From a virus: a stretch of 64,000 nt of DNA. Positions 1 through 64,000 of this stretch are shown in pieces. Position numbers and translations under genes: made by a program. The DNA is taken from the IMG/VR virus record IMGVR_UViG_3300045988_015843; one strand, written 5' to 3'. The notes under the pieces were generated by a model. The model was given only the letters and a program-made list of their open reading frames with translations. It was not told the origin of the DNA and searched no databases. Within the stretch, counting starts at the first letter, position 1. Each line of letters starts with the position of its first letter.

Positions 1-24
1 GAACTACTTTGCCAGTCAATCTAT

Positions 25-1056
25 TTACGATATTGCTGTATTCGCAAACCACTCTTCAGGATTAGACATCCATTTTTTACTGTAATACGGACTTTTCATA
101 TCCGTCAAGTTTATCAAATGTTCAGTGTATGGGTTTATTTTTTCGAGAGATCCGTTATGCAGAAAATCGTTCACTATATCAGTCTCATCTCTAAATAACT
201 CGGGATTAACATTGTAATAATGGATATTATCGTTATATACACTAAGTGGCTTCATAGTATTCCAAACTGTATGCTCATGCCCATCGGGATAGACCGTTGC
301 GCCATAGTTATATTCATTAGCTCTGTTAATAACAGCATGTGTAGTTTCATGTGCGAGCTAACCTTTCCTATACATATCGAACGGATACATCATTCTAGTG
401 TCAGGTCCACGAAACACCTTAGTTACTACACTATTATTATACGGCTAAAACTCTGCTTCGCTGCCATAATAATGCCTAACCGGTTTAATAGATGGTTTGA
501 CATCATTAAAGCCAGGATACAACTTTTTACCAATATAATTATGTACAAGGTCATCATACACGTAATTCATGTAATCAGATTCTTTCTTTGTACGACGTTG
601 TATAGCACGGTCTATTGGACCAAATGCGTAGTTTCCTCTAAACATTTCACGTATAGATGTTGCTGGATACTTCAACATATCATTCAAGAACGGACTTTTT
701 ATATTTAGATTTTTCGCATATTTATTAAGCGCGTGGCCACCGGCACCACCAGCTATACCAGCTAGCATCACTGTGGGATATTTAACATAATCTGGAAGAT
801 TTTGGTCTTTCATAAGCGCATACGCTCCGGCCTCAGAACCGACACCAACAACCGCAGGATGTAGTATAGAATCTAAATTGTTAAGAGGCTTTAGTTCTGG
901 AAGCGTCTGTATACTCATCAACTAGTCCATATCATGAACCGGAGTGCTACGTTTAAATAACCATGGCTTTAAATAATTCATCGCAGGGACATAATATCCA
1001 GGGTTCAATGCATTACCAATGAGTTGACTTGTATAATCAGCTGTGTTCTCACTCAA
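25..1056 (-). CDS. HExxH zincin-motif protein (about 343 aa if TAG is read through); N-terminus uncertain
   Basis: Track ORFs 25..255(-) and 445..921(-) share one frame and are separated only by TAG (plus-strand cta at 358-360, 445-447, 922-924). The first in-frame TAA upstream is 1075-1077. The joined product contains 'KGQLAHETTHAVINRANEY' (HExxH). The start could be TTG 1054-1056 or ATG 979-981; the stop is TAA 25-27. Confidence 0.55.
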
Positions 1057-1064
1057 CCCAATTC

Positions 1065-1553
1065 TTATAGAGGATTACTAAACAACCTCTAACCTGCTTC
1101 TGAATAATCGTAACCAGTTGTTGCTTTCAATGCTGCATCAGCACCTAATCCGTACAATACCTGATTTGTAAACTATTGCACAGCTGGATTACCACCAAGT
1201 ACCAACCCGGCTCCGTATATCTCAGGTAGCCATAGCGGTGCTGTAGCAGCTCCGACAGTACCCATTATAACTTTGTCAACATTCCCAGCAGTCTATTGCA
1301 TTCTACGCTGACCATATTGTCTCCAATAATCTGGTGCGGCTTTATTGATCTACCCACCTGTTTTAGGATCGTATTTAACAGTTACTTCATCTAATGGATG
1401 TTCAACGTTGTACGTATTACCAGATGCATCAGCCCACTGACCTGAATCATTCATATACGTATATGTTGGAGATCCATTGACACTGTTTAAGAAAGCTGGC
1501 AACCACTAATTACCAACCTTCATTACTTTATTTGTTTGTCTTATTTTAGGCAT
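1065..1553 (-). CDS. hypothetical protein, 162 aa with 5 in-frame TAG
   Basis: Hand translation from ATG (plus cat 1551-1553) to TAA (plus tta 1065-1067) gives 'MPKIRQTNKVMKVGN*WLPAFLNSVNG...'. The only interruptions are TAG (plus cta 1506-1508, 1350-1352, 1293-1295, 1173-1175, 1089-1091). It is absent from the ORF track because every piece is under 60 aa. Confidence 0.5.
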
Positions 1554-1554
1554 A

Positions 1555-1582
1555 ATAAAAAAGAGCCTACTTAACGTAGGCC
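1555..1582 (-). terminator. intrinsic-terminator-like hairpin (minus strand)
   Basis: GCCTAC (1565-1570) pairs with GTAGGC (1576-1581) around a 5-nt loop. On the minus strand a T-run (CTCTTTTTT) follows. It sits just downstream of 1624..2310(-). Confidence 0.5.
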
Positions 1583-1623
1583 CTGAATAAATTTGTTTAA
1601 GTATTATAGATCTAATATATTTG

Positions 1624-2310
1624 TTATGCCCTCATCTTCATGGGACTTTTTGTTATCTCCAGAGGAAGCATTTGATCTACGAAATCAATTAGATAAAGAT
1701 GTTCTTTTCCGTATATCTGATCTTTTGGAACAGTATTCATAATCTTTCTGTTGTACTTTTTAGCTTGAGACTCAAGAGATCCTTTGAAGTAATTCTTGAA
1801 AGACATTGTACCGTGTAACTCGTGGCAATTACCACTCCAAGGAGCATCCTTAGCGAATAGATAACCTCTGTTGTATAAACTATCATTGTTGTTACAAATA
1901 CCATTCGTCCATTCTTTATACGACTTTATTCCAACTCTCCATAAGTTAGGATAAAAGTCACATAGAGAACAATGACAATAATCATTTACACTCTCAGCTA
2001 TGAATCTTTTCTCAACAGCCTTTGAGCCTTTTTCAAGCCATATACGATAAATAGCGTCTGGATATAGTCTATCGAAGAAGTCACATATGCACTGTATTGA
2101 TGCGAATGTTTCATCAAACTCTGCAGCACCATGACATACTCTCCATTTATTTCCATCTCTACAAACACGTACATCAAACATACGAACTCCATGCTCATAC
2201 TGTTCAGCTATGTTCATGTTCTGAGCTTTCCATGTTCTACGCACTAAAGACTTATTGTATATACCCTTAGTAGCTTTATGGAACGTATAACTATCATGTG
2301 ATCCTATCAT
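1624..2310 (-). CDS. PLC-like phosphodiesterase (PI-PLC X-domain-like)
   Basis: Intact 228-aa ORF with no TAG. 'MIGSHDSYTF' and 'GVRMFDVRV' resemble the two catalytic-His regions of bacterial PI-PLC ('PGTHDSGTF', 'GIRIFDIR'), recalled from memory. Confidence 0.6.
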   Translation of the reverse strand: MIGSHDSYTFHKATKGIYNKSLVRRTWKAQNMNIAEQYEHGVRMFDVRVCRDGNKWRVCHGAAEFDETFASIQCICDFFDRLYPDAIYRIWLEKGSKAVEKRFIAESVNDYCHCSLCDFYPNLWRVGIKSYKEWTNGICNNNDSLYNRGYLFAKDAPWSGNCHELHGTMSFKNYFKGSLESQAKKYNRKIMNTVPKDQIYGKEHLYLIDFVDQMLPLEITKSPMKMRA

Positions 2311-2567
2311 ACCTCAGTCGCTTTTAACAGTTCGATATATTTGTTTCGTAACTCATCATCTTTAACTGGATCTAAGATCTTATCCCAATCCAACACAGAT
2401 GGCTCATCTTTTGTTTCAGCCTCATATTTAGCAATAATAGCTTGTTTCGTATCTTCATCAAGCTTATCATTATCAGCTGATATAATTGATGCAAATGCTA
2501 TATACATAAGCTGTTTAGACAACGAAGTATTTACATCAATGTTATTTGTATGTTCTATATTATCCAT
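2307..2567 (-). CDS. hypothetical acidic protein (86 aa)
   Basis: Intact ORF whose stop overlaps the start of the downstream gene by 4 nt, consistent with operon packing. Confidence 0.55.
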   Translation of the reverse strand: MDNIEHTNNIDVNTSLSKQLMYIAFASIISADNDKLDEDTKQAIIAKYEAETKDEPSVLDWDKILDPVKDDELRNKYIELLKATEV

Positions 2568-3012
2568 GATTTTTATTTTTAGATTTTTTCAATGGTACAA
2601 ACGCATATTCACACGCATATGATGATATCATTTTTTTCTTTTTGTTTTTATTTTTATCTGCAGCTGGATATTTGCCAACCTCAAACAGGTTATCTGATGT
2701 ATATAACTTACCTATTGGCACTAACTCTATTGGTTTACCAGTGTACCAAACCTCGCCTGTTATATGAGCATCTGGACATTGTTTTTTCGTAGGTTTATGA
2801 ACCTTTATCTTCTAATTAACTGGCACATATACTACGTATGAATAATTAAAGCGAAGTGTGCCTTGCGCAGCCAAACATCCTATCAACGAGTCACTGAAGC
2901 ATAATCTAGGAGTTTTGTTATCTTCATGACCATTCTCGGTGAGACCATTGATAGGAATGGTTGGTGTCATCGTTATCTTATCTGCATAAAAACTATCAAT
3001 CCTGTATAACAT
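2560..3012 (-). CDS. hypothetical protein, 150 aa with one in-frame TAG
   Basis: Track ORF 2812..3012(-) ends at TAG (plus cta 2812-2814). The same frame stays open for 83 more codons ('KIKVHKPTKKQCPDAHITGEVWYTGKPIELVPIGKLYTSDNLFEVGKYPAADK...') to TAA at 2560-2562, and that stretch has no start codon of its own. Confidence 0.5.
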
Positions 3013-3808
3013 CGTTTAGTATATCTGATATTTGATGTGCTATTAGTTGAGCATCTGGATGAGCTCCTTTAGCTAATCTTAACTTTAACATTTTATCCCA
3101 ATCATCTATGAATCCTGTCATAACAAACTCAGTCTTAATTCCACAAGGGAGAAGATCTCTAGCTCGTTCAGCTTTCAAACCTTTAGATAACAAGGTCTTA
3201 TATACGGATTCAGATGCTGTTATATGATCTTTAAACAGCTTCTTTGTTTCAGCATCATACGTATTCCAGTCAGACGGATAGATATATTCAAGATCTCCGT
3301 TATACGTAACATACCTTGTACTTTCTTGCAGGAATGAAAATACTCTATGTCTCATGAATGATTGAGAGTTAATCCTGTTGCACGTAATCCTGAATGAATA
3401 ACGCTTTACGTGAAGCTTATGGGGCTCTGTGAGATATTTGAGATCGTAAGTCCAACCATTCTCGATAACCATTCGATAGTTTGTTGTTATGTATGCATTT
3501 CCATCAAACTCGATAACTCTAGAATACTTGTTTTGTTGATACATCTTAACCATCCCTTTGTACAACTTCTCGGTTTTAGGTATTGTCAAATAGATCGTAG
3601 CATGCTCTAATGCTGCACCATGGTTGTACGATATGAGTTTATTAGTAAATGCCTCAGCTGTTGTAGAACGCCCATTCTCATCAAAAGACATATTCTTCTC
3701 TGATTTGTACGAAGTTCTACCAGCAAGCTCAACCATTTCGAATATTCCAAGTTTGTCGTACTGCTGAGTAAGTAATTCAACATGTGGTTTAATCATCTTC
3801 ATAATCAA
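2996..3808 (-). CDS. thyX: FAD-dependent thymidylate synthase ThyX
   Basis: 270-aa intact ORF containing 'MRHRVFSFLQESTRY', which matches the ThyX signature RHRxxSxxxxSxR. Confidence 0.9.
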   Translation of the reverse strand: MIMKMIKPHVELLTQQYDKLGIFEMVELAGRTSYKSEKNMSFDENGRSTTAEAFTNKLISYNHGAALEHATIYLTIPKTEKLYKGMVKMYQQNKYSRVIEFDGNAYITTNYRMVIENGWTYDLKYLTEPHKLHVKRYSFRITCNRINSQSFMRHRVFSFLQESTRYVTYNGDLEYIYPSDWNTYDAETKKLFKDHITASESVYKTLLSKGLKAERARDLLPCGIKTEFVMTGFIDDWDKMLKLRLAKGAHPDAQLIAHQISDILNDVIQD

Positions 3809-3873
3809 CGTTGTTATATATTCTTAATAACTTCTTCTATGCTTGTATCATGCGATCAACAGATTTTACATAT

Positions 3874-4350
3874 TCAGGATCTGTTGCTGTTGATTTTAGC
3901 CTAGACGTGCGCTACATATTTTGTGCACTCTTTTGTTTCTGGTCCGTGTTCTCCTTGTGTGACATAGTGATATGATTGATTCTATTTAAACTCGTTGTAT
4001 TTTCTATATGCTTTGCTTCGTATGTATCTATCACTATCTCGATGTATGTGTTTTAACATAGACTCTCCTGTAACGCATCCTGAGACTCCTAGGTTGCAAA
4101 TATTGTCTAAAAAAGATAAAATTCCATCTTCTCCAAACTATTTTTTTAATATTCCATATGTCTCTGTTGCTTGTACAACATAAGGATTGTGTTTATCGTA
4201 CATTGGATCAACACCAGCTATATACGAAATATTCATAGGAATCTTGTGTATATAGAAATATTTGCATGTATCTGTTACAGGAACTGATTTCTACTACATA
4301 GATAAGAAATCCGCATAATACAAAATAGCACTTAATTCAAACTTATTCAT
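3874..4350 (-). CDS. hypothetical protein, 158 aa with 5 in-frame TAG; weak DUF4065/Panacea-like N-terminus
   Basis: Hand translation from ATG (plus cat 4348-4350) to TGA (plus tca 3874-3876) gives 'MNKFELSAILYYADFLSM**KSVPVTDTCKYFYIHKIPMNISYIAGVDPMYDKHNPYVVQATETYGILKK*FGEDG...'. The only interruptions are TAG, including a TAG-TAG pair (plus ctacta 4291-4296). The 'LYYADFLS...PVTD' pattern recalls DUF4065 proteins; this is a weak, memory-based call. Confidence 0.4.
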
Positions 4351-4355
4351 GTTAT

Positions 4356-4547
4356 CTAATATAATCTAATTAGTCTCATGAGTCTATGTAGGGACGTAAG
4401 AAGTAATATTATATAGTCTTACTTTCCTAAGGAGACTCATGTTATATTATATATAGTCTTACTTATTATCATGAGACTCATGTATATATTATTAGTCTTA
4501 CTATTCTACTTAGACTCATGTTATTATATTAGCTAATATAATCTAAT
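4356..4547. repeat. iteron array in the divergent intergenic region (candidate origin or operator region)
   Basis: The core AGACTCATGT occurs at 4433-4442, 4474-4483 and 4512-4521 (spacing 41 and 38 bp). TAGTCTTACT occurs at 4414-4423, 4454-4463 and 4493-4502 (spacing 40 and 39 bp). A related palindromic copy, CTCATGAG, lies at about 4375-4382. The array is bracketed by the 15-bp direct repeat CTAATATAATCTAAT at 4356-4370 and 4533-4547. Confidence 0.7.
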
Positions 4548-4636
4548 ATAGTTTATATATAATATAATATTCCCCCGAAGCTCTCGTGGCTGTAACGTAT
4601 TAACTAAGCGTTTTGGTTTCACAAGCTATGAAAAAA

Positions 4637-4667
4637 TTTATAAAAAAATAAATTTTTAATATTTTTG
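4637..4667 (+). promoter_or_regulatory. candidate Bacteroidota-type promoter (-7 box TAnnTTTG)
   Basis: TATTTTTG at 4660-4667 matches the Bacteroides -7 consensus TAnnTTTG and lies about 58 nt upstream of the ATG at 4726. A TTTA at 4637-4640 is only a partial -33 (TTTG) match. Confidence 0.3.
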
Positions 4668-4725
4668 CAACCAAAATGCGCACTTCATACGTTACTGCCC
4701 CAGTAATTTAAAACAACAGATTGCT

Positions 4726-5130
4726 ATGACAAAGAAATTAGAAGTGATTGAACCGTTCTTCGGACTTGAACTTGGTGATGTTATGAATCTCTCTGATGAC
4801 GAAAAGTCTTATGTTGCAGAGTATAATTCTGCATACAAGGAGAATGACGATGATGATTCTTCTGTAAAGGCTACCTATTCGTCCAAGTGCTCTATCTCTG
4901 TCGATTATGCAAAAGAGCTTATTGACGAGGGCATGCTTAAGGAGCTCATTGATAAATCAGAGCCGTTTATAAATGTGTTTGATGAGATCGATTCATTGAT
5001 TGAGAAGTATACGTATGACCTGAACAAGGTTGATACACAGGATATGCCTGAGTGTATGAAGGTCGAACAACGTACAGTGATGCTTAATCTCATCAAAGTT
5101 CTTAACTATTTAAAGGGTCTTAAGAAGTAA
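4726..5130 (+). CDS. hypothetical acidic early protein (134 aa)
   Basis: Intact ORF, first gene after the control region, stop TAA. No recognisable motif. Confidence 0.65.
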   Translation: MTKKLEVIEPFFGLELGDVMNLSDDEKSYVAEYNSAYKENDDDDSSVKATYSSKCSISVDYAKELIDEGMLKELIDKSEPFINVFDEIDSLIEKYTYDLNKVDTQDMPECMKVEQRTVMLNLIKVLNYLKGLKK

Positions 5131-5546
5131 TGCAAGAGAAGATTAATCAGAAACCTTTAGCTGAGGATGTAAGTAATAAGATCAAATATGAGTTCTTTGA
5201 CAGCTTTTTAGTAAAGCCGCTTACACCAGTAAAGGTCAAGAAGGAATTCAGTACACCGATTGCGACAGATAAGCCTAAGGCTGATAAGAACGGAATCGAG
5301 GCAACTGATTATGATAAAGTAAAGAAAGAAGTTAAAGAGGTTGATTCAGACTATTTAACAGGTATTGTACTTAAGGTTCCATACAGATATACTAAATGGA
5401 TGGGTAATGAGAAGAGTTATGATCTTCCTCCGATACATGTTGGAGATACGATTTTCTATAAAGCCAGACACTTTGAGTACTTCGATCTTGTTAAAGACTC
5501 TCATCTAGTACGACAATTTGACATTATCGGAAAGGTCCATGATTGA
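5130..5546 (+). CDS. hypothetical protein with a weak GroES/Cpn10-like pattern
   Basis: Intact 138-aa ORF whose start overlaps the upstream stop (TAATG). 'FLVKPL...', 'LTGIVLKVP' and 'IHVGDTIFYKARHFEYFDL...LVRQFDIIGKV' follow the spacing of co-chaperonin motifs. Similarity is judged by eye only. Confidence 0.55.
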   Translation: MQEKINQKPLAEDVSNKIKYEFFDSFLVKPLTPVKVKKEFSTPIATDKPKADKNGIEATDYDKVKKEVKEVDSDYLTGIVLKVPYRYTKWMGNEKSYDLPPIHVGDTIFYKARHFEYFDLVKDSHLVRQFDIIGKVHD

Positions 5547-5748
5547 TGTTAATAGTTTGAGCAATCAAATATCTAAAGAACTCAATATTGATAAAAACAT
5601 TGTCAATGATGTTATACACCAGGTATTTGATTGTACAGCAACGATTATGAAAGACCCGAATGATCAAAGAGATATATTGTTTGCTAAGTTATTTAAATTT
5701 AAATTAAAACCAAGATTTAAACATGAAAACGATTGCAGCGACGTATAA
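5539..5748 (+). CDS. small HU/IHF-like DNA-binding protein (weak)
   Basis: ATG 5539 overlaps the upstream TGA (5544-5546); the track start at 5518 is a TTG. 'LSNQISKELNIDKNIVNDVIHQVFDCTATIMK...FKFKLKPR' resembles the HU fold's N-terminal helices and arm. Confidence 0.5.
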   Translation: MIDVNSLSNQISKELNIDKNIVNDVIHQVFDCTATIMKDPNDQRDILFAKLFKFKLKPRFKHENDCSDV

Positions 5749-6052
5749 TTCAGATGTACTTATTGTCGATACAGAAACCGCTAATATCGAACCGCTTGAT
5801 GTACAAAGGAATGCGTGCAACAGAGTATACATGGCTCCTGAAGATATGCATTTCAAGTTCATAGATCGCGACAGGAGTGTTGAAGAGTTCGATGTTAAAG
5901 CTGGCGATATTATACTTGCGTTTTGGGATACAGATTTTCCGCACAAGTATATAAAGATAACATCTGACGAGTGGAAAGAAAACCTCGATAACTATAATAA
6001 ACGAATGAAAGAACTTAAAACAATTAACGATGAAGTCAATGAAGCCTGTTAA
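5723..6052 (+). CDS. hypothetical protein (109 aa)
   Basis: Intact ORF with an ATG start and TAA stop, overlapping both neighbours in an operon-like way. Confidence 0.55.
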   Translation: MKTIAATYNSDVLIVDTETANIEPLDVQRNACNRVYMAPEDMHFKFIDRDRSVEEFDVKAGDIILAFWDTDFPHKYIKITSDEWKENLDNYNKRMKELKTINDEVNEAC

Positions 6053-6392
6053 GAAATATGTGATCGTAGATCTTACAAACGTTGAGAGCCCCAGTGATGT
6101 ATATGCAGCTTTTGTAGAGGCTAAGTGTGGTGTAGAGCCTATCACTAAAGAGGAGATGTTCAACTACGCTATGCACGTCACAGAGCTGATGAATTCAAAC
6201 ATCGTCAAGTCATGCGCTTATCTAGTAGATTATATTGATGCACTGATTGATACAATTGAGAGTGTTTATGATAATGATGATTCTGATGACGCTGAGAATG
6301 CCGTAAAGAAGCGAGAGGGTGAGGAGAATGAGGTTGAGAAGAAGCCTAATATCTTCAAGCGTTTCTGGAACTGGATTACACGTAAGAAATAA
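6030..6392 (+). CDS. hypothetical acidic protein (120 aa)
   Basis: Intact ORF with a TAA stop, followed by the hairpin TGCAGTG-loop-CACTGCA at 6416-6437. Confidence 0.55.
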   Translation: MKSMKPVKKYVIVDLTNVESPSDVYAAFVEAKCGVEPITKEEMFNYAMHVTELMNSNIVKSCAYLVDYIDALIDTIESVYDNDDSDDAENAVKKREGEENEVEKKPNIFKRFWNWITRKK

Positions 6393-6439
6393 ATAGTTGG
6401 TTACTAAAAACTATCTGCAGTGACACACAACACTGCAAT

Positions 6440-6531
6440 GCGGGAGTAGCTTATGAGGTAGAGCAGTGTGAAGTCTGGAATAATATCAGATGAGATCCTC
6501 ATGGAAGCAGGTTCGAGTCCTGCCCCTGCGC
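6440..6531 (+). tRNA. tRNA-like gene, about 92 nt, with a long variable arm and no canonical anticodon arm
   Basis: Acceptor GCGGGAG, then TA, then D-arm GCTT-ATGAGGTA-GAGC. The T-arm GCAGG-TTCGAGT-CCTGC is canonical, and TGAG-ATC-CTCA forms a variable-arm hairpin. The only central hairpin is TCTGG-AATAATA-TCAGA (6474-6490). It has A rather than U at position 33 and lies 8-9 nt too far from the D-arm. The acceptor 3' strand pairs imperfectly. Confidence 0.45.
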
Positions 6532-6544
6532 AAAAAACTACAAT

Positions 6545-6763
6545 ATGCGGCTAAAAGAATCTAATAGACCAAAACATTTGTTGTACGCTATTCCTGCAGC
6601 ATTTGTTGGTACGATATTATTCAGTACAGGTCTAGCGTTTGGAATGGAGTTTAAAGACAAACAATGGGGAGGTAAGTTCGATTGGCTTGATATAGCTGCT
6701 ACAGAAATAGGTGGTTTAATCGGACAAGCACTTCAAATAGGAGTGATTTCATTATTTGTTTAA
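6545..6763 (+). CDS. small membrane protein (72 aa, two hydrophobic segments)
   Basis: Intact ORF. 'LLYAIPAAFVGTILFSTGLAFGM' and 'IGGLIGQALQIGVISLFV' are hydrophobic helices. Confidence 0.55.
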   Translation: MRLKESNRPKHLLYAIPAAFVGTILFSTGLAFGMEFKDKQWGGKFDWLDIAATEIGGLIGQALQIGVISLFV

Positions 6764-6830
6764 TTAATTAACCTCCTTAAGAAAGAGGTTAACACTGCCC
6801 TATGGTGTAGCGATTAGCACAAGAGGCTCT

Positions 6831-7809
6831 TTTATCCAATGAATAATTGAATATATGGAAAATAAAATATATAAGCTCTCAGACGAACAGTTTGTTGAGC
6901 TGCTCAAGAATAGTTCGACTATATCTGAAGTGTTATTTAAATTAGGTTATAGTGTAAAGGGTAATTCTTGGGGGTTTGCTAAAGTTAAACAAAGAATGTC
7001 TGATTTAAATTTAGACGGAAGTATATTTAAAGGTAAATCTCCAATTACGAAATATGGTACTTTACACAAAGTAAATGCTTCAGATATATTAAAACCTAAT
7101 TGTAAACATGCTCGTTCTGTTTTAAGACGATATGTCATAAAAAATAATCTAATCCCATATCGATGTGCGATTTGCGGATGTGTTGAATGGCAAGGTCGTA
7201 CATTAAGCTTAGAGCTTGATCATATAAACGGAATCAACAACGATAATCGTATAGAAAATCTACGATTTCTATGTCCGAATTGTCATAGTCAGACAACTAC
7301 TTATGGTAGTAGAAATCAACAAAGAAATGATTCTGAATATGAAATTACAGACGATCTTAGAAATTTAGTTGAAGCTGAGTATCAAAAACGTCGTAATATA
7401 AAACAAGTTTCTTCAGCACTTGGTGTTCGTAGACATGTTGTAAACAGGATTGTTAGCGAAAGCGGTTTGAAAAAATCTAATCAAAAATATGTGATTCGAT
7501 ACGATGAGAACTGGAACGAAATTGCACGATATGGTTCTTTGATAGAGACTGCAAAGCAACTTATTCTCAACAACGAAGTTAAAACAAAACGAATTAAAAC
7601 ATGTACTCGTACGATCATGTACAATAAGGATAATTTTTGGTTGAACAGTCATTGGAAAATATTGGATGGTAGCGGGATAATAAATAATCCGCTATTAGAA
7701 TCTTCTCTAATTGACTCGGAAGACAATGTTGACGAGGCGCAAGCGAAAGCAGCGTGACAGACTGAACGAGAAGACTGGTCTTAGGACTGGATGCAACAGT
7801 CGATTTATG
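6831..7809 (+). mobile_element. 979-nt intervening sequence in the tRNA anticodon loop (group-I-intron-like, carrying an HNH ORF)
   Basis: The insert sits between anticodon positions 35 and 36. The boundaries follow the group I rule (U before the 5' splice site, terminal G). The 3' 170 nt is GC-richer and has a TAGCGG/CCGCTA stem (7670-7675/7689-7694), a GCGAAAGC GNRA hairpin (about 7743-7750), 'ACAGACTGAA' (7758-7767, resembling the group I R element ACAGACTAAA) and CAGTC (7797-7801), which can pair with GACTG. The ORF fills 903 of the 979 nt, so a complete ribozyme core is not evident. Confidence 0.5.
6855..7757 (+). CDS. HNH homing endonuclease
   Basis: 300-aa intact ORF containing 'CAICGCVEWQGRTLSLELDHINGINNDNRIENLRFLCPNCHSQ' (HNH with CxxC...CxxC). 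The C-terminal half looks like HTH/NUMOD-type DNA-binding modules. No TAG; the stop is TGA. Confidence 0.85.
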   Translation: MENKIYKLSDEQFVELLKNSSTISEVLFKLGYSVKGNSWGFAKVKQRMSDLNLDGSIFKGKSPITKYGTLHKVNASDILKPNCKHARSVLRRYVIKNNLIPYRCAICGCVEWQGRTLSLELDHINGINNDNRIENLRFLCPNCHSQTTTYGSRNQQRNDSEYEITDDLRNLVEAEYQKRRNIKQVSSALGVRRHVVNRIVSESGLKKSNQKYVIRYDENWNEIARYGSLIETAKQLILNNEVKTKRIKTCTRTIMYNKDNFWLNSHWKILDGSGIINNPLLESSLIDSEDNVDEAQAKAA

Positions 7810-7861
7810 AACCCTCCTGGTCCGGGTTTGACTCCTGGTAGGGCTACTAAAATATAATAAG

Positions 7862-8425
7862 ATGGAAATTAAATTCAAGAAACTTTCTCATAAGGCTGTA
7901 ATGCCTTCAAAAGCACATAAGACAGATGCTGGTTTTGATCTAACTACTACGGGTATAACGACAGAGTTGAATGAGTGTGGTCAGTTGGTGATCGTATATC
8001 ATACAGATCTTGCATTAGAGATTCCTGAAGGATACTTTGCTCTGGTGATGCCAAGATCATCTATTGCAAAGAAGTCATTACGTCTTACGAATAGTTGTGG
8101 TGTGATCGATTCAGGCTATCGTGGTGAAATACTTGGTAAATTTATCGCAACTACAGATGTTGTTCCTGCCGTATACAAGGTTGATGATAAATTTGCTCAG
8201 CTGGTGATCTTGCCTGTTCCTGATGTAGAGTTTGTTGAGTCTGATAATTTTTCAGAATCTGATCGAGCTGATGGTGGTTACGGATCTTCTGATAAGGCAC
8301 AGACTGCTGTAGACTCTGATACTAATACATCTGGCAACGACGAAAATATTTCAGTGCGAAGTGCACGACCGACAGATTGGCAGTCTGCAGTAACTGAGGA
8401 CAATCAGTGCGAGTCTGCAGCATAA
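7862..8425 (+). CDS. dut: dUTP diphosphatase (trimeric dUTPase) with an acidic C-terminal extension
   Basis: 'DAGFDL', 'PRSSIAKK', 'GVIDSGYRGEI' and 'RADGGYGSSD' match dUTPase motifs I-V. Confidence 0.85.
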   Translation: MEIKFKKLSHKAVMPSKAHKTDAGFDLTTTGITTELNECGQLVIVYHTDLALEIPEGYFALVMPRSSIAKKSLRLTNSCGVIDSGYRGEILGKFIATTDVVPAVYKVDDKFAQLVILPVPDVEFVESDNFSESDRADGGYGSSDKAQTAVDSDTNTSGNDENISVRSARPTDWQSAVTEDNQCESAA

Positions 8426-8453
8426 TAACACATGACAACCATCAAGGTTGTTT

Positions 8454-8528
8454 GGAAGTTTAGCTCAGTTGGTTTAGAGCGTCTGCCTTACAAGCAGAAG
8501 GTCGATGGTTCGAATCCACCAACTTCCA
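8454..8528 (+). tRNA. tRNA-Val(UAC)
   Basis: GGAAGTT TA GCTC AGTTGGTTTA GAGC G TCTGC CTTACAA GCAGA AGGTC GATGG TTCGAAT CCACC AACTTCC A. This is a canonical cloverleaf with one A-C mismatch in the T-stem. The anticodon TAC is at 8489-8491. Confidence 0.85.
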
Positions 8529-8564
8529 CCTTCATTTTTTTCATACTGACTTTTTGAATTTGCG

Positions 8565-8588
8565 TTACTCCAACTTCGGTTGGAGTAA
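8565..8588 (+). other. 10-bp perfect hairpin with a TTCG loop at the start of the late block
   Basis: TTACTCCAAC (8565-8574), loop TTCG, GTTGGAGTAA (8579-8588). No T-run follows. The 10-bp palindrome CGTATATACG at 8592-8601 lies just downstream. Confidence 0.6.
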
Positions 8589-8612
8589 TTGCGTATATAC
8601 GTATATATAAAT

Positions 8613-9104
8613 ATGATTTATTCAAAGCTTAGACGTACAAATATACAGAATGCGGCAGGTACTCCTGTCACACCTCGTATTTTACATATGCAAGAGCCTG
8701 ATAAATTGAAAATCGTGGATAGCTCTCAGTTTCAATTCGGAGATGTTCTCGATGCAAAATCTACAATGGAACTTATCGGAAAGGGCGGTGGTTCTGGTGT
8801 AGATATGAAAATGCTCTAGGCATATGTGAACAAAATGACGATTGAGTATGATCCAGCAACTAAATCTGTAAAACTAATCTCTCCAGATGGGATTGTTATT
8901 GGATCTGCTGATATGTCATCTATTGCAACAGAGGGTGGTGTTGCAATTGAATCTGGTTCTTACGATAAGGGTAGTGATAAACAGAACGTGCTGCGTCTGA
9001 AAATGACTGACGGATCTTCTAAGGAGATCTTGATGAACGATGTTATGGACTCTAATGACGATTATTCTATCGACACAAAAGACATCGCATCAATCTTAAA
9101 TTAA
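8613..9104 (+). CDS. hypothetical late protein (163 aa, 1 TAG)
   Basis: Track ORFs 8589..8819 and 8826..9104 are in the same frame, joined across TAG 8817-8819. The likely start is ATG 8613. Confidence 0.55.
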
Positions 9105-9185
9105 TCACTTAAATTTTTAAATTATGGAAGAGATTAACAAAATTTATACGAGTGACACGGCTAATAGCTTTAGCAATGGTGCTTG

Positions 9186-9869
9186 ATGGGCGCAATGCTT
9201 GGTAATAATGACCGCAACGATGCCTTGACAGCTATGTTAGCTAATGGTGGTAATCAGCAGATGTGGAATAACCCGTTTGCATATCTGATATGGTTGATAT
9301 TTACCGGTCAGTTCGGTGGCTTCGGCAATAACGCAAATAATTGCATTGGTGATCAAATCCAGAATTTACAAAATCAGATTCAAGACAACCATAATAGTGA
9401 TCTCACTATGCAGGCTGTCAATGGTAACACTGGTGCTATTGCACAACTATCTCAGACATTGAATGTCGGATTCGATCAGGTACAGTCAGCTGTTAACCAG
9501 ATGACTACGATGATGTAGGGTGGTATGAACAATATTAATACATCCATTTTATCTCAGGGTTACCAGAATCAACTGAACAATTGTCAACAGACAAATACTA
9601 TTCTGATGCAGAGTCAGGCGCTTCAGAATGCTGTTCAGAACGGTTTCGCACAGGTAGGTTTCCAGGCTGAGCGAAACGCATGTGATGCTAAGGAAACAAG
9701 TACACAGAATACACAGAAGATCATTGATACCCTGACTAATCATTGGAATCTGGAACAGCAGACTACGATTCAGCAACTACGCGATGAGATTGGTAGATTA
9801 AATCAAACCAATGCTCTAATCTCAGTTCTTAAACCGAGCTCTGCTGTCACAACAACTACAACAGTTTAA
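9186..9869 (+). CDS. Q/N-rich protein with one hydrophobic segment (227 aa, 1 TAG)
   Basis: ORFs 9183..9518 and 9525..9869 are in the same frame across TAG 9516-9518. ATG 9186 overlaps the TGA of a 20-codon upstream mini-ORF. Confidence 0.55.
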
Positions 9870-9880
9870 TAAAATAATAA

Positions 9881-11191
9881 ATGCAATATTTAGATCTATT
9901 AGGCCTTCAGCAACTTTGGACGTCTGCTAAGGCCAAGTTTGCTACAAAAGGTACTCTTGCAAATAGTGGTATTACAGACGGTTACTCAAGCATTGAGACC
10001 GGTACTGTTGTCCCTATTAGGAATCTTGATAATGGTATTCTCGCAGATATTATCACTGGAAGTGATAATCATAAACTTAAGACTCAGTATGTCACAGTTG
10101 ACGCCACTGGTGGTCTTGCTACAACGAACTATGTTGACACCAAGGTTGGTGCTGTAAAGGTTCCCGCTTATACGCTCACCAAGTCTACATCTACTGATTA
10201 TGCTGCCGTATATCACCTCCAGAAGGATGGTGCTAATGTTGGTGAAGCCATCAACATTCCGAAGGATATGGTTGTTGAGTCAGGTAAGGTTGTTTGGGGT
10301 TCTTATGTTGATGGTGTGTTCACTCCCGCAACGGATAAGAAGAATGCTACTCCGTATGTTGAGTTGACTCTGGCTAACAGTACAGCTAACAAGATTTATA
10401 TCGCTGTTGCTGATCTTGTCAATGAGCATAAGGCTGGTACTGGTATTAGTATTACGAATAACACTGATGGTACTCGTACGATTGAACTTGGAGCTGATGT
10501 TAATGCAAAGATCAACTAGAGTGTGATTGAATTCAGCGTACCTAAAGAGGGCAATAAATTGCTATGCCATAAAAACAACAACGACTCAGTGGCGATATTG
10601 GCGGGTGATGGAACAAATGTTATTATAGGTGAAAATTCGGATGGAATAGCTGAGCTCACTATTAATGCGAATATTCTAAATGATGTCAATGCCGCAAAGT
10701 CTCAGTCAAGCACTAACAAGACCAATCTTGACGCACTAACTAAGCGTGTTGATGGTATTGTTGCAACGGGTGGTGAGGCCAACCAGGATGCTTATTCTAA
10801 CATTAAGGTTGGTTCTACTACGCTTGCTGCTACAAGCAAGACTGATACTGTATAGTTTGCTGGTGCTGGTCTGATTTCTGTAACTGGTTCTACTGCAGAC
10901 AAGAAGGTTACGATCGGCCACTCTAATCCGACTGGTGCCGCTGTTAAGGCAGCTGGTTTCTATAAGTTTGCTACGGATGCTGCTGGTCACGCTACTGGTT
11001 TGACTGCTGTTGCTGCTAGCGATATTACGGCACTCATCGGTGCTCATGGCCTTACGCTGAGCAAGACGAATGCTGCGAACGATACTGCTGCTATCACGAT
11101 TGGTAGCACTTCTTACACGGTTGGTCCGATTCCTCTTGGTGATGAGACTAATCCTGCTAAGGACACTGTTCGTTATATTCTGAATCATTAA
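9881..11191 (+). CDS. tail-fibre-like protein (436 aa, 2 TAG)
   Basis: ORFs 9881..10519, 10523..10855 and 11000..11191 are one frame across TAG 10517-10519 and 10853-10855. The N-terminus 'MQYLDLLGLQQLW' and 'GFYKFATDAAGHATGLTAVAASDITALIG' are motifs common in phage fibre proteins (from memory). Confidence 0.6.
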
Positions 11192-11193
11192 TA

Positions 11194-11235
11194 TTGGATT
11201 GGTACGGGGTTATCTCGTACCCAATCCATTTTTTA
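11194..11235 (+). terminator. intrinsic terminator
   Basis: TGGATTGGTACG - loop - CGTACCCAATCCA (one bulge), followed by TTTTTT at 11229-11234. Confidence 0.7.
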
Positions 11236-11246
11236 ACAACATACAT

Positions 11247-11669
11247 ATGCTATTTAAAGATTTGAAACAAGGATGTTCTGTCTACATGTTTGACAGGAAC
11301 AACATTGAGGTACACACTGTACAAGTTGTAACAGTCTCAACACCTCATATGGATAAGTACAATAACCAATTTGATATGGTGGTTGATGTCGCAGTTTTAG
11401 ATGCCGGTAAGACCCAAACGTATACGTTTAAAGATAGCAATGAAGTTGGGTATACCGGTCAACTTATGATAACTCCTAACAAAGAGTGTGTTATAAAAGA
11501 ACTCCAGTTACTTAAATCTCAATCGCAGACTATACTTGATAACATCGATCAACATAGAAATAATGTTGAAAAGTGTAATGCACTTATTCAAGAGTTTGAC
11601 CCTGCTATAAAAGCAAAGCAGGAAAACGATGCTCGATACGAAGAGCTAAAACAATCTTAGAGAGTTTGA
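11247..11669 (+). CDS. hypothetical protein (140 aa, 1 TAG near the C-terminus)
   Basis: The track ORF begins at TTG 11199 inside the terminator hairpin, so ATG 11247 is preferred. TAG 11658-11660 is followed by 2 codons and then TGA 11667-11669. Confidence 0.5.
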
Positions 11670-11702
11670 AACAAATGATTATTGATTCTAATAAACCTAA
11701 CG

Positions 11703-12191
11703 ATGGAAACTCTTGATAAGATATTTAAAGATTATGGATACGATAAACAAACATCGGTAATTCATAAAGCGATCACAAACATATCTGAATATTTACAGAA
11801 GGTTTTGGATAAAGACCAGTATTGTAAAGTGATCAAAGATACATATTGTACGTTTGTTGGTGGACATTACAATGAACCGTTTGCTGATGATCAGGTATCT
11901 AAGATGTATTACGAAAAAGATGGGTCTAAATACACAGGACCATTTTTGAACAAGAATCTCGTACTAAATAAGTATAAAGAGATACGTGGCGTAATACCTG
12001 ATTATAATGAGTGGGATTATTATGTAACTGTACAGATGATATATTCAGATAACTATAATCTCATACATGAGTGGTTTCCGAACATATCAGAAGATGAGTT
12101 CAATCAAAAGATTTATCAACTTGCTACCAACTGGTTGAACGATAAGGATAACCCGTTTGGTAATAGTAAAACATGGTGTTATTTTAACTAA
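11703..12191 (+). CDS. hypothetical protein (162 aa)
   Basis: Intact ORF. ATG 11703 is preferred over the track's TTG 11682. Confidence 0.55.
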   Translation: METLDKIFKDYGYDKQTSVIHKAITNISEYLQKVLDKDQYCKVIKDTYCTFVGGHYNEPFADDQVSKMYYEKDGSKYTGPFLNKNLVLNKYKEIRGVIPDYNEWDYYVTVQMIYSDNYNLIHEWFPNISEDEFNQKIYQLATNWLNDKDNPFGNSKTWCYFN

Positions 12192-12199
12192 TATAAATA

Positions 12200-13753
12200 A
12201 TGAAATTTTTAGATCAATCAGGTTTAGTAATTGTTCAATCTTGGATCAACAATAGCTTTGCAAAAGTTGATCAAGCGTTCGGTACTATAAGTTATGCAGG
12301 AAACATATCCGGTATAACTGTTAGTCAAGTCAGTACAACAACAAACGGTAGTCCTTCAACTGTTTATTACGACACAACTGGTGGACAATTTGTATTGAAA
12401 GCTGGTAACAACGTATATTACAACAACTGGCCGAACAAATATGTATGGGTTGTTCCTGGCATTAATGAGCCTTGGGGTTGTGTAATCTATAAAGATCTGA
12501 GCTTAAATAAGCTATATAAATATCTTCCCGAGGAAGGTAGTATGACAGCGTGTGACGTAACAGATTATCCTGCAATGCGTCTTCGTGATCTGCTTGCTGA
12601 TATTGAGATGTATATTGCTCAGAAAAGTATATATGCTCCGTCACAGCATACTCACTCTATTGCAAATGTTACTGGACTTCAGGCCAAGCTTGACACTATA
12701 AACAAGGGTTTGACCGTACTTGGACTTGATCAATGGGGTGCTGTTAAAGTAGATGGTGTTCTGACCAATTCTATTAATGCTGCACAAGGTGGTGTTGGAA
12801 ATCCGACCGATATATATATTGCACAGTCTATCTCAAGTCCGTCTGGTACGATATCTGGAATTGTTGGTAGGATTGGATCTGCATATTATACGACATGGAG
12901 TGGTACTAATGTACCAACCAATTTGTATATGAAGACAAATGGTAGTCCTTATTACAGCAAGTATTATTATACTATGGGTTCTAATGGTCTGCCAAACGCG
13001 GTATACAGATGGAACGGTCAGAAGTTTACGATCGATGAGGATTATTCAGATCATTCGATTTCTGATGGATTCGGCAAAGACCTTGAGGATGCAATACAGC
13101 CGGCATTGGATTATATTGATACAGTATCTGCTGAGTCGGTATCCAGAACAGATGCTGTTACTCATAGTGCTATTAGCAGTACATCTAGCACAGTAAGATT
13201 AGCTTATGTACTTTCGTCAGCAAGTACACATGGTAATATTAAGAATGCTAGTGCTTCAGAGCTCGGCCTTGTCAATGGTGTAAGTTCATCAGGTACAGGT
13301 AATGTTGTAACAAGTATGTCAAAAGCTGCTAACTCAAGTAGTATTACATGGGAACGTAATTGGGTTGAGCCGTGGACAGCTAATGCTTATCATAAACAGG
13401 CATCTGCAACAGCTCGTATTTCAGCTACTGAAGGTGAGTTCTCGGTCCTTGACTTCAGATCAGGTTCAGGCATGTATCTTGGTTTTGCATCTCCGTATAG
13501 TTTGACTAACGGCATGAACCATCATTGGAGAGGTTTGATTATGAAGAAAGCTAATCAGCCTATTAATATTGCAAAGCCTTCAATGCTCAAAACAGATTCT
13601 GTAATCCTGTGTAACCTTCCACAAACTCAGATTGTTAGTGGTACGAATTTCTATTTTGACGCATATACTACGACAAATACATCATCACTATCACATGATA
13701 CTTTGGTACTAATACTGTATCCGGTTACAAACGTATTAGAGTTTTCAGCTTAA
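12200..13753 (+). CDS. tail fibre / receptor-binding-like protein (517 aa)
   Basis: The N-terminus 'MKFLDQSGLVIVQSWINNSFAKV' is paralogous in pattern to the 9881 gene's N-terminus. The product is S/T/G-rich and contains no TAG. Confidence 0.55.
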   Translation: MKFLDQSGLVIVQSWINNSFAKVDQAFGTISYAGNISGITVSQVSTTTNGSPSTVYYDTTGGQFVLKAGNNVYYNNWPNKYVWVVPGINEPWGCVIYKDLSLNKLYKYLPEEGSMTACDVTDYPAMRLRDLLADIEMYIAQKSIYAPSQHTHSIANVTGLQAKLDTINKGLTVLGLDQWGAVKVDGVLTNSINAAQGGVGNPTDIYIAQSISSPSGTISGIVGRIGSAYYTTWSGTNVPTNLYMKTNGSPYYSKYYYTMGSNGLPNAVYRWNGQKFTIDEDYSDHSISDGFGKDLEDAIQPALDYIDTVSAESVSRTDAVTHSAISSTSSTVRLAYVLSSASTHGNIKNASASELGLVNGVSSSGTGNVVTSMSKAANSSSITWERNWVEPWTANAYHKQASATARISATEGEFSVLDFRSGSGMYLGFASPYSLTNGMNHHWRGLIMKKANQPINIAKPSMLKTDSVILCNLPQTQIVSGTNFYFDAYTTTNTSSLSHDTLVLILYPVTNVLEFSA

Positions 13754-13766
13754 TCAATAACCAGCC

Positions 13767-15008
13767 ATGATAAACAATAAACTATTATATTATAAAACAA
13801 AGGATGGTTATGTTAAAGATGCGTCAAACATCTCTTCTGAATCAATAGTTTTCATCGAAGATGATGGTACAATACGCACACATAACAAAACATTCGGACA
13901 GCCGTTGACGGCTGACGAGGACAACCTTACTGTGAAAAACAATGTGATTACAGTTAAGAATCGTATATCGGATCATGGTCGTGGCTATGTTGTTCTCAAG
14001 AAAGACGATGATTTTGTATCATCTGTTGTAGACCAAAATACAACGTATGTTATCAAATATGATTATGTACTAAATGAAGGTCTTAATCTACCTAAGGATG
14101 TAACCCTTAAGTTTGAAGGTGGCTCTCTTACAGGTGGTAGTATCGTTGGTCATGGAGCGTATATAGACGCTCCAACTGATCATCAGATATTTAATAATGT
14201 ACTTGTTGGAGGAAGCTTCTACAATCGTTACTTACCTATCGAATGGTTCGGGCTCCAGAGAGGTACAATAGTGGGTGTAAACTCATTTAATCTAAAAGGT
14301 ACTAAATCTGTAGACAATCTTCCTCAAGATCCTGAAGAGTATGATGCATATGCCGTAGGTCATGATGTATACGTATATTATAAGGACAGAGGTTGGATTA
14401 AGCATGAGAATATTATATCAAGCAAAGCTCTTGATATACAAGCATCACAACCTTCTGAGAGCATATCTATAACTAGTACGAGTATTGATTACGCTGTATC
14501 AGAAGATGGTCAGAATGCTCCAGCAACTGGATGGGCTAAAGAAATACCTACTATAACAATAACACATCGATATGTATGGACTCGTACGATTGTGAATTAT
14601 TCTGATGGTACGAATACAACATCTTATTCTGTAGCATACTCTGGTAAAGATGGTAAGAACGCTTCTGCACTCACTATAAAGGGTCGTGCTGGTAACCATT
14701 TTGCAACAGTAGATGATTTAAAGGCTAGCAATCCTCCTCAGATTTCAGGAACTGTTATATATCTAGTCGATAAACCTTCTGCACACATTACAATAGTAAA
14801 GGATGGAAATGTATTAGCTGGTACTGATGAGCAGGTTAATGATGGTGATGCATACATTATAGCAACAGCTGATAATTCTGGTTCAACAAATGATGTTGTT
14901 TGGATTGCTACAACAAATGGTTGGATTGAGTACCACGGAGGTATCGGATCTGATTCTGAAGTAGATGTTATAACAGATAAAGACCTGTCTGATATGGGTA
15001 TTAAATGA
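13767..15008 (+). CDS. tail-fibre-like protein (413 aa)
   Basis: Intact TAG-free ORF. The call rests on composition and on its position among the fibre genes. Confidence 0.5.
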   Translation: MINNKLLYYKTKDGYVKDASNISSESIVFIEDDGTIRTHNKTFGQPLTADEDNLTVKNNVITVKNRISDHGRGYVVLKKDDDFVSSVVDQNTTYVIKYDYVLNEGLNLPKDVTLKFEGGSLTGGSIVGHGAYIDAPTDHQIFNNVLVGGSFYNRYLPIEWFGLQRGTIVGVNSFNLKGTKSVDNLPQDPEEYDAYAVGHDVYVYYKDRGWIKHENIISSKALDIQASQPSESISITSTSIDYAVSEDGQNAPATGWAKEIPTITITHRYVWTRTIVNYSDGTNTTSYSVAYSGKDGKNASALTIKGRAGNHFATVDDLKASNPPQISGTVIYLVDKPSAHITIVKDGNVLAGTDEQVNDGDAYIIATADNSGSTNDVVWIATTNGWIEYHGGIGSDSEVDVITDKDLSDMGIK

Positions 15009-15009
15009 T

Positions 15010-15525
15010 ATGTTTGACATACAAGGAAATAAAATAAAACTAAGTACTGAGGATTTAGCAATACCCCCATTTAAAGATTACTACAACAATGCTGAAGATA
15101 AGACGTATGCATTAAAGGCTATTGAATACGTCATATGGAATAAGAAATGGAATAGTCCATATAATGCATATCCAGAAAAAGATAGAGCGTCTAAGATAGC
15201 TTATGATGTGTTTGGAGATGCTAATTATATTCCAGATGATACAGTTAAAGATTTGATGCAGCGATTTACAGAATTTCAAGAAACTCCTGGAACAAGATTG
15301 CTAACAGCATCTAGATCTGCTGCAGAAGGACTTATTGAAGCATTGAGTAGTTATTCTGAAGATGGTATGGATATTGACACAGCTATCAAAGTTACTCGTA
15401 TCCTCAAGGATGTTGGTAATATAGTCAAGTCTCTTGATATAGCTGAAAAACAAACTAAAGCTGAACAATAGGAGACTGGTAGAATTAAAGGCGGTGGTAC
15501 ACTCAGCGCTTTTGAAATTGCTTAA
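15010..15525 (+). CDS. hypothetical protein (171 aa, 1 TAG); small terminase subunit possible by position only
   Basis: ORF 15010..15471 reads through TAG 15469-15471 to TAA 15523-15525. It lies immediately upstream of TerL. Confidence 0.5.
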
Positions 15526-15527
15526 AC

Positions 15528-17594
15528 ATGATTGATTTTAATAAGAAAATAGTTAACTCAGATAAGTTTAGACAAGCTGCTTTATTCTTCGAAAAGAACG
15601 GATGTTATACGTTTGCTCCAGAAGGTACGACAGACTACTTCAATTATTGGAAACAAGAACAACAAAGATGTTTAAATGGATACACAGCTCCTGATGGAGA
15701 TTAGATAACTGGGTATCATTACTTTTATCTCAACTATAGTCCTATTATGAAGCTTGTTGAAACAGAATACACAGATCGTAATGGAACTAAGAGAACTAGA
15801 CGAGAGCGTTTGTTTAGATTTCCTGATTTTTGGGATTACGATTGGTTCTATTATAATGCTATAGAACAGGCTGAAGATGAAGGTAAACATATGGTTGTAC
15901 TTAAAGCTCGTGCTCGTGGATACTCATTCAAAGGTGCGTCTATGTTATGTAGAAACTATTTTCTTATTCCAAAATCAAAGAATTTTGCTGTTGCATCGGA
16001 ACAAAAGTTTCTAACAGGTGATGGTTTGTTAACAAAAGCTTGGCAAATCATGGACTTCTTAGATAAGCACTCTGGATGGGCTAAACGAAGATTGAGAGCA
16101 ACTTCTTTAGAACGTACATCTGGATTTAAGGTTAAAGATGAGATAACAGGTAAAGAGGTTGAAGATGGTTATCTATCTAGCGTAACAGGTATAACACTTA
16201 AGAATGATCCAGAACGTATTCGTGGTACTCGTGGTAGATTGTTCTTATGGGAGGAGTCTGGTAAATTTCCAGACATTAAACAAGCTTGGCAAATAGCAAG
16301 ACCTTCTGTAGAAACAGATGACGGTGTTGCGTTCGGATTGATGATTGCATTTGGTACTGGCGGATCTGAGGGTGCAAACTTTGAAGGTTTGTCAGATATG
16401 TTTTATCATCCAGAAGGCTTTAATTGTTTAGACTTCGATAATATTTGGGATGAGGGTATGGCTGATAAGAAGTGTGGATTCTTTGTTCCAGCATGGTCTA
16501 ATCTGCAATCAGATGAACATCCTGAATGTATGGATTCTGATGGTAATACGAATAGATCTGCATCTGTATAGGTAATATTAGAACAAAGAAGAATCGTAAG
16601 AGATAGTCAGCCTGATGAAACTGTAACAGATAGATATATTGCAGAGCACCCCAACACACCTTAGGAAGCAATTCTTGAGGTTGGTAAAAACATATTTCCA
16701 AAAAAGCAATTACAAATGCAGCTTAACAAACTAAGGACGAACACGAAATTAGCTAATATGAAACATGTTGTTGACTTGGTTTGGGAAGGGGATGGTACTG
16801 TAAAAGCCATTGAAAAGAAGGGTGGTGATATAACACACTACCCACTAAAGAAAGGAGAGTAGCCAACAGGATCTGTTGTTATATACGAATATCCTGTTAA
16901 AGATCCTCCTTACGGATTATACATAGCTGGTCAGGACCCTTATGATCAAGATGGTTCTCTTACAAATTCATTAGGATCTACGTTTATATATAAACGATTC
17001 TAGCCAGGAGAAGCTTGGTCAGATGTGATAGTTGCTGAATATAGTGGAAGACCTGATACAGCTGAAGAATATTATGAGAATGTTCGTAAGCTATTGACTA
17101 TGTATAATGCGAAATTATTGTTCGAGAATGAACGTAAAGGTATATACCCGTACTTTACAAATAAGCATTGTGATTATATGCTAGCAGACCAACCAGATAA
17201 GGTTATAAGTGAAATATTCAAAGACTCTAAAGTACAACGTAAGAAAGGTTGTCATATGACAAAACAAATTAGATCATATGCAGAGGGTCTTATAAAAGAA
17301 TGGTTACTTGAAGAATATGAACCGGGTCATCCAAATCTCGAACGTATATATAGTGAGCCATTGATAGAAGAGTTGTTGTTAGATGATGGTGTACGAAATG
17401 TAGACCGTGTAATAGCTCTATGTATGGTCATGCTATATAGAGAAGAATTATATCAAGTAAAGATTGCAGCAGCAAAAGAGTAGAATAAACAAATAGATTT
17501 CTTTGAAACGCCATTGTTTAGTAACCAATGGTTTGACGAAGATAGTTCGTACGATAATTAGTACGACAATAACATTCCGACATTTACGTTTTAA
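15528..17594 (+). CDS. terL: terminase large subunit (688 aa, 7 in-frame TAG)
   Basis: The pieces 15528-15701, 15747..16571 and 17025..17483 plus short fragments are all one frame. The N-terminus carries 'ITGYHYFYLNYSPI', followed by an ATPase region and the nuclease region 'VAEYSGRPDTAEEYYENV...LLFENERKG'. The protein is only complete if TAG is read through (for example 15702-15704, 16569-16571, 17481-17483). The stop is TAA 17592-17594. Confidence 0.85.
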
Positions 17595-17596
17595 CA

Positions 17597-20500
17597 ATGA
17601 TAAGAGTAGAAGATAATTTATATAATGCGAACTTTCCGCAACAGAAACTACCTCTAAAGAAAAAAGATGAGTAGTGGTAGCATGACTGCGTGAATTACAT
17701 TATCGGAGAAGGTAATGTTGTATCTGGCGGAATGTAGAAGACTCGGTTTAGCGAACTTCAAACATATTACGATCTATATAATAGTATCTTTGATGAAAAG
17801 GACTTTAAACGTATAACCAACCCGTTTAAAGTATCAGACGGATTTCCTGCTACACCACAAGACTTCAACATAATTAGGCCTAAGGTAGACCTCCTTATAG
17901 GTGAAGAGACAAAGAGGCCGTTTAATTTCAGAGTTGTACGTACATCACAGGAGGCAACATCTGACTTAATGGATTAGGAGAAAGAAATGCTAATCCAATA
18001 TATGATGAGTGCTATTATGGGCAGAATGAGTCCTGAAGAGCAACAATAGTTCCAACAACAACTTTAGAGTGGTGAGATAATGCCGCCTGAAGAGATTGGA
18101 AAGTATATGCGTAGGGATTACAAAGATGTTATAGAAAACACAGCCTATCATTCTCTGATGTATATACGCGAGAAGTGTGGTATAGATAACGAGTTTATCA
18201 AAGGTTGGAAAGACGGTTTGATAGCGGGACAAGAGGTATACTATGTTGGTGTACAAAATGGAGATCCTTACATGGAACGTGTGAATCCTGTATATTTTTC
18301 ATTCGATCAGTCACCAGACCTTGAGTTTATAGAAGATGCGTCATGGTGTTGTAGAAAAATGAGACTCCCTGTAGCTGAAGTATACGACAGATATCATGAT
18401 AAGTTGTCTGAGAAAGATTTAGACAAATTAAACGAGATGTTAACAGGTCGTCCATCAAATGATCTTGGAGAAAAAGACCCTGTTGATAATTTCAATCATA
18501 TACAAATGCATATATACGATAATCCTGTTTTTGATCAGAAGACAAGACATAACATTAATGTATGGCATTGTTGTTGGAAATCGTTTAAGAAGATTAAGTA
18601 TGTTACGTTTCAAGATGAAAACGGAGATGCTTAGATTGAAATCGTAGACGAATTCTATAAACCTGTTGGAACAGAGATAGGTATTGATGAGGATTGGATT
18701 GTTGAAGTATGGGAAGGATATAGAGCCGGATCAGATTTGTATTTTGGTATACAACCGGTTGCTTATCAACATATAAGCATTGATCAACCAGATAGTCAGA
18801 AGTTACCTTATTGTGGTGCTATATATAGTAACACTAACAGTAAGCCAAGATCCCTTGTAAGCATCCTCAAGCCTTTGCAGTATATGTACATTGTATTGTG
18901 GTATAGACTTGAATTAGCAATAGCTAGGGATAAAGGTAAGGTTATCAATATGGATATTACGTAGATACCTAAATCTATGAATATTACACCAGATCGATGG
19001 ATGCATTATTTATCAAGCGTTGGTGTAAACTTCATAAATCCTTATGAGTGCTTTGATCCAGATACAGAGGTGTTGATGTACGACAGATCTGTTCGTAAGA
19101 TTAAAGATATTCATATTGGTGATAAGGTACTTGGTCCAGATGGAACTCCACGTACTGTATTGGATGAGTGTGAGGGTATCGACAAGATGTATAGAATACA
19201 CAGTGGCACAGGATGTGATGATTAGATTGTAAACAGTAGACATAAAATTTATTATACTGAATATAATCACTTTAAAAAAACATACACTGACAAGTTGGCA
19301 ACTCCATTGGAGTTGATGAAAGAGGATCTACATAAGTCGTATATAAAACAAAATCGATATTTGAAACGAGTACATCCTACTGACAATAATGTTTCTTCAA
19401 ATTTACTATTAGATCCGTATTATCTTGGATTATGGTTGGGCGATGGTTTTACAAACAGTCCTGCAATAATAAACGAAGATATAGAGGTGATTAAGTGGTT
19501 GTCAGAATATGCCGAGTCTAATGGTATGACAACAACAATCCTTTCTGATAAAAACGTTCCTGTTATATATCTTAAAAATAAGGTGTATAATCATAAGAAC
19601 CCAATAAAAGACACACTTCAATATTATGGAATCTTAAATCAAAAAGATATCCCAGATGATTACCTACATGGTAGTGTTGAAGATAAACTACAGTTAATGG
19701 CAGGTCTTATTGATACTGATGGGCATTTTTCAAAGCGTGATCGCATTTATACATTTAGCCAATGTGAATCTAGAAAACATATTGTAGACAAACTTGCTTT
19801 TATAGCAAGATCTTTAGGATTTAAATGTAGTCTACACATGTACAAAACCGCTGGTACAAAACACATATGTGGTAATAAGAGCACATGTCAAAATACATAC
19901 ACGTTACGAATAATTGATGGATTGTACGATATTCCATGTAAAATTGCTCGTAAGAAACATCATTGGGTTCAAAAGCGTACAAAACGAAGTTTGACAAATT
20001 TCAAGGTTTCGTACAGCCATATTGGAAAATACAAAGGTATCACTACAGATGGAGATCACTTCTTTGTGTTAAAAGACTTTACAGTAGTACATAACTGTCA
20101 ATGGGGTATTCCTGGCAGAGAGGGTGGTAAACCAGCTACGTTTAATCAAATAACATCACTTGATCTTACGATGAGTAATGTTATTGCGGAGTATATTCAA
20201 CTCATGGATAAGATTGAACAATTAGCTGGAACAATCACTGGTATCACAGAGCAACGTCAAGGAGCTATTAGCACATCAGAACTTGTTGGAAACGTAGAAC
20301 GATCTGTATTACAATCATCTCATATCACAGAACCCTTGTTCTGGGTACACAACCAATGTAAGAAGCACGTGTTAACAATGCTTCTTAATACAGCAAAAGG
20401 TGTCTGGGAAGAGTCTGGTAAGAAAAAGCTTCAATACGTATTTGATAATGGAGAAAGAGCATTCTTAGCAATAACAAAACAATTCTATTATGAAGATATG

Positions 20501-21130
20501 GATGTATTCGTTAGTGACACATCTAAGGATGCTGAGAACATAGCAAAACTTCAACAGCTTATTCAACCTGCAATGCAAAATGGAGCAAGCTTGTTAGAAG
20601 CAGCAGAGGTTCTTACGAATGATAACTTTAACATTATCAAACAGAAGCTTAAAGATATGCAAGATCGTCAAGATCAACTTTAGCAGCAGCAACAAGAGGC
20701 TCAGCAGCAACAAGCAATGCAACTTCAGCAGATGCAGAATGAGGCTAAAGAGCAAGAACTCATGCTTAAGGAAGCTGAAATGGATCTTCAGAGGTATAAG
20801 ATTGATGCTGATAATCAAACCAAGATTGCTGTGGCTGAAATTAGCACATATAGAGGTACTGAGGATAAGGATATCAATATGAATGGTATTCCAGATCCGA
20901 TGGAGATAGCTAAGGATGCTACACAGCAACGTAAGATAGATTCAGAAGCATATACTAAGCGTTATGAAGCTCGTCAGAAAAAGGAGATTGAAGATAAGAA
21001 GATCAGTCTTGCTAAAGAACAGATGAAACATGAAAGTGAACTTTAGAAGTAGAAAGACGACGCTGCTATGTAGAGAGAAGAGCTTAAGGCTAAGACCGCA
21101 TTGAAAAACAAAGTAGCTGGTGAACGATGA
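17597..21130 (+). CDS. portal protein interrupted by an intein (1177 aa precursor, about 828 aa after splicing, many TAG)
   Basis: ORFs 18080.., 18737.., 18977.., 19295.. and 20717.. are all in the frame of ATG 17597. The stop is TGA 21128-21130. The portal call rests on size and on position directly after TerL, as in crAss-like phages. The Q-rich C-terminus reads 'DQL*QQQQEAQQQQAMQLQQMQ'. Confidence 0.7.
19049..20095 (+). mobile_element. intein with a LAGLIDADG homing endonuclease (349 aa)
   Basis: It begins 'CFDPDTEVLMYD' (Cys1, block A) and ends 'FTVVHN' followed by Cys+1 (TGT 20096-20098). The two LAGLIDADG motifs are 'LGLWLGDGFT' and 'LMAGLIDTDGHF'. It contains one in-frame TAG (19223-19225). 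Confidence 0.85.
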
Positions 21131-21330
21131 ATAAGGATTATATAAAACCTTCTGAACTTCTACAAAGACAACGACAAACAGGTGAGTCTTATTGGGACAT
21201 GGTTGGAAAACCGTTGACTAATAAGACTCAGTCTGATCGTCAGTTAGATTCAGAGCTTGCTAAGATAGAATATCTAGCTAACAAGTGGAAGGAAGAAGCT
21301 GAAGCAGATTTGTAGGACTATGATTATTAA
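21127..21330 (+). CDS. hypothetical protein (67 aa, 1 TAG)
   Basis: ATG 21127 overlaps the portal TGA (ATGA). TAG 21313-21315 is read through to TAA 21328-21330. Confidence 0.45.
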
Positions 21331-22033
21331 TTACTTACCAGAATATAGAAAAGGCAAATCTAAAGTAAACCAAACATCTAAATAGTTTGTTGATAAAATG
21401 GGACCTCTGGTTTATGACAAGATGCATCAAATGGGTATCTACTCAGATAGAACGTTTGATTATCTCATGCGTCAATTAGCATTTGAGTCAGCAAACGGAA
21501 CATCGAATGTTGCGAGAAAATATAACAACTACGGTGGTGTTCGTGTACCAGGAAAGACACAATATCAATCATATAAAAACGATTAGGCATTTGTTGATTA
21601 CTGGCTCCCTATGATGAATCGTAAATATGCAAAAGCATTGAAGGCTCGTAATATTGATGAGTATGGCGCAGCATTGAAGAGTCTTGGTTATTATGAAGCT
21701 CCTGTGTTACAATATACATCAGGTTTAAAGAGTTCTACAAGCGTTGGATCTGCTGCTGCAGCTTATGCTACAAGTAGAAACAAGGCTAATAAACCAATGC
21801 CTATGCAGACATAGCCTGTATTAAAACCTGTAATAAATCTAATGCCTGATTATATGAAAAATCAGACGCCTATTTGGCAACCAACATCTGATATTCAAGA
21901 TGTCCCTGTACAGCAGGAACCTACACAACAGACATTATAGTTTACTTTACCTCCAATAGAGAATCTATATGCAAAATTGGTTAACGATCAGCCATGGATT
22001 CCTGGAGAAGTTCCAATGAATGGATTATTATAA
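21320..22033 (+). CDS. glucosaminidase-like peptidoglycan hydrolase (237 aa, several TAG)
   Basis: ORFs 21398..21586 and 21611..21814 are in the frame of ATG 21320. 'LMRQLAFESANGTSNVARKYNNYGGVR' resembles the FlgJ/glucosaminidase motif 'ALESGWG.S.LA...NN.FGIK' (from memory). Confidence 0.55.
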
Positions 22034-22073
22034 ACAGTTATATTGAACTGAAATCAATAACATAAATATATTT

Positions 22074-23234
22074 ATGGCAGAAAAACAAACAAAAGAGACA
22101 GCATCATTGAATGATGTGTTGAGCATCTTCAGTGAACCTGACACTGCGTCAGGACGTACTAATATGGATACTAGAGTACTGGATGCTGATAGTAAGAATG
22201 CACAAGACCCTGTGTCTTAGGATGGCAATAACGCGGATGATAATTCAGATATTCCGCAGGATGTGATGGATCGTATGAACGGAAAGTCAGACGATACATC
22301 ATCGCAAGATAATATACCTAGTGGCAACAATGTTCCAGCGGGCGACATTAATACTAATAACAATGACAATGAGCCTTCAGCAGAGGATGTTGCTGAAGCA
22401 GAACAGGTCACAGCGCTATTTGACGCCATTGTTGAATCACTTGGTTATAATCCAAACGATATCGACGGAGATAGAAAGCCTTTAACAGTTGATGATCTTA
22501 CGACATCTCTTGGTAATATTGTAAAAGAGAATAGTAAGCCTCAGTACGCTGATGAACGAATTGCTAAGCTTGACGATTATGTTAAGAACGGTGGTAAGTT
22601 TGAGGATTTCTATGGAGTACAGCGTGATTCGTTGAATCTTGATGATATTGATTTGGATGATGAGAGTAATCAAAAAAGAGTGGTCAGAGAGCTTCTTAAG
22701 CTCGATGGTTATTCTGATGATCGCATCAATAAGAGAATTGAACGATTTGAAGATGCTGATATGTTGTACGATGAAGCAGAGGATGCAGTTGATCGTCTTA
22801 AGGAGATTAAGAAACAACAGGCCGAGCAGCTTCAGAAAGAGCAAGAGGCTTATCGTCAACAGCAGGAGTAGGACGCTCAAAAGTTTTTCACAGACGTTAG
22901 AACTCAGATTGATAGTTTGAGTACTATTAGAGGCGTAGCTGTTCCTAAAGAAGATCGTAAAGCGTTGTTCGATTATATCTTCAGACAAGATGCCAATGGA
23001 GTAACTCAATATCAAAAAGACTTTAGTAAAAACTTGTCTAAGAATCTTATTGAATCAGCTTATTTCACAATGAAAGGTGATTCTCTCATCAATGAAGCAC
23101 AGCGGGATGGACAAACATCCGCAGCGCAGAAACTTAGAAATATGTTAAGAGATAGTTCTCGTAATCATAGCAGTAGAACTATCGATGATGGTAAACAACC
23201 TCAGGCATGGGATATTGCGTCAAAGTTCCTATGA
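22074..23234 (+). CDS. acidic coiled-coil protein, scaffold-like by position (386 aa, 2 TAG)
   Basis: ORFs 22263..22871 and 22917..23234 are in the frame of ATG 22074. The protein is very acidic and lies immediately upstream of the MCP. Confidence 0.5.
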
Positions 23235-23259
23235 TGAGAAAGATTATTAATAAAATTTT

Positions 23260-24783
23260 ATGAATAACGGTTTGTTAAACAACCTTCAGCTTTATCGCGG
23301 ACGTCGTTTCAGCGATCTTGTTGATGAGAATATGATTTCTAACGCATTGCTGACTAAGCCTCATGAGGTATCTGGTCTGCTTTCACTTGTCTTTGGTACC
23401 AAGGATGATGGTGTTTCTACAGCAATCGACTTGATTACCGGTGGTCTTGGTAAAACAATGATCATTGAGAATCGTGAGTATGAGTGGTCTGTTATGATTG
23501 ACGCTGATCACGCAGTAAATATTCGTTGGGCTAAGGCTAATGGTCAGGAGATTACTTCAGCTAATTTCGCTGATGCAACTGCTGGTCTTAACGGTGCTCC
23601 GATTTATATCGCACTTGAAGAGAAGTTCTTCGGTCCTGGTGCTATTCTTTCTTTTGACAACTATAATTTCCAGGTTCGTGTAAGCGGTCAGCCTTACCAG
23701 GACGGTAGTGCTTGGGTATACGAGTGCTATGTTGTCGATGGTTTCTCTGGTTCTTACATTCCTGGTGAGTACTTGCTTCCTGGTCGTCAGGTTAGCCGCA
23801 TGGCTTCTGCATACGAGGAGTACAGTGATGAGGAGGATATCATCAACTATCAGACCCCGTTTAAGATGCGTAATAACCTCATGACGCTTCGTCTTGGTTA
23901 TGACATCACGGGTGATGCTTATAGCACGGTATTGGCTATTGCATTGAAGGATCCTGAGACTGGTAAGACATCTTATCTGTGGTCTGATTATCAGTATTGG
24001 CTCGCTCTTCGTGAGTGGAAGAGACGCGAGGAGAAGGCTCTTCTGTTTGGTAAGTCTAATCGTAACTCTGATGGTACGTATAACCTCAAGGGTTCTAATG
24101 GTCGTCCTGTTGCCGTATCAGCTGGTCTGTTCGAGCAGGTTGCTCCGGCTAATGTACGTTATTACACGACTCTCACCGCTGAGTTGCTTGAGGATTATCT
24201 GTTTGATCTTTGCTACAATATGCTTGGTACTCAGGAGCGTAAGTTTATGGCTCTTACTGGAGAGATGGGTATCAGAGAGTTCGATCGTATTTTGAAGGAG
24301 AAGGTTGCTTCTTTCAATATGATTGATACGCACTTTGTAACTGGTTCTGGTCAGGATCTCGTTCTTGGTGGTCAGTTCACAACCTACAAGATGACTAACG
24401 GCATTGAGCTTACGCTTAAGCGTTGTGCAATGTTTGATAACATGGAGCTGTTCCGTCAGTTGCACCCGCTCACGGGTAAACCTCTGATGTCTTACACGTT
24501 CCTGTTTGTTGATCTTGGTAACCGTGATGGTCAGCCGAACATCGTTAAGGTTTGCCGTAAGGGTCGTGAGTTCGTACAGTGGTGCACTGGTGGTTCTGTA
24601 GTTCCTAGTGGCTATGCTAACAGCATCAATACGCTTCGTTCTAATAGCCGTGATGGTTATCAGGTTCACTTCCTCGGTGAGGAGGGCATTATGCTCCGTA
24701 ACCCGCTGTCTTGCGGTATCCTGTATTGCGATGCTGAGGATTCTGAGCACACGAACAACGGTGGTATCAAGAAAGGTGCCTAA
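23260..24783 (+). CDS. major capsid protein (507 aa, TAG-free)
   Basis: The size, the position (TerL-portal-scaffold-MCP order), codon-optimised appearance (GGT/CGT/CTT rich) and a strong downstream terminator are all typical of a crAss-like MCP. Not verified by search. Confidence 0.7.
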   Translation: MNNGLLNNLQLYRGRRFSDLVDENMISNALLTKPHEVSGLLSLVFGTKDDGVSTAIDLITGGLGKTMIIENREYEWSVMIDADHAVNIRWAKANGQEITSANFADATAGLNGAPIYIALEEKFFGPGAILSFDNYNFQVRVSGQPYQDGSAWVYECYVVDGFSGSYIPGEYLLPGRQVSRMASAYEEYSDEEDIINYQTPFKMRNNLMTLRLGYDITGDAYSTVLAIALKDPETGKTSYLWSDYQYWLALREWKRREEKALLFGKSNRNSDGTYNLKGSNGRPVAVSAGLFEQVAPANVRYYTTLTAELLEDYLFDLCYNMLGTQERKFMALTGEMGIREFDRILKEKVASFNMIDTHFVTGSGQDLVLGGQFTTYKMTNGIELTLKRCAMFDNMELFRQLHPLTGKPLMSYTFLFVDLGNRDGQPNIVKVCRKGREFVQWCTGGSVVPSGYANSINTLRSNSRDGYQVHFLGEEGIMLRNPLSCGILYCDAEDSEHTNNGGIKKGA

Positions 24784-24867
24784 GAAATAACAAGCCTCGA
24801 TCTCGGCTTGATTTCAACCTAACGGTTGAAATAACAAGCCTCGGGGCTCGTAATAAATGTATATATA

Positions 24868-24910
24868 AAAAACCGCTCGCATCTAGATAAGATGCTCGCG
24901 GTTTCTTATA
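24868..24910 (+). terminator. intrinsic terminator after the MCP
   Basis: AACCGC-TC-GCATC, loop TAGATAA, GATGC-TC-GCGGTT, then TTCTTATATAT. An A-run upstream can pair with the T-run. Confidence 0.7.
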
Positions 24911-24947
24911 TATAATTTATTATAGGTGACAACACTAATTTAATATT

Positions 24948-25700
24948 ATGGTAGTTGAATTAAAAATTAAAAAGAAAAATCCCTGGGCTGGACTGTTAAA
25001 GTATAAGCATTGTTTTGATTACATTGCCCCTTATTACACTAGATCCGGGTCGATATATACAGGATTGACTCCTGAAGATGAAAAATATTTTGAGGAAGCT
25101 ATGGGCCTTCCTGAAGGTAAGTTGTCTAAGACAAGTGATTATTGGACAACGTTTTGTGTAAAGGTTGGTGCTAGAGGATTGCTCCTTGATGATCAGTTCC
25201 CGACACAGGCTATGCAAATTAAATTTCTAAGTAATCACAAGCGTGTTGCAACGTCTCTTGATAAGCTGACTGCTGGTAAGGATTATTTGCTAATCAATAG
25301 TGAGGCAGAGGCTGAGCAGAAGAATAAGGCTAATAAAGTACGTAGAGAAGCTATTAAAGCGTATGACACTATGTCTATGGATGACATGCGCAAGTGTCTT
25401 AGATTATTTGGTGTTCGTTCAGACAATATGTCTAACCAACTTATAGAATCAACAATGTTCGATATTGTTGACAAAAAGAGCGATCAGTACTTGACCAAAT
25501 GGGTTAATAATAAGAAGAAGGATACCGAGTTTATCATTGAAGAGGCTGTGGCCAAGGGTGTACTTCGTAAGGAGCGTACACAATATTATTATGGTACTGA
25601 GATGATTGCCGACTCACTTTCAGACGCTGTTGCATATCTTGATAACAAGAAGAACCAAGACCTAAAGCTTTCTATTATAAACGAGATTAAGAATAAGTAA
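24948..25700 (+). CDS. hypothetical structural-module protein (250 aa)
   Basis: Intact TAG-free ORF. Confidence 0.6.
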   Translation: MVVELKIKKKNPWAGLLKYKHCFDYIAPYYTRSGSIYTGLTPEDEKYFEEAMGLPEGKLSKTSDYWTTFCVKVGARGLLLDDQFPTQAMQIKFLSNHKRVATSLDKLTAGKDYLLINSEAEAEQKNKANKVRREAIKAYDTMSMDDMRKCLRLFGVRSDNMSNQLIESTMFDIVDKKSDQYLTKWVNNKKKDTEFIIEEAVAKGVLRKERTQYYYGTEMIADSLSDAVAYLDNKKNQDLKLSIINEIKNK

Positions 25701-25718
25701 TCTTAATACACGACAAAT

Positions 25719-26390
25719 ATGACGTATAAGGACATACATAAAAAATACATGATTGAATATGACAAAGAGAATGTTACTTCGTCATATCCGTCGCTAACAA
25801 CATACGAGATTGCTACTATATTAGATAAAGCTTATCTTGCACTTATTGCTCAAAAGTTAACTGGAAATCAACAAAGAGTTCCTTTTGAAGGAGACATTAA
25901 AGCCATAGAGGATGTTAGGAATCTCATAGCGTCTAAGAAAATTAGTAAGAGTAATACTACTTTACCAATAGATAACGCTGTGATATACAAGTTGTCTGAC
26001 ATCTTATACTTCTTAACTGCATTAGTACTGATTGATGGAAAACTTGTAACAACAAATCTTGTTAACCATGAGATTGCTAAGAATTTCATGCATACTGCGA
26101 CAAATAGACCGTGGATAAAGAACAGTGTTTGTTATATAGAAGGAGATAATCTAATTGTTTTATACGATGATTATTCTCATAAAAATGTCGGGGATCTACA
26201 ACTTACGTATATCAAATAGCCAGATAAGTTTGTAGATCATATAATCGGAAAAACATTTGATGACACTCAATTTGCATTGAATGATACTATGGTTGAAGAG
26301 CTAATAAGTCTTGCTATTATAATGTCTTTAGAGACTGTTGAATCTCCAAGATTACAAACAAAGTTGAACACTAAAGCACTAGAGTCATGA
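25719..26390 (+). CDS. hypothetical structural-module protein (223 aa, 1 TAG)
   Basis: ORF 25719..26219 reads through TAG 26217-26219 to TGA 26388-26390. Confidence 0.55.
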
Positions 26391-27121
26391 CGAAGAAACA
26401 AACGAGAATGCTTGGAATAGAGTTCGAACGCAGGCTCTAGACAATGGACCCAACCCTTATTTAGATTAACAAGATTGATACTGATGATATATATGCTTAT
26501 CTCAATGAGTATCAACAACTTTATGTAAAATAGTTGTATACAGCTGAAGATCAGGTCCCTATAGGTACTAATACGTCGATACGAATATCCGATCAGTTAA
26601 AACCGCTATTGTCCAATAAGATTCTAACAAAATCATCTATCACAGATACCACTTATGATGGAAGGTATATAATGTATAACTTACCCGATGATTATTATAT
26701 GTATGTCAGATCTACATCGTCTGCTGATATCGCGTATAACAATAAAAGTGGTTATAGTATTCCGAACGTATTGATTGATCAAAATAACGTACATAAAGTT
26801 ATAGAATCTGCGTACGACACGAATAAGATTATTAGAAACCCAATAGTAGTTTTATCAACGTCAGATGATAAACCTGTGTTACAGCTTATACATGACGTAT
26901 ATACCAATATTATAAAGGTTAGTCTTACATATATTAAACAGCCAAATAGGTTCGGAATAGATGACGATGACGATGCTTGCGAATTACCTATAGATTGTTT
27001 TGAGGATCTTGTTTCTGGTGCTGTTAATCTATATCTCACATATAAATATCCTGGATCTAATAGAAAATAGGATAATGATAAGAAAGATGAACGAAAGGAG
27101 GAAGTGAATGAGAAACATTGA
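26387..27121 (+). CDS. hypothetical structural-module protein (244 aa, 4 TAG)
   Basis: ATG 26387 (ATGA overlap) is in frame with ORF 26534..27070. The stop is TGA 27119-27121. Confidence 0.5.
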
Positions 27122-27812
27122 TATATTGATCGGTTTTGAACGTGAAATCAATAAGTTGAACAATAGTTTGGATAAACCGACAACAGATGATTCTTTGTAT
27201 TGGCTTAATCAAGCTGTTTCTAAATTCGTAAAAACAAGATTCAATGGAAATCTTCCACACCTTACATCTTACGAACAGACAGAGAAAAGATCGAAAGATC
27301 TGATTAACTTGTTGGTTGATAAAGAACTTCCTGTTGAACAAGATATTCATGGTATACGACCTGATTATGTAACTTATCATGTACAATATCCTGATGATTT
27401 CATGTTTGCATTAAACGAAGATGTTATGATATCAGATTTGTCTGGAGATCATAAAACAATGACTTCTGTGTTTGAATGCACAGCTGATAGTTTCATGTAT
27501 CGTGTAACAAACTCGTTAACAGATTTCCATTATCGTCATTATAAGGCAAGACCTTTAAGAGTACGTACAATGGTTGATGGATCATAGGGTTGTGATTTGT
27601 TAACTGACGGTAAGTATAAAATATTGAAATATAGATTAGGCTATCTACGTAATCCTAATAAAATATCTTTGGAAAAACCGCTTGGTGAGTATTCAGAGTT
27701 TCCAGAGATAATAATGCCTGAGATCATTAAAACTGCTGCTCAGATGTATATAGAAAATAAATCAGATCAGCGATATCAGACATTAACTAATGAAGTGAAT
27801 ACTCAAGAATAA
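27108..27812 (+). CDS. hypothetical structural-module protein (234 aa, 1 TAG)
   Basis: ORFs 27108..27587 and 27597..27812 are in the same frame across TAG 27585-27587. Confidence 0.55.
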
Positions 27813-27883
27813 TTTTAACGTGGAAACCCCAGCTAGTTAGGTCTAGTATTATTATTTAGGGGGAGTAGAAGAAATTAAATAAT

Positions 27884-28936
27884 ATGATTACATTTGTAAA
27901 TACGGTTTTGGTATCTAATCTCAAAGCCGAGAATATTGCTACTGCAGCTCCTGCTGCTTGTGACAGCATGAATGCTGTATCTGCTGATTATGGCAAGTTT
28001 GTCATCATGGATATGGACAAGGGTACGTTTGTGACTGCAGATGAGGCTAAGAAGGCTGATCGTATTAAGATCGGTCTTGTTACAAACAAGAACACTGTTC
28101 GTCGTGGCCCGAAGGACATTAAGTACCTTCCGATCATAAAGTGGTCTAACGTAATCGCTATGGATGCTATTAAGAGCGTTAACGCTAGCGTTTATCCCAC
28201 TGGTGATGCTGAGACTGAGGATACGGTTACGATTGACTTTTCAAAGATTGATGCTACGACTCTTGCTAAGTTTGCAGAGGGTGGTAAGCGTTTGATCGTT
28301 CGTCTTACGTTTAAGGATCTGCCCACTCGTTATCGTAAGTGGACTGAGTCTTATGAGTACGTGACTGAGGTTGACGATACTGCTGAGACGATTGCTAAGA
28401 ACGTTGCTAACATGATCAATGCTCAGTGGAAGCGTGCTCGTGTACAGGCTTCTGATGCAGCTGGTGTTGTTACGCTCGTAGCACTTCCTTACGATGACGA
28501 CAATGCTTCTAACACGATCAACTGGGCAGGTAAGGTTCGTTTTACTGTAAATACGTATTACACGGATCCTGCTGCTGATGGTTGGGAGAGTAAGAATAAG
28601 AATTTCCCGAAGGGTGTTGTTATCTCAAAGACTGAGGGTAAGCAGTATCCTGCAATGGGTAAGCTTGTACGTGATGAAGAGTCTAAGGCAATGGGTTATC
28701 AGGGTATCCTGAACCAGGGCTGTTGCACGTGGCCGATCATTCGCCCCGAGCTCGAAGCACAGAATGATGGTAAGTACAACATGCTTACGATTGAGTTCCG
28801 CACTCCGTACCGTGCAGCTGACGACATTACTCGTTATACGCAGCAAACGCTGAACGTATATGCACAGGGTGATATTGCAGATCTTGCCGGTATCTTTGGT
28901 GTAACTCCTGAGGCTCTAACAGACGCCAAACCTTAA
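27884..28936 (+). CDS. abundant-virion-protein candidate (350 aa, TAG-free)
   Basis: Intact ORF with the same codon style as the MCP, preceded by GGGGGAG and followed by a strong terminator. Confidence 0.6.
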   Translation: MITFVNTVLVSNLKAENIATAAPAACDSMNAVSADYGKFVIMDMDKGTFVTADEAKKADRIKIGLVTNKNTVRRGPKDIKYLPIIKWSNVIAMDAIKSVNASVYPTGDAETEDTVTIDFSKIDATTLAKFAEGGKRLIVRLTFKDLPTRYRKWTESYEYVTEVDDTAETIAKNVANMINAQWKRARVQASDAAGVVTLVALPYDDDNASNTINWAGKVRFTVNTYYTDPAADGWESKNKNFPKGVVISKTEGKQYPAMGKLVRDEESKAMGYQGILNQGCCTWPIIRPELEAQNDGKYNMLTIEFRTPYRAADDITRYTQQTLNVYAQGDIADLAGIFGVTPEALTDAKP

Positions 28937-28947
28937 TAGTAACAACA

Positions 28948-28987
28948 AAGGTAGAGTAGAGGTATTCTCTACCCTACCTTTTTTTAT
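28948..28987 (+). terminator. intrinsic terminator
   Basis: GGTAGAGTAGAG, loop GTATT, CTCTACCCTACC (one mismatch), followed by TTTTTTT. Confidence 0.75.
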
Positions 28988-28997
28988 ATCAGTTCGT

Positions 28998-30428
28998 ATG
29001 AATAATAATATATTAAATCAAGATACATAGCTTGATAATATCAAAAGAATTCGTATAGGCAATGACATACGTTTACGTATTAATCTGCTTAATATGAAAG
29101 GTATTGATACAATCAACATCAAGTCTATTAAAGTATATATAATAAACACATCTCGCGAAAAAGAGAAGGCTGACAAGATAGCAAATTGTACTAAGTTTAT
29201 CAGCCGTTTTCCATGCGAACCACATCACCCAGCATTTGAGCCTTCTGCTTACGATTTGAATCTTGCAGGTCTTCCTAGATATTATGCATATCCTGAGCAT
29301 CATTGTCATTATTTTTATCATGGATTCGGACTTCATCCTGATTGGAGTCATATATATCCTGTTAAAGACTGTACTAATGATACAGAGTTTATTGCCCCTG
29401 TTCAAGCTACAGAATACAAAGATCAAGTTGATGCATACTTTCCTGCAAATAGCCAGCTGTATTGCGGCGTATATAAGATCGTAGTAGTAGCTCGCATATA
29501 TCAACCCGGTTATGGTTTGGATAATTTAAGAACTATCACAATGGATTATAATAACATATTTAGACTCGTAGATGACTCAACTGGTACTAATTCCGATGTA
29601 ACTATAGAGATTGGAGCAGCTTCTGAAGTTGGTGTTCAGGGCCTTGAGCTTAGTGGTTCAACAGAAATGACTGTTGGAGAAACTCAACTCATAAGTACTG
29701 TATTTACTCCGTCCAATGCTACCAATAAGCAAGTTACATGCACGACTAGTGGTAATAGTGTTGAGACCGTTGCACTTAGTACAGCAGGGGTTATGGTTCG
29801 TGCAACACAGCTTCCAAATCCTGCTGCTGGAGATACGTATGGTACTATAACAGCAACATCGTATGACAATAATTCTGTATCGGCATCTATTAAGATAAAG
29901 GTACATAATTATGCAATAGCTGTAACACTTGGAACGAATAATTCTATATCAATTCCTGCAAGAACGTCTGTTATAATAAATCCGTCTGTACTTCTAGAAA
30001 ACGCTGATATTGTATCTAATTATAAGATTGGTGGCAAAATACACAATGCTGCACAGTTTGTTGTAGATGGTGTTTATTTTAAAACACAGGATGGTGAGAC
30101 CTATGATCCTCATTATGGTAATTATGTTACAATCAACGAAGTTGGAGATATATCGAATCAGATCGTTATATCAAACAATGGTGCTAATACAATTCCTGCT
30201 ATATTGCGAGTAAGAATTGTTTCTAATATTGTTGACGAAAATAAAGACAATATCGAAAAAACATTTGATATTCAATTGCAACCGTCTACTAATGTTACGA
30301 CTGATGATAAGTATATACAGTCTGGTGTATACAACAAGCAGAATAATAACATTGAGTTGTCTAGGTCTGACAACACTATTGTTAATGTAGATCTTAGTGA
30401 TGAACTTGGTTGGTATGAAGGAGAGTAA
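28998..30428 (+). CDS. Ig-like (Big_2-type) domain protein, head-fibre or decoration candidate (476 aa, 1 TAG)
   Basis: ATG 28998 is in frame with ORF 29094..30428 across TAG 29028-29030. 'VQGLELSGSTEMTVGETQLISTVFTPSNATNKQVTCTTSGNSVETVAL...GTITATSYDNNSVSASIKIKV' fits the Big_2 pattern. Confidence 0.6.
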
Positions 30429-30855
30429 TTTAAACATTTTAATAAAAAGAGTTGCACTAAAACCCACGTACACAATCGGTCATATGTATATTAACGGTAA
30501 ATATATGTGTGATACATTAGAAGACACTAACCGTGATTCAAATAAGAATGGTGTTTTCGATAATGGTGAGGTTAAGATTAAAGGACAAACAGCTATTCCA
30601 TATGGTACTTATGAGGTTGTTTGGGCATATTCTCCTAAATACAAACGATTCACTCCAAGATTGTTGAATGTACCTTCATTTGAAGGTATTCTGATACACT
30701 CTGGTAATACATCTAAGGATACTGAAGGTTGTATATTAGTCGGAGAAAACAAAAAGAAAGGTATGGTATTAAACTCAAGAGCCACTGTTAATAAGTTGTA
30801 TCCTATCATAAGGAACGCTTGTAAACAAGGTAAAGTGCATCTCACCATACAATGA
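30415..30855 (+). CDS. DUF5675-like protein (candidate cell-wall-active lysis enzyme)
   Basis: 'GTYEVVWAYSPKYKRFTPRLLNVPSFEGILIHSGNTSKDTEGCILVGENK' matches my recollection of the DUF5675 family. ATG 30415 is preferred to 30397. Confidence 0.5.
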   Translation: MKESNLNILIKRVALKPTYTIGHMYINGKYMCDTLEDTNRDSNKNGVFDNGEVKIKGQTAIPYGTYEVVWAYSPKYKRFTPRLLNVPSFEGILIHSGNTSKDTEGCILVGENKKKGMVLNSRATVNKLYPIIRNACKQGKVHLTIQ

Positions 30856-30856
30856 T

Positions 30857-31051
30857 ATGAACAATTGGAAAGATGTGACGCAGTACGCTACAGCTGTTGC
30901 TTCGTTCTTATCTGGCGTAGCAATGGCTTTTGCGTCATTTATTAGAAATAATACAGTAGAAGGAGAAATCTTAGGATTCATCGGAGAGTGCTTCACTTTA
31001 ACTGGAGGTATATTTGGAATAGGTTTGTATGTACGACATAAGGCCGAATAG
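30857..31051 (+). CDS. holin-like small membrane protein (64 aa, 2 TM)
   Basis: 'ATAVASFLSGVAMAFASFI' and 'ILGFIGECFTLTGGIFGIGLYV' are hydrophobic helices, followed by a charged tail. Confidence 0.5.
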   Translation: MNNWKDVTQYATAVASFLSGVAMAFASFIRNNTVEGEILGFIGECFTLTGGIFGIGLYVRHKAE

Positions 31052-31121
31052 ATGGGTGCAAGAATTCGACATACTATATTAAATGATCTTAAGAATGTGG
31101 ACAGCGATACTGAAGTGGCTG

Positions 31122-31772
31122 ATGAGTCACAAAAAGATCGTCTATAACGCTCTTGTAGGCTCTCTAATCGCATTTCTAACAGCGTTTGGTATAATTACTC
31201 ATAATAAGAATAAAATGCTCTCAGAAGAGCTTTTAGAGGCCTAGAATAACATTGAAGCCTATTAGGGAATGCTTAGTGGTTCCCAATAGGCTAACAATGT
31301 CTTAACGCTTAATATGAAGAAACTCGGATAGTCTAAAGATTCATTATTGGTTGAGATGGATCGTATAGCTAAGGAGAATAATATTAAGTCTAAAAATATC
31401 ATAACTGGTGCAACCAACCATGAGCAAATAGACGTTACCCTCGACAAGGGGGTGGAGAGGGTTGTTGAGAGAGATACTATTAGAGATCTGGTAACTATAT
31501 TAAAAGATACAGTATATACAGACTCTATACTATACAATCCTCAAACATCCGTACACTACACTATAGGTAGAGATACGGTATAGGTGAGACTTAAGTTAGA
31601 TAATACACAATACTTGTACATATATAAACGTAAGGAATACAAAAACAAAAAGAACTTCTTCTAGAGATTATTTACTCTTGATTGGAAGAAAGTAACTAAG
31701 TACAAGTATAAGATAATAAACACGAATGATCTTATAAACAATAAAGATGTTCGTATAGTAAACGCTTAGTAA
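31122..31772 (+). CDS. spanin-like protein: N-terminal TM anchor plus coiled coil (216 aa, 7 TAG)
   Basis: ATG 31122 is in frame with ORF 31347..31583. 'MSHKKIVYNALVGSLIAFLTAFGIITHNK' is followed by helical segments. The stop is TAA 31770-31772, immediately after a TAG. Confidence 0.45.
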
Positions 31773-31773
31773 A

Positions 31774-32487
31774 ATGACATATACTTCACTTAAAGAGATT
31801 ATTGACGACATCCTATTGTTAGTCAGGAATAATAACATTAGTGAGAGTGAGGATTTATCAAGAGCTTAGATAGCATTATGGGTTCGTACATATAAGGCTG
31901 CTATAATCAAAGATAGGTTTGATAAATAGAAAGCTGGTCTGCTAGACGATGACGATGTAGTAAAGCTAATCGATAGCCTGTATATACGAGAGAAAGGCCC
32001 TCTTGAGTTAGAGGATGTTCAATCTTTAAGTGATAAACCCACATTTCTCAAAAGAACTAAAGATGCTCTAGAGAATATCTACGATAATGATGAGAATAGT
32101 ATTCTTGCTATATATGATCAGCAAGGAGAGATTATTCAATATATGAGTCATACTCGTAGACACTATCAATACTTTAGAAAATACACATTTGGAGAAATGA
32201 CTGGTTATTATAAAGATGACGGTCATGTTTACATAGAAGGCACTGCTGATAAAGGTAAGCTTAAATACATATGGGTTGAAGCTATCTTTGACACCATTGA
32301 TGATGATGAAGATTCTGATAATATGGATGAGTCTGATGTTAAAATACCATCATGGATGGTTCCATTAATTAAGCAGAATATCATGAAGTATGAGCTTGGT
32401 TTAATGGTTGAGATGCCTAGTGATGATAGTAATAATGCAACGTTGAGCAGTATAAAGAAGCCAGGTCCTCAAGATAATGAGAAATAA
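31774..32487 (+). CDS. hypothetical head-tail module protein (237 aa, 2 TAG)
   Basis: ATG 31774 is in frame with ORF 32143..32487. Confidence 0.5.
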
Positions 32488-32935
32488 AACCGATTCACAT
32501 ACGTATCATAGTATGTACAAGTATTATAAAGCAAACAGTCCATATAAGGTCGAATACAGCCTCTATAAGCGCATTTTAGACAGAATGAGTTAGATTATAG
32601 CGGAAGCTGTTTTAGATCGCTCAGAAGGCTTTAAAATGCCTTGTGGACTAGGTTATATTCAAGTTGGTAAGTATCAACCTAAGAACTATAATTCTAAATC
32701 TCTGAGTATAGATTATAAACTAACCAGAGAGTATGGCAAGGTGATATACCATTTGAATGAACACAGTAACGGATATAAATATAGACTTCATTGGTCTAAA
32801 GTCCCTATGACGTTTGCTGATAGATATAAATATCAACTATGTCTTGTACGTGCTAACAAGCGTAAATTAGCTCAACTAATATTTAACAAACACGATTATT
32901 TAAACATCAATGATATACAAATATGTAAAATGTGA
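32477..32935 (+). CDS. hypothetical protein, possibly IHF/HU-like (152 aa, 1 TAG)
   Basis: ATG 32477 is in frame with ORF 32636..32935. 'GFKMPCGLGYIQVGKY' loosely recalls the HU arm 'GFGxFxV'. crAss-like structural modules are reported to include IHF-like genes. Confidence 0.4.
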
Positions 32936-32954
32936 ATCTGTCATAGCTAAGATA

Positions 32955-33830
32955 ATGGCTGATTCTGACGCATCAGAGGTTCGTAATAGAATATCAGATA
33001 TACGAGAATGGATCTTTGAGGCTATTGAGAAGATTGGTGCTCCAATGTAGTATATTAGAAAAGAGTCTGGTGTAGATGAGCCGTTACTCAAGCTTATAGA
33101 TTACCAAGTGCCAATCCCTGATGATCTTATCCATTTAGATACTGTAGCATATTCTAACACGCCTAATGGTCCGTGGATACCTGCTAGAAAAGATACTTCG
33201 GATATACACCGGTTTAAACACGGTATTGTACATAAACCTGAATATGTGTATATTCCGCATGACAATGCGAATAAGACAATACCTGATAAGATACGAGTTG
33301 CTCCTGAACATCAGGATCCTGCACACAAACTTATAACATCTCAATCTCAGTTGTTGACTATGAATGGTCATAAAGCATTTCATCAGTTAGCACGTAATAT
33401 ATAGAGTAGTCCTACGTATTTTATTAAGCCAGGATGGATCGTTAGTAATAAAAGAGACGGTTTTATTAAACTTGTATACAAATCTATCGCAACAGATGAA
33501 CGTGGATACCCTCTTATACCAGACAATGCAGCTTATCAAGAAGCTATTTATTGGTACGTAATGATGAAGCTAGCATTCCCTAAGTTTATGAAAGGTAAGC
33601 TTGGAGGTCGTAGTGTTTACGATAATAGAGTGGCTTATACTCATATACAGCAACAGTGGGCTTATTATAGAGAACAAGCTTATGCTGAAGCTATGATGCC
33701 AACACAAGATGATCTTAGATCAATTAAAAATGATTGGCTAAGATTGATACCAGATATTGATGCAGACGATTATTTCTTCAAACCCACTGGCGATAGAGAA
33801 TTAACTTATAACGATAGCTATTATGACTAA
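32955..33830 (+). CDS. head-tail adaptor or connector-like structural protein (291 aa, 2 TAG)
   Basis: ATG 32955 is in frame with ORFs 33108..33404 and 33561..33830. Function is assigned by position only. Confidence 0.45.
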
Positions 33831-33852
33831 TACAAATACTCAATAGGTAAAC

Positions 33853-36800
33853 ATGTTTTCTGGTGGTATGGATACTGATACTTCAGACATGTTTATTGAT
33901 AAGAATAGATACCGCATGGCTAAGAACTTGAGGTTTGTAACAGACACTCAGTCTAGTGGCGGAGAATTACATGCGGTACAAGGATTTAAGCCTGTACTCA
34001 AAGGCTTATTGCCAAACGTTATTGCAACAACTGTTGTACGTAATCTAGGTGTTATTGTATAGAAAACGCCTAATGATGACGAGTCAAAATGGTGTGTTAA
34101 GACATTTGACAACAACAAACCGATTTAGCTAAAAACAGTCTTCTTATGTAAAGAAGAGATTGGCTCAGATAAACCCAGTGTATTAGGGTTATACGAAACA
34201 AATAAGATCTGTAAGCTATATATTGCAGATGGAGTACATCCATTGATGATTATAGACTTACTCCCTAAAAAAGAAGTAGTCCCTGTTAACATAGATGAAG
34301 TTGCGATATACTCATCTGTTGTGTTAAACAAACCTATTATCAACGGTTTTACATCTGGATCTCTTAAATCAGGATGCGTATCGTATGCATATAGATTGTA
34401 TGGATTATATGGTCCTGGAACAGAGATGTCTATACCAACGAGATAGCTTTAGATTCCAGAGAAACCGTTATCTGGAAATTAGTTGAAGGGTGCTAAGAGT
34501 GATTACGCAACAGGATGCGGAGTATCAATAACATGTAATTTAGATAATCCTGTTCCTGATAAATTTGATCACATTCTTATATACAGAATATCATATCAGG
34601 TACAAGGACAACTTCCGTTAGTAGAACTCATATACGATGGTAAGCGTACTGGTAATAGCGTAAAGTTCATAGACTCTGGTCAGAAAGCTCTTGGTACATT
34701 AACACTGGAGGAATACAACAGTGTATCTGGAAATCATATTATCCCCAAAATCATTGAATCTAAGAACGATTATTTGTTTGCCGGAAACATTAAAGAACAG
34801 CAACACGATTTGTTTGAAGACTATGACACACGAGCATACTCATTCAATCCTCGTGGAATTGCTTATTTGTATGATGCGTCTGGTGTAAATAAGATCAATG
34901 TGACAAGCTCTACGTATGACACTGTTAAGCCTACTGGAGACTGTTTCAATATGTACAACGATATGTCAACAGAACCTCTTGATGATCGCTATAATTATAT
35001 AGACGGAGATGGTTCTTATTGTAGATACGACATAGATAAGTACTATGGCGGTACTGGTGTTAATATATCTTGGAGGTTCGTAACAGCATCATTAGTTGGA
35101 GATGCAAATGTATCTGTGCTATCAACAGCTCCTAAATATGGAAATGATGGTATTGGTACTAGTTCTATATGTATCGATAAGAACACCAATAAGAGTACTG
35201 ATGTTACAAAACCTGTTGTATGTGAATATTTAAAATATCACAACGATAATAGCTCTGAAAATGCACAATATGATACATCTGAATATGTTAGTGTTAGCTC
35301 AAGTTTATCGTATTCTGATGCAAAGACATCTATGTTATTCAGATCATTAAGACGAGATGAGTTATATAGATACGGTATTGTGTTATATCATAAGAATGGA
35401 TCTGCATCTAACGTCAAATGGATTGCTGATATACGTACTCCTAATATAACATGGGATGGTTGTGAAACATTCTATGCTCGTGGTAAGAATGGAAATAATC
35501 CAGAAGATCTTATTGTGAGACCATTGGGTGTTGAGTTTGATGTACGCAATCTGCCGGAAGACTGTGTTGGATACGAGATTGTTAGATGTCAACGTAAAGA
35601 GTCTGATATAGCAACAATATCACAAGGAGTTATATCAAGGCCTATTGCTGAACAATATTCGCCAGGGCTTGCATCAAGACCGACTACAGCTGGTTCTACA
35701 GTATATACTCCGAGTGGATTTATAACAACGAATCGATATTGGACTGGTAATGATGCTTATGCTAGAGTACATAGTGATGCAGATAGCTCTGGCTGGGAAG
35801 CTGATAATTTTGAAAATAACACAATATATCAGTTTATATCACCTGAAGTATCTTATTTGAAAGGGTCTATAAAGGATTTTGATAACAACACATCTTTATC
35901 CCTAAACCCTGTAAAATATATATTTGGAGCAAGTTCTACAACCCTTGGAAATACGTACAACCAATATAAAACAAGCCTTGCGTATGGTGGTAAGAAGTAT
36001 CGTGGTATATATCCATCTGCTGGTAATGGTAGATTTGCTTGTGGCTATGACACATTCGTACAATCTGATAATGGGCAGAGTCCTGTATACAAAACTCTAA
36101 GCAGAGACGATGTTGATGCTAATGCTAAGTCTAATGTGTTATTCCCAACGCTTTGTTGTAAAAAAGATGGTATTGATATTGTAAACTCATTATATAAGTT
36201 CAGATCGACATTTGAGCTATCTAGAGAAGGTGGTTTGTCACAAGCAGGTCGTGATGACATTAGTACAGATGCATATGGTAAACATGGCCAATACACAGGT
36301 GTAACTCCATCTTATGGAAACATATATATAAACAATAACGGTATTCTTAGTAGAGGTGTCTCATGGGTATCATCTACCGGAGATGAAATTGATGTTACCA
36401 ACGGAGGATTCCAAACTGTACGAGATGCTACATATATGTACGTAAAACTATATGAACAAAGTTCTAATGTTTGGTCGCGTGTACATAATGCAAATCATAT
36501 TGGGCAAGCTGGATATATTAAAGACGATAAAGCTATTGGATATGTACCTGTATATAGAAGAATCACCAACAGTCTTAAGTTCTCTGTAAAAGACTCTGTA
36601 ATACCAAAAGAGTTTAGCTGGGATGATTATGCATCACGAATCAAAGATACTGCAAACTGGACTAAATCGTTCAATGATAAAATAGATGCTATTGGTAATA
36701 CGAACTATTGCAATTATGTATCTGGTGGTGGATTCTCTCAAAACCTAGAAGCTAAAGATGGTGATAATTTCGTACGAGATTGTTAGTTATATGGCCCTGG

Positions 36801-38490
36801 AGGATCATGCATGTTGTTACAGATAGATCCGTACGATAATTATTTAGATAATGTGTCATACGATAAAACTGTTCCAAATCCTGAAACACAGATCTTGTTT
36901 GATACATTTGGAACATCAAATGCTGTAAATAGCAGACCGTTTACTGTTCCAGGATATGATCCGAATGAGCCTAGTGAACCAGGTTCTGAAGATCTATATA
37001 CCATCACAGGTTTTTCATCTAATGAGTCATTCAATGGTGTACCATTAGTCGTTAAACCTGAGAGCTTAATGGGTACGTTCTTATGCAATCTAAGAAAGAA
37101 TATTATTCCTTATGGTGGTTATTCTGCTGTAGATAGATCTCTCAACACATACTGTAGTTACGGCAATTACTTCAAGAAAGATGATACAAACACTAAACAT
37201 GTGATCTTTGATGGAGATTGTTATATACAGCCGTTTGAGTATGTAAGTATGCATAAACAAGCAAACCCTGAATATCTTATCATGAAGACTATGATGGTTG
37301 TTTATGCAATACCTGTCGAAACAAATATCAACTTAGCTTATACGTATGGACATGAGCTTAGTAGGAATCTTGGAGATTGGAAGACGACTCTGTCTCAAAT
37401 ACAGCCTGCTAACGTGATGAATAAATATACTCAAACAACTCCTATGTATTAGTACAACAGTGCTTATTCTATTGATCCAACGGCTAAACAATATGCAGCA
37501 CAATCTATAGAAGAGGTATCTGATACTGTTGATACTAGAGTTGTTTACGCTGGGCCTAAGTAGAATGGAGAACGTATAGACAGTTGGAGTAAGTTTCAAG
37601 CATCTAATTATATAGATGTTGATTCTAAGTATGGACAACTTACTCAACTAAAAAGCTTCCATAATCAGTTGTTATTCTGGCAAGAAAATGCATTTGGTGT
37701 ACTGTCTGTAAATGAACGAGTATAGATTACTGATGATAGTAATATGCCGTTGATGCTTGGTACTGGTGGTGTATTGCAAAGATACGATTACGTATTAACA
37801 ACAAATGGTATGAAAGCTGGTCAATATGCAGATACTCAATCAGATAGTGCGGTATACTGGTTTGATAATGATAGAAGGGAATTATGCTCATATACTCAAA
37901 ATGGAAGTACATCATTATCTAAGGCAAAACAAATACAGAATCTTATGAATGCAAGCACACTCAACTATGAGCCTGTTGTTACGTATGATAAGAAATTTAA
38001 CGAGGTGCTATTCAATGTTACAGATACTGGAGCTGTTGTATATAGTGAGCAAGCACAATCATTCACAGGTTTATACACAATACCGATGAAGGCAGCATTG
38101 TCATTCTAGAGTGATTTGTACTTTACAGACGATACGATGTATAAGTGGAATGAAGATGGAGGTAACCTTGGTCATTCTCTTAAGTATGTCGTAAACGATA
38201 ATAGTAGCTATGTGAAGATATTTGATAATGCTGAGTTTGGTGCTTAGACAAACGATGAGTATAATAATATGAAATTGACATTCAGCACAAAAGTTGGTAC
38301 CGGCACATTAACAAAAGACGATATAACGAATAGAGAATATTCGTATAGATACGCAATTCCAAGGGCAAACAACGCTTAGTATGGAGATCGAATGCGAGAT
38401 AAAACAATGTCCGTTGAAATGACTACGGATGGTGATAATAACTTTTCAATACAATATATAATAACTAAATATAGAATATCTTGGTCATGA
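33853..38490 (+). CDS. large tail (hub or tubular-B-like) protein, 1545 aa with about 12 TAG
   Basis: ORFs 33853.., 34243.., 34483..36786, 36811..37452 and 37744..38109 are all in one frame. The gaps contain only TAG. The stop is TGA 38488-38490. Confidence 0.65.
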
Positions 38491-40433
38491 TAGATGGATT
38501 AACAAATTACCCAAATACTAGGAGTTTTGCTGATTATTATTATAATAATCCATATCCTGCAACATATACTGGCATGACTGTCCCGTCTGGAAACGGACGT
38601 GTTGATTTGTCAGGAGCTATGCCTAAGTTGGTTAACACTCCTCCTAAACTACAAGCTCCTGCATCATTCAATAAGACTCCGTTCAATATAAATAAGTACG
38701 GAGATTTGGTACAGCCAGCAATTCAGTTCGTAGGGTCTGCTATAAACGCATTTGGTTCAACAGATAGTACACAATCCCTTATGCAGCAAAGTGGATCGTC
38801 TTACGTAGATACAGGCAACTTTGGGTATACGAAACAGAATGATGTTGATTATGCTGATCAAATGAGAAAGGTTTCTTCTCAGAATAAGATCAATACACTC
38901 GGAGCAATGGGTGCTGGTGCTGCTTTAGGAAGTGTCATACCGGGATTGGGTACATTAGTCGGTGGTGGTATTGGAGCTGCTGTAGGACTCGTAACAGGAT
39001 TGTTTGGTTCTGGTAAAAGAAAGGCTCAGGCTCGTAAACGATTGTTTGATGCTCAACAAACAGTTAATAGAAATAATAATTACGCACAAGCATCTGCTTA
39101 GTCAGATTATCTTCAAAATAAGTATATACAAGAGAATGGAGATGCTTCTAATCAGATGTTATATGGTGCTAAGAAAGGTAAGGATAAAGGTATGCGATTA
39201 AATGGTAGGTTAAGTACTGAACGTGTGTGGAGTCCGATCGGGCTGACCAGTGCTAAACCAAATGCTAGAGTTAGCGGAGGAGAATCTATATTTGATGGAG
39301 AATCTGTTGATAACGCAACAGGTACGTATGTGAGCAAAGGAGCACCTAACAAGGATGATCAGTTAGCTAATTTAAGAGACCAGTCTGTTGTATTTGGAGA
39401 CAACGTTAATCTGAGAACTGGTTATAAATATAAAGACGAAGTTGCTCCATATATATAGGCACTTGAGAAAATAAATAAGAAGTACGAAATACGTACTGAC
39501 AATAAATTAAATCAGCTCAGAGGCACTGTTGGTCAACATACAGACAACATAAACCAACAAGAGATAAACAAGTTGAAGAAGCCGATTGTTGATTTCCTAA
39601 ACAACAAAGCTGATGAACAAAAACAAGATAGAGAAATGATGAGTTATTATCCGTCATACAGATGCGGCAAAGATCGTTTGCCTGGATATGCTAACGGCCG
39701 TCCAACAATATTAGATACGATTATACCAACTGGTACCGGAGCACTGTTATCTCTTGGACAGTATTTCTAGGCCAAAAATCAGCGTCCAAAAGGATCTGAT
39801 ATATATGCTAGTAATCCTTACGAACAGGCTGCACTTAATCAAATGGATTCGTTTAGAATCAATCCGTATGCTATAGCTAGAGCAAATGCTGATGCAGAAA
39901 GACGAGCAGCTTATCAAGTTGGTAATATTGGCGGATTAACAAGCGGACAAAGAGGTGCTGGTAGAATTGCATTAGCTCTTGGTACAATGGCTAACAATGC
40001 CAAGGCCTTGAGTGATATTGAACTACAGAATATTCAGTTAGCACAGCAAGCTGCTCAAGCTAAGATTAACGCTGGTGATGCTTACGCTAAACGTAGAATG
40101 GCTGCTAGTGCTCAAGATTATGAGAACTATGCATCAGCACATGCTGCAAGACAGCAGGGTATGCAGATAGGTTTACGTAACTTTATGGATTATCTCAACA
40201 GCTATATGTCTAATGAATACAAACGTAAGCAGGGTATTAACATGCTTGATCTATATCAGCAACAGATAGATTTAGACAAACAGAAGCAGTTATCTGAATA
40301 CGAAAGGAATTTGGAAAGAAAAGCTAGTTCAAAGCCTCTTGATCTAGCAACACTTGCTAACATGTATTCAGTAAGATATCCGTGGAAACAACCTATACAT
40401 TATGACTTCACTCCTAAAATGACATTAAGATGA
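38487..40433 (+). CDS. virion internal or ejection-type protein with a Gly-rich hydrophobic segment (648 aa, 3 TAG)
   Basis: ATG 38487 overlaps the upstream TGA (ATGA). ORFs 38481.., 39156.., 39573.. and 39843.. are in the same frame. It contains 'GAMGAGAALGSVIPGLGTLVGGGIGAAVGLVTGLFG'. The stop is TGA 40431-40433. Confidence 0.55.
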
Positions 40434-42484
40434 TATATTCAAAAGACTAGTGGATACAATTACCCACAAAAGATTTATATGATTCTCAGATCATGCTAGC
40501 ATCTATCAATGCTGCAAGAGATATGTATGAAAAGGGTTTGCAGGAGACTAAGGAGTTTAATAAACTGTATGGTGATTTTACGAGCCCTATTGCAAGAGAT
40601 GTTGATTATTGGTACGATAACACATTGAAACCTGTTAGAGATGCTATAAACTACATGTATGACAAGGGTATAGATCCAACACGATCTGCTGAAGGTCGAG
40701 CTCTTATATAGAAGCTTATTAACCAAGCACCTGTTGCTAAGTTAAATTAGATTAGACAATCAGCTAAGATAGCAGATGAATACGTAAAGAACCGAGGAAC
40801 CATGTAGGCCAATGGCCTATATGATCCCGGATTTGAACAGTTTGCTTTACGAGATCAGTATGGTAGACCTGTTGATCTATCTACTTGGAGTACTATCGAT
40901 GATGGAACTTGGGAACGTACAGCACCATATAAGTATGAATCTTTATACGACTATACATCTCCGATGTTTAAAGACCTAAAACCTCATGAATTAACTAAAG
41001 CTGAAGTTTAGAGTTTTGGTGTAAAGTATGACCCGAGGTATCAATATCAAGGTATAAGTAAAGGTGATCTTGAAAGAATTACTGGAGAGAGGATCCCTGG
41101 TGTTCAAAATGAAACCTTATACAAATATTATAGAGATCGTGCAGCAGATGTTGTACGTAAGCAGTATATAGCCGCTGGTAAGAATCCTGCTGAAATAACT
41201 CAAGATGAAATTGATAGACAATTTGTTCAAGATGTGATACAAGCTAATTCAGCTCGTATTATGGAGCCAACTAAATCTGCAGATCAGTTTGCTGTTATGG
41301 CGCAAGGTCAAGCTAACGATATGCAGAAATTAAGATTCCAACAGGATCGTGAAGATGCTAGATTCAATAAAGATCTTGCTTATAAATACTGGGCTGATAA
41401 ACAAGCTACTGGACGCGCAATGATGTCTGCTGGACTAAATCCTAATACAGGAGCTCCATTGAGCGGGTCTGGAAATGAAAGCATTGCACGTGGTGTCTAT
41501 GATAGACTTCTTGATGATGTTGCTACTAATTTACAACAACGTGATGAGAAGTATTTAGCCTCATTTAAAGCTAAGGCTAACAATACGTATAGTGCATTCT
41601 TACGTGCTCATCAGAACTCACCTGTACATGATAATTCTGGAAGAGCATGGACTGGTAGAAGAATGGCTAATCATTATTTCGATGTTGCTCGTAAGAAAGG
41701 TTATAAAGCAGCAGAGAAATGGCTTGTTAAGAATTTCAATAAATCATGGCATAGAGCAAAAGGAACTGCTTTCTGGAGAAGTTTTGACCAATATCGTTTA
41801 GCTCGCAAAGAATACGAAATGCCTGGTGGTAAACATAGAGCTGAGTATATTGGAGAACAACAAGGCATTAGCGGAACTCATCTTAATGATGCCGATATCA
41901 ACAGGGCGTTCCAAGACTATTTGATACAGCGAGATGCCGCTTCGGCAGCAACACTAAGGTCAGCAATTCCTATGTCCGAGGTCAAAGATAAGAATGGAAA
42001 AGTTTAGAATTATTAGGGTATTATTGGCCCAGAAACAACACTTGCGACTATTGGCAAAGTTCTAGTTGTAACAGGAATGGGATATTCTTATAAGACTCCT
42101 GAGCGTAAATTAGACAGAGCCATTAAAGGTTTAACATTCACAATAGCTCCTGGAGATGTAAATACTGCTCAATATGGAGCTGGAACAGGTCTTAGATATT
42201 CTAAGGGTATGAGAGGACTTATTGTACACAAAGCTACTTTTAGTAAAGCTGAGTTGAAGAAGAGAGGGTTTGATCCTGATAAATACAGATCTCGTTGGGG
42301 TCACTTTGGTATAACTGATAGTAAGAGACCTGGCTATGTTGATATACAAGTTATGACAGATATTTCAGGGTCTCAAGCAGCTCTTAATATTAAAGGTGAT
42401 AAAGAGTGGGGTGGATCTGCTTATTCAAAATCACGTATTGCTAGAAACCAAGCTATGCAGGAAGAACGTGCTGCAATGGAATAA
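40430..42484 (+). CDS. virion internal protein (684 aa, about 7 TAG)
   Basis: ATG 40430 overlaps the upstream TGA (ATGA). ORFs 40493.., 41234..42007 and 42077..42484 are in the same frame. The stop is TAA. Confidence 0.55.
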
Positions 42485-42500
42485 TATAATAAAATAAATT

Positions 42501-45500
42501 ATGCGTAGAAAGAAACACGGTGACGTCTTAGATCCAACGATACATGTTGGATATGAGTTACTTAAAAATAGAGAAGCTATTAACTATGCTGTAGCTGCTC
42601 ATGAAAATGAATCTAAAGCAATAAGGCGTAGCTACACGGAAGCTTATGCTGAGTTAAATAAAAAACGTGCAAATGCTGTAAATACGCTTATTAAATCCGA
42701 TAATCCAGAAGAAGTATCATTGGGTAAACAGTTGCAAGCAATGTGGAAAATGCAGCCTGATAACGACAAATCAGATGATGCTAAATCTGCTCTTGTGGAC
42801 GTACTTAGTGGTGGAATAAATGCTGATTTAAATTTATCAGTACTTTCGCACATAGACGGTTTGGGATTAAACAAGCTTATTACGCCTGATAATACACTCT
42901 CATATCTCAGTAGGCTTAATTCAACACAAGCTGATTCTGGAGTTGGTGCCTTGCAAAGACTTAGTAAGTATGAAGATCATATCAACAATTACTTAAAAGT
43001 CCTTGATGCTAAGAAAAAGATAGAGTATCTTGAACAACAAGAAGCTATTCTGAATGATCAAGCTATTAAGACGTCAGATCCTAAGATGAAGCAGTCGTAT
43101 TTAAAGCGCTTGTATCAGGTGCGTGATTCTAAATACGCACAAGCAGATATTTTAAATGCGTACCAAAAGGATGTTGATATACTTGAGAAAGCAGACCCTA
43201 CATCAGCTGGTGCAATGATTGATAAGACCAGAAAAGCCATTGAAGACTTTTTTAATCCCATGTGGGAAACAACGCCTTTGCGAGATGTATTGAATGATGC
43301 AAAAGCACCATTGTACGATTTAAAATCAAAGAGTGATGCTGAAAAACGTAATGCATTGCAACAATCATTACGTAACATTGCTGACATCAAGCCATTGTTA
43401 CAAGCTAATGTTGATCGTAATCTAAAAGATGCTGCATATTATGAACGAAGAATAAGCCCTGAGTTTGTTGCTAAAAGAGATACTCCAGGTATGGACTTTT
43501 TTGATGCAGATACTTATTTATATAAGATGTCTGGTGTAATGGGTTCATCTGGTACATCTTGGAGAACTCAAATTGCATCTGCTGTTATTGGTGCTGCAGG
43601 TGGACTAGCAGCCTCGTTTACAGGAGGTGCATCTGTTGCAGCAGCAGCTCCAATAGTATTTGGATTGAATTATGCTGCTGGTATTGATGAGAACCAAGCT
43701 GAAGTTGCAACAGCTGCTCGTGAAAAGTTTACGGCAATGCTTGGTGGTGAAAACAGTCCTAAGTATAAGCAGTTTATAAAAGATGGTCGTGCTCAATTAC
43801 CTAAGAACATATCTGTTCCAGATTCTAGGATTGTTGATATGTATCTAACCGGTTAGATTGTATCGAATAAATCTGATATAAATAGAGCTAAGGTTGATAC
43901 TCATAAAGATATTGAGGCTTTGTTTACAAAAGATATGGTTGCCACTACAGCAAACAATCTAATTAATACTGTGTTGGAAGTAATGCCATTCGGTAAGAGT
44001 GTCTCAGAAACAATGGGTCTCAAAAACTGGAAGTTCTATAAGAGAGCTAGCGCAATACCCAGATACTTACGTAAAAAAGGTGGTCTTGCTAAAGAAGCTT
44101 ATGAAATAGGTTCTGCATTTAAAGCTGGTGCTAAAACTGGTTCTAAGTTGTTTTCACCACTTGGTGTTGGAGGAACAACTATTGGTGCAGGTATTGGTGG
44201 AGCTACAAACACTGCGTTTAGATATATAGGAATGCCGTTCGGAGATCCTGGTTTTAAAAAGCTTTGGGGTAGTATTACTGACAAATTTCATAGAGTGGTC
44301 AATGCAGTAGACAGAGTAAATATCAAATGGTTGAAGAAGTTTAATGCTAAACCTGCTAAAGGAATTCTTGGTGATAGATTTATCGAGATGAACTATTTTC
44401 AAAACAGAAATTATGGTTTGGAATTAGCTAAACGTCTAGGTATATCTGGTGTTTCAGAAGGTGTTGAGGAAGGTAAACAGTATTAGAATGCAGAAGATTT
44501 TAAGAAAGGTTATGATGAACGTCAATTAAGAACTGACGTTATAAGTCTTGCATTCGATGATTTCTTAACAGGTCTCGATGTTGGTAGAGATATACTTTCA
44601 ATACCACTAGATCCTATTGGTATACTTAAAACTAAAGATAAGGATAGACTTGCTGAGGTTAAGGGCGGTATGTTAGCTGGTTTAACACACGTCGGTTCCG
44701 TCGGCATTATGAACTCTGTAAGCCCGTATCTTGAAGAGAAAAGTGCTAATAAGTTCTTAATTGAGAACATGCTCACTGAAAATGTTATCGCCAACGACAA
44801 GTTAGATAAGCTTATGCATTATTCTAATTCGTCGAGAGAACAGTCTGGCATATGGGATAAAATAAAAGCTGGTGTAAAACAAGGAATAACACGCTCAAAC
44901 AGACTACAGGCCCTTGAAAAAGCTTTTGCTAATTTTAAGGAGCTGAATCAAAAGGAATATGAGAATACTGGTGACTATATCACATCTCCTGAGAATATAG
45001 ACAAAGAGTTTGCTGACTTTAGAAGAGCTGTTGGATTAACTAGATCTACACGTATGCAAGAGATGGCTGAACGTGCTGGAGTTGACACTAATAGTGATGA
45101 CTATGGCGCATTTGTTGCTACGTATATGATGGCTGCTGACAATCTTCTTGATAAGTCAAAACAGTTTGCTAAGAACGAAAGTGAGCGTAATACTGAAGCT
45201 AATAAGATACTAAATAGTATTAGTATTGTTAATGAACAAGTACTTGAGGACGCTGGTGTACCTAGAGCTTTATGGAATGATCCTAGATTTAATGGTGCAG
45301 AACATGATTTAAAACGACCTTTTATTGAACGTCTTGCCAGATTACAAGCATTGCTTGAGACTAAGCAGGAACTTGAAGATGCTCTAAAAGCTGGTGCTAA
45401 TAGAGCGATTATGCGTAAATACATTGACGGTATTGAGCATCAGATTGATATTGTAAAAAATGGACAATATCAAACAGATCCTGAGACTGGTGAACAGGTT

Positions 45501-48500
45501 AGAGTTGGAGGATTATCTGACCTTGCTCAACGACTTTATTCTGCAAAAATCGGAGTTGATGACAAAGGTTATAATCTACATGTTGGAGAATCTATTAATA
45601 CTCTTGATGATATTGCAGCAGTATCCGTAGATCAAGAAGCTCAAGATAAACTTGCTGATATATACAGACAATCATATCTCGAACAATTTAACATGGAAAA
45701 TGCCAGTGCTGCATTAGAACAGATTACTGGTACCACAAAGATTGTTAAAGATGAGAATGGAGAAGACAAAGTTGTTGTTGATAAACCGAGTGGGTTTAAT
45801 ACTATTTGGGATAAGATAAAGGAAGCTCGTAATGACAACGATGTGTTTTGGAATGAGCTTACATCTGATGCGTTTAAGACGGATGAAGAGCTTGAAGCCG
45901 ATAAAGATGCTGGTGAAGTTTATGAAAGTGGTTGGAGTAAACTACGGAATATTACCACAGAATACGCTCTCGATGAAAAAGGAGACCGTATTAAAGCGGA
46001 TGAAAACACTAAACTAAAAGACGATTAGACTGTAAGTCAGGACGGGTACGTATTAAATATAACAAAAGAGTCTCCCATTAAAGAGCGTTTGATATTTACT
46101 CCAGAAGATCAGGACGAAGTGTCGAAATCTAATGAATATCAAGAAACTATTGAAAGTATTGCACCCGATATTAAGATTGCATATGGTTATGAAAATAGTT
46201 CCAATATAGGTTTAGTAACACAACAAGTTGGCGAAGCAAAACAGCAATTGTTAGAAGCTAAAGAGTCTGAGAAGCGTGCTAAAGAAGCTGCTAGACTCAG
46301 AGCTGAATTGAAACGTAAGCTTGAGAAGGAAGCTGATGAAAAACGCAAAGCATTCATTAAATCAAATCCTAAGTACGAAGGTAAATCTAACGAAGTAGTT
46401 GATGCAGCTATTGCTAAGCATGAGAAGATAGTACAGAGACGTAAACAACGTGAACAAGAACGTGAAGCCAAGGCTCTTGCGAAGTAGATTGAAAAAAATA
46501 AGCTTACTAGAGTTGATGGTAAAGTTCATATTGATAAAAAAGGTATTTCACATAAAGTATATTAGAGAAAAGATGGTACTTATGTGACAGTACGTTGGGA
46601 CGAACTTGGTAATCTTAAACAAACAGTTGTCAATAAAAACGATATTATCTCTGAGAAACAGGGCCTTATAAACGATGCATACACAGAACTTGTCAAACTC
46701 ATAAAAGAGGTTGACGGACATAACGGCGATGTGATGCGTGCGATACTGTCTAAGATATAGATCTCAGATCTTTCAAAGAACGGTATTCTTAATACGTATA
46801 CACAGCTTTACAAACTACTAAAGGTTGCTGGTAGAGCAAACTCTATTGACATCTATGAGGCTGTTGTTATGCTTGGATATAGGTTAGCATCTACAGGATA
46901 TGTGTGGAACAGATCTATGTCTGATCACGATGTTATTGATAGCAATGATATTGAAAATGATTATGTTTAGAATGATAAGTTACGTATTGATGAACAACGT
47001 TTGAAGTCATTAGATGCTCCAATCATTTATCACAATGGCAAGATTGTAAGTAATCCTACTGCAACTGTCGAACGTGGTATGTCGTTATCAGATGCTATTA
47101 AAAAGGCTAGGTCTGGTGACAAAACGATTGTTGCTAAACTCGTTGAATACAAAAAATATCTGTCTGAAAATTTAGAAGCTGCTGTTGCAGATATACAATA
47201 TCCTGGAGATGCAAACGCGGCAAAGTTGATTGAGAAAATCGATCACGAGTTAGATGAACTAAACAAGAGTCCTGAACAGAAAAAGATCGATAAGATCGTT
47301 TCAGATAAAGGTTTAACTAAAACAGATGATGTTTATACGTACAAAGATGGTCGTCAAACACCAGTATACTTAGATAAAAATGGAAAGAAATGTATATTAT
47401 CTAAGTCTAAGAAAGGTTATCGTGTAAACTATACTGTTAAATTTGATCAGAAACCTGCAACTAAACCTGAACCTGCTCAACCAGCGCAACCTACTAAACC
47501 TATATAGCCTTCTAAACCAGAACAACCAACACAGCCTACTCAGCCTACATCTACCAAACCTGTTGATAAACCTGTAACCACGGATAAGACTACGCTTTCT
47601 CCTCAACAAAAAACTGTCGAAATGCTTGCTAAAAAACGGGCTGAAGACAAGTTAAAAGTTGGTGTTGATGGTTACGAATTAACAGGACAGGCTTATTTCA
47701 TAAAAGTTGATGGTAAAATACAACGATTCAGACGTGTTCATGCTACTATTCCTGCACAAACTTTAAATCTTAAGAGATCTATTGATCGTATGATCAATAC
47801 TTTTGAGTAGATTTATAACGAACCAATGTCTGATGAAGAGGTTGTTTAGGAGGTAGTAAACATAATAGAAGATGTCATAAAAAATGGTGCGTATGTAAAG
47901 CTCGAACGTGATCGTTGGAGCAACAGCCATGTCACAATTGTTGATTTTGAGAAACAACCAGGCCTTGAGAGACATCCGCTTTCTGCGCAAGCAATTCATG
48001 ATCTGAATGTATACTTGAAATATCTCAAAGAAGCAGGGCCGTTTAATTATGATGAGTTTTTTGGTATAGTTAGTGATGTTGCACACATCATAGCATCAAC
48101 AGAACCTGGTACATCTGTACATGTTGGTAATGTAGTAGAAGGTGTTGTTAACCATGTCGTACAACGTGTATTGGATCAAGGTTATGAAAATATTGTTGGT
48201 ACTGAAGAGCAACTTGTCGATGAAATACTTAATACAAGATCTCATGACAGTTTTAAACAATCATCAACTCCTGAATCTGGTGAATACGGATCTAACCGTA
48301 CGTATGACGAGTGGTTTAATAAAAACAGAGGCGTAGTAAAGAATCTTGTATTAGATGTATTAAGATAGCTTAAATCTTTCCACGACTTAGGTTGGGTTGT
48401 ACAATCTGAAAAGCTTACATTATATGGGGAGTTTAAAGGTGTTGGTCGTGTTGCTGGAGAACCTGATCTTATTGCTATTGATCAAGATGGTGGTATCCAC

Positions 48501-51500
48501 ATGATCGATATTAAAACATCAACAAAATCATTCTACGATGGTGAAGGTTATTCTAGTAGATATGTTGATGTTTATGGTGCTGATACATGGGGTCAGAGAT
48601 TTAGCACACAAACGCAATACTCTAATCAACAGACTGCATATAGAATGTTGATGAAAGCATCGTTAGGATTAGATACAACTGCTGAATTAATGCCGTATGT
48701 TGTAGACTACAACTACGGTACTGGACTGATATCAAATGTTGTGCTTGAGCCACGTATTCCTATTATATATTCTGATTTTATAGAGGCAATGTTCAATGGT
48801 GTGGAGTATTCAACGACTGAAAACTACACTATGATGTCTGGATTCTCTGAACGATTTGTTCAAGGTATTTTGGATACATATAATACAGCAATAGAAAATT
48901 ACAATAAAGCTGTTTCTGACTTTGAAAGTCAGGTTGGACAACTTCCCAAACAATTCATGTTTGATCTCTCTATTATTGAGTATATGACCCCTGCACAGTA
49001 TACTCTTGATGAGATTCATAGAATAGACGCAAAAGCTAAAAGGTTGTGGGATATTACGCAACAGATACATCATTGTATCGAACAAGCGTTGGCTAATGAA
49101 GAAGATAAAGCCAATGGGCAATCTACTACCGGGTCAAATCCTAAACCTTAGGCTACACCACAGCCTGAAACTAAACCAGAACCTGAAAAACAACCTAACG
49201 CTCAAACAAAGCCTAGTGAACAACCACAAGTTAAACCAAGTGATAGTTCTACAGAACCAACAGGTTTGATTAGACTTTCAGACGGTTAGGTTTATAAATT
49301 CTCAGTTAGTTTCGAGAATCCATATCCGCAGATTCAAAGCGATCGTGCTGAAAGAGATACACAGTTTGCAGCTATAATAAATGCTGCTGACTTTGGATTA
49401 CCTGAAACCACTTTTGCTACGATATCTAATACTGGTAAAAATCTCGATAAGATATAGATTAAGATAACATACGTAGATAGAAAGACTGGTAAGAAATATG
49501 AGTTTGGTAAGACTCTTCCTAATGGTAAGCGAGATTATTTGTTTATAAACTCTGGTAATAACTTACCGGGACATGACGTTACAGCAAATTTCAGAGCGTT
49601 ATATGATCTGGCTATGCAGCTCACAGAGTACAACAAAGCTAATCCTGGCAAGAAAGCTATTCTTCGTGTCACATAGTGGTATCGTACAGATGGTAGGATG
49701 ATATATAAAGAGGAGGATGGTGTTGTGTCTCGTGAAACACATCCTGTCGTAGATCCTAAACTAGGCATTATTACAGACGATCTATATCAATTTAGTGCTG
49801 AAAGCCAAGTTCCTGGTGATACACGTACAATGTTAAACGATATAGGCTTTGTAAAAGATGGCGCTGTTTATACGTATGGCGATAGTAGTACTAGACGTCA
49901 ATTAGATGTTGTACCTAAAGATATCCCTAATGGATTTATAGTATATTCTAAACGTATACCAAGAGCCGAAGCACCTGGTGGATTTAGACGTCTACCCATT
50001 GTACTAAGGAAAAGAGCCCTTTCTGACGGAGATGTTAATTTCATAATGGATGTTCTTAAGGATCCATCATTGCTTGGCCAACCTTATAATGGGTTACATG
50101 GAGCAACGATAGGTTCTATAAGTAATCTTATTTTACCTATTATAACAGACGCTAAGTACCTATCACCTCAAAAGAAGCTGTTTGTAGATCGTGCTAGCAA
50201 TACAGTTTATTATATAACTGCTAAAGAATGGAAAGATGCCAAAGACGGTGTTGGAACACTGAAGGGTTACAACATGTCTAATGAAAGTCATGTTGAAGAG
50301 TTAAAGCAAAGGATAAAAGATTTGTCTATAGAAGTTAACTCTGATATGATGCAATCTAGATTTGGTAATGACACTGATTCAAACTTACCGTTGAAAGCTA
50401 TACGAGAGTGGTTCAACGACAATCCTTCAGAAAAAACATTTACAGTTAGAGGTAGTCTTGGTAATACGTCAATATCATTTGATAGGAGTGATTTCCAAGA
50501 TCATAAGACTGATAACGGCGATGTGTATAATGGATTAAGTGGTGCTGGTTGGTATTTACGTAGTGGTATATTACAAACAAATGCTGTTGGTATTGGTGCA
50601 CCTCACGTTCACATCAACGCAGTTACTATGGACACTAAAGGATATCCGAAAAAATTGTTTAGTAACGGAGCTATTATTGATGATACTACAGAGTCAAAAC
50701 AAGAGCCCAAGACTGAAACTAAGCCTGAATTGAAAATAAATCCAGATTCGAAGAAAAAGCCACCTAAACCTAGTCCAACGAGCGGTGGTTAGAAATCTGA
50801 TTCTGCATTAGGTGCTTTATCGTCACTTCTTGACACGCAAGATGACAATCAAGTCACGACCGATAATATAGATAACCAATCTGCTGATCAACAAGCTTTG
50901 GATAATGAACAGATAGAAGACTGGGAGCTCTTTCATATTGGACGAGTTGCCACAGGTAAGACTATCAATAAAGAGAAAGCTCGTAGACACGCTGAACATA
51001 TTCTTGGAAAAGAGTTTGTTTCTGATGATAGAACATTTGGATTTATTGATGGCGTTATTAAACAATTCGACGATGGATCTGCTGTATTAGGTGTATGTAG
51101 AAAAGATTCGATAAGATTATCATCACTCGCAGAGAACGGTGTTGAATATCACGAGGCGTTCCATAGAATATTCGAGCTTATTATACCAGAGCATTTACGT
51201 GATTCTATATACGAAAAGGTTGCTGCTGACAATGACATAGATTTGAAAAACGATCCTGATTATACGAACCATCGTAAGGTTGCAGAGTTGATGGCCGATT
51301 GGTATTGGGATTATCAAGTTGGACGATTCCATGTTGATTCTTACAACATATTCGCAAAAGCTTGGAATAGAATGCGTGACTTTGCATTACGTTTCACCAA
51401 TAGATATCGTAATGATCGTGCGATATTAAAACTATTCTCTGATATACGTAGAGGTAAGTATGCATCTCGTAAAGCTAATAGTAGTGCTATAAAACGATTT

Positions 51501-54500
51501 GTTACAAACTTTAAAAACAACTTGATGTACAAACAGCATGGTAAGGATTTCAAACACATCGTTGGTGATGAAATGTATTATCATATTGTTGAAAGTGCAA
51601 AGTTCTTCGTATTTACCGGATCTGATATAGCTGTTAACGGTTCAAATATATCTGATTTGAGCAATGCTTTAAACAAAGAAACTATTCTGAAAGGTGCTCA
51701 ACGTCTTGCTGATGCAGGCAATGATATACTCGGAATCAACTTATCTGAAGACCAAAGAAGTGAGGGTCAAAAAGCATTGTTTGAGCTTATAGACAATCTT
51801 GATAATATACAGTTTAAATTAGATCTTGCTAATTCTATAAAAGCTATTAGTACTAACTTCGAACAAGTTGAATCTGAAAAAGCTGATAACGATGCTGATG
51901 CAGGTGATACGTATTCTATAAATCAATCTATAGAAGGCCATATAAAAGATGCCGTCGAATTCGATCCGTTTGAGAAAACGTCTCAGCAGGTCAGATTCTT
52001 CTTTGCAACAATACCAAATCAGAAATGGTCATATATGCCTAGTATACAAAATGGTAGGGTCAAGCTTGTTCGTACTAAAGAACAAGTCTTTAACGAGTAT
52101 GGTTTACCTGAGTTTATACCTGTACGAGATGCTTATAACAAGTTTATAAACACTGTACATAACGTAGATACACTCGATGAACTAATTGATACTCTCAACA
52201 AGAAGGCTCAGATAGAACCGTTCTATGAGACGATTGCTGAGAACATAAAGGCTGTTATGGATAAGCGCATGTCATATGATGGAGATTCTGTCAAATATGA
52301 CATTGATGCTGAAAACCTATTAGTTCAGATAATGGCACAAGCTCGTTCTAATAAGTACAACATGGTTACCATGATGAGCTCTAGTGCTGAAGAAGGTGTT
52401 GATACAACATTCGGAGAGTATAAGACTAGAGTCATGCCTACTGGTGTAGAGTATCAAGCTAGAAATACAGCTATTTCTTGGTCATCTAATTTTGCTAATG
52501 GTGGTACAAATCTTGTTAAGATAACTAAAGTTGGAAAGCGTGCTATAAACGATAAGGATGCTGATGCAGCTAGTACGTTCTCAAACTTTGCCAAGTTCTT
52601 AACTGGTACATATGATAACAAACGTTTATCCTTGAAGGATTTTATACAAAACGCTATACTTGGAAAGCTTGGACTGAAACAATACTTAGGATTACCAGTT
52701 GGAAACAAGATATTTAAGATACAAGATATAGACGATGTTTCAATGCAGTTATGTAAAGAATATATCGTACAACAGTTGAATTCTATGGGTATTAACATAG
52801 AACTCAATGCGTTTAACTATATGCTTGTTGAAAAATACGGTTCTGCTGGTGCTGAAGCATTGTTGAAGATGCTAACATCAACAAATGTTGAGGATTCTAT
52901 GACTACATTCATACAGTTCTTAAATAACATTGTTGTAAACAACCAACTAAATGTTACAGATGACAACAAGTTCTATGTTGGATCTTTGCCAGTCGCACTT
53001 GATTTGATCTATACAAAGTTTGCATTCACTAGTAATCTGGCTAACTGGCAGTATAGATATAAGCAAGCAACAACTTAGTTATCTGTAAAGGGTTCTGGTA
53101 ATAACCTTAAATACTTAATATCTCAAAACAACTTCTTAACAGATAGTACTCGTGACTTCAATAAAAGGGGTCCTCAATTCCAACTTATATCATCTGGTAC
53201 AGATCCATACATCTATTCAACACGTACAGATCCAAATACAGGCCAGTCTATTTGGGCAGGATCTTTTGTATTGCATAGTATGTTAAATAATAGCCAAGCA
53301 TCTATTGAATTACAATCGCTTGATGGATTCCGTACAGACAACAAAGGTGATTATGGTGCAGACTATTTTTAGATGACGAATGACGAGGATATTCTAAGTA
53401 AGATTAGATTCTTGATGGATAATTCTCTCATATTCCAAACATTGTCTGATAAGAAGAGTTATTTCACCGTACATCTCAAAGGTTTCCGCATTCCTGGTAT
53501 TGATTATTCTCACATGTACGATAATTCTGGAAAGGTTGTTGTAGATGGTAATGCGTTAGGTGATCAGATTACCAACGGCAGTTGCTCATATGATATTGCT
53601 GGTTTTGGCACACCTGTATTAATGCAAAGACAAGACGTCATAGATCAACTTTTATCATATGCATATGCTGAGCGTGAAAGTATTATTAAGACTATTAACG
53701 CAATGTCTGAAATGACTGATGATGAGAAGAAGAAGGCTGTTAAAAATTTCTATTCTTCTCAAAACGGTGCTAAATTCTCATCATTGCTTGGAATATGGCC
53801 TGTGACTGAAAGCGGTGTTGGATCATATTTATCGTTTAATAATGAAAAACTAACTCCTAAAAAAGCTCTCGAAAGAGCAGATGAATACTTCTTTGCACCA
53901 ACAGTTGGTAATAAACCAATGACAGAGCGGGCTGCTAATGACTATCGTAGAACTTTAATTGAGCTGAATTTACAAAGGCGTTTAGACGCTATGATGGAAA
54001 ACTTACAACATCGTGGTCTTATTGCAAAAGATTCAGATGGTTATTTAGTAAACAAAGGTCTTCCAGCAGATGCTATTGAATTTATAGCGAAGTCACTACT
54101 TAGAAAACAAAACAAACTCGATGCTACAGGAAACGCTATAGACCAGAACACAATGCGTATGGCAATACATACTGCAATCGGACTGTTTGCAAACGACATG
54201 ATGGTTAAATCTATCATGTCAGTACAAGAAACCGAACGTATTTATGCAGCAAACCCTGCGTATTTCAAATGGAAGTACGATAAGAATACTGGTGAACTAT
54301 CTGATCGTACTGTAGATGAGCTTAAGCGTGCTGGCGGTTTCGTATCTACTGGTATAAACAACTTTATGGAACTTACTAACATTCCTCAACACTGGCTTGA
54401 TAAGGATGGTTAGTTTACAGGTGAATATCGTTGTTGTGAGATTAAAGATGAAGAAGTGGCATCTCCTCAAATAGAGGAAATTAAAACACTAATGACAACG

Positions 54501-57500
54501 TCTGCTCGTGTACAAGCGTTACGTGAACATTATCTAAAACAACAGAAGTCTGATTATGAAGAGCGCATACTTAAGATGAAACGTGACGAACGCCCTAACG
54601 AAGATGAACAGTTATATGAGCGTGAACGTATTGCATAGGATGTTGAAAATAAACTCGCTACGATGAGTGATGACGTCGTTAAGCGAGAGCTTAAGTCATT
54701 AGGTATGTTGGATATTATAGACAAGAAGTCGAAAGCTGCGTATAATAGTTATACAGGAGGCATTGATGTAAATGACGGTGCTGCATATATAACAGACGAT
54801 ATGTGTGAGATGCTTTTACGAATGGTTGGTTCGTATTCGTCAGAGGTGGCCGAAGCGTTTAAAATATTACGATCTACGTCTGTTAAAGATATGCGTTAGA
54901 TTGCAGATGCATATACTAAGGTTATAACAACTGTCATTGGTACATAGAAATATACAGCCTATGGCCGTAGGTAGGATTCTACTGGAAATATTGTAGATTA
55001 TTATCACAAATATGCGCTGTTCCCAATATTCCCAATGCTTGCAACTGGTAAATTAGGAAACATCTATAATATGATGAAAACTAATAATACCGACATGGTA
55101 TTGATTAGCTCTGCTGTAAAAGTAGGAAGCCAAGGTGCTGTAGCTAATCCTAAATGGGATGATTATCGTCAAGATAATGATAAAGATAACAAAGCTAATT
55201 ACAACAAAGACGGTTCGTTAAAGCCATTGTTTTCAGAATCATTTAAAGTCAACCCGTATTCTGTATCGTTTGAATATCTTCGTAAACAGTTAAATACTGA
55301 TCCGAATGAGAAAAAGTATATGAATATTGGTACTTAGACTACTAAGATTGCATTAACAAACTTGAATCTCCATGCACAATATTTAACAAGAAGTGGTGAA
55401 GTTAGATCTGGTTAGTAGATACATGACGATATCATGCAATCTATGAATGCTCTTAGTAATATCGGAAGAGATTAGTTACGGAGCCAATATTTCTTAACAA
55501 ACGATAAAGGATAGTTTGTTGATGAGAACGGAAATGTTGTAGATAAGCCTGTTGTAGATCCAGTTAAGTATTCGAAAGCATTAAAACAAATCATTGGTTC
55601 TGATAAAATAAGTTTGAATTTAGCTTAGGCACTACAACTTGTTCCTTATAAATACGGTAATGGTAAAACTCGTTACAGGCTCAATATGCCTTTAGATGCT
55701 GTACAATCATCTAATTTCTTAGAATCTAAGATTATTTCTAATATAAACAAGTCTGTTATTGATACTAAAACACCTGGTGCTGCATTCATACAACGCTCTG
55801 TGTGGGGTATGGAAGGTTCTACGCTATATGATAGTCGTAAAGGCAATATTGTAAGTGATGATGATATTGCTCCGTCTATAAATGGTGGTAACAGCCTTCA
55901 GATGGTTAATGAAGAGGGCTCTATGGACTGTGTATTATCAGTAGATTTCTTTACAAAGATTCTTGGTGACTTGTTCCATTATACAACTGGTGGCGATTAT
56001 ATACTCGATAGATTTGGAGAGCGTATACCAGTAACCAGAATATATAAAGGCAAGACTTTGTATAAAGTTAAATCTGCAGACATGTTTAACGAAGGTAAGT
56101 TTGTAGAAACATGGGTCGATGACATAGACAATCTTCCTGATGGTACTGAGGTAGTTTACAAGAAAAATAAAACAGAACACCATACACGTAGTTTTGATGA
56201 AGTTCGTCAATACCTGATAGATCAAGGTATGATTGGTCCTAAAGCTAAAGCTAACATTCTAGCTTATCGTATTCCTACACAGGCTCAATCATCGATCCAC
56301 GCATTAAGATGCGTTGATATATTGCCTGTTGTTAACGATACTGTAATGCTACCTGCAGAGTTTACTAGAATTACAGGATCTGACTTTGATATTGACAAAC
56401 TATATTTAACAGCTCTTAATTATCATAATAGAAAAGATGGTGGTGTATCTGATATATACGATGAGGGTACTGAAAAATATTATCAAAACAAGATTGTAGA
56501 TGCATATCTCGCATTGTTGACAGACAGAGCTGACGAGAATTCAAAACCAAGATCGTTTATATCATTACACCGTTCTATTGATAACGATACACAGTTAGCA
56601 TTTGACGCATTAAACGAAATTGGTACAACAGATTCTACCAAGACTGAACAACCATATCAATTCTACGATCTTACTACTCAGACTGGTGTTAAGAATAGTT
56701 ATATAACTGGTAAAATTGGTATTGGCCCGTTTGCATTGAACAACAATAATCACATCTTGACATGGCTATATCATGTTAGCTTTAAGCCAACTAAGAATTC
56801 AATCATGACATAGTTTGGCTTGAATAATCTTGATAATATGACAGATATAGATGGTGATTCTATAATGGGTTGGTTGTCTGCATTTATTAACGGACACGTG
56901 GATATTGCTAAAGATGCGTGGGTTTCTCGTTGTAATGTAAACCCGTTCACATACAATTTAACAAACTTGTTACTACGTACTGGTTGGGGTAAGAATACAA
57001 TATTCTTTTTACGACAACCTATTATGATGGCAATGGCTGATGCATATATGAACGCTAGTTCTGAATATATGTCAGACGGAACATCAAAGTTTAGACGTCA
57101 ACAACAAGCTATAGACGATGTTGTGTTTGGAGAAGATAGTAAATATCATCTTGAAAATGTTGTGGTTAGTGGTAGTACTGTAGCACAATGGTTAGAAGTT
57201 TTTGAAAGTAACGATCCTGAAACAGCTTAGCTTAAAAAGGGTCTTAATGAAGACTTGAAAAAGATACTGACTCGTGAAAATATGCTAGCTTAGGCTAAAA
57301 CACCTCTTGGCAAAATGGGCGATATATAGTTCCAAGCAGCTGTCTATCTTGCATACAAACAGTTCGATAAATACGCAAATGCATTGTCAAATCTAGTAAA
57401 GTATTGTAAGATTGATACTAAGAAACAGGGTAAGAGTATAGCAGAACAACTTGTTTGGTACGAAGGATACGATGATTTGTTTAACAATGGTGAAACTGGT

Positions 57501-60500
57501 GCATTGTTTAACAGAGCGTCTCTTTTAAAGCTTAGAGATGAAAGCTATGTAGGTGTTAAGACTGAAAATGCTATCAATGCTACAAAACATATTATTGAAG
57601 GTCAGTTCTTCAGTGGTTCACATTAGTTTATCAAAGCTATTGAAAATTTAAGCAAGCTTGTTGGTAATGAACATCGTTACGAAACTGTTAATTTTGTCGA
57701 AGCAGCTACAAAAGCTATTAGCGCATCGATCAAATCAGAATACTTTAATTATTATGTCAATAAGCTATTTGGTGATTCTACATACGTAAGAGATCTTGTT
57801 AATGGGAGTTCGGAGCAGCATAACGTAAGATATCATTATGATAAAAAGGCCCCTTATATCGAGGTTGATGAAGATATGATTTATCCATTGAGAACGTATA
57901 TTGGTAAACCGATAAATATTTCATGGAAGACCAAAAGCGGTTCTCAAATGAAAGCATATCCGAATGTTATCGTTGCTATTAGTGGTAATAAAGTATATCT
58001 TCAGAAGGAGATATAGTTCAATAGTAAGGGTAGAAGATCACCTCTTACTGTTGATGCCAATATAGATGTACAATTTACTCAAGGTAATAATACAATATAT
58101 GACCGCATAGGAGCTCTTAAGACTCTTATTGAGAACAACAGTGCTCTTGCAGATCTTAAAGGTAATATATTGTTGCGTGATATAATATTAGCTGCAACAT
58201 AGAAGTATACTCCATCTCATAAACGCATTGCTGGAGAAGCATCTGATACGTATGATGATCTTAAGTTCATTAAGCTTGAAACATTCTTTGAAGATAATGG
58301 AGATAAGACTGATCAGTATATTAGAGCATGGGATTCATTGCTGAGATATACTAATGATAATGAAAGATTGTAGAATGCCATTCGTAAATTAGCAAACGAT
58401 CTTGTTATATACGCATTTATAACATCTGGCGATACTAAAGGATCCACTAAATTATTCCAGTATGTACCTGATTCCTGGAGAAACGGTGAGTTTAATCCTG
58501 AAGGTGTGACATCATATGCTGAATTTATTCGTAATAAACTTGACGAGTTAAATGGTTATGGCGAAACTAAGATAGATCTTGATGATGTTATATTGAATAA
58601 CTGGCAAAATGATCAGTTTGTACCAAGATATCGTGTGGATGATAAGGCTGAATAGCAAAAGCTGACACCTATATATACTGACGGACGTAATACATATGGT
58701 TATCCTGTAGTAATTCAGGGTATGAACATTGAAAAACCTGCGGATAAAAACCATATGCCTAAGGTAAATGTTGTAATAGATCCTACAAAGGCTCCTCAAT
58801 ATATTAAGATAACCCGTGATTATAAACATCGTAATTCACAAAGACAGTATTCTATATACAAGTTCCACTCTGTTGCTCAAACTGCTGATGGAATAAGGTA
58901 TCCTATATACGTTAAAGTTGAACCAAAAGGTATTACTATAAAATCTTCTGGTGGTACGTATATGGTGACAGAATATGGTCGTTCAGACAGACTAGATAAG
59001 GCTGAGAATAGCACTATACCTGAACTGTTTGAGTTGTTATACACAGCTCAAAACTTCCAAGATCAGTTGAGAGGTATGCCTAAGAGTGATCTAAAGGATT
59101 CTAATATATTATAGGACCTTAGACGATTTGCTGAGTTGGACATGGCTGAAAAGATGGCCATCAGTCGTAGATCATATAGTGCTAATATGGACATTGCACA
59201 AACTCAATCTGTTCAATTTAATGATACAACTTAGAATGTGAATGGTGTTACTAACACTGCTGTAAATCCGCTTACTATATCTGATAAAACTGAAGCATTT
59301 GGTGTAACTGTAGATCCTAAGCTTAAATAGAATTACAAACAATGGTTAGTAGATCATCCAAATGGTATTGTTGCGTATAGGATTAATTATAATAACTTTA
59401 ATACTGCTGAAAATGTAAATAAGAATATTATAGGAAATCCATTTGATTGGTAGAAATATGGTCAAGAAAAATCACTATAGATGTTCTACGAATGGCTTAC
59501 TACAGGGACTAATCATGGCGAAGTTTTAGCTACCGATGAATATCGTAATGCTATAATCAACAAGTTGCTAAGTATAGACAAGCCTGAAATTTTATATTAC
59601 AAAGAACTTGGTCATCCTAGTCATGCAACAGTTCTTGGATATCTTATTGAACACAAAGAGCTGTTACAACCTCAATCTCAAGCAAGTACGTCTGTTACCA
59701 GTAGTGCTACTTAGACAAATGATAGACCTGTTAATATATATTTTGGCAATGGTCAAAATGATGAAAATATCGAATTAAGTAATTTTGCAATAAGGCCGTT
59801 TTCGTTTACGCCAAAAGATTTTTATTTCGGAGATGATGCTCGCGAACACCAGTTTTATAGTGTAGAATAGGCGTTTTAGTATTATAAAATAATGGTGTTG
59901 GCGTCTATGTCCGGCTCTTTAAATTATTCGATACCTACAGGTGCTCAAGAGGCTGCTAGAAAAAGTATAAGTGCAAATAGAAACATTTTATTAAAAAGAG
60001 CACGAGAGATATTAAATGCTTCAACTTCTGCGCATGCGAGATATTTAGGTAGACAGCCTCTTGGATTGTAGGATGTATCTTCTCAATTTGGAACTATTGC
60101 CTCTGCCAAAGATATTGAAAAGTCTATATTTAAAGTTTGGGATGAGAGAAGTTCAAAAATAATGAAGGCTCTTATTAAAGCTTCTTTTGAACAGAATCCT
60201 CAAGCAGCTCAAAGACTTCTCGACACTGGTAACGCTACACTCACGCATAACCAAGATAAATCTAAGTGGAAGATTGAATTCCCAAGATTGTTAATGGAGG
60301 TTCGTGATGAGTTACGTAAATCTCAAAGTAATAGTGTTGATCAAACAAGTAGTATCGTAAATATAACCAATGATCCTCAAGAAATTATTAGTCTAAACAA
60401 CGTTGTCATAAGACCATTTGTGCATACGTTCGAAGACGGTAGTAAAAAGGAATTTAAATCTATAGCACAAGCCTTTCAATATATAAAAGCAACGTATGCA

Positions 60501-63500
60501 GATCCTGTTGTTAACGAAAATATAATTAGACAGATAGAACAGACTACAGATCCTTCTGATTTAATAGACCTTGGTGAATTTATCAAACAACTTGATGTTA
60601 AGTCTTGGGATAATGATTCTTATAATATAATGACACAATTAACCAAAGAATCATTTGAACAAAATCCATCTGCTGCTAAGATTTTGACTAATGAATTACG
60701 TAAAATCGGTGTTGACACTTCAAGTAAACCTCAGAGTAATAAATCTTATAACAGTATAACAATAAGCACAGGTTATACAAAAGGTGAACCTGAGGATAAT
60801 CCGAATACAGATTATGTATTTACTGAGAACGCAGAGGCTGCATTAGCTGTATCAAGTCGTGGACACGGTCTGGATAAGAGTGGAATATTTGACCAAGAAG
60901 AATTCCCGTTCAAAGGCAGTGTTAAGTTGAACGTATCTGATGTACATCAAACTAACAGTGCTGCTGTACGTACTGACGCCAAAGGAAACATTACACAAAA
61001 TGCATACGGTATTGTTGTTAAAAAATATCAACATGATGCGAATGGTAAATTTGTAGCACAACCAGGATGTTTTGAAGATACAGATGAAGATTTTAAAAAA
61101 TTCAAATCTATCAATAATATCGTCTTTAAAGACATAGAGCAATCTAAAAACACAAACATAGTATTTCCGTCACAGATCGCTCTTGGGCGAGCTGCGTTAC
61201 CATTGCAATTTGCGGGCTGGTTACACAATTAGCTTGAGCAAAGATTTGGGTTGGAGACTAATATAGAACGATCTAAAAAAGCTTCTTACGAAGGTTATGG
61301 TTTACGTGTAATTGGAGTTGGTACAAAAACTAACACATCTGTTGATACTAACAGCCAATCTAGTACTGAAGATTCTAAACCAAAGACTAATGAAGACAGT
61401 AAGTCTGTACAACAGATTAAATTAACAGCTGGTCAAGAAACTGCTAAGAAAGCCATATTGAACTTTATAAAGACTGCAGATGCTTCCAAAGGAGAGTATT
61501 TCACTCTAACAGGTAAAGCTGGTACAGGTAAGACTACGTTAATACAAGAGGTTATTAGAGAGATTGCTAAAGACAATCCTTATCAGAGATTTGTTGTATC
61601 TGCATTAGCTCATAAAGCAGTACAAGTCATATATGGTAAGACTAAAAAGTCTTCAAAGTTTGTTTCTGCTTCAACCGTAGCATCGTTACTTGGTATGAAA
61701 TTAGATCAAGAAACTGGAAAATTCAAGCAAGTTAAAAGTGGTAAATCCAAGATTAAACCCGGTAGTATATTGTTTGTAGATGAAGCGTCTATGTTGAATG
61801 AACAGAATATAGAATGTTTAATAGATGCTGCAATAAGTAGCGATTCTAAAGTCATATTCTTAGGTGATCCTGGACAACTTCCTCCAATACGAACAGGCGA
61901 TCTCGTTAAGTACGGAACTGATTCGTTATCTCCGGTATTTAAGACCCAAAAGGATGAATACTCAGCAGGTCTTACAGAAAGAATACGACAAGGAGAAGGT
62001 AGTCCGATATTGGATTATGCAGATACGTTCTGGAACTATAGTACAACAGAAGGTTAGACTGATCGACGTGTTAATGACGAAAATATGTCTCGTGTTGAAA
62101 ACGCTCAAGGATCTATTGAGTTTATAAACGAACAACAGGTTGATAAGATAGTACCGTTATTTAAACAAGCTGTTGAAACAAACAATCCTTCATTAGTTAA
62201 GATTGTAGCATATCATAATAAAGCTGTTAAAGAGTGGAACCAAGATATTCGTCGCAGTGTGTATGGTGATGAATATAGTCCGAACCCGTTACCTGGAGAT
62301 ATTCTGATGATGACAGATACATACAATGACCCAACGTCTGATGTTGCAAAACCGTTATTGTTTAATAGTGAAGATATATCTGTAATTAGTACAGGACCTA
62401 TTCGTACAGTAGATGGTATTCAAATCATGGAGACTACTATAAAAGACGCTCGTGGCAAAATGGTCACAGTGCCTTTAATAATACCTACTGCACAGAATAT
62501 AGCTGCGTTTACTGCTCAGAAAAATAAGTTATTTAGTTATGCTAAGTCGCTAAAATCCAAGAATTATAGAGCATATCTTAATGCATTAGATACGGCTTGG
62601 AATTATGGAACAGAATGGGCTCATGTTGAATATGGTTATGCTATAACAAGCCATAAATCACAAGGTTCTACATACGATGTATCTATTGTAGATTCTGCAG
62701 ACATCAACAGTAATGAATTTATGTCAGACATCAGTAAAGCTCGTAGTATCTATACAGCTATAACAAGAGCTCGTAACTCAGCTGTTATCTTACGTGACAA
62801 GCTTGGTACTCTCGATGTTGATCTGAAACAGCTTAATGACCGTATAAACGGTTATAAAGATGGTTCTGTAACACCTCCTGCTCAGATCACACCTGATACT
62901 GTAGATAATGTAGGTAATACATATAAAGAGAATATCGAAACATTGGAGTCTGATAAAACAATATTATCTAATGAAGAGATATTGAAGCTTAGACCATTTA
63001 CTGGTAATGATAAAGCTCCTCGTATAGCTGTTGCGTCCGAACATACTGATCCTGTATTTTTTGCTAAGCATATAAAAGACTTCTTCGATGGTAAAACATC
63101 TGTAAAACGAAAGTTCGGTGATCCAATCACGGCCAAAGACATCGATGCTTTATATATTATAACAAAGCATGATGGCATTCCTTTAAGAACCATTCTTTCT
63201 ATAAAAATACCTAAGATAATACATTTCAGTATAACAGGCATGGGTGGTACTAAATATGAACCTGGTGTTATGCCATATAACGAATTACTTGATCGTATTG
63301 GTGATTATATAAAGCAAGGTCTCGATCCATCTATGGTAACAGTTCGTATTGATCCTATTATACCTGGTGTAACACCTAGACATGTTATTGAAAATATTAT
63401 AAAACGAGCGTCTTCTATGGGTATTAAGAATATAAGATTTAGTGTTATGGACTTTTACTCAACAACAGCTCAGTTTACAGAAGCTGCTGGTTTTGATTAT

Positions 63501-64000
63501 TCTAAATATTACATACCGATGAAGGGTTATGATGGTAAATAGCTTATGACATTGATATCTAGGGACGGAAGATCGTTTTATGACTCTAGTGATAAAAATT
63601 CTCCGCTCAATAGTGCTAGAGGTAGGAGAGTTGGCAACAGCATTGTTGTTACTGTGAGTTATGGAGCTGAGACGAAGATGTATGTTCGTGGCAAAAGTGG
63701 TAAAGTTTTGACGAAGACTATAAATACGTCTGAAATGACCGATGATGCCATTAAGAGTAATACTGGGTGGAATGCTTTAACTGCAGATCAAATCATACAC
63801 GACTAGGTAGCAAACAGAGTAGCTGCTGGTGTATTATTACAACCGATGTATGAAAGACACGCTCGAAAAGAGGTAATAACCAACATTGCAAAAATAGTTA
63901 AAGAATATGGAGATAAATATGGTGTTACGTTGTCGACATGTGCTGAACCAGATATTCTTCCATCTGGAATATCTCATGAGGGTTGTTTGAGCGTTTAGGC
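42501..64000 (+). CDS. giant multi-domain (polyvalent-type) virion protein ORF including the crAss-type RNA polymerase; at least 7166 codons, 3' end outside the window
   Basis: All 24 plus-strand track ORFs from 42501 to 63806 start at coordinates congruent with 42501 modulo 3, and every one ends in TAG. I read every gap in frame by hand and found only TAG, never TAA or TGA. A TAA at 42482-42484 precedes the ATG at 42501. Confidence 0.7.
47622..48700 (+). other. PD-(D/E)xK (RecB/Cas4-like) nuclease domain inside the giant ORF
   Basis: 'GEPDLIAIDQDGGIHMIDIKTS' (48465-48521) gives the D...D-x-K motif, followed by 'QYSNQQTAYRML' (a QxxxY motif). Confidence 0.6.
51150..51164 (+). other. HExxH zincin motif inside the giant ORF
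   Basis: 'ENGVEYHEAFHRIFELI'; the codons cac gag gcg ttc cat lie at 51150-51164. Confidence 0.5.
56262..56396 (+). other. RNA polymerase double-psi beta-barrel catalytic region (DxDxD)
   Basis: 'LAYRIPTQAQSSIHALRCVDILP...AEFTRITGSDFDIDKLYL'. This is the R-x-P-T...S pattern followed by DFDID (56382-56396), analogous to beta-prime 'NRAPTLH...NADFDGD' and to the virion RNAP described for crAss-like phages. Confidence 0.65.
59352..59672 (+). other. DUF4326-like domain inside the giant ORF
   Basis: 'IIGNPFDW.KYGQEKSL.MFYEWL...ILYYKELGHPSHATVLGYLIE' resembles the 'GNPF...Y..WL...L.C.C....CHa.vL' pattern as I remember it. Weak call. Confidence 0.35.
59727..60320 (+). other. NADAR-like (YbiA/DUF1768) domain, copy 1
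   Basis: 'IYFGNGQNDENIELSNFAIRPFSF...FYSVE*AF*YYK...ALIKASFEQNPQAAQRLLDTGNATLTH...LLMEVRDEL' follows the NADAR pattern (LSNF..PF, SxE.YFQ..K, LL.TG...L). Confidence 0.55.
60352..60700 (+). other. NADAR-like domain, copy 2
   Basis: 'IVNITNDPQEIISLNNVVIRPFVH...FKSIAQAFQYIKA...QLTKESFEQNPSAAKILTN' is paralogous to copy 1. Confidence 0.5.
61440..62800 (+). other. SF1 (Dda/RecD/Pif1-like) helicase domain inside the giant ORF
   Basis: Walker A 'TGKAGTGKTT' (about 61509-61538), Walker B 'ILFVDEASML', 'FLGDPGQLPPI', 'YAITSHKSQGSTYDVSIV' and 'IYTAITRARNSAVIL'. Confidence 0.7.
63010..64000 (+). other. DUF1848-like domain inside the giant ORF (truncated by the window)
   Basis: 'IAVASEHTDPVFFAKHI', 'YIITKHD', 'IHFSITGMGGTKYEPGVMP', 'VTVRIDPIIPG', 'IRFSVMDFY' and '...LSTCAEPD...HEGC' parallel DUF1848 landmarks ('ISASRRTDIPAFY', 'FWTKNP', 'FTxTxYGxxxEPNVP', 'WRYDPI', 'ISFVDxY') recalled from memory. 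Confidence 0.45.

Follow-up and report, generated by a model that had tools for sequence, protein, structure and literature searches.

A tRNA(CUA) gene split in its anticodon by a group-I-like, HNH-encoding insert in a TAG-recoded crAss-like phage

Group I introns occur in tRNA anticodon loops in bacteria, in the cyanobacterial tRNA-Leu(UAA) and tRNA-fMet and in the tRNA-Ile of Azoarcus, and Bonocora and Shub are said to have described in 2001 an endonuclease encoded in the cyanobacterial tRNA-fMet intron. We analysed a 64,000-nt window (the whole stretch of viral DNA under study, IMG/VR record IMGVR_UViG_3300045988_015843) carrying an insert that resembles these bacterial introns in its position in an anticodon loop after a U, in a compact predicted core with a P3/P7 pseudoknot, and in its presence/absence polymorphism at a single site. 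Unlike in the bacterial cases, the host gene here is a putative phage amber suppressor tRNA, interrupted at CU|A (35/36).

According to a 2014 review (PMC3984707), every phage group I intron then known lay in a protein-coding gene; the window would now add a first example of a group-I-type intron in a phage tRNA gene. Among the bacterial tRNA introns, the review cites one whose homing endonuclease is specific to the anticodon region of the tRNA. Phage T4 has a free-standing homing endonuclease, SegB, among its clustered tRNA genes (PMC2330249). The present locus likewise ties a homing endonuclease to a phage tRNA region, but SegB is intergenic and interrupts no tRNA, whereas the endonuclease gene here lies inside a tRNA gene, in its intron. 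Enigmatic tRNA introns were also described in the TAG-recoded Lak megaphages of the gut (Devoto et al., 2019; PMC6784885). The interrupted genes named in the available portions of that paper, from genomes A1, A2 and C1, are tRNA-Tyr(GTA), a putative tRNA-Thr(TGT) and further tRNAs; these portions do not mention a suppressor tRNA, and they state that Rfam was run on the intron sequences but report no classification. As far as those portions go, the shared feature is a conserved insert that interrupts tRNA genes in a gut phage with recoded TAG, present in some genomes and absent from others; unlike the Lak inserts, the one described here is 979 nt long, encodes an HNH protein and has a group-I-like core.

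Yutin et al. (2021; PMC7886860) and the preprint of Borges et al. (10.1101/2021.08.26.457843) described stop-codon recoding in gut phages, crAss-like ones among them, that keep standard-code regions and encode suppressor tRNAs. The source of the window shares with them TAG read as Gln, structural genes enriched in TAG, a replication module nearly devoid of it, and a suppressor encoded within a stretch compatible with the standard code. It differs in that an intron conceals an otherwise canonical suppressor gene, and in that some TAG-rich genes lie on the minus strand beside a divergent region. In three surveys of recoded phages, codons were found reassigned although no suppressor tRNA could be detected, for which the authors gave as reasons divergence of the tRNAs, incomplete sequences or factors from the host. 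The window offers a concrete and checkable alternative to these reasons: a canonical suppressor split by a mobile intron.

TAG as a sense codon in the source phage

The window comes from a crAss-like phage of ~98 kb with TAG recoded to Gln. Its major capsid protein (23260-24783) matched PF23898 (Crassvirus major capsid protein; E = 1.5e-211), consistent with Crassvirales, and TerL and the portal protein matched crAss-type PHROGs. Long-ORF coverage of the window rose when TAG was read as sense, and under this reading a single ORF ran through 42501-64000 for at least 7166 codons. A total of 143 in-frame TAGs were counted over 43 genes (at least 143 in the whole genome), with 7 in TerL and 13 in portal, both located directly downstream of the 4726-8530 block described below. 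In an alignment with relatives, 17 of the 23 substitutions at window TAG codons were CAG or CAA, which points to Gln as the amino acid probably inserted at TAG in this phage.

TAG was distributed unevenly. The minus-strand gene at 3874-4350 contained 5 TAGs among 158 sense codons and the gene at 8613-9104, which opens the block following the TAG-free one, contained 1 TAG; the first-pass annotation had claimed the 5 TAGs of the former and TAG use in the block that the latter opens. The TAG-rich minus-strand genes might be late or lysis genes, in which case the pattern need not be broader than recoding of late genes, as that annotation had it. That annotation had further proposed that everything in the window apart from 4726-8425 is gated by suppressor accumulation, a claim contradicted by the absence of TAG from the major capsid gene, the tail-fibre-like genes (11703-15008), ThyX (2996-3802) and others, and by about 15 consecutive minus-strand genes of a 97%-identical sister genome that contained 1 TAG in all. 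Its statement that the block holds all tRNA genes was correct within the window but does not extend to the genome, as the minus-strand module of sister genomes carries a second tRNA array (Gln-UUG, Leu, Lys, Asn, Thr, Leu, Met).

Content and statistics of the TAG-free block

All genes of the block lie on the plus strand. It is preceded by a divergent intergenic region (4350-4725) with repeat families TAGTCTTAC...GAGACTCATGT at ~40-nt spacing, which lies between the minus-strand genes and the island on the plus strand, and it ends at a stem of 13 pairs, interrupted and closed by a UUCG loop (8562-8592; approximately -17.6 kcal/mol, no U tract); an iteron and promoter region and a strong hairpin had been annotated at these two borders. 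Five small CDS come first (4726-5130, a DUF7399 protein; 5130-5546; ~5518-5748; 5723-6052; 6030-6392), followed by an aberrant tRNA-like gene of 93 nt (6439-6531) with canonical acceptor, D and T arms and an anticodon arm enlarged by ~20 nt. A membrane peptide of 72 aa (6545-6763; phrog_38535) is encoded by a CDS with 81% nucleotide identity to a segment within the tRNA array of IAS virus. The split tRNA(CUA) gene, with its HNH ORF at 6855-7757, a dUTPase CDS (7862-8425) and a canonical tRNA-Val(UAC) (8454-8530; Rfam 72.3 bits) complete the block.

The codon count bore out the absence of TAG from eight consecutive CDS (the seven above other than dUTPase, and dUTPase itself): 1136 codons contained 0 TAG against 8.35 expected (P = 2.4e-4). 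Since the block is Gln-poor, with only 28 Gln codons, the probability conditional on Gln sites was 0.009. A post-hoc scan for any TAG-free run of such size gave P = 0.04 (uniform) and 0.10 (among Gln sites), and the window contains a longer TAG-free run of 1247 codons at 11247-15525 as well as one of 1043 codons around the capsid gene. TAG was absent from 17 of the 43 genes, 9 of them outside the block. The TAG-free block is real yet not unique in the window.

These numbers bear on a somewhat unlikely alternative, in which the lack of TAG reflects composition and gene history, with TAG made patchy across the genome by factors such as expression level and horizontal transfer, and not a designed early standard-code module. 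Such an origin would suit the short, Gln-poor genes of the block, the mobile or recently acquired character of some of them (HNH, dUTPase), the scan probabilities, the TAG-free genes elsewhere and the capsid gene, whose Gln codons are 16 CAG, 0 CAA and 0 TAG; in addition, HNH ORFs free of in-frame TAG were found in 15 of 15 intron copies that share the reading frame of the window ORF, from diverse phages. Against it, both the nominal and the conditional probability remain low, the suppressor gene is itself inside the block, and the large minus-strand module in the sister genome is nearly TAG-free too, as expected if TAG use is partitioned module by module across the genome and is not noise. 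The arrangement agrees with the model published for recoded phages by Borges et al. and Yutin et al., having the suppressor in a standard-code-compatible region and recoded stops in structural genes. Whatever its history, the standard code suffices to read 4726-8530 and no TAG suppression is required, which supports the part of the earlier proposal in which an unmodified host could translate the block. The part in which the block delivers the suppressor is supported insofar as the only identifiable tRNA(CUA) is located there, and has to be amended for the interruption of this gene by a 979-nt HNH intron, because of which delivery needs RNA splicing. Judged from the sequences searched, the main content of the block appears to be the sole identifiable tRNA(CUA) gene of the genome.

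A tRNA(CUA) gene in two exons and its alleles

Neither ARAGORN nor Rfam called an intact tRNA(CUA) on the genomic sequence of the window. In-silico deletion of 6831-7809 yielded an ARAGORN cloverleaf with the anticodon cta. Exon 1 (6796-6830) comprises the 5' strand of the acceptor, the D arm, the 5' strand of the anticodon stem and loop nucleotides CUCU ending at U35, and exon 2 (7810-7847) comprises A36, A37 and C38, the 3' strand of the anticodon stem, the variable region, the T arm and the 3' strand of the acceptor. The insert of 979 nt (6831-7809) lies between U35 and A36, follows the exon U and ends in G, and the predicted ligated junction of the spliced tRNA is GGCTCT|AACCCTCC. Standard tRNA finders miss the suppressor because a canonical tRNA is split in its anticodon by the intron. 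A listing of the HNH ORF and a third tRNA-like piece as separate items was rejected, as the piece is the 5' half of tRNA(CUA) and the ORF lies inside the insert of the same gene.

Relatives of the phage displayed precise presence or absence of the insert at one site. An intact tRNA(CUA) occupied the same locus in L003, L005, L007, L008, L011 and L012, the sister allele L005 being contiguous across 6830|7810 with no gap and no target-site duplication; L002, L006 and L013 carried the insert. At least 33 IMG/VR contigs contained the 3' motif of the HNH-type insert, and in every one the motif precedes the 3' half of a tRNA. Both tRNA(CUA) halves were readable in ~20 of them, with 5' exons ending CUCU (last nucleotide U in every copy) and covarying anticodon stems. 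ARAGORN called no second tRNA(CUA), either within the window or in sister-genome loci spanning most of the remaining genome; in the closest sister contig, ~9 kb were covered solely via homologous loci in other relatives.

RNA core, HNH ORF and a proposed route to TAG decoding

The conserved RNA core (7660-7809) contained P2 (7670-7676/7688-7694), P3 (7701-7707/7768-7774), P4 (7715-7718/7733-7736, with a short P5 within), P6 (7737-7740/7752-7755), P7 (7760-7764/7797-7801), P8 (7776-7780/7785-7789) and a tail (7802-7809) with G as its last nucleotide. In addition, a 5' element of the intron (6834-6841) is complementary to 7660-7667, giving a long-range helix of intron nucleotides. Across an alignment of 28 sequences (A1), 99.5% of the cells in P2, P3, P4, P6, P7 and P8 were paired and 11 of 34 core pairs were compensatory, changed on both sides, with at least one double change per helix, the structure having been derived from the same sequences that were used to score covariation. 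These values were reached by 0 of 500 shuffles, slid controls were 36-48% paired, and RNAalifold independently found the nested helices P2-P6 and P8. Helices P3-P8 displayed the P3/P7 pseudoknot topology of group I introns, and we infer that the 3' end of the insert forms a compact ribozyme core of ~140 nt with group I topology. Unlike the bacterial tRNA introns, the insert gave no match to the Rfam group I family RF00028, also with 176 nt searched at E up to 10, nor was a convincing P1 or a conserved pairing of an internal guide with the exon-terminal GCUCU found; the terminal nucleotide was G in 19 of 28 sequences (G7809 in the window) and A in the other 9, a subfamily of Bohxovirus type and L032.

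The HNH ORF (300 aa, no TAG) starts 24 nt past the 5' splice site and, also unlike in the bacterial tRNA introns, runs into P2-P6, so that ORF and RNA core overlap in the final 98 nt of the former (from P2, 7670) and protein and RNA therefore co-evolve. Its product matched phrog_10822 (E = 2.6e-44) and, marginally, the HNH motif PF01844 (21.9 bits; cut-off 21.4), and is a putative homing endonuclease; the HNH and dUTPase identities of the first-pass annotation held.

At the same site, L004 carried a different insert of 186 nt, with a U.G pair in P1 and G as its last nucleotide, which over its full length matched Rfam Intron_gpI (24.8 bits against a gathering score of 50; E = 2e-4). This intron shares a core motif with a tRNA-Leu(UAA)-type intron in a viral contig (L078). 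The P3/P7 pseudoknot, R-like and S-like sequences and A-rich J4/5 of the window's insert mirror element by element those of L004, a bona fide group I intron, and the exon-final U in all ~20 readable copies and the prevailing intron-final G argue in the same direction, against removal of the insert or joining of the halves by other means (the HNH protein as maturase, or an endonuclease with an RNA ligase). We regard such a route as unlikely, although the want of a convincing P1, the G/A variation of the terminal nucleotide and the overlap of ORF and core would be in keeping with it.

Still less probable is a tRNA(CUA) pseudogene wrecked by HNH insertion, with suppression by something else, for instance a host suppressor, an undetected divergent tRNA such as 6439-6531, or release-factor manipulation. 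The lack of an Rfam group I match and of a convincing P1, the terminal A in 9 of 28 relatives and the conservation of the odd tRNA-like gene as a neighbour (kept in 5 relatives) fit a pseudogene. Intact exons with covarying anticodon stems in ~20 diverse intron-bearing genomes do not, nor does the strong structural selection on the core, even where it overlaps the ORF. The tRNA-like gene is without CTA, and L006 has lost it but retains the tRNA(CUA) gene with its intron; moreover, the intron motif had zero matches across 185,579 bacterial and archaeal genomes.

We consider it likely that the standard-code block holds an amber suppressor tRNA(CUA) as two exons split by a mobile, group-I-like HNH intron and that the spliced product decodes TAG. 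Transcription of the block would run rightward from the divergent intergenic region, the pre-tRNA would self-splice by group I chemistry, host RNase P and RNase Z would trim the tRNA ends and host GlnRS would charge the mature tRNA(CUA) with Gln. The suppressor would then permit translation of the TAG-containing TerL, portal, giant ORF and several minus-strand genes, while the HNH enzyme would cleave intron-less tRNA(CUA) alleles of co-infecting relatives and so spread the intron. The proposed code switch would gain an RNA-processing step, and a selfish element would depend on, and be tolerated in, the sole gene that makes the genetic code of the phage work.

A wider suggestion, offered tentatively and with considerable doubt, is that intron-split suppressor tRNAs are general but overlooked in recoded gut phages and could explain a substantial share of the ~60% of TAG-recoded genomes without a detected suppressor. 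Splicing, through folding of the ribozyme and perhaps its coupling to translation of the HNH ORF over the core, could then act as a delay that times when, during infection, the standard code gives way to TAG = Gln. Annotation pipelines for recoded phages should look for tRNAs with long introns. In L003 and L007, GIY-YIG genes were located directly downstream of tRNA(CUA).

Genetic code and the TAG-free island

Reading TAG as a sense codon gave higher long-ORF coverage in the window and opened a single ORF at 42501-64000, at least 7166 codons long and with 51 TAGs, which runs past the window end. The equivalent ORF in the sister contig L050 stops approximately 7.7 kb further on; presumably this is the crAss virion RNAP/cargo block, fused or mis-joined through read-through. 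The amino acid at TAG was assigned by codon-level comparison with relatives in place of TerL homologues, which were uninformative, their database translations already having TAG as Q. Where window TAG codons differed in the relatives, 17 of the 23 counterparts were CAG or CAA. Taken with the match of the capsid gene (23260-24783) to the Pfam family Crass_capsid (E = 1.5e-211) and the 96-100 kb size of the IMG/VR relatives, this identifies the phage, by sequence comparison, as crAss-like and predicted to decode TAG as Gln, a reading already described for the crAss-like order (PMC7886860).

The first-pass annotation had described eight consecutive CDS (4726-8425) as TAG-free, and all eight contained 0 in-frame TAG. 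The surroundings were also as described, with 5 TAG per 158 codons in the minus-strand gene 3874-4350, one TAG in 8613-9104, a region full of intergenic repeats upstream of the block and a closing hairpin, here an interrupted stem of 13 pairs capped by a UUCG loop (8562-8592). Across the 1136 codons of the island 8.35 TAGs were expected at the 0.74% TAG frequency found elsewhere in the window, a nominally significant absence (P = 2.4e-4). Conditional on Gln sites it weakened to P = 0.009, because the island has only 28 Gln codons, and a post-hoc scan for such a TAG-free run gave P values of 0.04-0.10. The absence of TAG is real, statistically modest and not unique.

TAG-free stretches were also found in the tail-fibre-like genes at 11247-15525 (1247 codons) and around the capsid gene (1043 codons), and 17 of the 43 genes in the window were TAG-free. 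Approximately 15 consecutive minus-strand genes in a 97%-identical sister genome contained 1 TAG in total. The partition of the genome follows its modules, with the island as one of several TAG-free parts. All 16 Gln codons of the major capsid gene (23260-24783) were CAG, with 0 CAA and 0 TAG, and the rest of the genome is CAA-rich, which suggests codon optimisation rather than gating. TAG-rich minus-strand genes adjoin the divergent region (25-981, 1065-1553, 3874-4440) and had 0 matches in PHROG and Pfam. The first has an HExxH-like motif (LAHETTHAV) and the second a hydrophobic segment rich in Gly/Ala; these genes might be lysis-related, a role that would agree with the TAG bias reported for lysis genes.

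An interrupted suppressor tRNA gene

ARAGORN and Rfam both called a tRNA-Val(UAC) (8454-8530) and an aberrant 93-nt tRNA-like gene (6439-6531), and neither called a tRNA(CUA) in the window. Allowing introns and a low threshold in ARAGORN produced spurious calls only, whose introns were hundreds to thousands of nt long. Six relatives (L003, L005, L007, L008, L011, L012) have a tRNA(CUA) between the membrane-peptide gene and dUTPase. When the uninterrupted allele of L005 was aligned to the island, it matched up to 6830 and again from 7810 without a gap; exactly 6831-7809 therefore interrupts the tRNA(CUA) gene of the window. The break lies in the anticodon, between U35 and A36, and in-silico deletion of 6831-7809 produced a clean cloverleaf tRNA(cta) from 6796-6830 and 7810-7847. 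The predicted spliced junction joins ...AGAGGCTCT to AACCCTCCTGG..., and the unspliced junctions are CTCT/TTTATCC and TTTATG/AACCC. A walk over sister-genome loci (L002, L004, L048-L073) found no other tRNA(CUA). A second tRNA array (Gln-UUG, Leu-UAG, Lys, Asn, Thr, Leu-UAA, Met) is present in a sister genome (L059 14-2709, L066 4223-6918), within a nearly TAG-free minus-strand module outside the window.

Read-through of TAG is needed by TerL (15528-17594), the portal (17597-21130; 13 TAG) and many other genes, and the exons are kept intact across diverse intron-bearing genomes. From this we infer that the intron is removed from the pre-tRNA(CUA). A standard-code module delivering code-change machinery is a published model (Borges et al. 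preprint 10.1101/2021.08.26.457843). The first-pass proposal of a suppressor-delivering block is partly right; what it misses is a split in the suppressor gene, made by what appears from sequence to be an HNH-encoding group-I-like intron. Recoded genomes without a detectable suppressor have been noted in PMC7886860, in 10.1101/2021.08.26.457843 and in a 2025 study. No report of an intron-split suppressor tRNA was found in the literature library that was searched, which does not prove its absence. All phage group I introns known to a 2014 review (PMC3984707) were in protein-coding genes. Enigmatic introns are reported in several tRNAs of Lak megaphages (PMC6784885), among them tRNA-Tyr(GTA) and a tRNA that is putatively tRNA-Thr(TGT); the passages describing them mention no suppressor tRNA.

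Group I features of the insert

The insert carries an HNH ORF (6855-7757), and all 15 HNH ORFs sharing its reading frame had 0 in-frame TAG. U is the last nucleotide of the exon and G the last of the insert; the target site is not duplicated. The 3' motif of the insert was found in 33 IMG/VR contigs, followed in every one by a tRNA 3' half, and had no match in bacterial and archaeal genomes. Approximately 20 copies had a readable 5' exon, which ended in CUCU with covarying anticodon stems. Nucleotide conservation was highest over the last 90 nt of the HNH ORF and the following 50 nt. The element order derived was P2, P3, J3/4, P4 (P5 inside), P6, J6/7, P7, P3', P8, J8/7, P7' and an 8-nt tail. 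Across 28 aligned copies 99.5% of core cells were paired, with both-side changes in 11 of 34 pairs; 0 of 500 shuffles were as good as the real core and slid controls were 36-48% paired. RNAalifold independently recovered the nested helices. A pairing of P3' with CUCG at 7715 was dropped in favour of P4 (CUCG/CGAG), since L032 has CUCA/UGAG.

A different, ORF-less insert of 186 nt occupies the same site in L004. It aligned with Rfam Intron_gpI from end to end (24.8 bits, E = 2e-4); its P1 shows a U.G pair and its last nucleotide is G. The P3/P7 pseudoknot and R-like and S-like sequences of the window insert parallel this bona fide intron element by element. Rfam returned no group I match for the HNH intron on the whole window, 4200-8800, 6780-7870 or 7640-7815. 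The core motif of the L004 intron is shared with an intron on a 193-kb viral contig (L078 ~5650-5990), another phage tRNA intron, of small group I type, in a tRNA-Leu(UAA)-type tRNA (loop CUU/AAAA).

No guide pairing with the exon end was found by motif search, duplex folding or column-pair scan. The only conserved G[AG][AG]G[CT] is GAGGC at 7736-7740, part of P4/P6, and was rejected as a guide. When the 5' segment was duplex-folded with the stretch preceding P2, the sequences gave inconsistent results, and inspection by eye revealed no pairing of the 3' tail with the intron 5' end. The column-pair scan recovered a helix (6835-6841/7660-7666), an alternative partner (7650-7656) and a local hairpin, none of which pairs the exon end. 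Three conserved AUUGGA/AUUGA segments, a local one (6847-6852) and two just upstream of P2 (7660-7667, 7650-7656), are complementary to the intron 5' element UCCAAUG (6834-6841); its pairing with one or another of them might link translation of the ORF to folding of the ribozyme. Nine of 28 copies have A as the last intron nucleotide, and a terminal A instead of G is unusual for group I introns. This A-ending subfamily (…UUUAACA/AAC; L014, L015, L022, L025, L026, L028, L029, L043, L032) has an unchanged P7 sequence and includes the Bohxovirus-type copies.

Neighbouring genes and other mobile elements

The tRNA-like gene at 6439-6531 is conserved, with perfect acceptor, D and T arms and ~20 extra nt in the anticodon arm, which form a hairpin (UCUGG-AAUAAUA-UCAGA) and a second hairpin with no standard anticodon readable. 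It was rejected as the suppressor: it contains no CTA, L006 has lost it by deletion and no ~20-nt excision yields a U33 loop. The adjacent 72-aa membrane peptide gene (6545-6763) has 81% nucleotide identity to a segment of the IAS virus tRNA array (L001 3649-3831), the IAS tRNAs being on the other strand, and appears to be a small conserved ORF travelling with phage tRNA clusters. A GIY-YIG-type endonuclease gene lies directly downstream of the uninterrupted tRNA(CUA) in two relatives (L003 6160-6415, truncated; L007 12085-12953), and the tRNA(CUA) locus is a hot spot for several homing endonucleases. The portal (17597-21130) contains a ~300-aa insert, roughly at residues 500-800, with intein-like ends (C...HNC), that matches families annotated as terminase large subunit (phrog_36964, phrog_15); Hint/LAGLIDADG inteins (PF14528, PF14890) are present in the TerL homologues of relatives. 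In distant relatives ARAGORN called a permuted tmRNA (L065 1204-1609, L068 1242-1611, L073 1245-1619, L011 908-1277) outside the window, at 9-12 kb upstream of the DUF7399 gene. The tag peptides resemble one another (GDYNIVDYTHVA; GNINVVDYTGLQEAA), and the call may reflect either a genuine conserved RNA or a false positive that recurs.

Follow-up and report, generated by a model that had tools for sequence, protein, structure and literature searches.

What decodes the in-frame TAG codons of a phage's late genes when the tRNA gene that should do so is split within its anticodon by an insert of almost 1 kb? The DNA analysed here, hereafter the window, is a stretch of 64,000 nucleotides from an IMG/VR virus record (IMGVR_UViG_3300045988_015843), and all of the features described below lie on its + strand. 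TAG is recoded in the late genes of the window: when it is read through, + strand ORFs reach up to 1,562 amino acids with up to 13 TAGs each, and the open frame that runs from position 42498 to the end of the window contains 52 TAGs and not one TAA or TGA over at least 7,167 codons. In addition, the TAG positions fall within alignments to Bohxovirus proteins that are 67–83% identical. The source is a crAss-like phage of the gut in which TAG is translated as an amino acid and whose late proteins appear to need the removal of an intron. TAG-to-Gln recoding of late genes in crAss-like phages was reportedly also described by Borges in 2021. The same recoding was documented in a study that identified some recoded crAss-like genomes without a detectable suppressor tRNA (Yutin 2021, PMC7886860), and the split-tRNA arrangement described below can account for some of these.

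The two parts of the gene lie at 6796–6830, which covers tRNA positions 1–35 and ends in GGCUCU (C34 U35), and at 7810–7846, whose first base is A36 (AAC...). When they are joined at 6830|7810, the result is a 73-nt cloverleaf that ARAGORN calls as tRNA(cta). The preliminary description of this DNA, made from the letters alone, had placed the tRNA halves at these coordinates, predicted a cloverleaf on joining, and proposed running a tRNA finder on the joined exons; the coordinates and the cloverleaf are correct, and the finder returns the call. The gene also escapes standard annotation, as neither Rfam nor ARAGORN (intron option on or off) calls tRNA(CUA) in the unjoined window. The intron mode of ARAGORN yields nothing in the window and, in Bohxovirus, sets the intron at position 38, which produces a false tRNA-Lys(CUU). 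Across loci, the exons stay competent to form a cloverleaf: once joined, they are called tRNA(cta) in 18 of the 28 complete loci. The Rfam tRNA model gives a score of 46.8 bits to the intron-less homologue in cr131_1. The G19A and C56U changes, which had been read as covariation between the D-loop and the T-loop, are visible when set against other alleles, with GCGATTA accompanied by TTTGACT here and ACGGTA by TTCGAAT in L022. A junction shifted by 1–2 nt, or an anticodon CAA, CGA, CUU, or UUA, can be ruled out because intron-less alleles read CTCTAAC.

The further claim that this is the only candidate TAG-decoding tRNA stands for the 64-kb window only, because the genome is probably about 98 kb in length and the third or so beyond the window may carry a second suppressor tRNA. 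Neither the window nor Bohxovirus PV686213, the sole complete genome with the intron, has another tRNA(CUA). The amino acid on tRNA(CUA) is probably Gln, judging from the literature on crAss-like phages (PMC7886860) and from RefSeq, in which the intron-less tRNA(CUA) of both cr130_1 and cr131_1 is labelled 'tRNA-Gln'.

The insert occupies 6831–7809, between anticodon positions 35 and 36, and its length of 979 nt is as first reported. Its boundaries are exact, because the intron-less allele of the phage contig L003, in which both flanks are 94% identical, consists of exon 1 plus exon 2 exactly (its 5' part equals 6796–6830), without insert, duplication, or deletion. The comparison with related contigs that had been suggested thus turned up an intron-less version. 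A second subtype of the intron, the L006 type, likewise has intron-less alleles, in L116–L120. Apart from the intron, intron-plus and intron-minus alleles are identical. The same insert was found at CTCT|AAC of tRNA(CUA) genes in at least 95 fetched loci, which represent 52 distinct cores. The gene has a lipoprotein gene and a dUTPase on either side and the late block downstream, and cr130_1 and cr131_1 carry their intron-less tRNA(CUA) at the same genomic place. In all of these intron-less relatives (cr130_1, cr131_1, L003, and L116–L120) it is the same gene in the same position, and in L003 the mature sequence is identical; here it is split. The 15-mer GACAGACTGAACGAG proved too unspecific as a search probe, since chance explains most of its 88 matches. 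A scan of bacterial genomes produced only 3 MAG contigs, which are assigned to three different taxa and are probably mis-binned phage, and which therefore give no clue to the host.

Most of the insert is taken up by an ORF of 300 aa (6855–7757), without in-frame TAG, that encodes an HNH homing endonuclease. It matches Pfam PF01844 with 21.9 bits (cutoff, 21.4) and phrog_10822, an HNH endonuclease family, with E = 2.6e-44. The flanks of 24 nt upstream and 52 nt downstream given in the preliminary description are accurate. None of the 28 complete copies has a broken ORF (298–304 aa), which is placed in what would be the P1 loop, where it separates the 5' splice site from the guide sequence. Its final ~95 nt overlap the segment from the guide sequence through P6, so that most of the ribozyme core would also be read by the ribosome as the tail of the endonuclease, and its TGA stop (7755–7757) extends from the last base of P6 through J6/7. 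Conservation is codon-periodic along the ORF and becomes near total from about 7660 to 7803, including synonymous sites and 52 nt past the stop. In the divergent member MT835539, in which identity of the HNH protein is 55%, the ORF stops at P2 and the remaining fold lies downstream of it; the L006 type and L026 each show a difference of 1 nt in length that changes the reading frame and leaves the fold intact. With an intact HNH ORF and exact intron-plus and intron-minus alleles, the insert is presumably a mobile intron, for which homing activity is predicted.

The last ~150 nt of the insert contain a compact group I-like core, composed of a guide sequence, P2, a P3/P7 pseudoknot, P4-P5-P6, P8, and a terminal G, with the helices in the order P3-P4-P5-P6-P7-P3'-P8-P7' and without P9. 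The P2 hairpin (UAGCGGG/UCCGCUA, 7670–7694) shows compensatory changes in five of its seven pairs, and its 11-nt loop, AUAAUAAAUAA, is invariant among close family members and differs at two positions in MT835539. This hairpin (TAGCGGG...TCCGCTA in the DNA) had been taken for a P/Q-like element, but it precedes P3 and is not P4; the true P4 is CUCG/CGAG, which is backed by CUCA/UGAG in L016. P4, J4/5 (GAAG), and a tiny P5 (GAC-AAU-GUU) together span 7715–7736, with compensatory changes in two of the four P4 pairs and in all three P5 pairs; P5 is 3 nt longer in L025 and L038, and a GAAA loop results in L025. The P3 strands, UCUUCUC (7701–7707) and GAGAAGA (7768–7774), are paired in 99.7% of cases, with four of seven pairs compensatory, and form the pseudoknot with P7. 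An initial assignment of P6 as UUAGA/UCUAA was dropped in favour of this covarying P3, and another potential partner for P3, CTCGTTC at 7113–7119, is unconserved in L006. The GNRA hairpin noted earlier is present and is assigned here to P6 (GCGC-AA-GC-GAAA-GC-A-GCGU, 7737–7755), which has 100% pairing and one compensatory pair.

As had been claimed, the R-like element ACAGACTGAA is the 5' strand of P7 (C(A)GACUG, 7758–7764, with A7759 bulged). Its pairing with the 3' strand, CAGUCG (7797–7802), holds in 100% of cases, and J8/7 (AUGCAA, 7791–7796) comes directly before that strand. The closing pair of P7 is G-C or A-U (25 of 52 cores), the first pair is A-U in MT835539, and one G-C pair is invariant. 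This invariant pair, by the bulged A7759, is the presumed guanosine-binding site, an identity that we take from the analogy with P7 of Tetrahymena. The P8 hairpin (CUGGUC-UUAG-GACUGG, 7775–7790) has compensatory changes in three of six pairs. Throughout the family, J8/7 is 6–7 nt long, P3' directly follows P7, and P8 lies between P3' and P7'. Taken together, the P7 sequence C(A)GACU/AGUCG with its bulged A, the length of J8/7, and the helix order match the Tetrahymena-type core.

How strongly this fold is maintained can be seen from the covariation. Among 28 distinct cores, the 39 pairs were 99.4% paired and 12 of them were compensatory; none of 500 shuffles reached this level, and in slid controls pairing was 33–49%. 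With 52 distinct cores, 99.9% of cells were paired and 20 of the 39 pairs were compensatory, with all seven helices represented (slid controls, 33–50% paired). They include P3, which was absent from the covariance model that was used for searches. MT835539 fits this tRNA-intron model at 107.7 bits with zero non-standard pairs, and because its ORF stops at P2 while the fold continues, the constraint must lie on the RNA and not on the protein. Minimum free energy folding recovers P2–P6 by itself, with a z-score of only -1.5. Rfam gave a different result: the group I model suggested for this locus in the preliminary description (Intron_gpI, RF00028) found no match at E ≤ 10 on 6700–7950 or on MT835539, and none at the gathering score in the whole window. 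Self-cleaving ribozyme families in Rfam likewise had no match at E ≤ 10 on 6700–7950 or MT835539, nor at the gathering score in the whole window. The group I miss weighs little against a group I identity, because the HNH intron that splits the cr131_1 capsid gene, used as a control, escapes the model at the gathering score too, which marks the model as insensitive in this lineage. We know of no natural group I intron as small as a core of ~150 nt without P9.

The ends of the insert were also examined. Every locus has U as the last base of the 5' exon, and the last intron base in the window is G7809 (omega G), which confirms the group I convention noted at the outset. Among the 51 complete distinct cores, this last base is G in about 40 (~78%) and A in 11, which belong to the L006/Bohxovirus type and L016 and in which P7 is unchanged. 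The A-ending intron of Bohxovirus PV686213 occupies 65205–66181 of its record, on the minus strand. In canonical group I introns, a terminal A instead of G should block exon ligation. The A-ending clade still has a compensatory change in P2, from U-A to C-G, in L010 and L013. A motif (A/G)UUGGA, complementary to UCU|AAC, is located 3 nt 5' of P2 in 51 of the 52 distinct cores and is the candidate internal guide sequence. In the window (AUUGGA, 7661–7666), GGA would pair with the exon bases UCU to form P1, with a U.G pair at the splice site, and AUU (GUU in other members) would pair with AAC of the 3' exon to form P10. The candidate P1 is 3 bp long, with 3 bp more to the 3' exon, and some ~830 nt separate the guide from the 5' splice site; the junction is invariant and hence offers zero covariation. 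No guide sequence was found within the 24 nt upstream of the ORF. Just after the 5' splice site there is a small, conserved hairpin, UCCAAU/AUUGAA (6835–6851), whose 5' strand is also complementary to AUUGGA; the stem persists in altered form in L009 and L038 and is missing in L043 and MT835539. In 12 sequence types, the intron ends were not complementary to each other or to the exon flanks, and no bulge-helix-bulge was found. An intron of the bulge-helix-bulge or split-tRNA type was rejected on this ground and because the insertion is at 35/36 and not at 37/38.

From these data, the insert is likely to be a mobile group I-type intron with an HNH homing endonuclease gene, lodged between U35 and A36 of an amber-suppressor tRNA(CUA), from which it would be spliced. 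The preliminary description had left three readings side by side: a compact intron overlapping its ORF, a different joining mechanism, and a disrupted gene. The first is favoured by the 3' core with compensatory changes in every helix, the bases at the splice sites, and the guide motif; the last is disfavoured by alleles that are otherwise identical, by the conserved fold, and by the ORF, which is never broken in the 28 copies. According to the mechanism that we propose, a single precursor transcript would span the whole locus, and its 3'-terminal ~150 nt would fold into a compact ribozyme with the guide sequence and P2–P8, without P9. The (A/G)UUGGA guide would pair on one side with UCU, the final three bases of the 5' exon, so that a U.G pair marks the point of cleavage, and on the other with the opening bases of the 3' exon. 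P7 would bind a free guanosine, which would then attack 3' of U6830, after which G7809 would take the place of the guanosine and the exons would be ligated into a tRNA of 72–73 nt with the loop CU-CUA-AC. The mature tRNA would decode the in-frame TAGs of late genes. The HNH protein, for its part, would be translated in the standard code from its ORF in the P1 loop and presumably cuts the intron-less alleles of co-infecting relatives, by which the intron would spread.

There is a small chance that the insert is instead a dead end, that is, an HNH insertion in the suppressor tRNA gene that is never removed, with TAG decoded by a host factor or by a tRNA encoded beyond the window. The unmatched Rfam group I model and the third of the genome beyond the window leave room for this, and a subclade with terminal A is what would be expected of non-splicing copies. 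In addition, Bohxovirus reads TAA too, which tRNA(CUA) should not decode, and this points to some other decoding route in that phage. However, a non-spliced insert would have no reason to preserve a ~150-nt fold that is almost completely paired, with 20 compensatory pairs, in 52 distinct copies. The exact boundaries, the cloverleaf-competent exons, and the lack of a second tRNA(CUA) in either the window or the complete Bohxovirus genome also speak against it.

Removal by a non-classical route has a similarly low probability. This could involve a protein-assisted or novel ribozyme, or else a cut after which an RNA ligase would seal the anticodon loop, and it would explain why a terminal A is tolerated. 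In its favour are the 11 complete distinct cores, of 51, that end in A while P7 is unchanged, and the compensatory P2 change within that clade (L010, L013); the very small P9-less core and the 3-bp P1 are also compatible with it. Nevertheless, the helix order, the P3/P7 pseudoknot, P7 with its bulged A, U as the last base of the 5' exon, and G as the last intron base (in the window and in ~78% of cores) are the group I pattern, and neither the bulge-helix-bulge, an insertion at 37/38, nor a self-cleaving family in Rfam (E ≤ 10) was found that would indicate another route. Finally, it is extremely improbable that the conserved 3' segment reflects a protein-coding or DNA-level constraint (the C-terminus of the endonuclease or its target site) and not RNA, since, although the ORF takes in ~95 nt of the conserved block, synonymous sites are conserved, conservation continues 52 nt beyond the stop, changes come as compensating pairs, the fold goes on downstream of the MT835539 ORF that ends at P2, and it survives the 1-nt frame shift of the L006 type and L026.

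Group I introns in the anticodon loop of bacterial and plastid tRNA genes occur in cyanobacterial and plastid tRNA-Leu(UAA), in tRNA-fMet, and in proteobacterial tRNA-Ile and tRNA-Arg, and the exon-guide pairing in Azoarcus is only 3 nt (CAU/GUG). The likely group I intron described here has in common with these its self-splicing type, its place in the anticodon loop, and, with its candidate P1, a short exon-guide pairing. One known bacterial case also encodes a homing endonuclease directed at the anticodon region, of the PD-(D/E)XK type as opposed to HNH here; the tRNA-fMet intron of Synechocystis, 655 nt in length, encodes I-Ssp6803I (PMC1995217). The differences are considerable: the intron resides in a phage and not in a bacterium or plastid, the split tRNA suppresses a stop codon and serves recoded late genes, the ORF separates the 5' splice site from the guide and overlaps the core, and the core is ~150 nt, lacks P9, and is unmatched in Rfam.

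Phage group I introns with HNH endonucleases are known from protein-coding genes, as with I-HmuI, I-TwoI, I-BasI, I-TslI, and I-PfoP3I (PMC1995217; PMC3428280). They share with this intron the combination of mobile group I element and HNH ORF and the intron-plus/minus polymorphism among close relatives. However, those introns split mRNAs (DNA polymerase, nrd genes, lysin, terminase), whereas here a tRNA is split, there is no exon reading frame, and a tRNA precursor would serve as the message for the ORF. In Delta-group crAss-like phages (now Suoliviridae), group I introns interrupt MCP, PolB, primase, and further genes (Yutin 2021, PMC7886860). These introns, such as the one that splits the cr131_1 capsid gene with an HNH ORF, come from the same lineage, are the same kind of mobile element, and are invisible to Rfam at the gathering score. 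The capsid intron nevertheless has a classical GAUAUAGUC element and 3' hairpins and is another sequence type of ribozyme, while the target here is the suppressor tRNA. A search with the tRNA-intron model found nothing else in the window or in cr131_1.

No published description of an intron-split phage suppressor tRNA was found in the literature and, as far as we could find, phage group I introns had previously been described in protein-coding genes and not in tRNA genes; this is a possible first case. It also exposes a gap in annotation, in that the suppressor is present but split and is missed by ARAGORN and Rfam. At least 95 fetched loci have this arrangement, and pipelines that annotate recoded phages should look for split tRNAs. 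More generally, a selfish mobile element sits inside the sole gene that late translation appears to need, which is a fragile dependency and raises the question of whether splicing limits or times the code switch. A doubtful but possible extension of the group I reading is that the ribozyme gates the code-switching tRNA: passage from the standard to the TAG-sense code would need self-splicing by the minimal ~150-nt P9-less core, translation of the endonuclease and production of the suppressor would compete for each transcript and could set the timing or level of late genes, and the A-ending sister clade would splice by a non-canonical choice of 3' splice site. A small core that overlaps coding sequence and has natural A-ending variants is also useful for ribozyme work. 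In cr131_1, the endonuclease gene that adjoins the intron-less tRNA encodes a protein of the GIY-YIG type, which is unrelated to the intron HNH.

The two halves of the candidate suppressor gene, exon 1 (6796-6830) and exon 2 (7810-7846), join into a 73-nt cloverleaf with anticodon CUA, which ARAGORN calls on the joined exons, and re-reading of 6796-7846 bore out the preliminary description of a tRNA(CUA) split by an HNH insert. On the window as given, no tRNA(CUA) was called by ARAGORN or Rfam, which returned only a tRNA-Val (8454-8530) and a doubtful tRNA-like stretch. The 979-nt insert (6831-7809) contains one long ORF (6855-7757, 300 aa) that matches HNH in Pfam at 21.9 bits (cutoff 21.4) and, at E = 2.6e-44, phrog_10822, a PHROG family of HNH endonucleases, and that is free of in-frame TAG. 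A tRNA-like gene at about 6439-6531 (+ strand; 27.6 bits against an Rfam cutoff of 29), also found in the related contig L002, has a long variable arm, and ARAGORN folds it with an anticodon loop of 8 nt, CUGGAAUA ('ggaa'); it is possibly an atypical tRNA-Ser(GGA), or else a gene that has decayed.

An intron-less version was found, as the preliminary description had suggested looking for, in a related phage contig, L003, both of whose flanks match the window at 94% identity. Its uninterrupted tRNA equals exon 1 plus exon 2 base for base, with no duplication and no loss. Likewise, the GenBank relatives cr130_1 and cr131_1 carry an intron-less tRNA(CUA), annotated as tRNA-Gln, in the same place between a lipoprotein gene and a dUTPase. 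This empty site and these syntenic genes indicate that the window's split gene is the suppressor gene of the lineage and that 6831-7809 is a discrete mobile unit. The Bohxovirus-type allele also occurs in an intron-less form, GGTGGGCTCTAACCCCAC, in five contigs. In cr131_1, the intron-less tRNA(CUA) is followed after 26 nt by a free-standing GIY-YIG homing endonuclease (L005 3003-3782), which is unrelated to the HNH of the insert; homing endonucleases of different kinds are drawn to the suppressor tRNA locus.

A family of 32 viral, 59 metagenome and 3 MAG loci, plus Bohxovirus, was gathered by scanning for exact matches to two core motifs. Each has an insert of about 972-1001 nt in a tRNA(CUA) gene, placed between CTCT and AAC (in a few loci AAA or AGC), and the exons represent many different alleles. 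The ORF is intact in all 28 loci with a complete intron (298-304 aa) and stops 44-54 nt short of the 3' splice site. ARAGORN called 18 of the 28 joined exon pairs; in the remaining ten, the T arm and D loop are unusual. Eight alleles (L008, L028, L030, L032, L034, L037, L039, and L044), uncalled even when joined, have GUGGG-GGAGGCA/GCAGCA-CCUAC as T arm and lack GG in the D loop; in L009 and L019 the 3' half is odd in other ways. Two distinct intron-bearing tRNA(CUA) loci, L027 and L030, one with a canonical and the other with an unusual T arm, share the 162-kb contig IMGVR_UViG_3300045988_076858, which represents either a phage with two split suppressors or a chimeric assembly. Only one GenBank phage record holds the core, annotated there as a hypothetical protein only, with no tRNA.

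Across the family, the ORF shows codon-periodic nucleotide conservation, which becomes almost complete at about 7660-7803, a block that takes in synonymous sites and 52 nt past the stop codon. On the + strand, the proposed fold comprises P2 (7670-7676/7688-7694, UAGCGGG/UCCGCUA), P3 (7701-7707/7768-7774, UCUUCUC/GAGAAGA), P4 (7715-7718/7733-7736, CUCG/CGAG), P5 (7722-7724/7728-7730, GAC/GUU), P6 with a GAAA loop (7737-7755, GCGC-AA-GC-GAAA-GC-A-GCGU), J6/7 (7756-7757, GA), P7 with bulged A7759 (7758, 7760-7764/7797-7802, C(A)GACUG/CAGUCG), P8 (7775-7780/7785-7790, CUGGUC/GACUGG), J8/7 (7791-7796, AUGCAA) and the terminal G (7809). Helix order, P3/P7 pseudoknot, bulged-A P7, a U just upstream of the 5' splice site and a G at the intron end together make up the group I pattern, and we take the core to be like that of Tetrahymena.

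Covariation supports this predicted fold. In a first set of 28 distinct cores, 99.4% of cells were paired and 12 pairs had changed on both sides, while none of 500 shuffles scored as high and slid controls reached 33-49%. A covariance model built from these cores without P3 was then used to align 95 loci (52 distinct cores), in which pairing was 99.9% and 20 of 39 pairs were compensatory, with changes in all seven helices, including four of the seven P3 pairs. The closing pair of P7 alternates between G-C and A-U (25 of 52 cores), and P5 is longer by 3 nt in L025 and L038, resulting in a GAAA loop in L025. The divergent MT835539 (55% HNH identity) scored 107.7 bits against the model, with no non-standard pairs; it shows numerous compensatory differences, along with an extra P9-like hairpin. 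Its ORF stops at P2, which indicates a constraint on the RNA and not on a protein tail. Plain MFE folding independently recovered P2 to P6. In a 196-kb viral contig (L062 1300-1700), a LAGLIDADG-type ORF (..GLFDADGSFYY..) is followed by GACAGACUGAACGAGG...AGCAACAGUCGA, the same P7-P3'-P8-P7' module (27 bits against the tRNA-intron model); this other element probably contains a related group I core.

The HNH ORF is placed downstream of the 5' splice site and upstream of the guide sequence, within the loop of a putative P1, and its last 95 nt or so double as guide sequence, P2, the 5' strand of P3, P4, P5, and P6. The TGA stop (7755-7757) begins at the final P6 base and takes in J6/7. From guide to terminal G the core measures 149 nt, without P9, which to our knowledge is smaller than any known natural group I intron. 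The ligated junction UCU/AAC has its wobble complement in the guide motif (A/G)UUGGA, which stands 3 nt before P2 in 51 of 52 distinct cores; a 3-bp exon-guide pairing, for which the Azoarcus tRNA-Ile intron is a precedent, is inferred here. Most members have a small hairpin just after the 5' splice site (6835-6851 in the window). Its 5' strand, UCCAAU (6835-6840), pairs with its local partner AUUGAA with one mismatch, and is a perfect complement of AUUGGA, present twice before P2 (7651-7656 and 7661-7666, the second being the proposed guide sequence); this complementarity could tether the distant 5' splice site to the core or act as a switch between them.

The assignment as a group I intron has two weak points. 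The Rfam group I model gave no match to the insert even at E <= 10; since the HNH intron in the cr131_1 capsid gene was also missed, at gathering score, we take this result as model insensitivity and not as counter-evidence. That major head protein gene (L181 27379-29758) is split by another HNH-bearing intron, with a classical GAUAUAGUC element near its 3' end. Secondly, in 11 of 51 complete distinct cores (the Bohxovirus, or L006, type and L016), the intron ends in A with P7 unchanged. In the Bohxovirus type, intron-less alleles prove the A to be the last intron base; this type has also lost the P6 GAAA loop and differs in J3/4. By canonical group I chemistry, a terminal A should prevent the exons from being ligated, and these copies are either splicing-defective or subject to a relaxed 3' site rule. 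Within the A-ending clade, a compensatory P2 change from U-A to C-G (L010, L013) argues for continued selection on the fold.

With a covarying group I-type fold and an exact empty site, the first reading of the preliminary description, an unusually compact, ORF-overlapping group I intron, proved right. Judged from sequence, the insert is a compact, ORF-overlapping, HNH-bearing group I-type intron splitting the amber-suppressor tRNA of TAG-recoded crAss-like phages, and it is quite likely competent to splice and yield a functional tRNA. Group I introns are known in the anticodon loops of four bacterial tRNA genes, one of which, in Synechocystis tRNA-fMet, encodes a homing endonuclease (PMC1995217), and Delta-group crAss-like phages are rich in group I introns (PMC7886860). 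For crAss-like phages, both suppressor tRNAs and the recoding of late genes are already on record, and it is a known puzzle that in some recoded genomes no suppressor tRNA is seen (PMC7886860; bioRxiv 10.1101/2021.08.26.457843). Our literature search turned up no account of a phage suppressor tRNA interrupted by an intron.

The window belongs to a crAss-like phage whose closest GenBank relatives are Suoliviridae/Oafivirinae (Bohxovirus 'endotrachealis', cr130_1, and cr131_1), and readthrough ORF analysis found TAG to be a sense codon in its late genes. On the + strand, reading through TAG resolves 9.1-42.5 kb into long ORFs, the largest of 1,562 aa and none with more than 13 TAGs. A single frame then stays open from 42498 to the window end (64000), where it runs off; it spans at least 7,167 codons and contains 52 TAGs but neither TAA nor TGA. 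This giant late ORF would be entirely dependent on TAG suppression. Its counterpart in cr131_1, in the same relative place, is the 13-kb ORF gp50. Late genes of the complete Bohxovirus genome PV686213 (L023 and L024) contain in-frame TAA (27) and TAG (60) inside 67-83% identical alignments with window proteins, and TAG-readthrough ORFs adjoin in the same frame across single TAAs, which looks like dual TAA and TAG recoding. ARAGORN found no tRNA(UUA) or further suppressor in this genome, and its sole tRNA(CUA) gene carries an A-ending intron.

Follow-up and report, generated by a model that had tools for sequence, protein, structure and literature searches.

The virion RNA polymerase (RNAP) of phage N4, which is joined to a zincin-like metallopeptidase (MPTase) domain, was the starting example of the polyvalent proteins described by Iyer et al. 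2017 (PMC5512222). Among crAss-like phages, the structure and function of the phi14:2 polymerase gp66 were reported by Drobysheva et al. 2020/2021 (bioRxiv 10.1101/2020.03.07.982082), and a 'single huge polyprotein, likely cleaved' was already described in the same work. In phi14:2 itself the polymerase block consists of three separate standard-code genes encoding proteins of 1,797, 2,180 and 1,421 aa (GenBank gp076-gp078), all three of which carry a virion annotation based on MS/MS. A 2023 review put the size of crAss-like RNA polymerase genes at up to ~6,000 aa (PMC10136315). Here we analysed a 64,000-nucleotide stretch of the IMG/VR virus record IMGVR_UViG_3300045988_015843 (hereafter the window), at whose 3' end lies a giant reading frame. 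The best explanation of this frame is, with high confidence, a single late gene that encodes a giant polymerase cargo protein and belongs to a TAG-recoded phage of the crAss-like group, nearest to Suoliviridae. All parts of the giant gene described below lie on the plus strand.

A giant polymerase gene is shared by Suoliviridae

The initial annotation of this DNA presented the fusion of a polymerase to accessory domains as a departure from crAss-like genomes. The same fused gene was present in every Suoliviridae genome examined, its reading as a huge polyprotein had been published previously, and the polymerase fusion itself is not new. Giant CDSs of 4,328-5,801 aa were found in every Suoliviridae RefSeq genome examined, including cr130_1 gp79 (5,801 aa), cr6_1 gp36 (4,400 aa) and cr109_1 gp53 (4,328 aa). 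The linear RefSeq record of cr124_1 splits the gene across its ends, and removal of a 55-nt terminal overlap restored a gene of 5,204 aa. BLAST maps of cr130_1, cr109_1, cr131_1, cr118_1, cr50_1, cr6_1 and cr124_1 against the window gene were collinear. The initial annotation had also proposed a comparison with relatives that use the standard code; two such genes, cr118_1 gp14 (4,946 aa) and cr50_1 gp059 (4,774 aa), are collinear single ORFs with 0 in-frame stops, and the TAG codons of the window gene aligned to sense residues of these homologues and never to stops, which favours one ORF.

The Suoliviridae giant genes resemble the window gene in their position, preceded by the gene of a ~1,560-aa virion protein and two genes of ~650 aa and followed by one of ~1,400-2,070 aa and a minus-strand replication block, as well as in a collinear arrangement of N-terminal region, HExxH module and polymerase. 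Most are TAG-recoded too, a C-terminal SF1 helicase is found in cr118_1 and cr50_1, and similarity to NADAR is found in cr130_1 and cr131_1. They differ in that amino-acid identity to the window gene is only 22-37%, and the window gene is ~25% longer than their longest, has ~2,850 aa before its HExxH motif compared to ~1,700-2,600 aa in the RefSeq giants, and combines tandem NADAR, helicase and DUF1848 domains in one chain. What is specific to the window phage is the ~7,265-aa size of the gene, which is the longest version found, together with its DUF1848 C-terminus and a ~708-aa two-NADAR cassette.

A single selected reading frame

The giant frame (42501..64000) is closed upstream by a TAA at 42495, and the gene 5' of it ends at 42484. 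From ATG 42501 to position 63998 it comprises 7,166 codons with 52 in-frame TAG and 0 TAA or TGA, an exact count that agrees with the initial annotation. Given the base composition, the probability of zero TAA/TGA in 7,166 codons was ~1e-179, and the two other plus-strand frames of the same stretch contained 304 and 924 TAA plus TGA codons. The other plus-strand genes of the window likewise require read-through of TAG and terminate in TAA or TGA. The window edge cuts the 3' end of the giant ORF; in relatives a further 99 codons precede a TAA, and from these relatives we infer the final ~99 codons and stop of the window gene, which lie beyond the window. The predicted full-length protein is ~7,265 aa (~800 kDa), of which the window covers the 5' 7,166 codons (98.6%).

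Complete giant ORFs of 6,562, 6,607 and 7,079 aa were found in three independent IMG/VR assemblies at 88-97% nucleotide identity. All three share the start MRRKKHGDVLDP with the window ORF and end in TAA, a stop that the downstream gene overlaps by 4 nt. Indels left the frame intact across the four strains, and dN/dS was 0.06-0.34 in each 400-codon window along the whole length of the ORF. With these values, the complete ORFs in relatives and the collinear standard-code ORFs, the giant frame is one selected ORF with TAG as a sense codon, as the initial annotation had proposed. A false long frame from a chimeric contig or collapsed indels is extremely improbable: such artefacts do occur, as in the false split obtained when the ends of the cr124_1 record are joined naively, but beyond this no supporting evidence was found, and the same ORF, start and stop recur in three independent metagenome assemblies. 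Hardly more credible is that several independent genes, starting at internal ATGs and stopping at TAG, share a frame by chance. Standard gene callers do split the region into TAG-bounded fragments, and all database homologues of the giant gene are such fragments, 245-738 aa in length; however, TAGs interrupt conserved domains, the two standard-code genomes carry single ORFs, the four strains keep the frame despite indels, the remaining window genes terminate in TAA or TGA, and the chance of such a frame is the one given above. Independent TAG-stopped genes are also contradicted by codon swaps at TAG and by the standard-code alignments.

TAG as a probable glutamine codon

Codons aligned opposite TAG in relatives were most often CAG (87) and CAA (37), followed by GAG (20), GAA (19) and AAG (15). 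The two Gln codons made up 124 of the 249 non-TAG codons opposite TAG in close relatives, a ~4.7-fold enrichment over Glu relative to codon usage. Within the giant protein, the motif SVE[TAG]AF[TAG]YYK of the first NADAR repeat corresponds to SIAQAFQYIK in the second, with Q at both TAG positions. At the 25-30% identity of the standard-code homologues the Gln signal fades, and Glu was the commonest residue opposite TAG. Reading TAG as Gln is the best fit to these alignments. The window phage has conserved genes with in-frame TAG and gene ends that are only TAA or TGA, as do its relatives, a pattern that suggests a TAG-to-Gln recoded phage (code 15). Like recoded gut phages of this type, it concentrates in-frame TAG in late/structural genes and uses TAA/TGA terminators; unlike them, it showed neither a suppressor tRNA nor a release factor or aminoacyl-tRNA synthetase within the window. 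The search for a suppressor tRNA(CUA), which covered the 64-kb window and 20 related loci, gave no hit, and absence of a suppressor tRNA has previously been reported for a Suoliviridae phage (preprint). A source of suppressor is presumed, and about one third of the genome lies outside the window. An odd tRNA-like element was located at 6439-6531, with an anticodon that is not CUA.

The initial annotation had also raised graded termination, in which partial suppression of TAG yields nested N-terminal products. Under this reading the spread of product lengths would itself be regulated. That the window holds no recognizable suppressor tRNA is in keeping with this idea, as are the literature view that recoded phages switch TAG decoding during infection and the sparse TAGs at the N-terminus (2 in the first 1,000 codons vs 10 in codons 4,001-4,500). 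Nevertheless, 29 of the 52 TAGs lie upstream of DFDID in the polymerase, which forms the conserved core of this gene, and at 90% read-through per TAG fewer than 5% of chains would reach that motif. TAGs also fall within catalytic domains, at aa 4771 in the RNAP, aa 5790 and 5793 in the NADAR motif and aa 6519 in the helicase, with none marking module borders, and TAG exchanges freely with CAG and CAA between close relatives. The standard-code homologues contain zero stops, which shows that nested products do not characterise the family, and we consider graded termination improbable.

Modules of the giant protein

The N-terminal module (aa 1-1647; 42501..47441) contains hydrophobic stretches rich in Gly and Ala (aa ~340-400 and 540-580) as well as regions that resemble coiled coils. 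Pfam and PHROG searches with this module returned no match; its similarity to the N-terminal ends of the giant genes of Suoliviridae was weak and collinear, and homology of the N-terminal region to phi14:2 gp078 was not detectable. It is followed by a Pro/Thr/Gln-rich low-complexity linker, read from the translation (aa 1648-1690; 47442..47570), with similar linkers at aa ~2205-2250 and ~2733-2765, and such a linker may serve as a hinge or cleavage site. Inside the module at aa ~1691-2204 is a PD-(D/E)XK-type nuclease motif, GEPDLIAIDQDGGIHMIDIKTS (aa 1986-2007; 48456..48521), which cr124_1 retains at 38% identity and cr130_1 retains in part. The nuclease domain of the initial annotation stands as a conserved motif; the profile match to PDDEXK_1 was below the Pfam threshold (E=0.059, 13.7 bits vs a cut-off of 22), and we grade this call as weak. 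The AF2 model of the module (pLDDT 48) was too poor to judge the fold.

A putative zincin-like metallopeptidase region (aa ~2850-2990; 51048..51470) carries HEAFH (aa 2884-2888; nt 51150-51164), the sole HExxH within the window part of the ORF. The pattern YHE(A/G)(F/W)H and a downstream acidic E-x-x-A-(E/D) are conserved in eight homologues at 26-39% identity. A Pfam search with this region gave no match, its hhalign comparison with the phi14:2 HExxH protein was not significant, and its AF2 model was all-helical and unusable (pLDDT 49).

The crAss-type virion RNA polymerase (aa ~2997-5340; 51489..58520) is a nearly end-to-end homologue of phi14:2 gp66 (GenBank gp077). A profile HMM built from giant aa 2800-5550 and seven homologues matched phi14:2 gp077 with 323 bits in four collinear stretches spanning aa 85-2055 of 2,180, and blastp gave 48% identity over 73 residues including the catalytic DxDxD motif DFDID (aa 4628-4632; 56382..56396), whose position in the initial annotation was verified. 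The phi14:2 and crAss001 'putative RNA polymerase' were matched by tblastn, and a phmmer search of PDB sequences did not bring up the gp66 entry. In relative L008 a group I intron lies inside the DFDID codons, and the split in cr131_1 falls at this position too. Besides the polymerase and its DxDxD site, phi14:2 shares with the window the position in a late/structural block and an HExxH in a neighbour of the polymerase gene, as in the gene after the giant ORF in the window's relatives. It differs in having three separate genes in the standard code and, in its own genome, no HExxH upstream of the polymerase.

We found the C-terminal part to be variable. An in-frame accessory cassette (aa 5577-6284; 59229..61352), comprising a GNPF-motif domain, two NADAR domains and a further domain (~708 aa in total), was shorter in one complete relative and missing from the other two; relatives without it are 97% identical in the 5' flank and have ~160 nt at its place. 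The two tandem NADAR domains (aa ~5745-5940 and ~5950-6070; 59733..60710; Pfam PF08719, PHROG 1017) were matched by PF08719 in two stretches with 65.5 bits (cut-off 35.1), of which a TAG-free segment gave 60.6 bits, and the region matched E. coli YbiA (2b3w) weakly. A SF1B Dda/RecD-like helicase follows (aa ~6279-6766; 61335..62798), with Pfam scores of 78.6 bits for AAA_30 and 34.4 bits for UvrD_C_2, a 261-bit match to PHROG 325 'Dda-like helicase' and PDB matches to 9kwf (E=2.8e-27) and Dda 3upu (E=4.5e-9); cr118_1 and cr50_1 share this C-terminal helicase. The protein ends in DUF1848 (PF08902; aa ~6830 to the end; 62988..64000), the window part of which scored 29.0 bits, below the cut-off of 30.5, because the window edge cuts the domain, whose Cys-rich end lies beyond. 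The complete C-terminus of the relative UViG_3300029382_000003 scored 71.3 bits. This end had a BLAST match in none of the RefSeq giant genes compared, and the DUF1848 C-terminus appears confined to the lineage of the window phage.

The initial annotation invoked the polyvalent protein concept for this single-frame combination, and the concept fits, with the polymerase, two NADAR domains, SF1 helicase and DUF1848 recognized by profile and the HExxH and PD-(D/E)XK modules by conserved motif. Like polyvalent proteins (PMC5512222), the very large chain combines several unrelated enzymatic domains, with likely conflict-related roles, with a virion RNA polymerase and a peptidase-type module carrying HExxH, and its delivery alongside the invading DNA is presumed. 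The N4 polymerase is T7-like, whereas that of the window is of the crAss type, predicted to have two double-psi beta-barrels in one chain, and NADAR and DUF1848 are absent from the text of the polyvalent-protein paper (PMC5512222).

Discussion

We propose that, with TAA and TGA alone terminating, the ribosome would make one ~7,265-aa polypeptide, in which a ~2,800-aa N-terminal region with the PD-(D/E)XK-like motif would be followed by the zincin-type HExxH module, the polymerase and a variable set of C-terminal enzymes (the two-NADAR cassette, Dda-like SF1 helicase and DUF1848). By analogy to phi14:2, crAss001 and N4, the protein would be synthesized late, packed into the capsid and ejected with the DNA into the host, where its polymerase part would transcribe early genes. 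The accessory domains would probably act immediately on DNA or host defences; NADAR could reverse DarT-type ADP-ribosylation of DNA, and phage NADAR is reported in the literature to counter DarTG1.

Whether the chain is processed is a closer question. We lean slightly toward cleavage of the chain, with its own zincin module as a possible protease. It is also possible, although we think it rather unlikely, that the ~800-kDa chain is packaged and ejected whole like the N4 polymerase and that its HExxH module targets the host or peptidoglycan. The N4 polymerase has an MPTase domain and yet is packaged unprocessed (PMC5512222), so processing of the giant chain is not a given, and Drobysheva et al. 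also propose peptidoglycan digestion for the phi14:2 zincin protein. Against a whole chain, the giant protein is ~2x the size of the N4 polymerase, other Crassvirales families have this block as several distinct virion proteins, and low-complexity linkers separate the modules, though none of these points is decisive.

More tentatively, the virion polymerase may be a carrier of swappable anti-defence cargo, with the cassette and the helicase/DUF1848 tail injected ready-made with the DNA. Strains 97% identical in the 5' flank differ in cassette presence. If this reading is true, DarT-type or other DNA-targeting defences would be neutralised before any phage gene is expressed.

The giant gene reveals no new mechanism. 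It extends the size range of crAss virion-polymerase genes from ~6,000 aa to ~7,265 aa, and it is a worked example of the need for the correct genetic code in annotating crAss-like genomes. Near-identical strains have gained or lost domains at its C-terminal end, and this variation offers a concrete target for asking whether NADAR and other anti-defence enzymes travel on injected polymerase fusions.

The giant reading frame in a TAG-recoded crAss-like phage

With TAA and TGA taken as the sole stops, gene calling across the window resolved a tight plus-strand array of genes ending in TAA or TGA, many of which contain in-frame TAG (13 each in genes of 1,562 and 1,186 aa). One gene in the array encodes a crAss-type major head protein (PHROG 11589, E=1e-122), and the GenBank matches of the polymerase segment were confined to Crassvirales, the top one being the crAss-like genome cr124_1 (Suoliviridae) at 37% identity. 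Together, these features identify a TAG-recoded crAss-like phage. The plus-strand block opens with an HNH endonuclease gene (6843-7757, +), a dUTPase gene (7832-8425, +) and tRNA-Val(UAC) (8454-8530, +), and the two protein genes lack in-frame TAG. The major head protein gene (23254-24783, +) likewise has zero in-frame TAG, compared to up to 13 in adjacent late genes, possibly because the most highly expressed gene avoids the recoded codon.

The late genes are closed by a "transcription block" containing the giant ORF. The initial annotation had described a frame free of TAA and TGA from ATG 42501 to the window edge, and a codon count bore this out, giving 7,166 codons with exactly 52 TAG, no TAA and no TGA. 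Upstream, the frame is closed by a TAA at 42495, 16 nt past the end of the preceding gene. Over the same interval, TAA and TGA codons number 304 and 924 in the other two plus-strand frames, and the chance of such a TAA/TGA-free frame was estimated from base composition at about 1e-179. The DFDID motif of the polymerase catalytic site lies at 56382-56396, where it had been placed. Megablast of 42001-64000 against GenBank phages returned no matches, and a search of IMG/VR for an exact copy of 47 nt from the window end was likewise negative.

Evidence that the frame is one gene

Four lines of evidence, namely independent assemblies, codon substitutions, selection and standard-code relatives, indicate that the giant ORF is one gene. 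Close relatives in IMG/VR share 88-97% nucleotide identity with the window phage. For three of them the entire giant gene could be stitched together, giving complete ORFs of 6,562, 6,607 and 7,079 aa. All three share the start MRRKKHGDVLDP and a TAA end. Collinearity with the window extends to position 64000, after which the ORFs of the relatives continue for 99 codons more, from which we infer the end of the window gene and a length of about 7,265 aa. In all three, the giant stop is overlapped by 4 nt by a gene in another frame (MIIACPNLANPE..., at least 1,600 aa; for example at 29686-34487 of stitched UViG_3300029382_000003), located just beyond the window end. This following gene carries its own HExxH at aa 473, resembles the HExxH protein gp076 of Cellulophaga phage phi14:2, and corresponds to the second large gene in every Suoliviridae genome checked.

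In a four-strain codon alignment, the codons opposite TAG were TAG (312), CAG (87), CAA (37), GAG (20), GAA (19) and AAG (15). Corrected for the codon usage of the giant gene (280 CAA+CAG, 415 GAA+GAG), glutamine opposite TAG was approximately 4.7-fold enriched over glutamate. The meaning of TAG can also be checked within the protein itself, where SVE[TAG]AF[TAG]YYK in NADAR repeat 1 faces SIAQAFQYIK in repeat 2. dN/dS was 0.06-0.34 in all 400-codon windows over the entire length of the gene. Synonymous divergence from the IMG/VR relatives swung from 0.07 to 1.1 between adjacent 400-codon windows, a pattern that points to probable mosaic recombination among strains.

The comparison with standard-code homologues, which the initial annotation had itself proposed as a test of the single frame, also favours one ORF. 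The giant proteins of cr118_1 (gp14, 4,946 aa) and cr50_1 (gp059, 4,774 aa) are encoded in the standard code with zero in-frame TAG and follow the window gene collinearly from the N-terminal region through HExxH module and polymerase to the C-terminal helicase; in these alignments the window TAGs fall opposite sense residues and never opposite stops.

Anatomy of the protein

Family searches used translations with TAG written as Q, and all features below are on the plus strand. Residues 1 to ~2850 form an N-terminal region of Gly/Ala-rich hydrophobic stretches and Pro/Thr/Gln linkers without a family match; neither Pfam nor PHROGs matched aa 1-3800, and the N-terminal profile showed no homology to phi14:2 gp078. 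Within this region, a PD-(D/E)XK-like motif (aa 1986-2007) is kept in cr124_1 and is sub-threshold in Pfam; a single-sequence AF2 model of this putative nuclease region had a pLDDT of 48. As far as the window reaches, the ORF has a single HExxH (HEAFH, aa 2884-2888), which is conserved, together with a downstream acidic motif, in eight homologues at 26-39% identity. Homologue searches with this putative zincin region recovered only three near-identical fragments, so that no deep alignment was possible; its single-sequence AF2 model had a pLDDT of 49, and hhalign of its profile against phi14:2 gp076 and gp078 gave no significant match.

The virion RNA polymerase occupies aa ~2997-5340. Its family profile matched phi14:2 gp077 (2,180 aa; named gp66 by Drobysheva et al.) with 323 bits over aa 85-2055, a match that the phmmer bias filter removed and that was recovered by the family profile with --max. 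The polymerase was not recognised by PHROGs, and phmmer against PDB sequences returned helicases only. An accessory cassette (aa 5577-6284) contains two NADAR domains (Pfam 65.5 bits) and begins with a small GNPF-motif domain (IIGNPFDW; 59304-59720, aa ~5602-5740), which may resemble DUF4326; neither this domain nor aa 6070-6300 had a Pfam match. A Dda-like SF1 helicase (aa ~6279-6766) is followed by DUF1848 (aa ~6830 to the end), which is cut by the window edge and scored 71 bits on the complete C-terminus of a relative.

Comparison with crAss-like relatives

The initial annotation regarded the corresponding region of the crAss-like genomes known to it as several separate large genes. Single giant CDSs are instead annotated across Suoliviridae RefSeq genomes (cr130_1, 5,801 aa; cr118_1, 4,946; cr50_1, 4,774; cr6_1, 4,400; cr109_1, 4,328), and fusion is the norm for the family. 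Drobysheva et al. had already interpreted such a fusion as one huge polyprotein that is likely cleaved (bioRxiv 10.1101/2020.03.07.982082), and a 2023 review counts RNA polymerase genes reaching about 6,000 aa among the hallmarks of the group (PMC10136315). The apparent three separate genes of cr124_1 (NC_055899.1) were rejected as an artefact of joining the two ends of the record, which have a terminal overlap of 55 nt; with the overlap removed, a single TAG-recoded ORF of 5,204 codons runs across the record ends, of which RefSeq annotates only the 3' part (gp01, 'DNA helicase'), leaving 93.8-101.5 kb nearly unannotated.

In cr131_1, the only break in the giant gene is at the DxDxD site, where a gene has been inserted (gp49, 242 aa). 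The same site is occupied in the relative L008 (IMGVR_UViG_3300045988_048007), where an 879-nt insertion (8878-9756) lies exactly within the DFDID codons, equivalent to 56387/56388 in the window. In this insertion, two halves of a group I intron (RF00028, 41 bits, E=8.5e-9) flank a LAGLIDADG-like ORF. The window polymerase has no intron at DFDID.

The polyvalent-protein concept took as its starting point the virion RNAP of N4 with its fused zincin-like peptidase (PMC5512222). In phi14:2, the gene for the HExxH protein lies downstream of the polymerase gene. The gene following the giant ORF in the relatives likewise carries an HExxH, so that, with the one in the giant ORF, the block contains two such modules, and the fusion covers only two of the three phi14:2 positions.

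Decoding and fate of the product

We propose that a single late gene, in which TAG stands for Gln, would yield one chain of ~800 kDa. By analogy with other virion polymerases, this chain would be packaged and then ejected, and its polymerase part would transcribe early genes. Graded termination at the 52 TAGs, an alternative raised in the initial annotation, is unlikely, since 29 TAGs lie before DFDID, the catalytic domains themselves contain TAGs, TAGs give way to CAG/CAA in close relatives, and the standard-code homologues have no stops whatever. No amber suppressor tRNA (CUA) was found in the window or related loci; according to a preprint, such an absence has been reported for a Suoliviridae phage. 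A tRNA-like element at 6439-6531 (+) was called by ARAGORN as 'tRNA-???' with a 4-base anticodon (ggaa) or, with introns allowed, as tRNA-Leu(gag) with a 16-nt intron, and fell below the gathering score of the Rfam tRNA model; it has no CUA anticodon, and an amber suppressor role is not obvious.

N4 vRNAP is packaged whole (PMC5512222), a precedent for an uncleaved product. On the other side are the size of the chain, its linkers, an internal HExxH that is conserved, and the fact that other families have separate genes here, and on these grounds we lean towards cleavage into pieces, with the uncleaved chain less favoured.

A known kind of gene at unusual length

At about 7,265 aa, the window gene exceeds the longest RefSeq example found (5,801 aa); in one IMG/VR relative the gene is 7,079 aa long. 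Its DUF1848 end had no BLAST match in the RefSeq giant genes compared. The cassette is missing from two of the three complete relatives, which have ~160 nt instead, and is shortened in the third; the nearest relative is 97% identical in the sequence 5' of it. Literature searches on the largest phage protein and on NADAR in crAss-like phages found nothing relevant. DNA ADP-ribosylation of the DarT type is undone by NADAR enzymes, and phages counter DarTG1 with free-standing ones, which makes it a reasonable idea that the cassette NADAR domains may serve as injected anti-defence cargo. The giant gene is an unusually long example of an already known kind rather than a new kind, and its interest lies in its size, its variable accessory cassette and a lesson for annotation, as databases contain it as fragments only.

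Follow-up and report, generated by a model that had tools for sequence, protein, structure and literature searches.

A giant TAG-recoded virion RNA polymerase protein with a C-terminal array of NADAR, DUF7831-like, helicase and DUF1848 modules in a crAss-like phage

The IMG/VR virus record IMGVR_UViG_3300045988_015843, analysed here over a stretch of 64,000 nucleotides (the window), ends within a giant open reading frame whose last part (59352-64000) seems to join several unrelated enzymatic domains to a virion RNA polymerase (vRNAP). This raises the questions of whether these domains are real, whether they belong to a single protein, and what they may do for the phage. The features of the giant frame upstream of the array are the following:

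42498-63998, plus strand: giant ORF with TAG recoding, 7,167 codons or more, continuing past the window end
51141-51176, plus strand: HExxH motif (VEYHEAFHRIFE), read from the sequence; candidate gp65-type zincin protease
56376-56405, plus strand: vRNAP catalytic motif GSDFDIDKLY, aligned with TGSDFDIDKMY of PDB 6vr4 (phi14:2 gp66)

The first-pass annotation had read 59352-64000 as one frame with TAG coding for glutamine, and this was borne out. Indeed, the 42498-63998 frame, which includes nt 59352, contains 52 in-frame stops, all of them TAG and none TAA or TGA, and 11 of these TAG codons fall in the 59352-64000 segment. Relatives that are not recoded have Gln aligned with the TAG codons of the window; in the conserved columns of the relatives, Gln is found opposite TAG in 10/10 sequences at nt 59877 and in 7/7 at nt 55335, and less uniformly at nt 59451 and nt 59478 (4/6 in both cases). 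Judged from the relatives, the ORF would end about 105 aa beyond the window. TerL, portal, MCP and virion proteins are coded upstream on the same strand, and the giant ORF, which codes for both the vRNAP module and the array at its C-terminus, is the final gene of this late/structural block. Homologous giant CDSs are present in Suoliviridae, and the nearest database matches are from Suoliviridae (Delta group). The source is accordingly read as a crAss-like gut phage with TAG-to-Gln recoding, and the array as the C-terminal accessory part of its giant vRNAP protein.

The module preceding the array in the same frame carries a DFDID motif (nt 56382) and, as judged from sequence comparison, is a genuine crAss-type virion RNA polymerase: the whole region matches PDB 6vr4 (phi14:2 gp66) with E=9e-18 and the catalytic motif aligned, the identity being about 25-30% and confined to local stretches. 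The gp66 protein is packaged, translocated, and transcribes ssDNA, not dsDNA (Drobysheva et al.); presence in the virion and translocation into the host have been demonstrated for phi14:2 and crAss001 only. By extrapolation from these distant phages, through the gp66 homology of the upstream module, we infer that the C-terminal array is packaged in virions. Fused gp65-66-67 polyproteins are described as "likely cleaved", and gp65 contains a zincin domain (Drobysheva et al.); the candidate HExxH zincin of the giant ORF, whose region (nt 51141) gave no Pfam match in the profile scan, could process the polyprotein.

Profile searches of 59352-64000 recovered the NADAR, SF1 helicase and DUF1848 domains that had been annotated. 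Comparison with IMG/VR relatives revealed that the array is two-tiered, comprising an invariant helicase-DUF1848 core, found in 7/7 relatives, and a hypervariable cassette of NAD/ADP-ribose-related modules:

59229-61337, plus strand: variable cassette, about 703 aa, with DUF4326-like, NADAR1, NADAR2 and DUF7831-like modules
59289-59675, plus strand: DUF4326-like module, remote, invariant cysteines lost
59724-60326, plus strand: NADAR1, phage-type NADAR with the full catalytic set and two insertions
59862-59888, plus strand: NADAR1 E-x6-K motif, VEQAFQYYK, two of its Gln residues coded by TAG
60234-60254, plus strand: NADAR1 LTH motif, the His of ATLTH being the third catalytic position
60354-60710, plus strand: NADAR2, degenerate copy with motif IAQAFQYIK, Ala at the catalytic Glu position
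60747-61322, plus strand: DUF7831-like alpha/beta domain, from transitive profile matches and a fold match

The 59229-61337 region is a 2.1-kb presence/absence cassette located between polymerase and helicase. It is missing in three relatives (L003, L005 and L007), whose flanks are 92-98% identical to the window over 977 aa upstream and 81-86% over about 890 aa downstream, and it is partly present in L004, L006 and L008. Such gain and loss among near-identical phages is the pattern expected of arms-race cargo. A second variable slot, containing an ART-PolyVal domain (58.4 bits), was found in the next giant ORF of the relative L010. The array modules other than NADAR2 have dN/dS values of 0.11-0.37, indicating purifying selection on all but NADAR2.

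The two NADAR modules, annotated as a tandem pair, both score above the gathering cut-off of Pfam NADAR PF08719 (35.1 bits) and match phrog_1017; however, the second copy is degenerate. NADAR1 (38.2 bits; 2e-14 with phrog_1017) has a family profile that matches PDB 8bau (E=1.1e-10) and YbiA (2b3w, 1.5e-9). Its E, K and H align with E43, K50 and E125 of Pn, with a Glu-Lys spacing of seven residues, and FPRLLMEVRDEL aligns with the C-terminal helix of YbiA. In characterized NADARs the catalytic Glu and the phosphate-binding Lys are E88/K95 in EcC7 and E43/K50 in Pn, and the third catalytic residue, on the last strand, is Glu, Asp or, in phage NADARs, His (PMC11543638, PMC11125620). Thus, despite two sizeable insertions, NADAR1 appears catalytically complete and looks active. 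NADAR2 reaches 40.8 bits but covers only profile positions 14-116 of 163; in the alignment it lacks the TLTH...FPRLLMEVR segment, that is the C-terminal third, where the third catalytic residue and the final helix are located; its catalytic Glu is replaced by Ala. Its dN/dS against L008 is 0.94, versus 0.28 for both neighbouring modules in the same comparison. On these sequence features NADAR2 is best read as a decaying NADAR duplicate, and a functional NADAR pair is contradicted.

The proposal that the NADARs counter DarT-like defences is reasonable for NADAR1, which keeps Glu, Lys and His and lies in a presence/absence cassette, but not for the pair. Indeed, the phage NADARs T4 AdfN, Bas32 and Bas60 have been found by experiment to reverse DarT1 guanine ADP-ribosylation (PMC11257639, PMC11543638), and by analogy with these proven anti-DarT1 enzymes such a role is plausible, limited to NADAR1. 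In one in-vivo assay DarT1 toxicity was not rescued by T4 NADAR (PMC11125620), so counter-defence is not guaranteed by NADAR activity; moreover, Iyer et al. 2022 argued that most phage NADARs act on soluble ADPr derivatives, not on DNA adducts (PMC9503650).

The DUF4326-like assignment is weakly supported. The module has no Pfam match even at E<=10, while hhalign of its family (A5) against 30 real PF14216 proteins gave 78.6% probability (E=1.7e-5), with GNPF, Y/F..WL and PxHAxVL aligned. The CWC..PC(H) motif of DUF4326 reads YYK..PS(H) in the window, all three invariant Cys being gone and the His alone retained, so that the chemistry may differ or be lost; the dN/dS is 0.11-0.28. Being below the Pfam threshold and devoid of the invariant cysteines, the module was not accepted as a full DUF4326 member and is referred to as DUF4326-like. 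DUF4326 belongs to the rhodanese-phosphatase clade and is fused with NADAR, SLOG and Macro domains in DNA viruses (PMC9503650).

The domain of about 170 aa left unassigned in the first-pass annotation (60700-61232) is real and conserved, with boundaries that become 60747-61322, and transitive profile matches together with a fold match assign it, at the level of sequence and model, to DUF7831. The window sequence has no direct Pfam match; its profile retrieves, at E of about 1e-15 to 1e-18, proteins scoring 34-45 bits on PF25176 (cut-off 27 bits), which is matched by 18/40 of the co-family proteins. In all, 199 clusters were retrieved, mostly within giant proteins. The AF2 model has a pLDDT of 89.8, and in Foldseek against BFVD the top 6 matches were all DUF7831 proteins (probability 0.94-1.00, TM 0.46-0.55); the search against PDB gave no significant neighbour. 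A TARG1/DarG macrodomain was considered and rejected (Foldseek E=0.41, TM 0.21; hhalign probability 0.03%). DUF7831 stands next to NADAR in 12/17 proteins and also accompanies ART-PolyVal and SLOG (cpYpsA).

Downstream of the cassette, the invariant core comprises:

61416-62801, plus strand: Dda/RecD-like SF1 helicase, all SF1 motifs legible
61512-61538, plus strand: helicase motif I, GKAGTGKTT
61593-61619, plus strand: helicase motif Ia, VVSALAHKA
61770-61793, plus strand: helicase motif II, LFVDEASM
61857-61889, plus strand: helicase motif III, FLGDPGQLPPI
62643-62672, plus strand: helicase motif V, ITSHKSQGST
62751-62774, plus strand: helicase motif VI, YTAITRAR
63018-63998, plus strand: DUF1848 module, cut by the window end, complete in relatives

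The complete SF1 motif set noticed initially was confirmed by motifs I, Ia, II, III, V and VI and by matches to the Pfam profiles AAA_30 (2.4e-22), AAA_19 (5e-20) and UvrD_C_2 (8.8e-9) and to the Dda-like PHROG 325 (2.2e-77). The DUF1848-like domain also held: the truncated window copy scores 34.1 bits on PF08902 when scanned alone (cut-off 30.5) and 30.2 bits, slightly under that cut-off, inside a 1,549-aa query, while the complete L003 copy reaches 68.4 bits (E=1e-18). This orthologue, 84% identical, has a C-terminal cysteine cluster, CACYGG..C..SC.FCYAHH, before which the window copy ends. The cluster is taken as radical-SAM-like, and DUF1848 would presumably act on nucleic acid in an Fe-S-dependent manner. 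The stretch 63510-63860 is an insert, about 115 aa long, that is specific to the clade, and the module matches RTasDUF1848 of PADLOC (2.7e-22). The UG25/DRT defence reverse-transcriptase systems are the only known context of DUF1848 (Mestre et al. 2022, PMC9226505; PADLOC).

Helicase and DUF1848 had been viewed as suited to the protection or repair of incoming DNA. This gained no support, both being part of the invariant core and not of the variable cassette. Since the crAss vRNAP depends on single-stranded DNA as template, it is more likely that the helicase opens the duplex for the vRNAP, a role that is better grounded than repair. In other crAss-like phages related SF1 enzymes have genes of their own, annotated as DNA helicases, so the helicase may also serve in replication.

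The explanation that we favour, and consider somewhat better than evenly probable, is that of a two-tier injected array. By analogy with phi14:2 gp66, the giant protein would be synthesized late, enter the virion and leave it together with the DNA, with proteolytic processing probably occurring before or during ejection. The helicase would most likely unwind the incoming genome to provide a single-stranded template for the vRNAP, and the cassette would come into play as soon as infection begins: N-glycosidic ADP-ribose adducts would be hydrolysed by NADAR1, for example guanine-ADPr produced on ssDNA by DarT1-like host enzymes, while the DUF4326-like and DUF7831 domains would process related ADP-ribose products. 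According to a more specific proposal, which seems rather unlikely as a whole, the array may be an early-transcription protection unit, in which the helicase makes the ssDNA template that is also the DarT substrate, the tethered cassette erases lesions in cis, DUF7831 represents a new ADP-ribose-processing family with a fold absent from PDB, and the cassette is swapped to match the ADP-ribosylating defences of Bacteroidales hosts.

The substrate of the cassette might instead be diffusible: NADAR1, DUF4326-like and DUF7831 would jointly degrade NAD/ADPr-derived signals or toxins (cyclic ADPr isomers, or ADPr phosphates from host TIR, SLOG or ART), not ADP-ribosylated DNA. The removal of terminal phosphates from ADPr products that Iyer et al. 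propose for DUF4326 (PMC9503650) fits this reading, as does the co-occurrence of DUF7831 with cpYpsA SLOG domains besides NADAR. However, all phage NADARs tested hydrolyse guanine-ADPr on DNA (PMC11257639, PMC11125620), the DUF4326-like module is devoid of the invariant cysteines, and tethering to polymerase and helicase would make more sense for a substrate on DNA than for a diffusible one; we consider the small-molecule substrate unlikely. That helicase, DUF1848 and cassette are replication/repair enzymes, freed by proteolysis and acting late in the producing cell rather than injected, appears quite unlikely. Related SF1 helicases (DNA helicase, Dda, RecD) exist as separate genes in crAss-like and unrelated phages, an SF1 helicase is among the conserved crAss genes (Yutin 2021), and the HExxH motif and low-complexity linkers of the giant ORF are compatible with processing; yet the ORF closes the late structural block and continues in frame from a polymerase of a type known to be packaged, late synthesis would be too late for a replication helicase, and a cassette that is present in some phages and absent from others does not resemble a core replication function.

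NADAR1 might also be an antidote or timer for an ADP-ribosyltransferase injected by the phage itself, as DarG is to DarT. NADARs do act as ART antitoxins (PMC11543638, PMC11125620), one relative carries ART-PolyVal in the adjacent giant ORF, and ART-PolyVal co-occurs with DUF7831-containing proteins. This idea is very unlikely, given that the giant ORF of the ART-bearing L010 is devoid of NADAR, L003 has neither, and, the second giant ORF of the window phage lying outside the window, no ART-NADAR pairing was seen. As for a chimeric assembly, or a pseudogene in decay opened by the TAG=Q assumption, the degeneration of NADAR2 and an apparent frameshift in the L010 helicase would be in keeping with it, but it is effectively refuted by an architecture common to seven independent contigs and by the purifying selection on the remaining modules; 21.5 kb without TAA or TGA and the alignment of TAG with Gln in non-recoded relatives also speak against it.

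Parts of this organization are known from other phage systems. The giant multidomain "transcription block" proteins phi14:2 gp66 and fused gp65-gp66-gp67 (Drobysheva et al., PDB 6vr4; Yutin et al. 2021) share with the giant ORF the DFDID motif and its flanks, and crAss-like gp65-gp66-gp67 polyproteins also share TAG-to-Q recoding in late genes and the location after the structural genes. In contrast, gp66 is a 2,180-aa protein without a NADAR, helicase or DUF1848 tail, and no description of the C-terminal array of about 1,650 aa with its variable cassette was found in the accessible literature on gp66 and crAss-like polyproteins. NADAR1 has the fold and the Glu-Lys spacing of T4 gp30.3/AdfN and other phage NADARs (PMC11257639, PMC11125620) and of the DarG1 NADAR antitoxin (PMC11543638), with His at the third position as in phage NADARs. 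Those enzymes are small standalone early proteins, produced once infection has begun, whereas NADAR1 is part of a late-made, presumably pre-packaged giant protein, has two insertions and precedes a dead duplicate. The idea of head-packaged ADPr processing that is put to use upon injection, and the vicinity of DUF4326 to NADAR, recall the virion-packaged ART, Macro, NADAR and Nudix enzymes of Iyer et al. 2022 (PMC9503650); those are mainly from myoviruses and "typically standalone", whereas here the domains belong to a polyprotein built on a vRNAP, and the invariant cysteines are gone from the DUF4326-like module. The helicase resembles T4 Dda and RecD-like SF1B enzymes in its full SF1 motif set and its PHROG 325 match but, unlike Dda, a free replication/recombination helicase, shares one polypeptide with a virion RNA polymerase and DUF1848. 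Likewise, DUF1848 is of the same family as RTasDUF1848 of UG25/DRT (PMC9226505), including the C-terminal Cys cluster seen in L003, but it resides in a phage virion polyprotein, has the insert (about 115 aa) and lacks an RT or methylase partner.

The closest parallel is provided by the polyvalent proteins (Iyer, Burroughs, Anand, de Souza, Aravind 2017, PMC5512222), in which one huge polypeptide, encoded with virion genes, carries many unrelated enzyme domains. They contain 2-15 disparate domains, and here RNAP, NADAR, DUF7831, SF1 helicase and DUF1848 are in one frame; predicted injection with the DNA and variable domains are further similarities, and the candidate zincin-type motif, as well as the ART-PolyVal of the next ORF of L010 (an ORF outside the window here), would be in line with the hallmark processing and effector domains of polyvalent proteins. 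Polyvalent proteins are delivered at injection; for the giant ORF the association with virion genes is genomic, and delivery is suggested by the gp66 homology. The text of that work does not mention NADAR, DUF1848, DUF4326 or DUF7831, and the scaffold differs, being here a crAss-type two-barrel vRNAP from a podovirus-like Crassvirales phage with a recoded genetic code. The array is thus a variation on the known strategy of injected polyvalent proteins, and not a new type of system.

The C-terminal modules that a first-pass annotation placed at 59352-64000 are real: a single frame runs from nt 42498 through the final complete codon in the window, and its 7,167 codons include 52 in-frame stops, all TAG (no TAA, no TGA), 11 of which lie inside 59352-64000. 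The reading of TAG as glutamine is upheld by comparison with non-recoded or independently called relatives at conserved columns, where glutamine was found in 10 of 10 at nt 59877, 7 of 7 at nt 55335, and 4 of 6 at both 59451 and 59478, in agreement with the TAG-to-Gln reassignment published for Delta-group crAss-like phages (PMC7886860). Two overlapping ORFs of at least 120 aa in other frames or on the opposite strand, at 60931-61311 (+) and 62882-63304 (-), were dismissed as spurious in view of the purifying selection on the main frame and its profile support. The modules, which are separated by Ser/Thr/Gln-rich linkers shorter than those of the N-terminal half, are as follows.

Modules at the C-terminal end of the giant ORF
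59289-59675, plus strand: DUF4326-like module; no Pfam hit; hhalign probability 78.6%, E=1.7e-5
59724-60326, plus strand: NADAR1; Pfam 38.2 bits (cut-off 35.1); catalytic E/K/H intact
60354-60710, plus strand: NADAR2; Pfam 40.8 bits, partial; catalytic Glu changed to Ala, C-terminal third absent
60747-61322, plus strand: DUF7831-like domain; transitive profile hits and fold match
61416-62801, plus strand: SF1 helicase; AAA_30 2.4e-22; PHROG Dda-like 2e-77
63018-63998, plus strand: DUF1848; 34.1 bits (cut-off 30.5); cut by the window end

In-frame TAGs are unevenly distributed among the plus-strand genes: besides the 52 of the giant ORF, there are 13 in the portal gene and seven in TerL, and none in the major capsid protein ORF (23254-24783, +) or in two ORFs at 12197-15008 (+). 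The relative L009 (IMGVR_UViG_3300045988_102799) has no in-frame TAG in the 4,382 codons of 2-13150, compared with 17-34 in the relatives L003-L008, indicating that the genetic code switches inside this phage group. Despite the pervasive recoding, ARAGORN detected no suppressor tRNA(CUA) within the 64-kb window; it reported a tRNA-Val at 8454-8530 and an odd 93-nt tRNA at 6439-6531 (+), with no identity called and a four-base anticodon.

Genes for TerL, the portal, the major capsid protein and large structural proteins of the virion lie upstream on the same strand, which places the giant ORF at the end of the late/structural block. At the DFDID motif (nt 56382) and on either side of it, this ORF matches gp66, the virion RNA polymerase of phage phi14:2 (PDB 6vr4, E=9e-18), and the catalytic motifs of the two align. 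The only phage records having the non-helicase parts of the region in common come from Suoliviridae crAss-like phages, whose giant CDSs measure 4,551-6,386 aa. Pfam gave no match over the 5,700 aa upstream of the module array. An HExxH motif (VEYHEAFHRIFE) at 51141-51176 (+), inside the giant ORF and lacking Pfam profile support, is a possible equivalent of the zincin protease of gp65; in related phages, fused gp65-66-67 polyproteins, to which gp65 contributes this protease, are thought to be cleaved (Drobysheva et al.; review PMC10136315). Low-complexity linkers rich in Pro/Gln/Thr/Lys/Glu (about 47448-47597, 49128-49247 and 50688-50777, +) split the N-terminal half of the ORF into blocks. 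Elsewhere in the window, near 4-5 kb, the GC skew reverses its sign and minus-strand ORFs give way to plus-strand ones (1-4446 versus 4660 onward), which marks the boundary of divergently transcribed gene blocks. The portal gene (17573-21130, +; PHROG portal 1e-147) carries an in-frame interruption of about 300 aa (protein residues ~497-800), which looks like an intein that harbours a homing endonuclease, given its LAGLIDADG-type motifs (LGLWLGDGF, LMAGLIDTDGHF) and its Cys...His-Asn-Cys boundaries; it also matches terminase PHROGs, presumably through the inteins of those terminases.

Both NADAR domains are recovered by Pfam and assigned to phrog_1017 in PHROGs. A profile of the copies from the window and its relatives, used to place the catalytic columns, matches solved NADARs (8bau, 1e-10; YbiA, 1.5e-9); single-sequence PDB searches with either domain were uninformative. 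NADAR1 has its Glu and Lys seven residues apart in VEQAFQYYK, retains the C-terminal helix and has a His at the position of E125 of Pn-NADAR (E43/K50/E125), a variant of the third catalytic position described for phage NADARs (PMC11543638, PMC11125620). The dN/dS of NADAR2 is 0.94 (window versus L008, estimated from 119 codons only), against 0.28 in both flanking modules and 0.11-0.37 in every other module. The functional pair initially proposed is not borne out: since NADAR1 keeps E/K/H, whereas NADAR2 has Ala at the catalytic Glu, has lost its entire C-terminal third and shows this high dN/dS, the sequences point to one competent copy and one decaying duplicate.

The segment between NADAR2 and the helicase is indeed a domain, as first noted, and it can now be assigned as DUF7831-like. 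A word-indexed search returned only 11 close homologues, while a full profile search yielded 199 clusters, mostly within proteins of 1,000-6,000 aa, in which its position varies, and short distant members of this set score 34-45 bits on Pfam DUF7831. An AF2 model reached pLDDT 89.8 from a 54-sequence alignment (38.9 from 12 sequences), and its best six Foldseek matches in a viral library are all DUF7831 proteins (probability 0.94-1.0), from phages, including the crAss-like cr272_1 and cr131_1, and giant viruses. The PDB Foldseek search found no significantly similar structure; TARG1/DarG held the top ranks and, together with a loose motif resemblance, had suggested a macrodomain, which was rejected (E=0.41, TM about 0.2, hhalign probability 0.03%). 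A literature search for DUF7831 found no papers. For the DUF4326-like segment, a consensus probe was checked on PF14216 (118 bits), real members were gathered and profiles were aligned with each other; GNPF, Y/F..WL and PxHAxVL align, but all three invariant cysteines are replaced. The module, by its sequence a remote DUF4326 relative, probably has altered chemistry and is still under purifying selection.

The complete SF1 helicase set is confirmed by Pfam (also AAA_19 and UvrD_C_2), and all six motifs are directly readable. DUF1848 likewise exceeds its cut-off for the part inside the window; in L003 (84% identical) the ORF continues for about 105 aa past the point where the window ends, through a Cys cluster to a TAA, and the complete module scores 68.4 bits. 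PADLOC matches it to RTasDUF1848, the accessory protein in a reverse-transcriptase defence system (PMC9226505); a literature search gave only an incidental mention of DUF1848, with no structure or activity, a single-sequence PDB search was uninformative, and NCBIfam reported nothing above threshold on the modules. In this clade DUF1848 holds an insert of about 115 aa (63510-63860, +), which neither L009 nor the Pfam model has and for which no significant similarity was found. In the further relative L010, the giant ORF is broken within the helicase by an apparent frameshift (11986-12232), for which assembly error, programmed frameshifting and decay are all conceivable.

Helicase and DUF1848 occur in all seven IMG/VR relatives and are adjacent, helicase first, in six. 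The segment 59229-61337 (~703 aa), the cassette from the DUF4326-like to the DUF7831-like module, is absent from L003, L005 and L007, although over the 977 aa before it they share 92-98% identity with the window; L004 has just its DUF4326-like part, and L006 and L008 have one NADAR, not two. The order of modules differs in L009 (DUF1848-NADAR-helicase) and cr272_1. The DUF7831-like profile retrieved 157 proteins; 17 of them have both this domain and NADAR, side by side in 12, and the set of helicase, NADAR, DUF7831 and DUF1848 recurs in permuted order in other giant proteins; further companions are ART-PolyVal, cpYpsA SLOG and the T4 gp30.3 NADAR family.

Orthologues of gp66 are packaged, translocated into the host and transcribe early genes, using single-stranded or denatured DNA and not native double-stranded DNA (Drobysheva et al.; review PMC10136315). 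Most plausibly, the polymerase would receive its single-stranded template from the invariant helicase delivered along with it. The alternative of a replication or repair function late in infection, with no injection of the array, is considered unlikely, and an artefact or pseudogene is effectively excluded by the seven independent contigs and by purifying selection.

As for the variable cassette, we infer that it may be arms-race cargo against NAD/ADP-ribose-based immunity, with the putative activity of NADAR1 as its best-understood component: phage NADARs reverse guanine ADP-ribosylation by DarT1 and rescue phages (PMC11257639), and single-stranded DNA is the substrate of DarT enzymes (PMC11543638). 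A literature search on DarTG in Bacteroidetes yielded nothing informative. Degradation of soluble ADPr-derived signals by this cassette, in line with Iyer et al. 2022 (PMC9503650), is less likely. It is highly improbable that NADAR1 is an antidote to an ART of the phage itself. In these relatives, the next giant ORF downstream has a variable slot of its own: L010 ORF2 (13854-20318) contains a 430-aa insert, with ART-PolyVal at 58.4 bits and a weak match to GNAT, that is missing from L003 ORF2 (11335-18348), with flanks 67-89% identical; L003 ORF2 has no Pfam match, thus ART-PolyVal is not universal in the clade.

The array and the ART-PolyVal slot of L010 resemble, in their properties, the polyvalent proteins (Iyer et al. 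2017, PMC5512222), a text that leaves NADAR, DUF1848 and DUF4326 unmentioned. Taken singly, the ingredients are already known: giant vRNAP polyproteins of crAss-like phages, injected polyvalent proteins, counter-defence by phage NADARs and fusions of DUF4326 with NADAR. No description was found of NADAR/DUF7831/helicase/DUF1848-type modules fused to a crAss vRNAP, of a two-tier layout in which a swappable ADPr cassette accompanies an invariant core of helicase and DUF1848, of a dead NADAR duplicate, or of DUF7831 and DUF1848 in a crAss vRNAP/ADPr context.

The locus provides testable candidates for the role of the thousands of non-polymerase residues in giant "transcription block" proteins: a NADAR, catalytically intact by sequence, that would be packaged together with the polymerase; a helicase as a possible answer to how a polymerase dependent on single-stranded DNA starts on a double-stranded genome; and a recurrent four-module set found in many other giant phage proteins. 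The presence and absence of the cassette in otherwise near-identical genomes could link cargo to host defence content, and DUF7831 and DUF1848, domains of unknown function, gain a context in NAD/ADP-ribose conflict.
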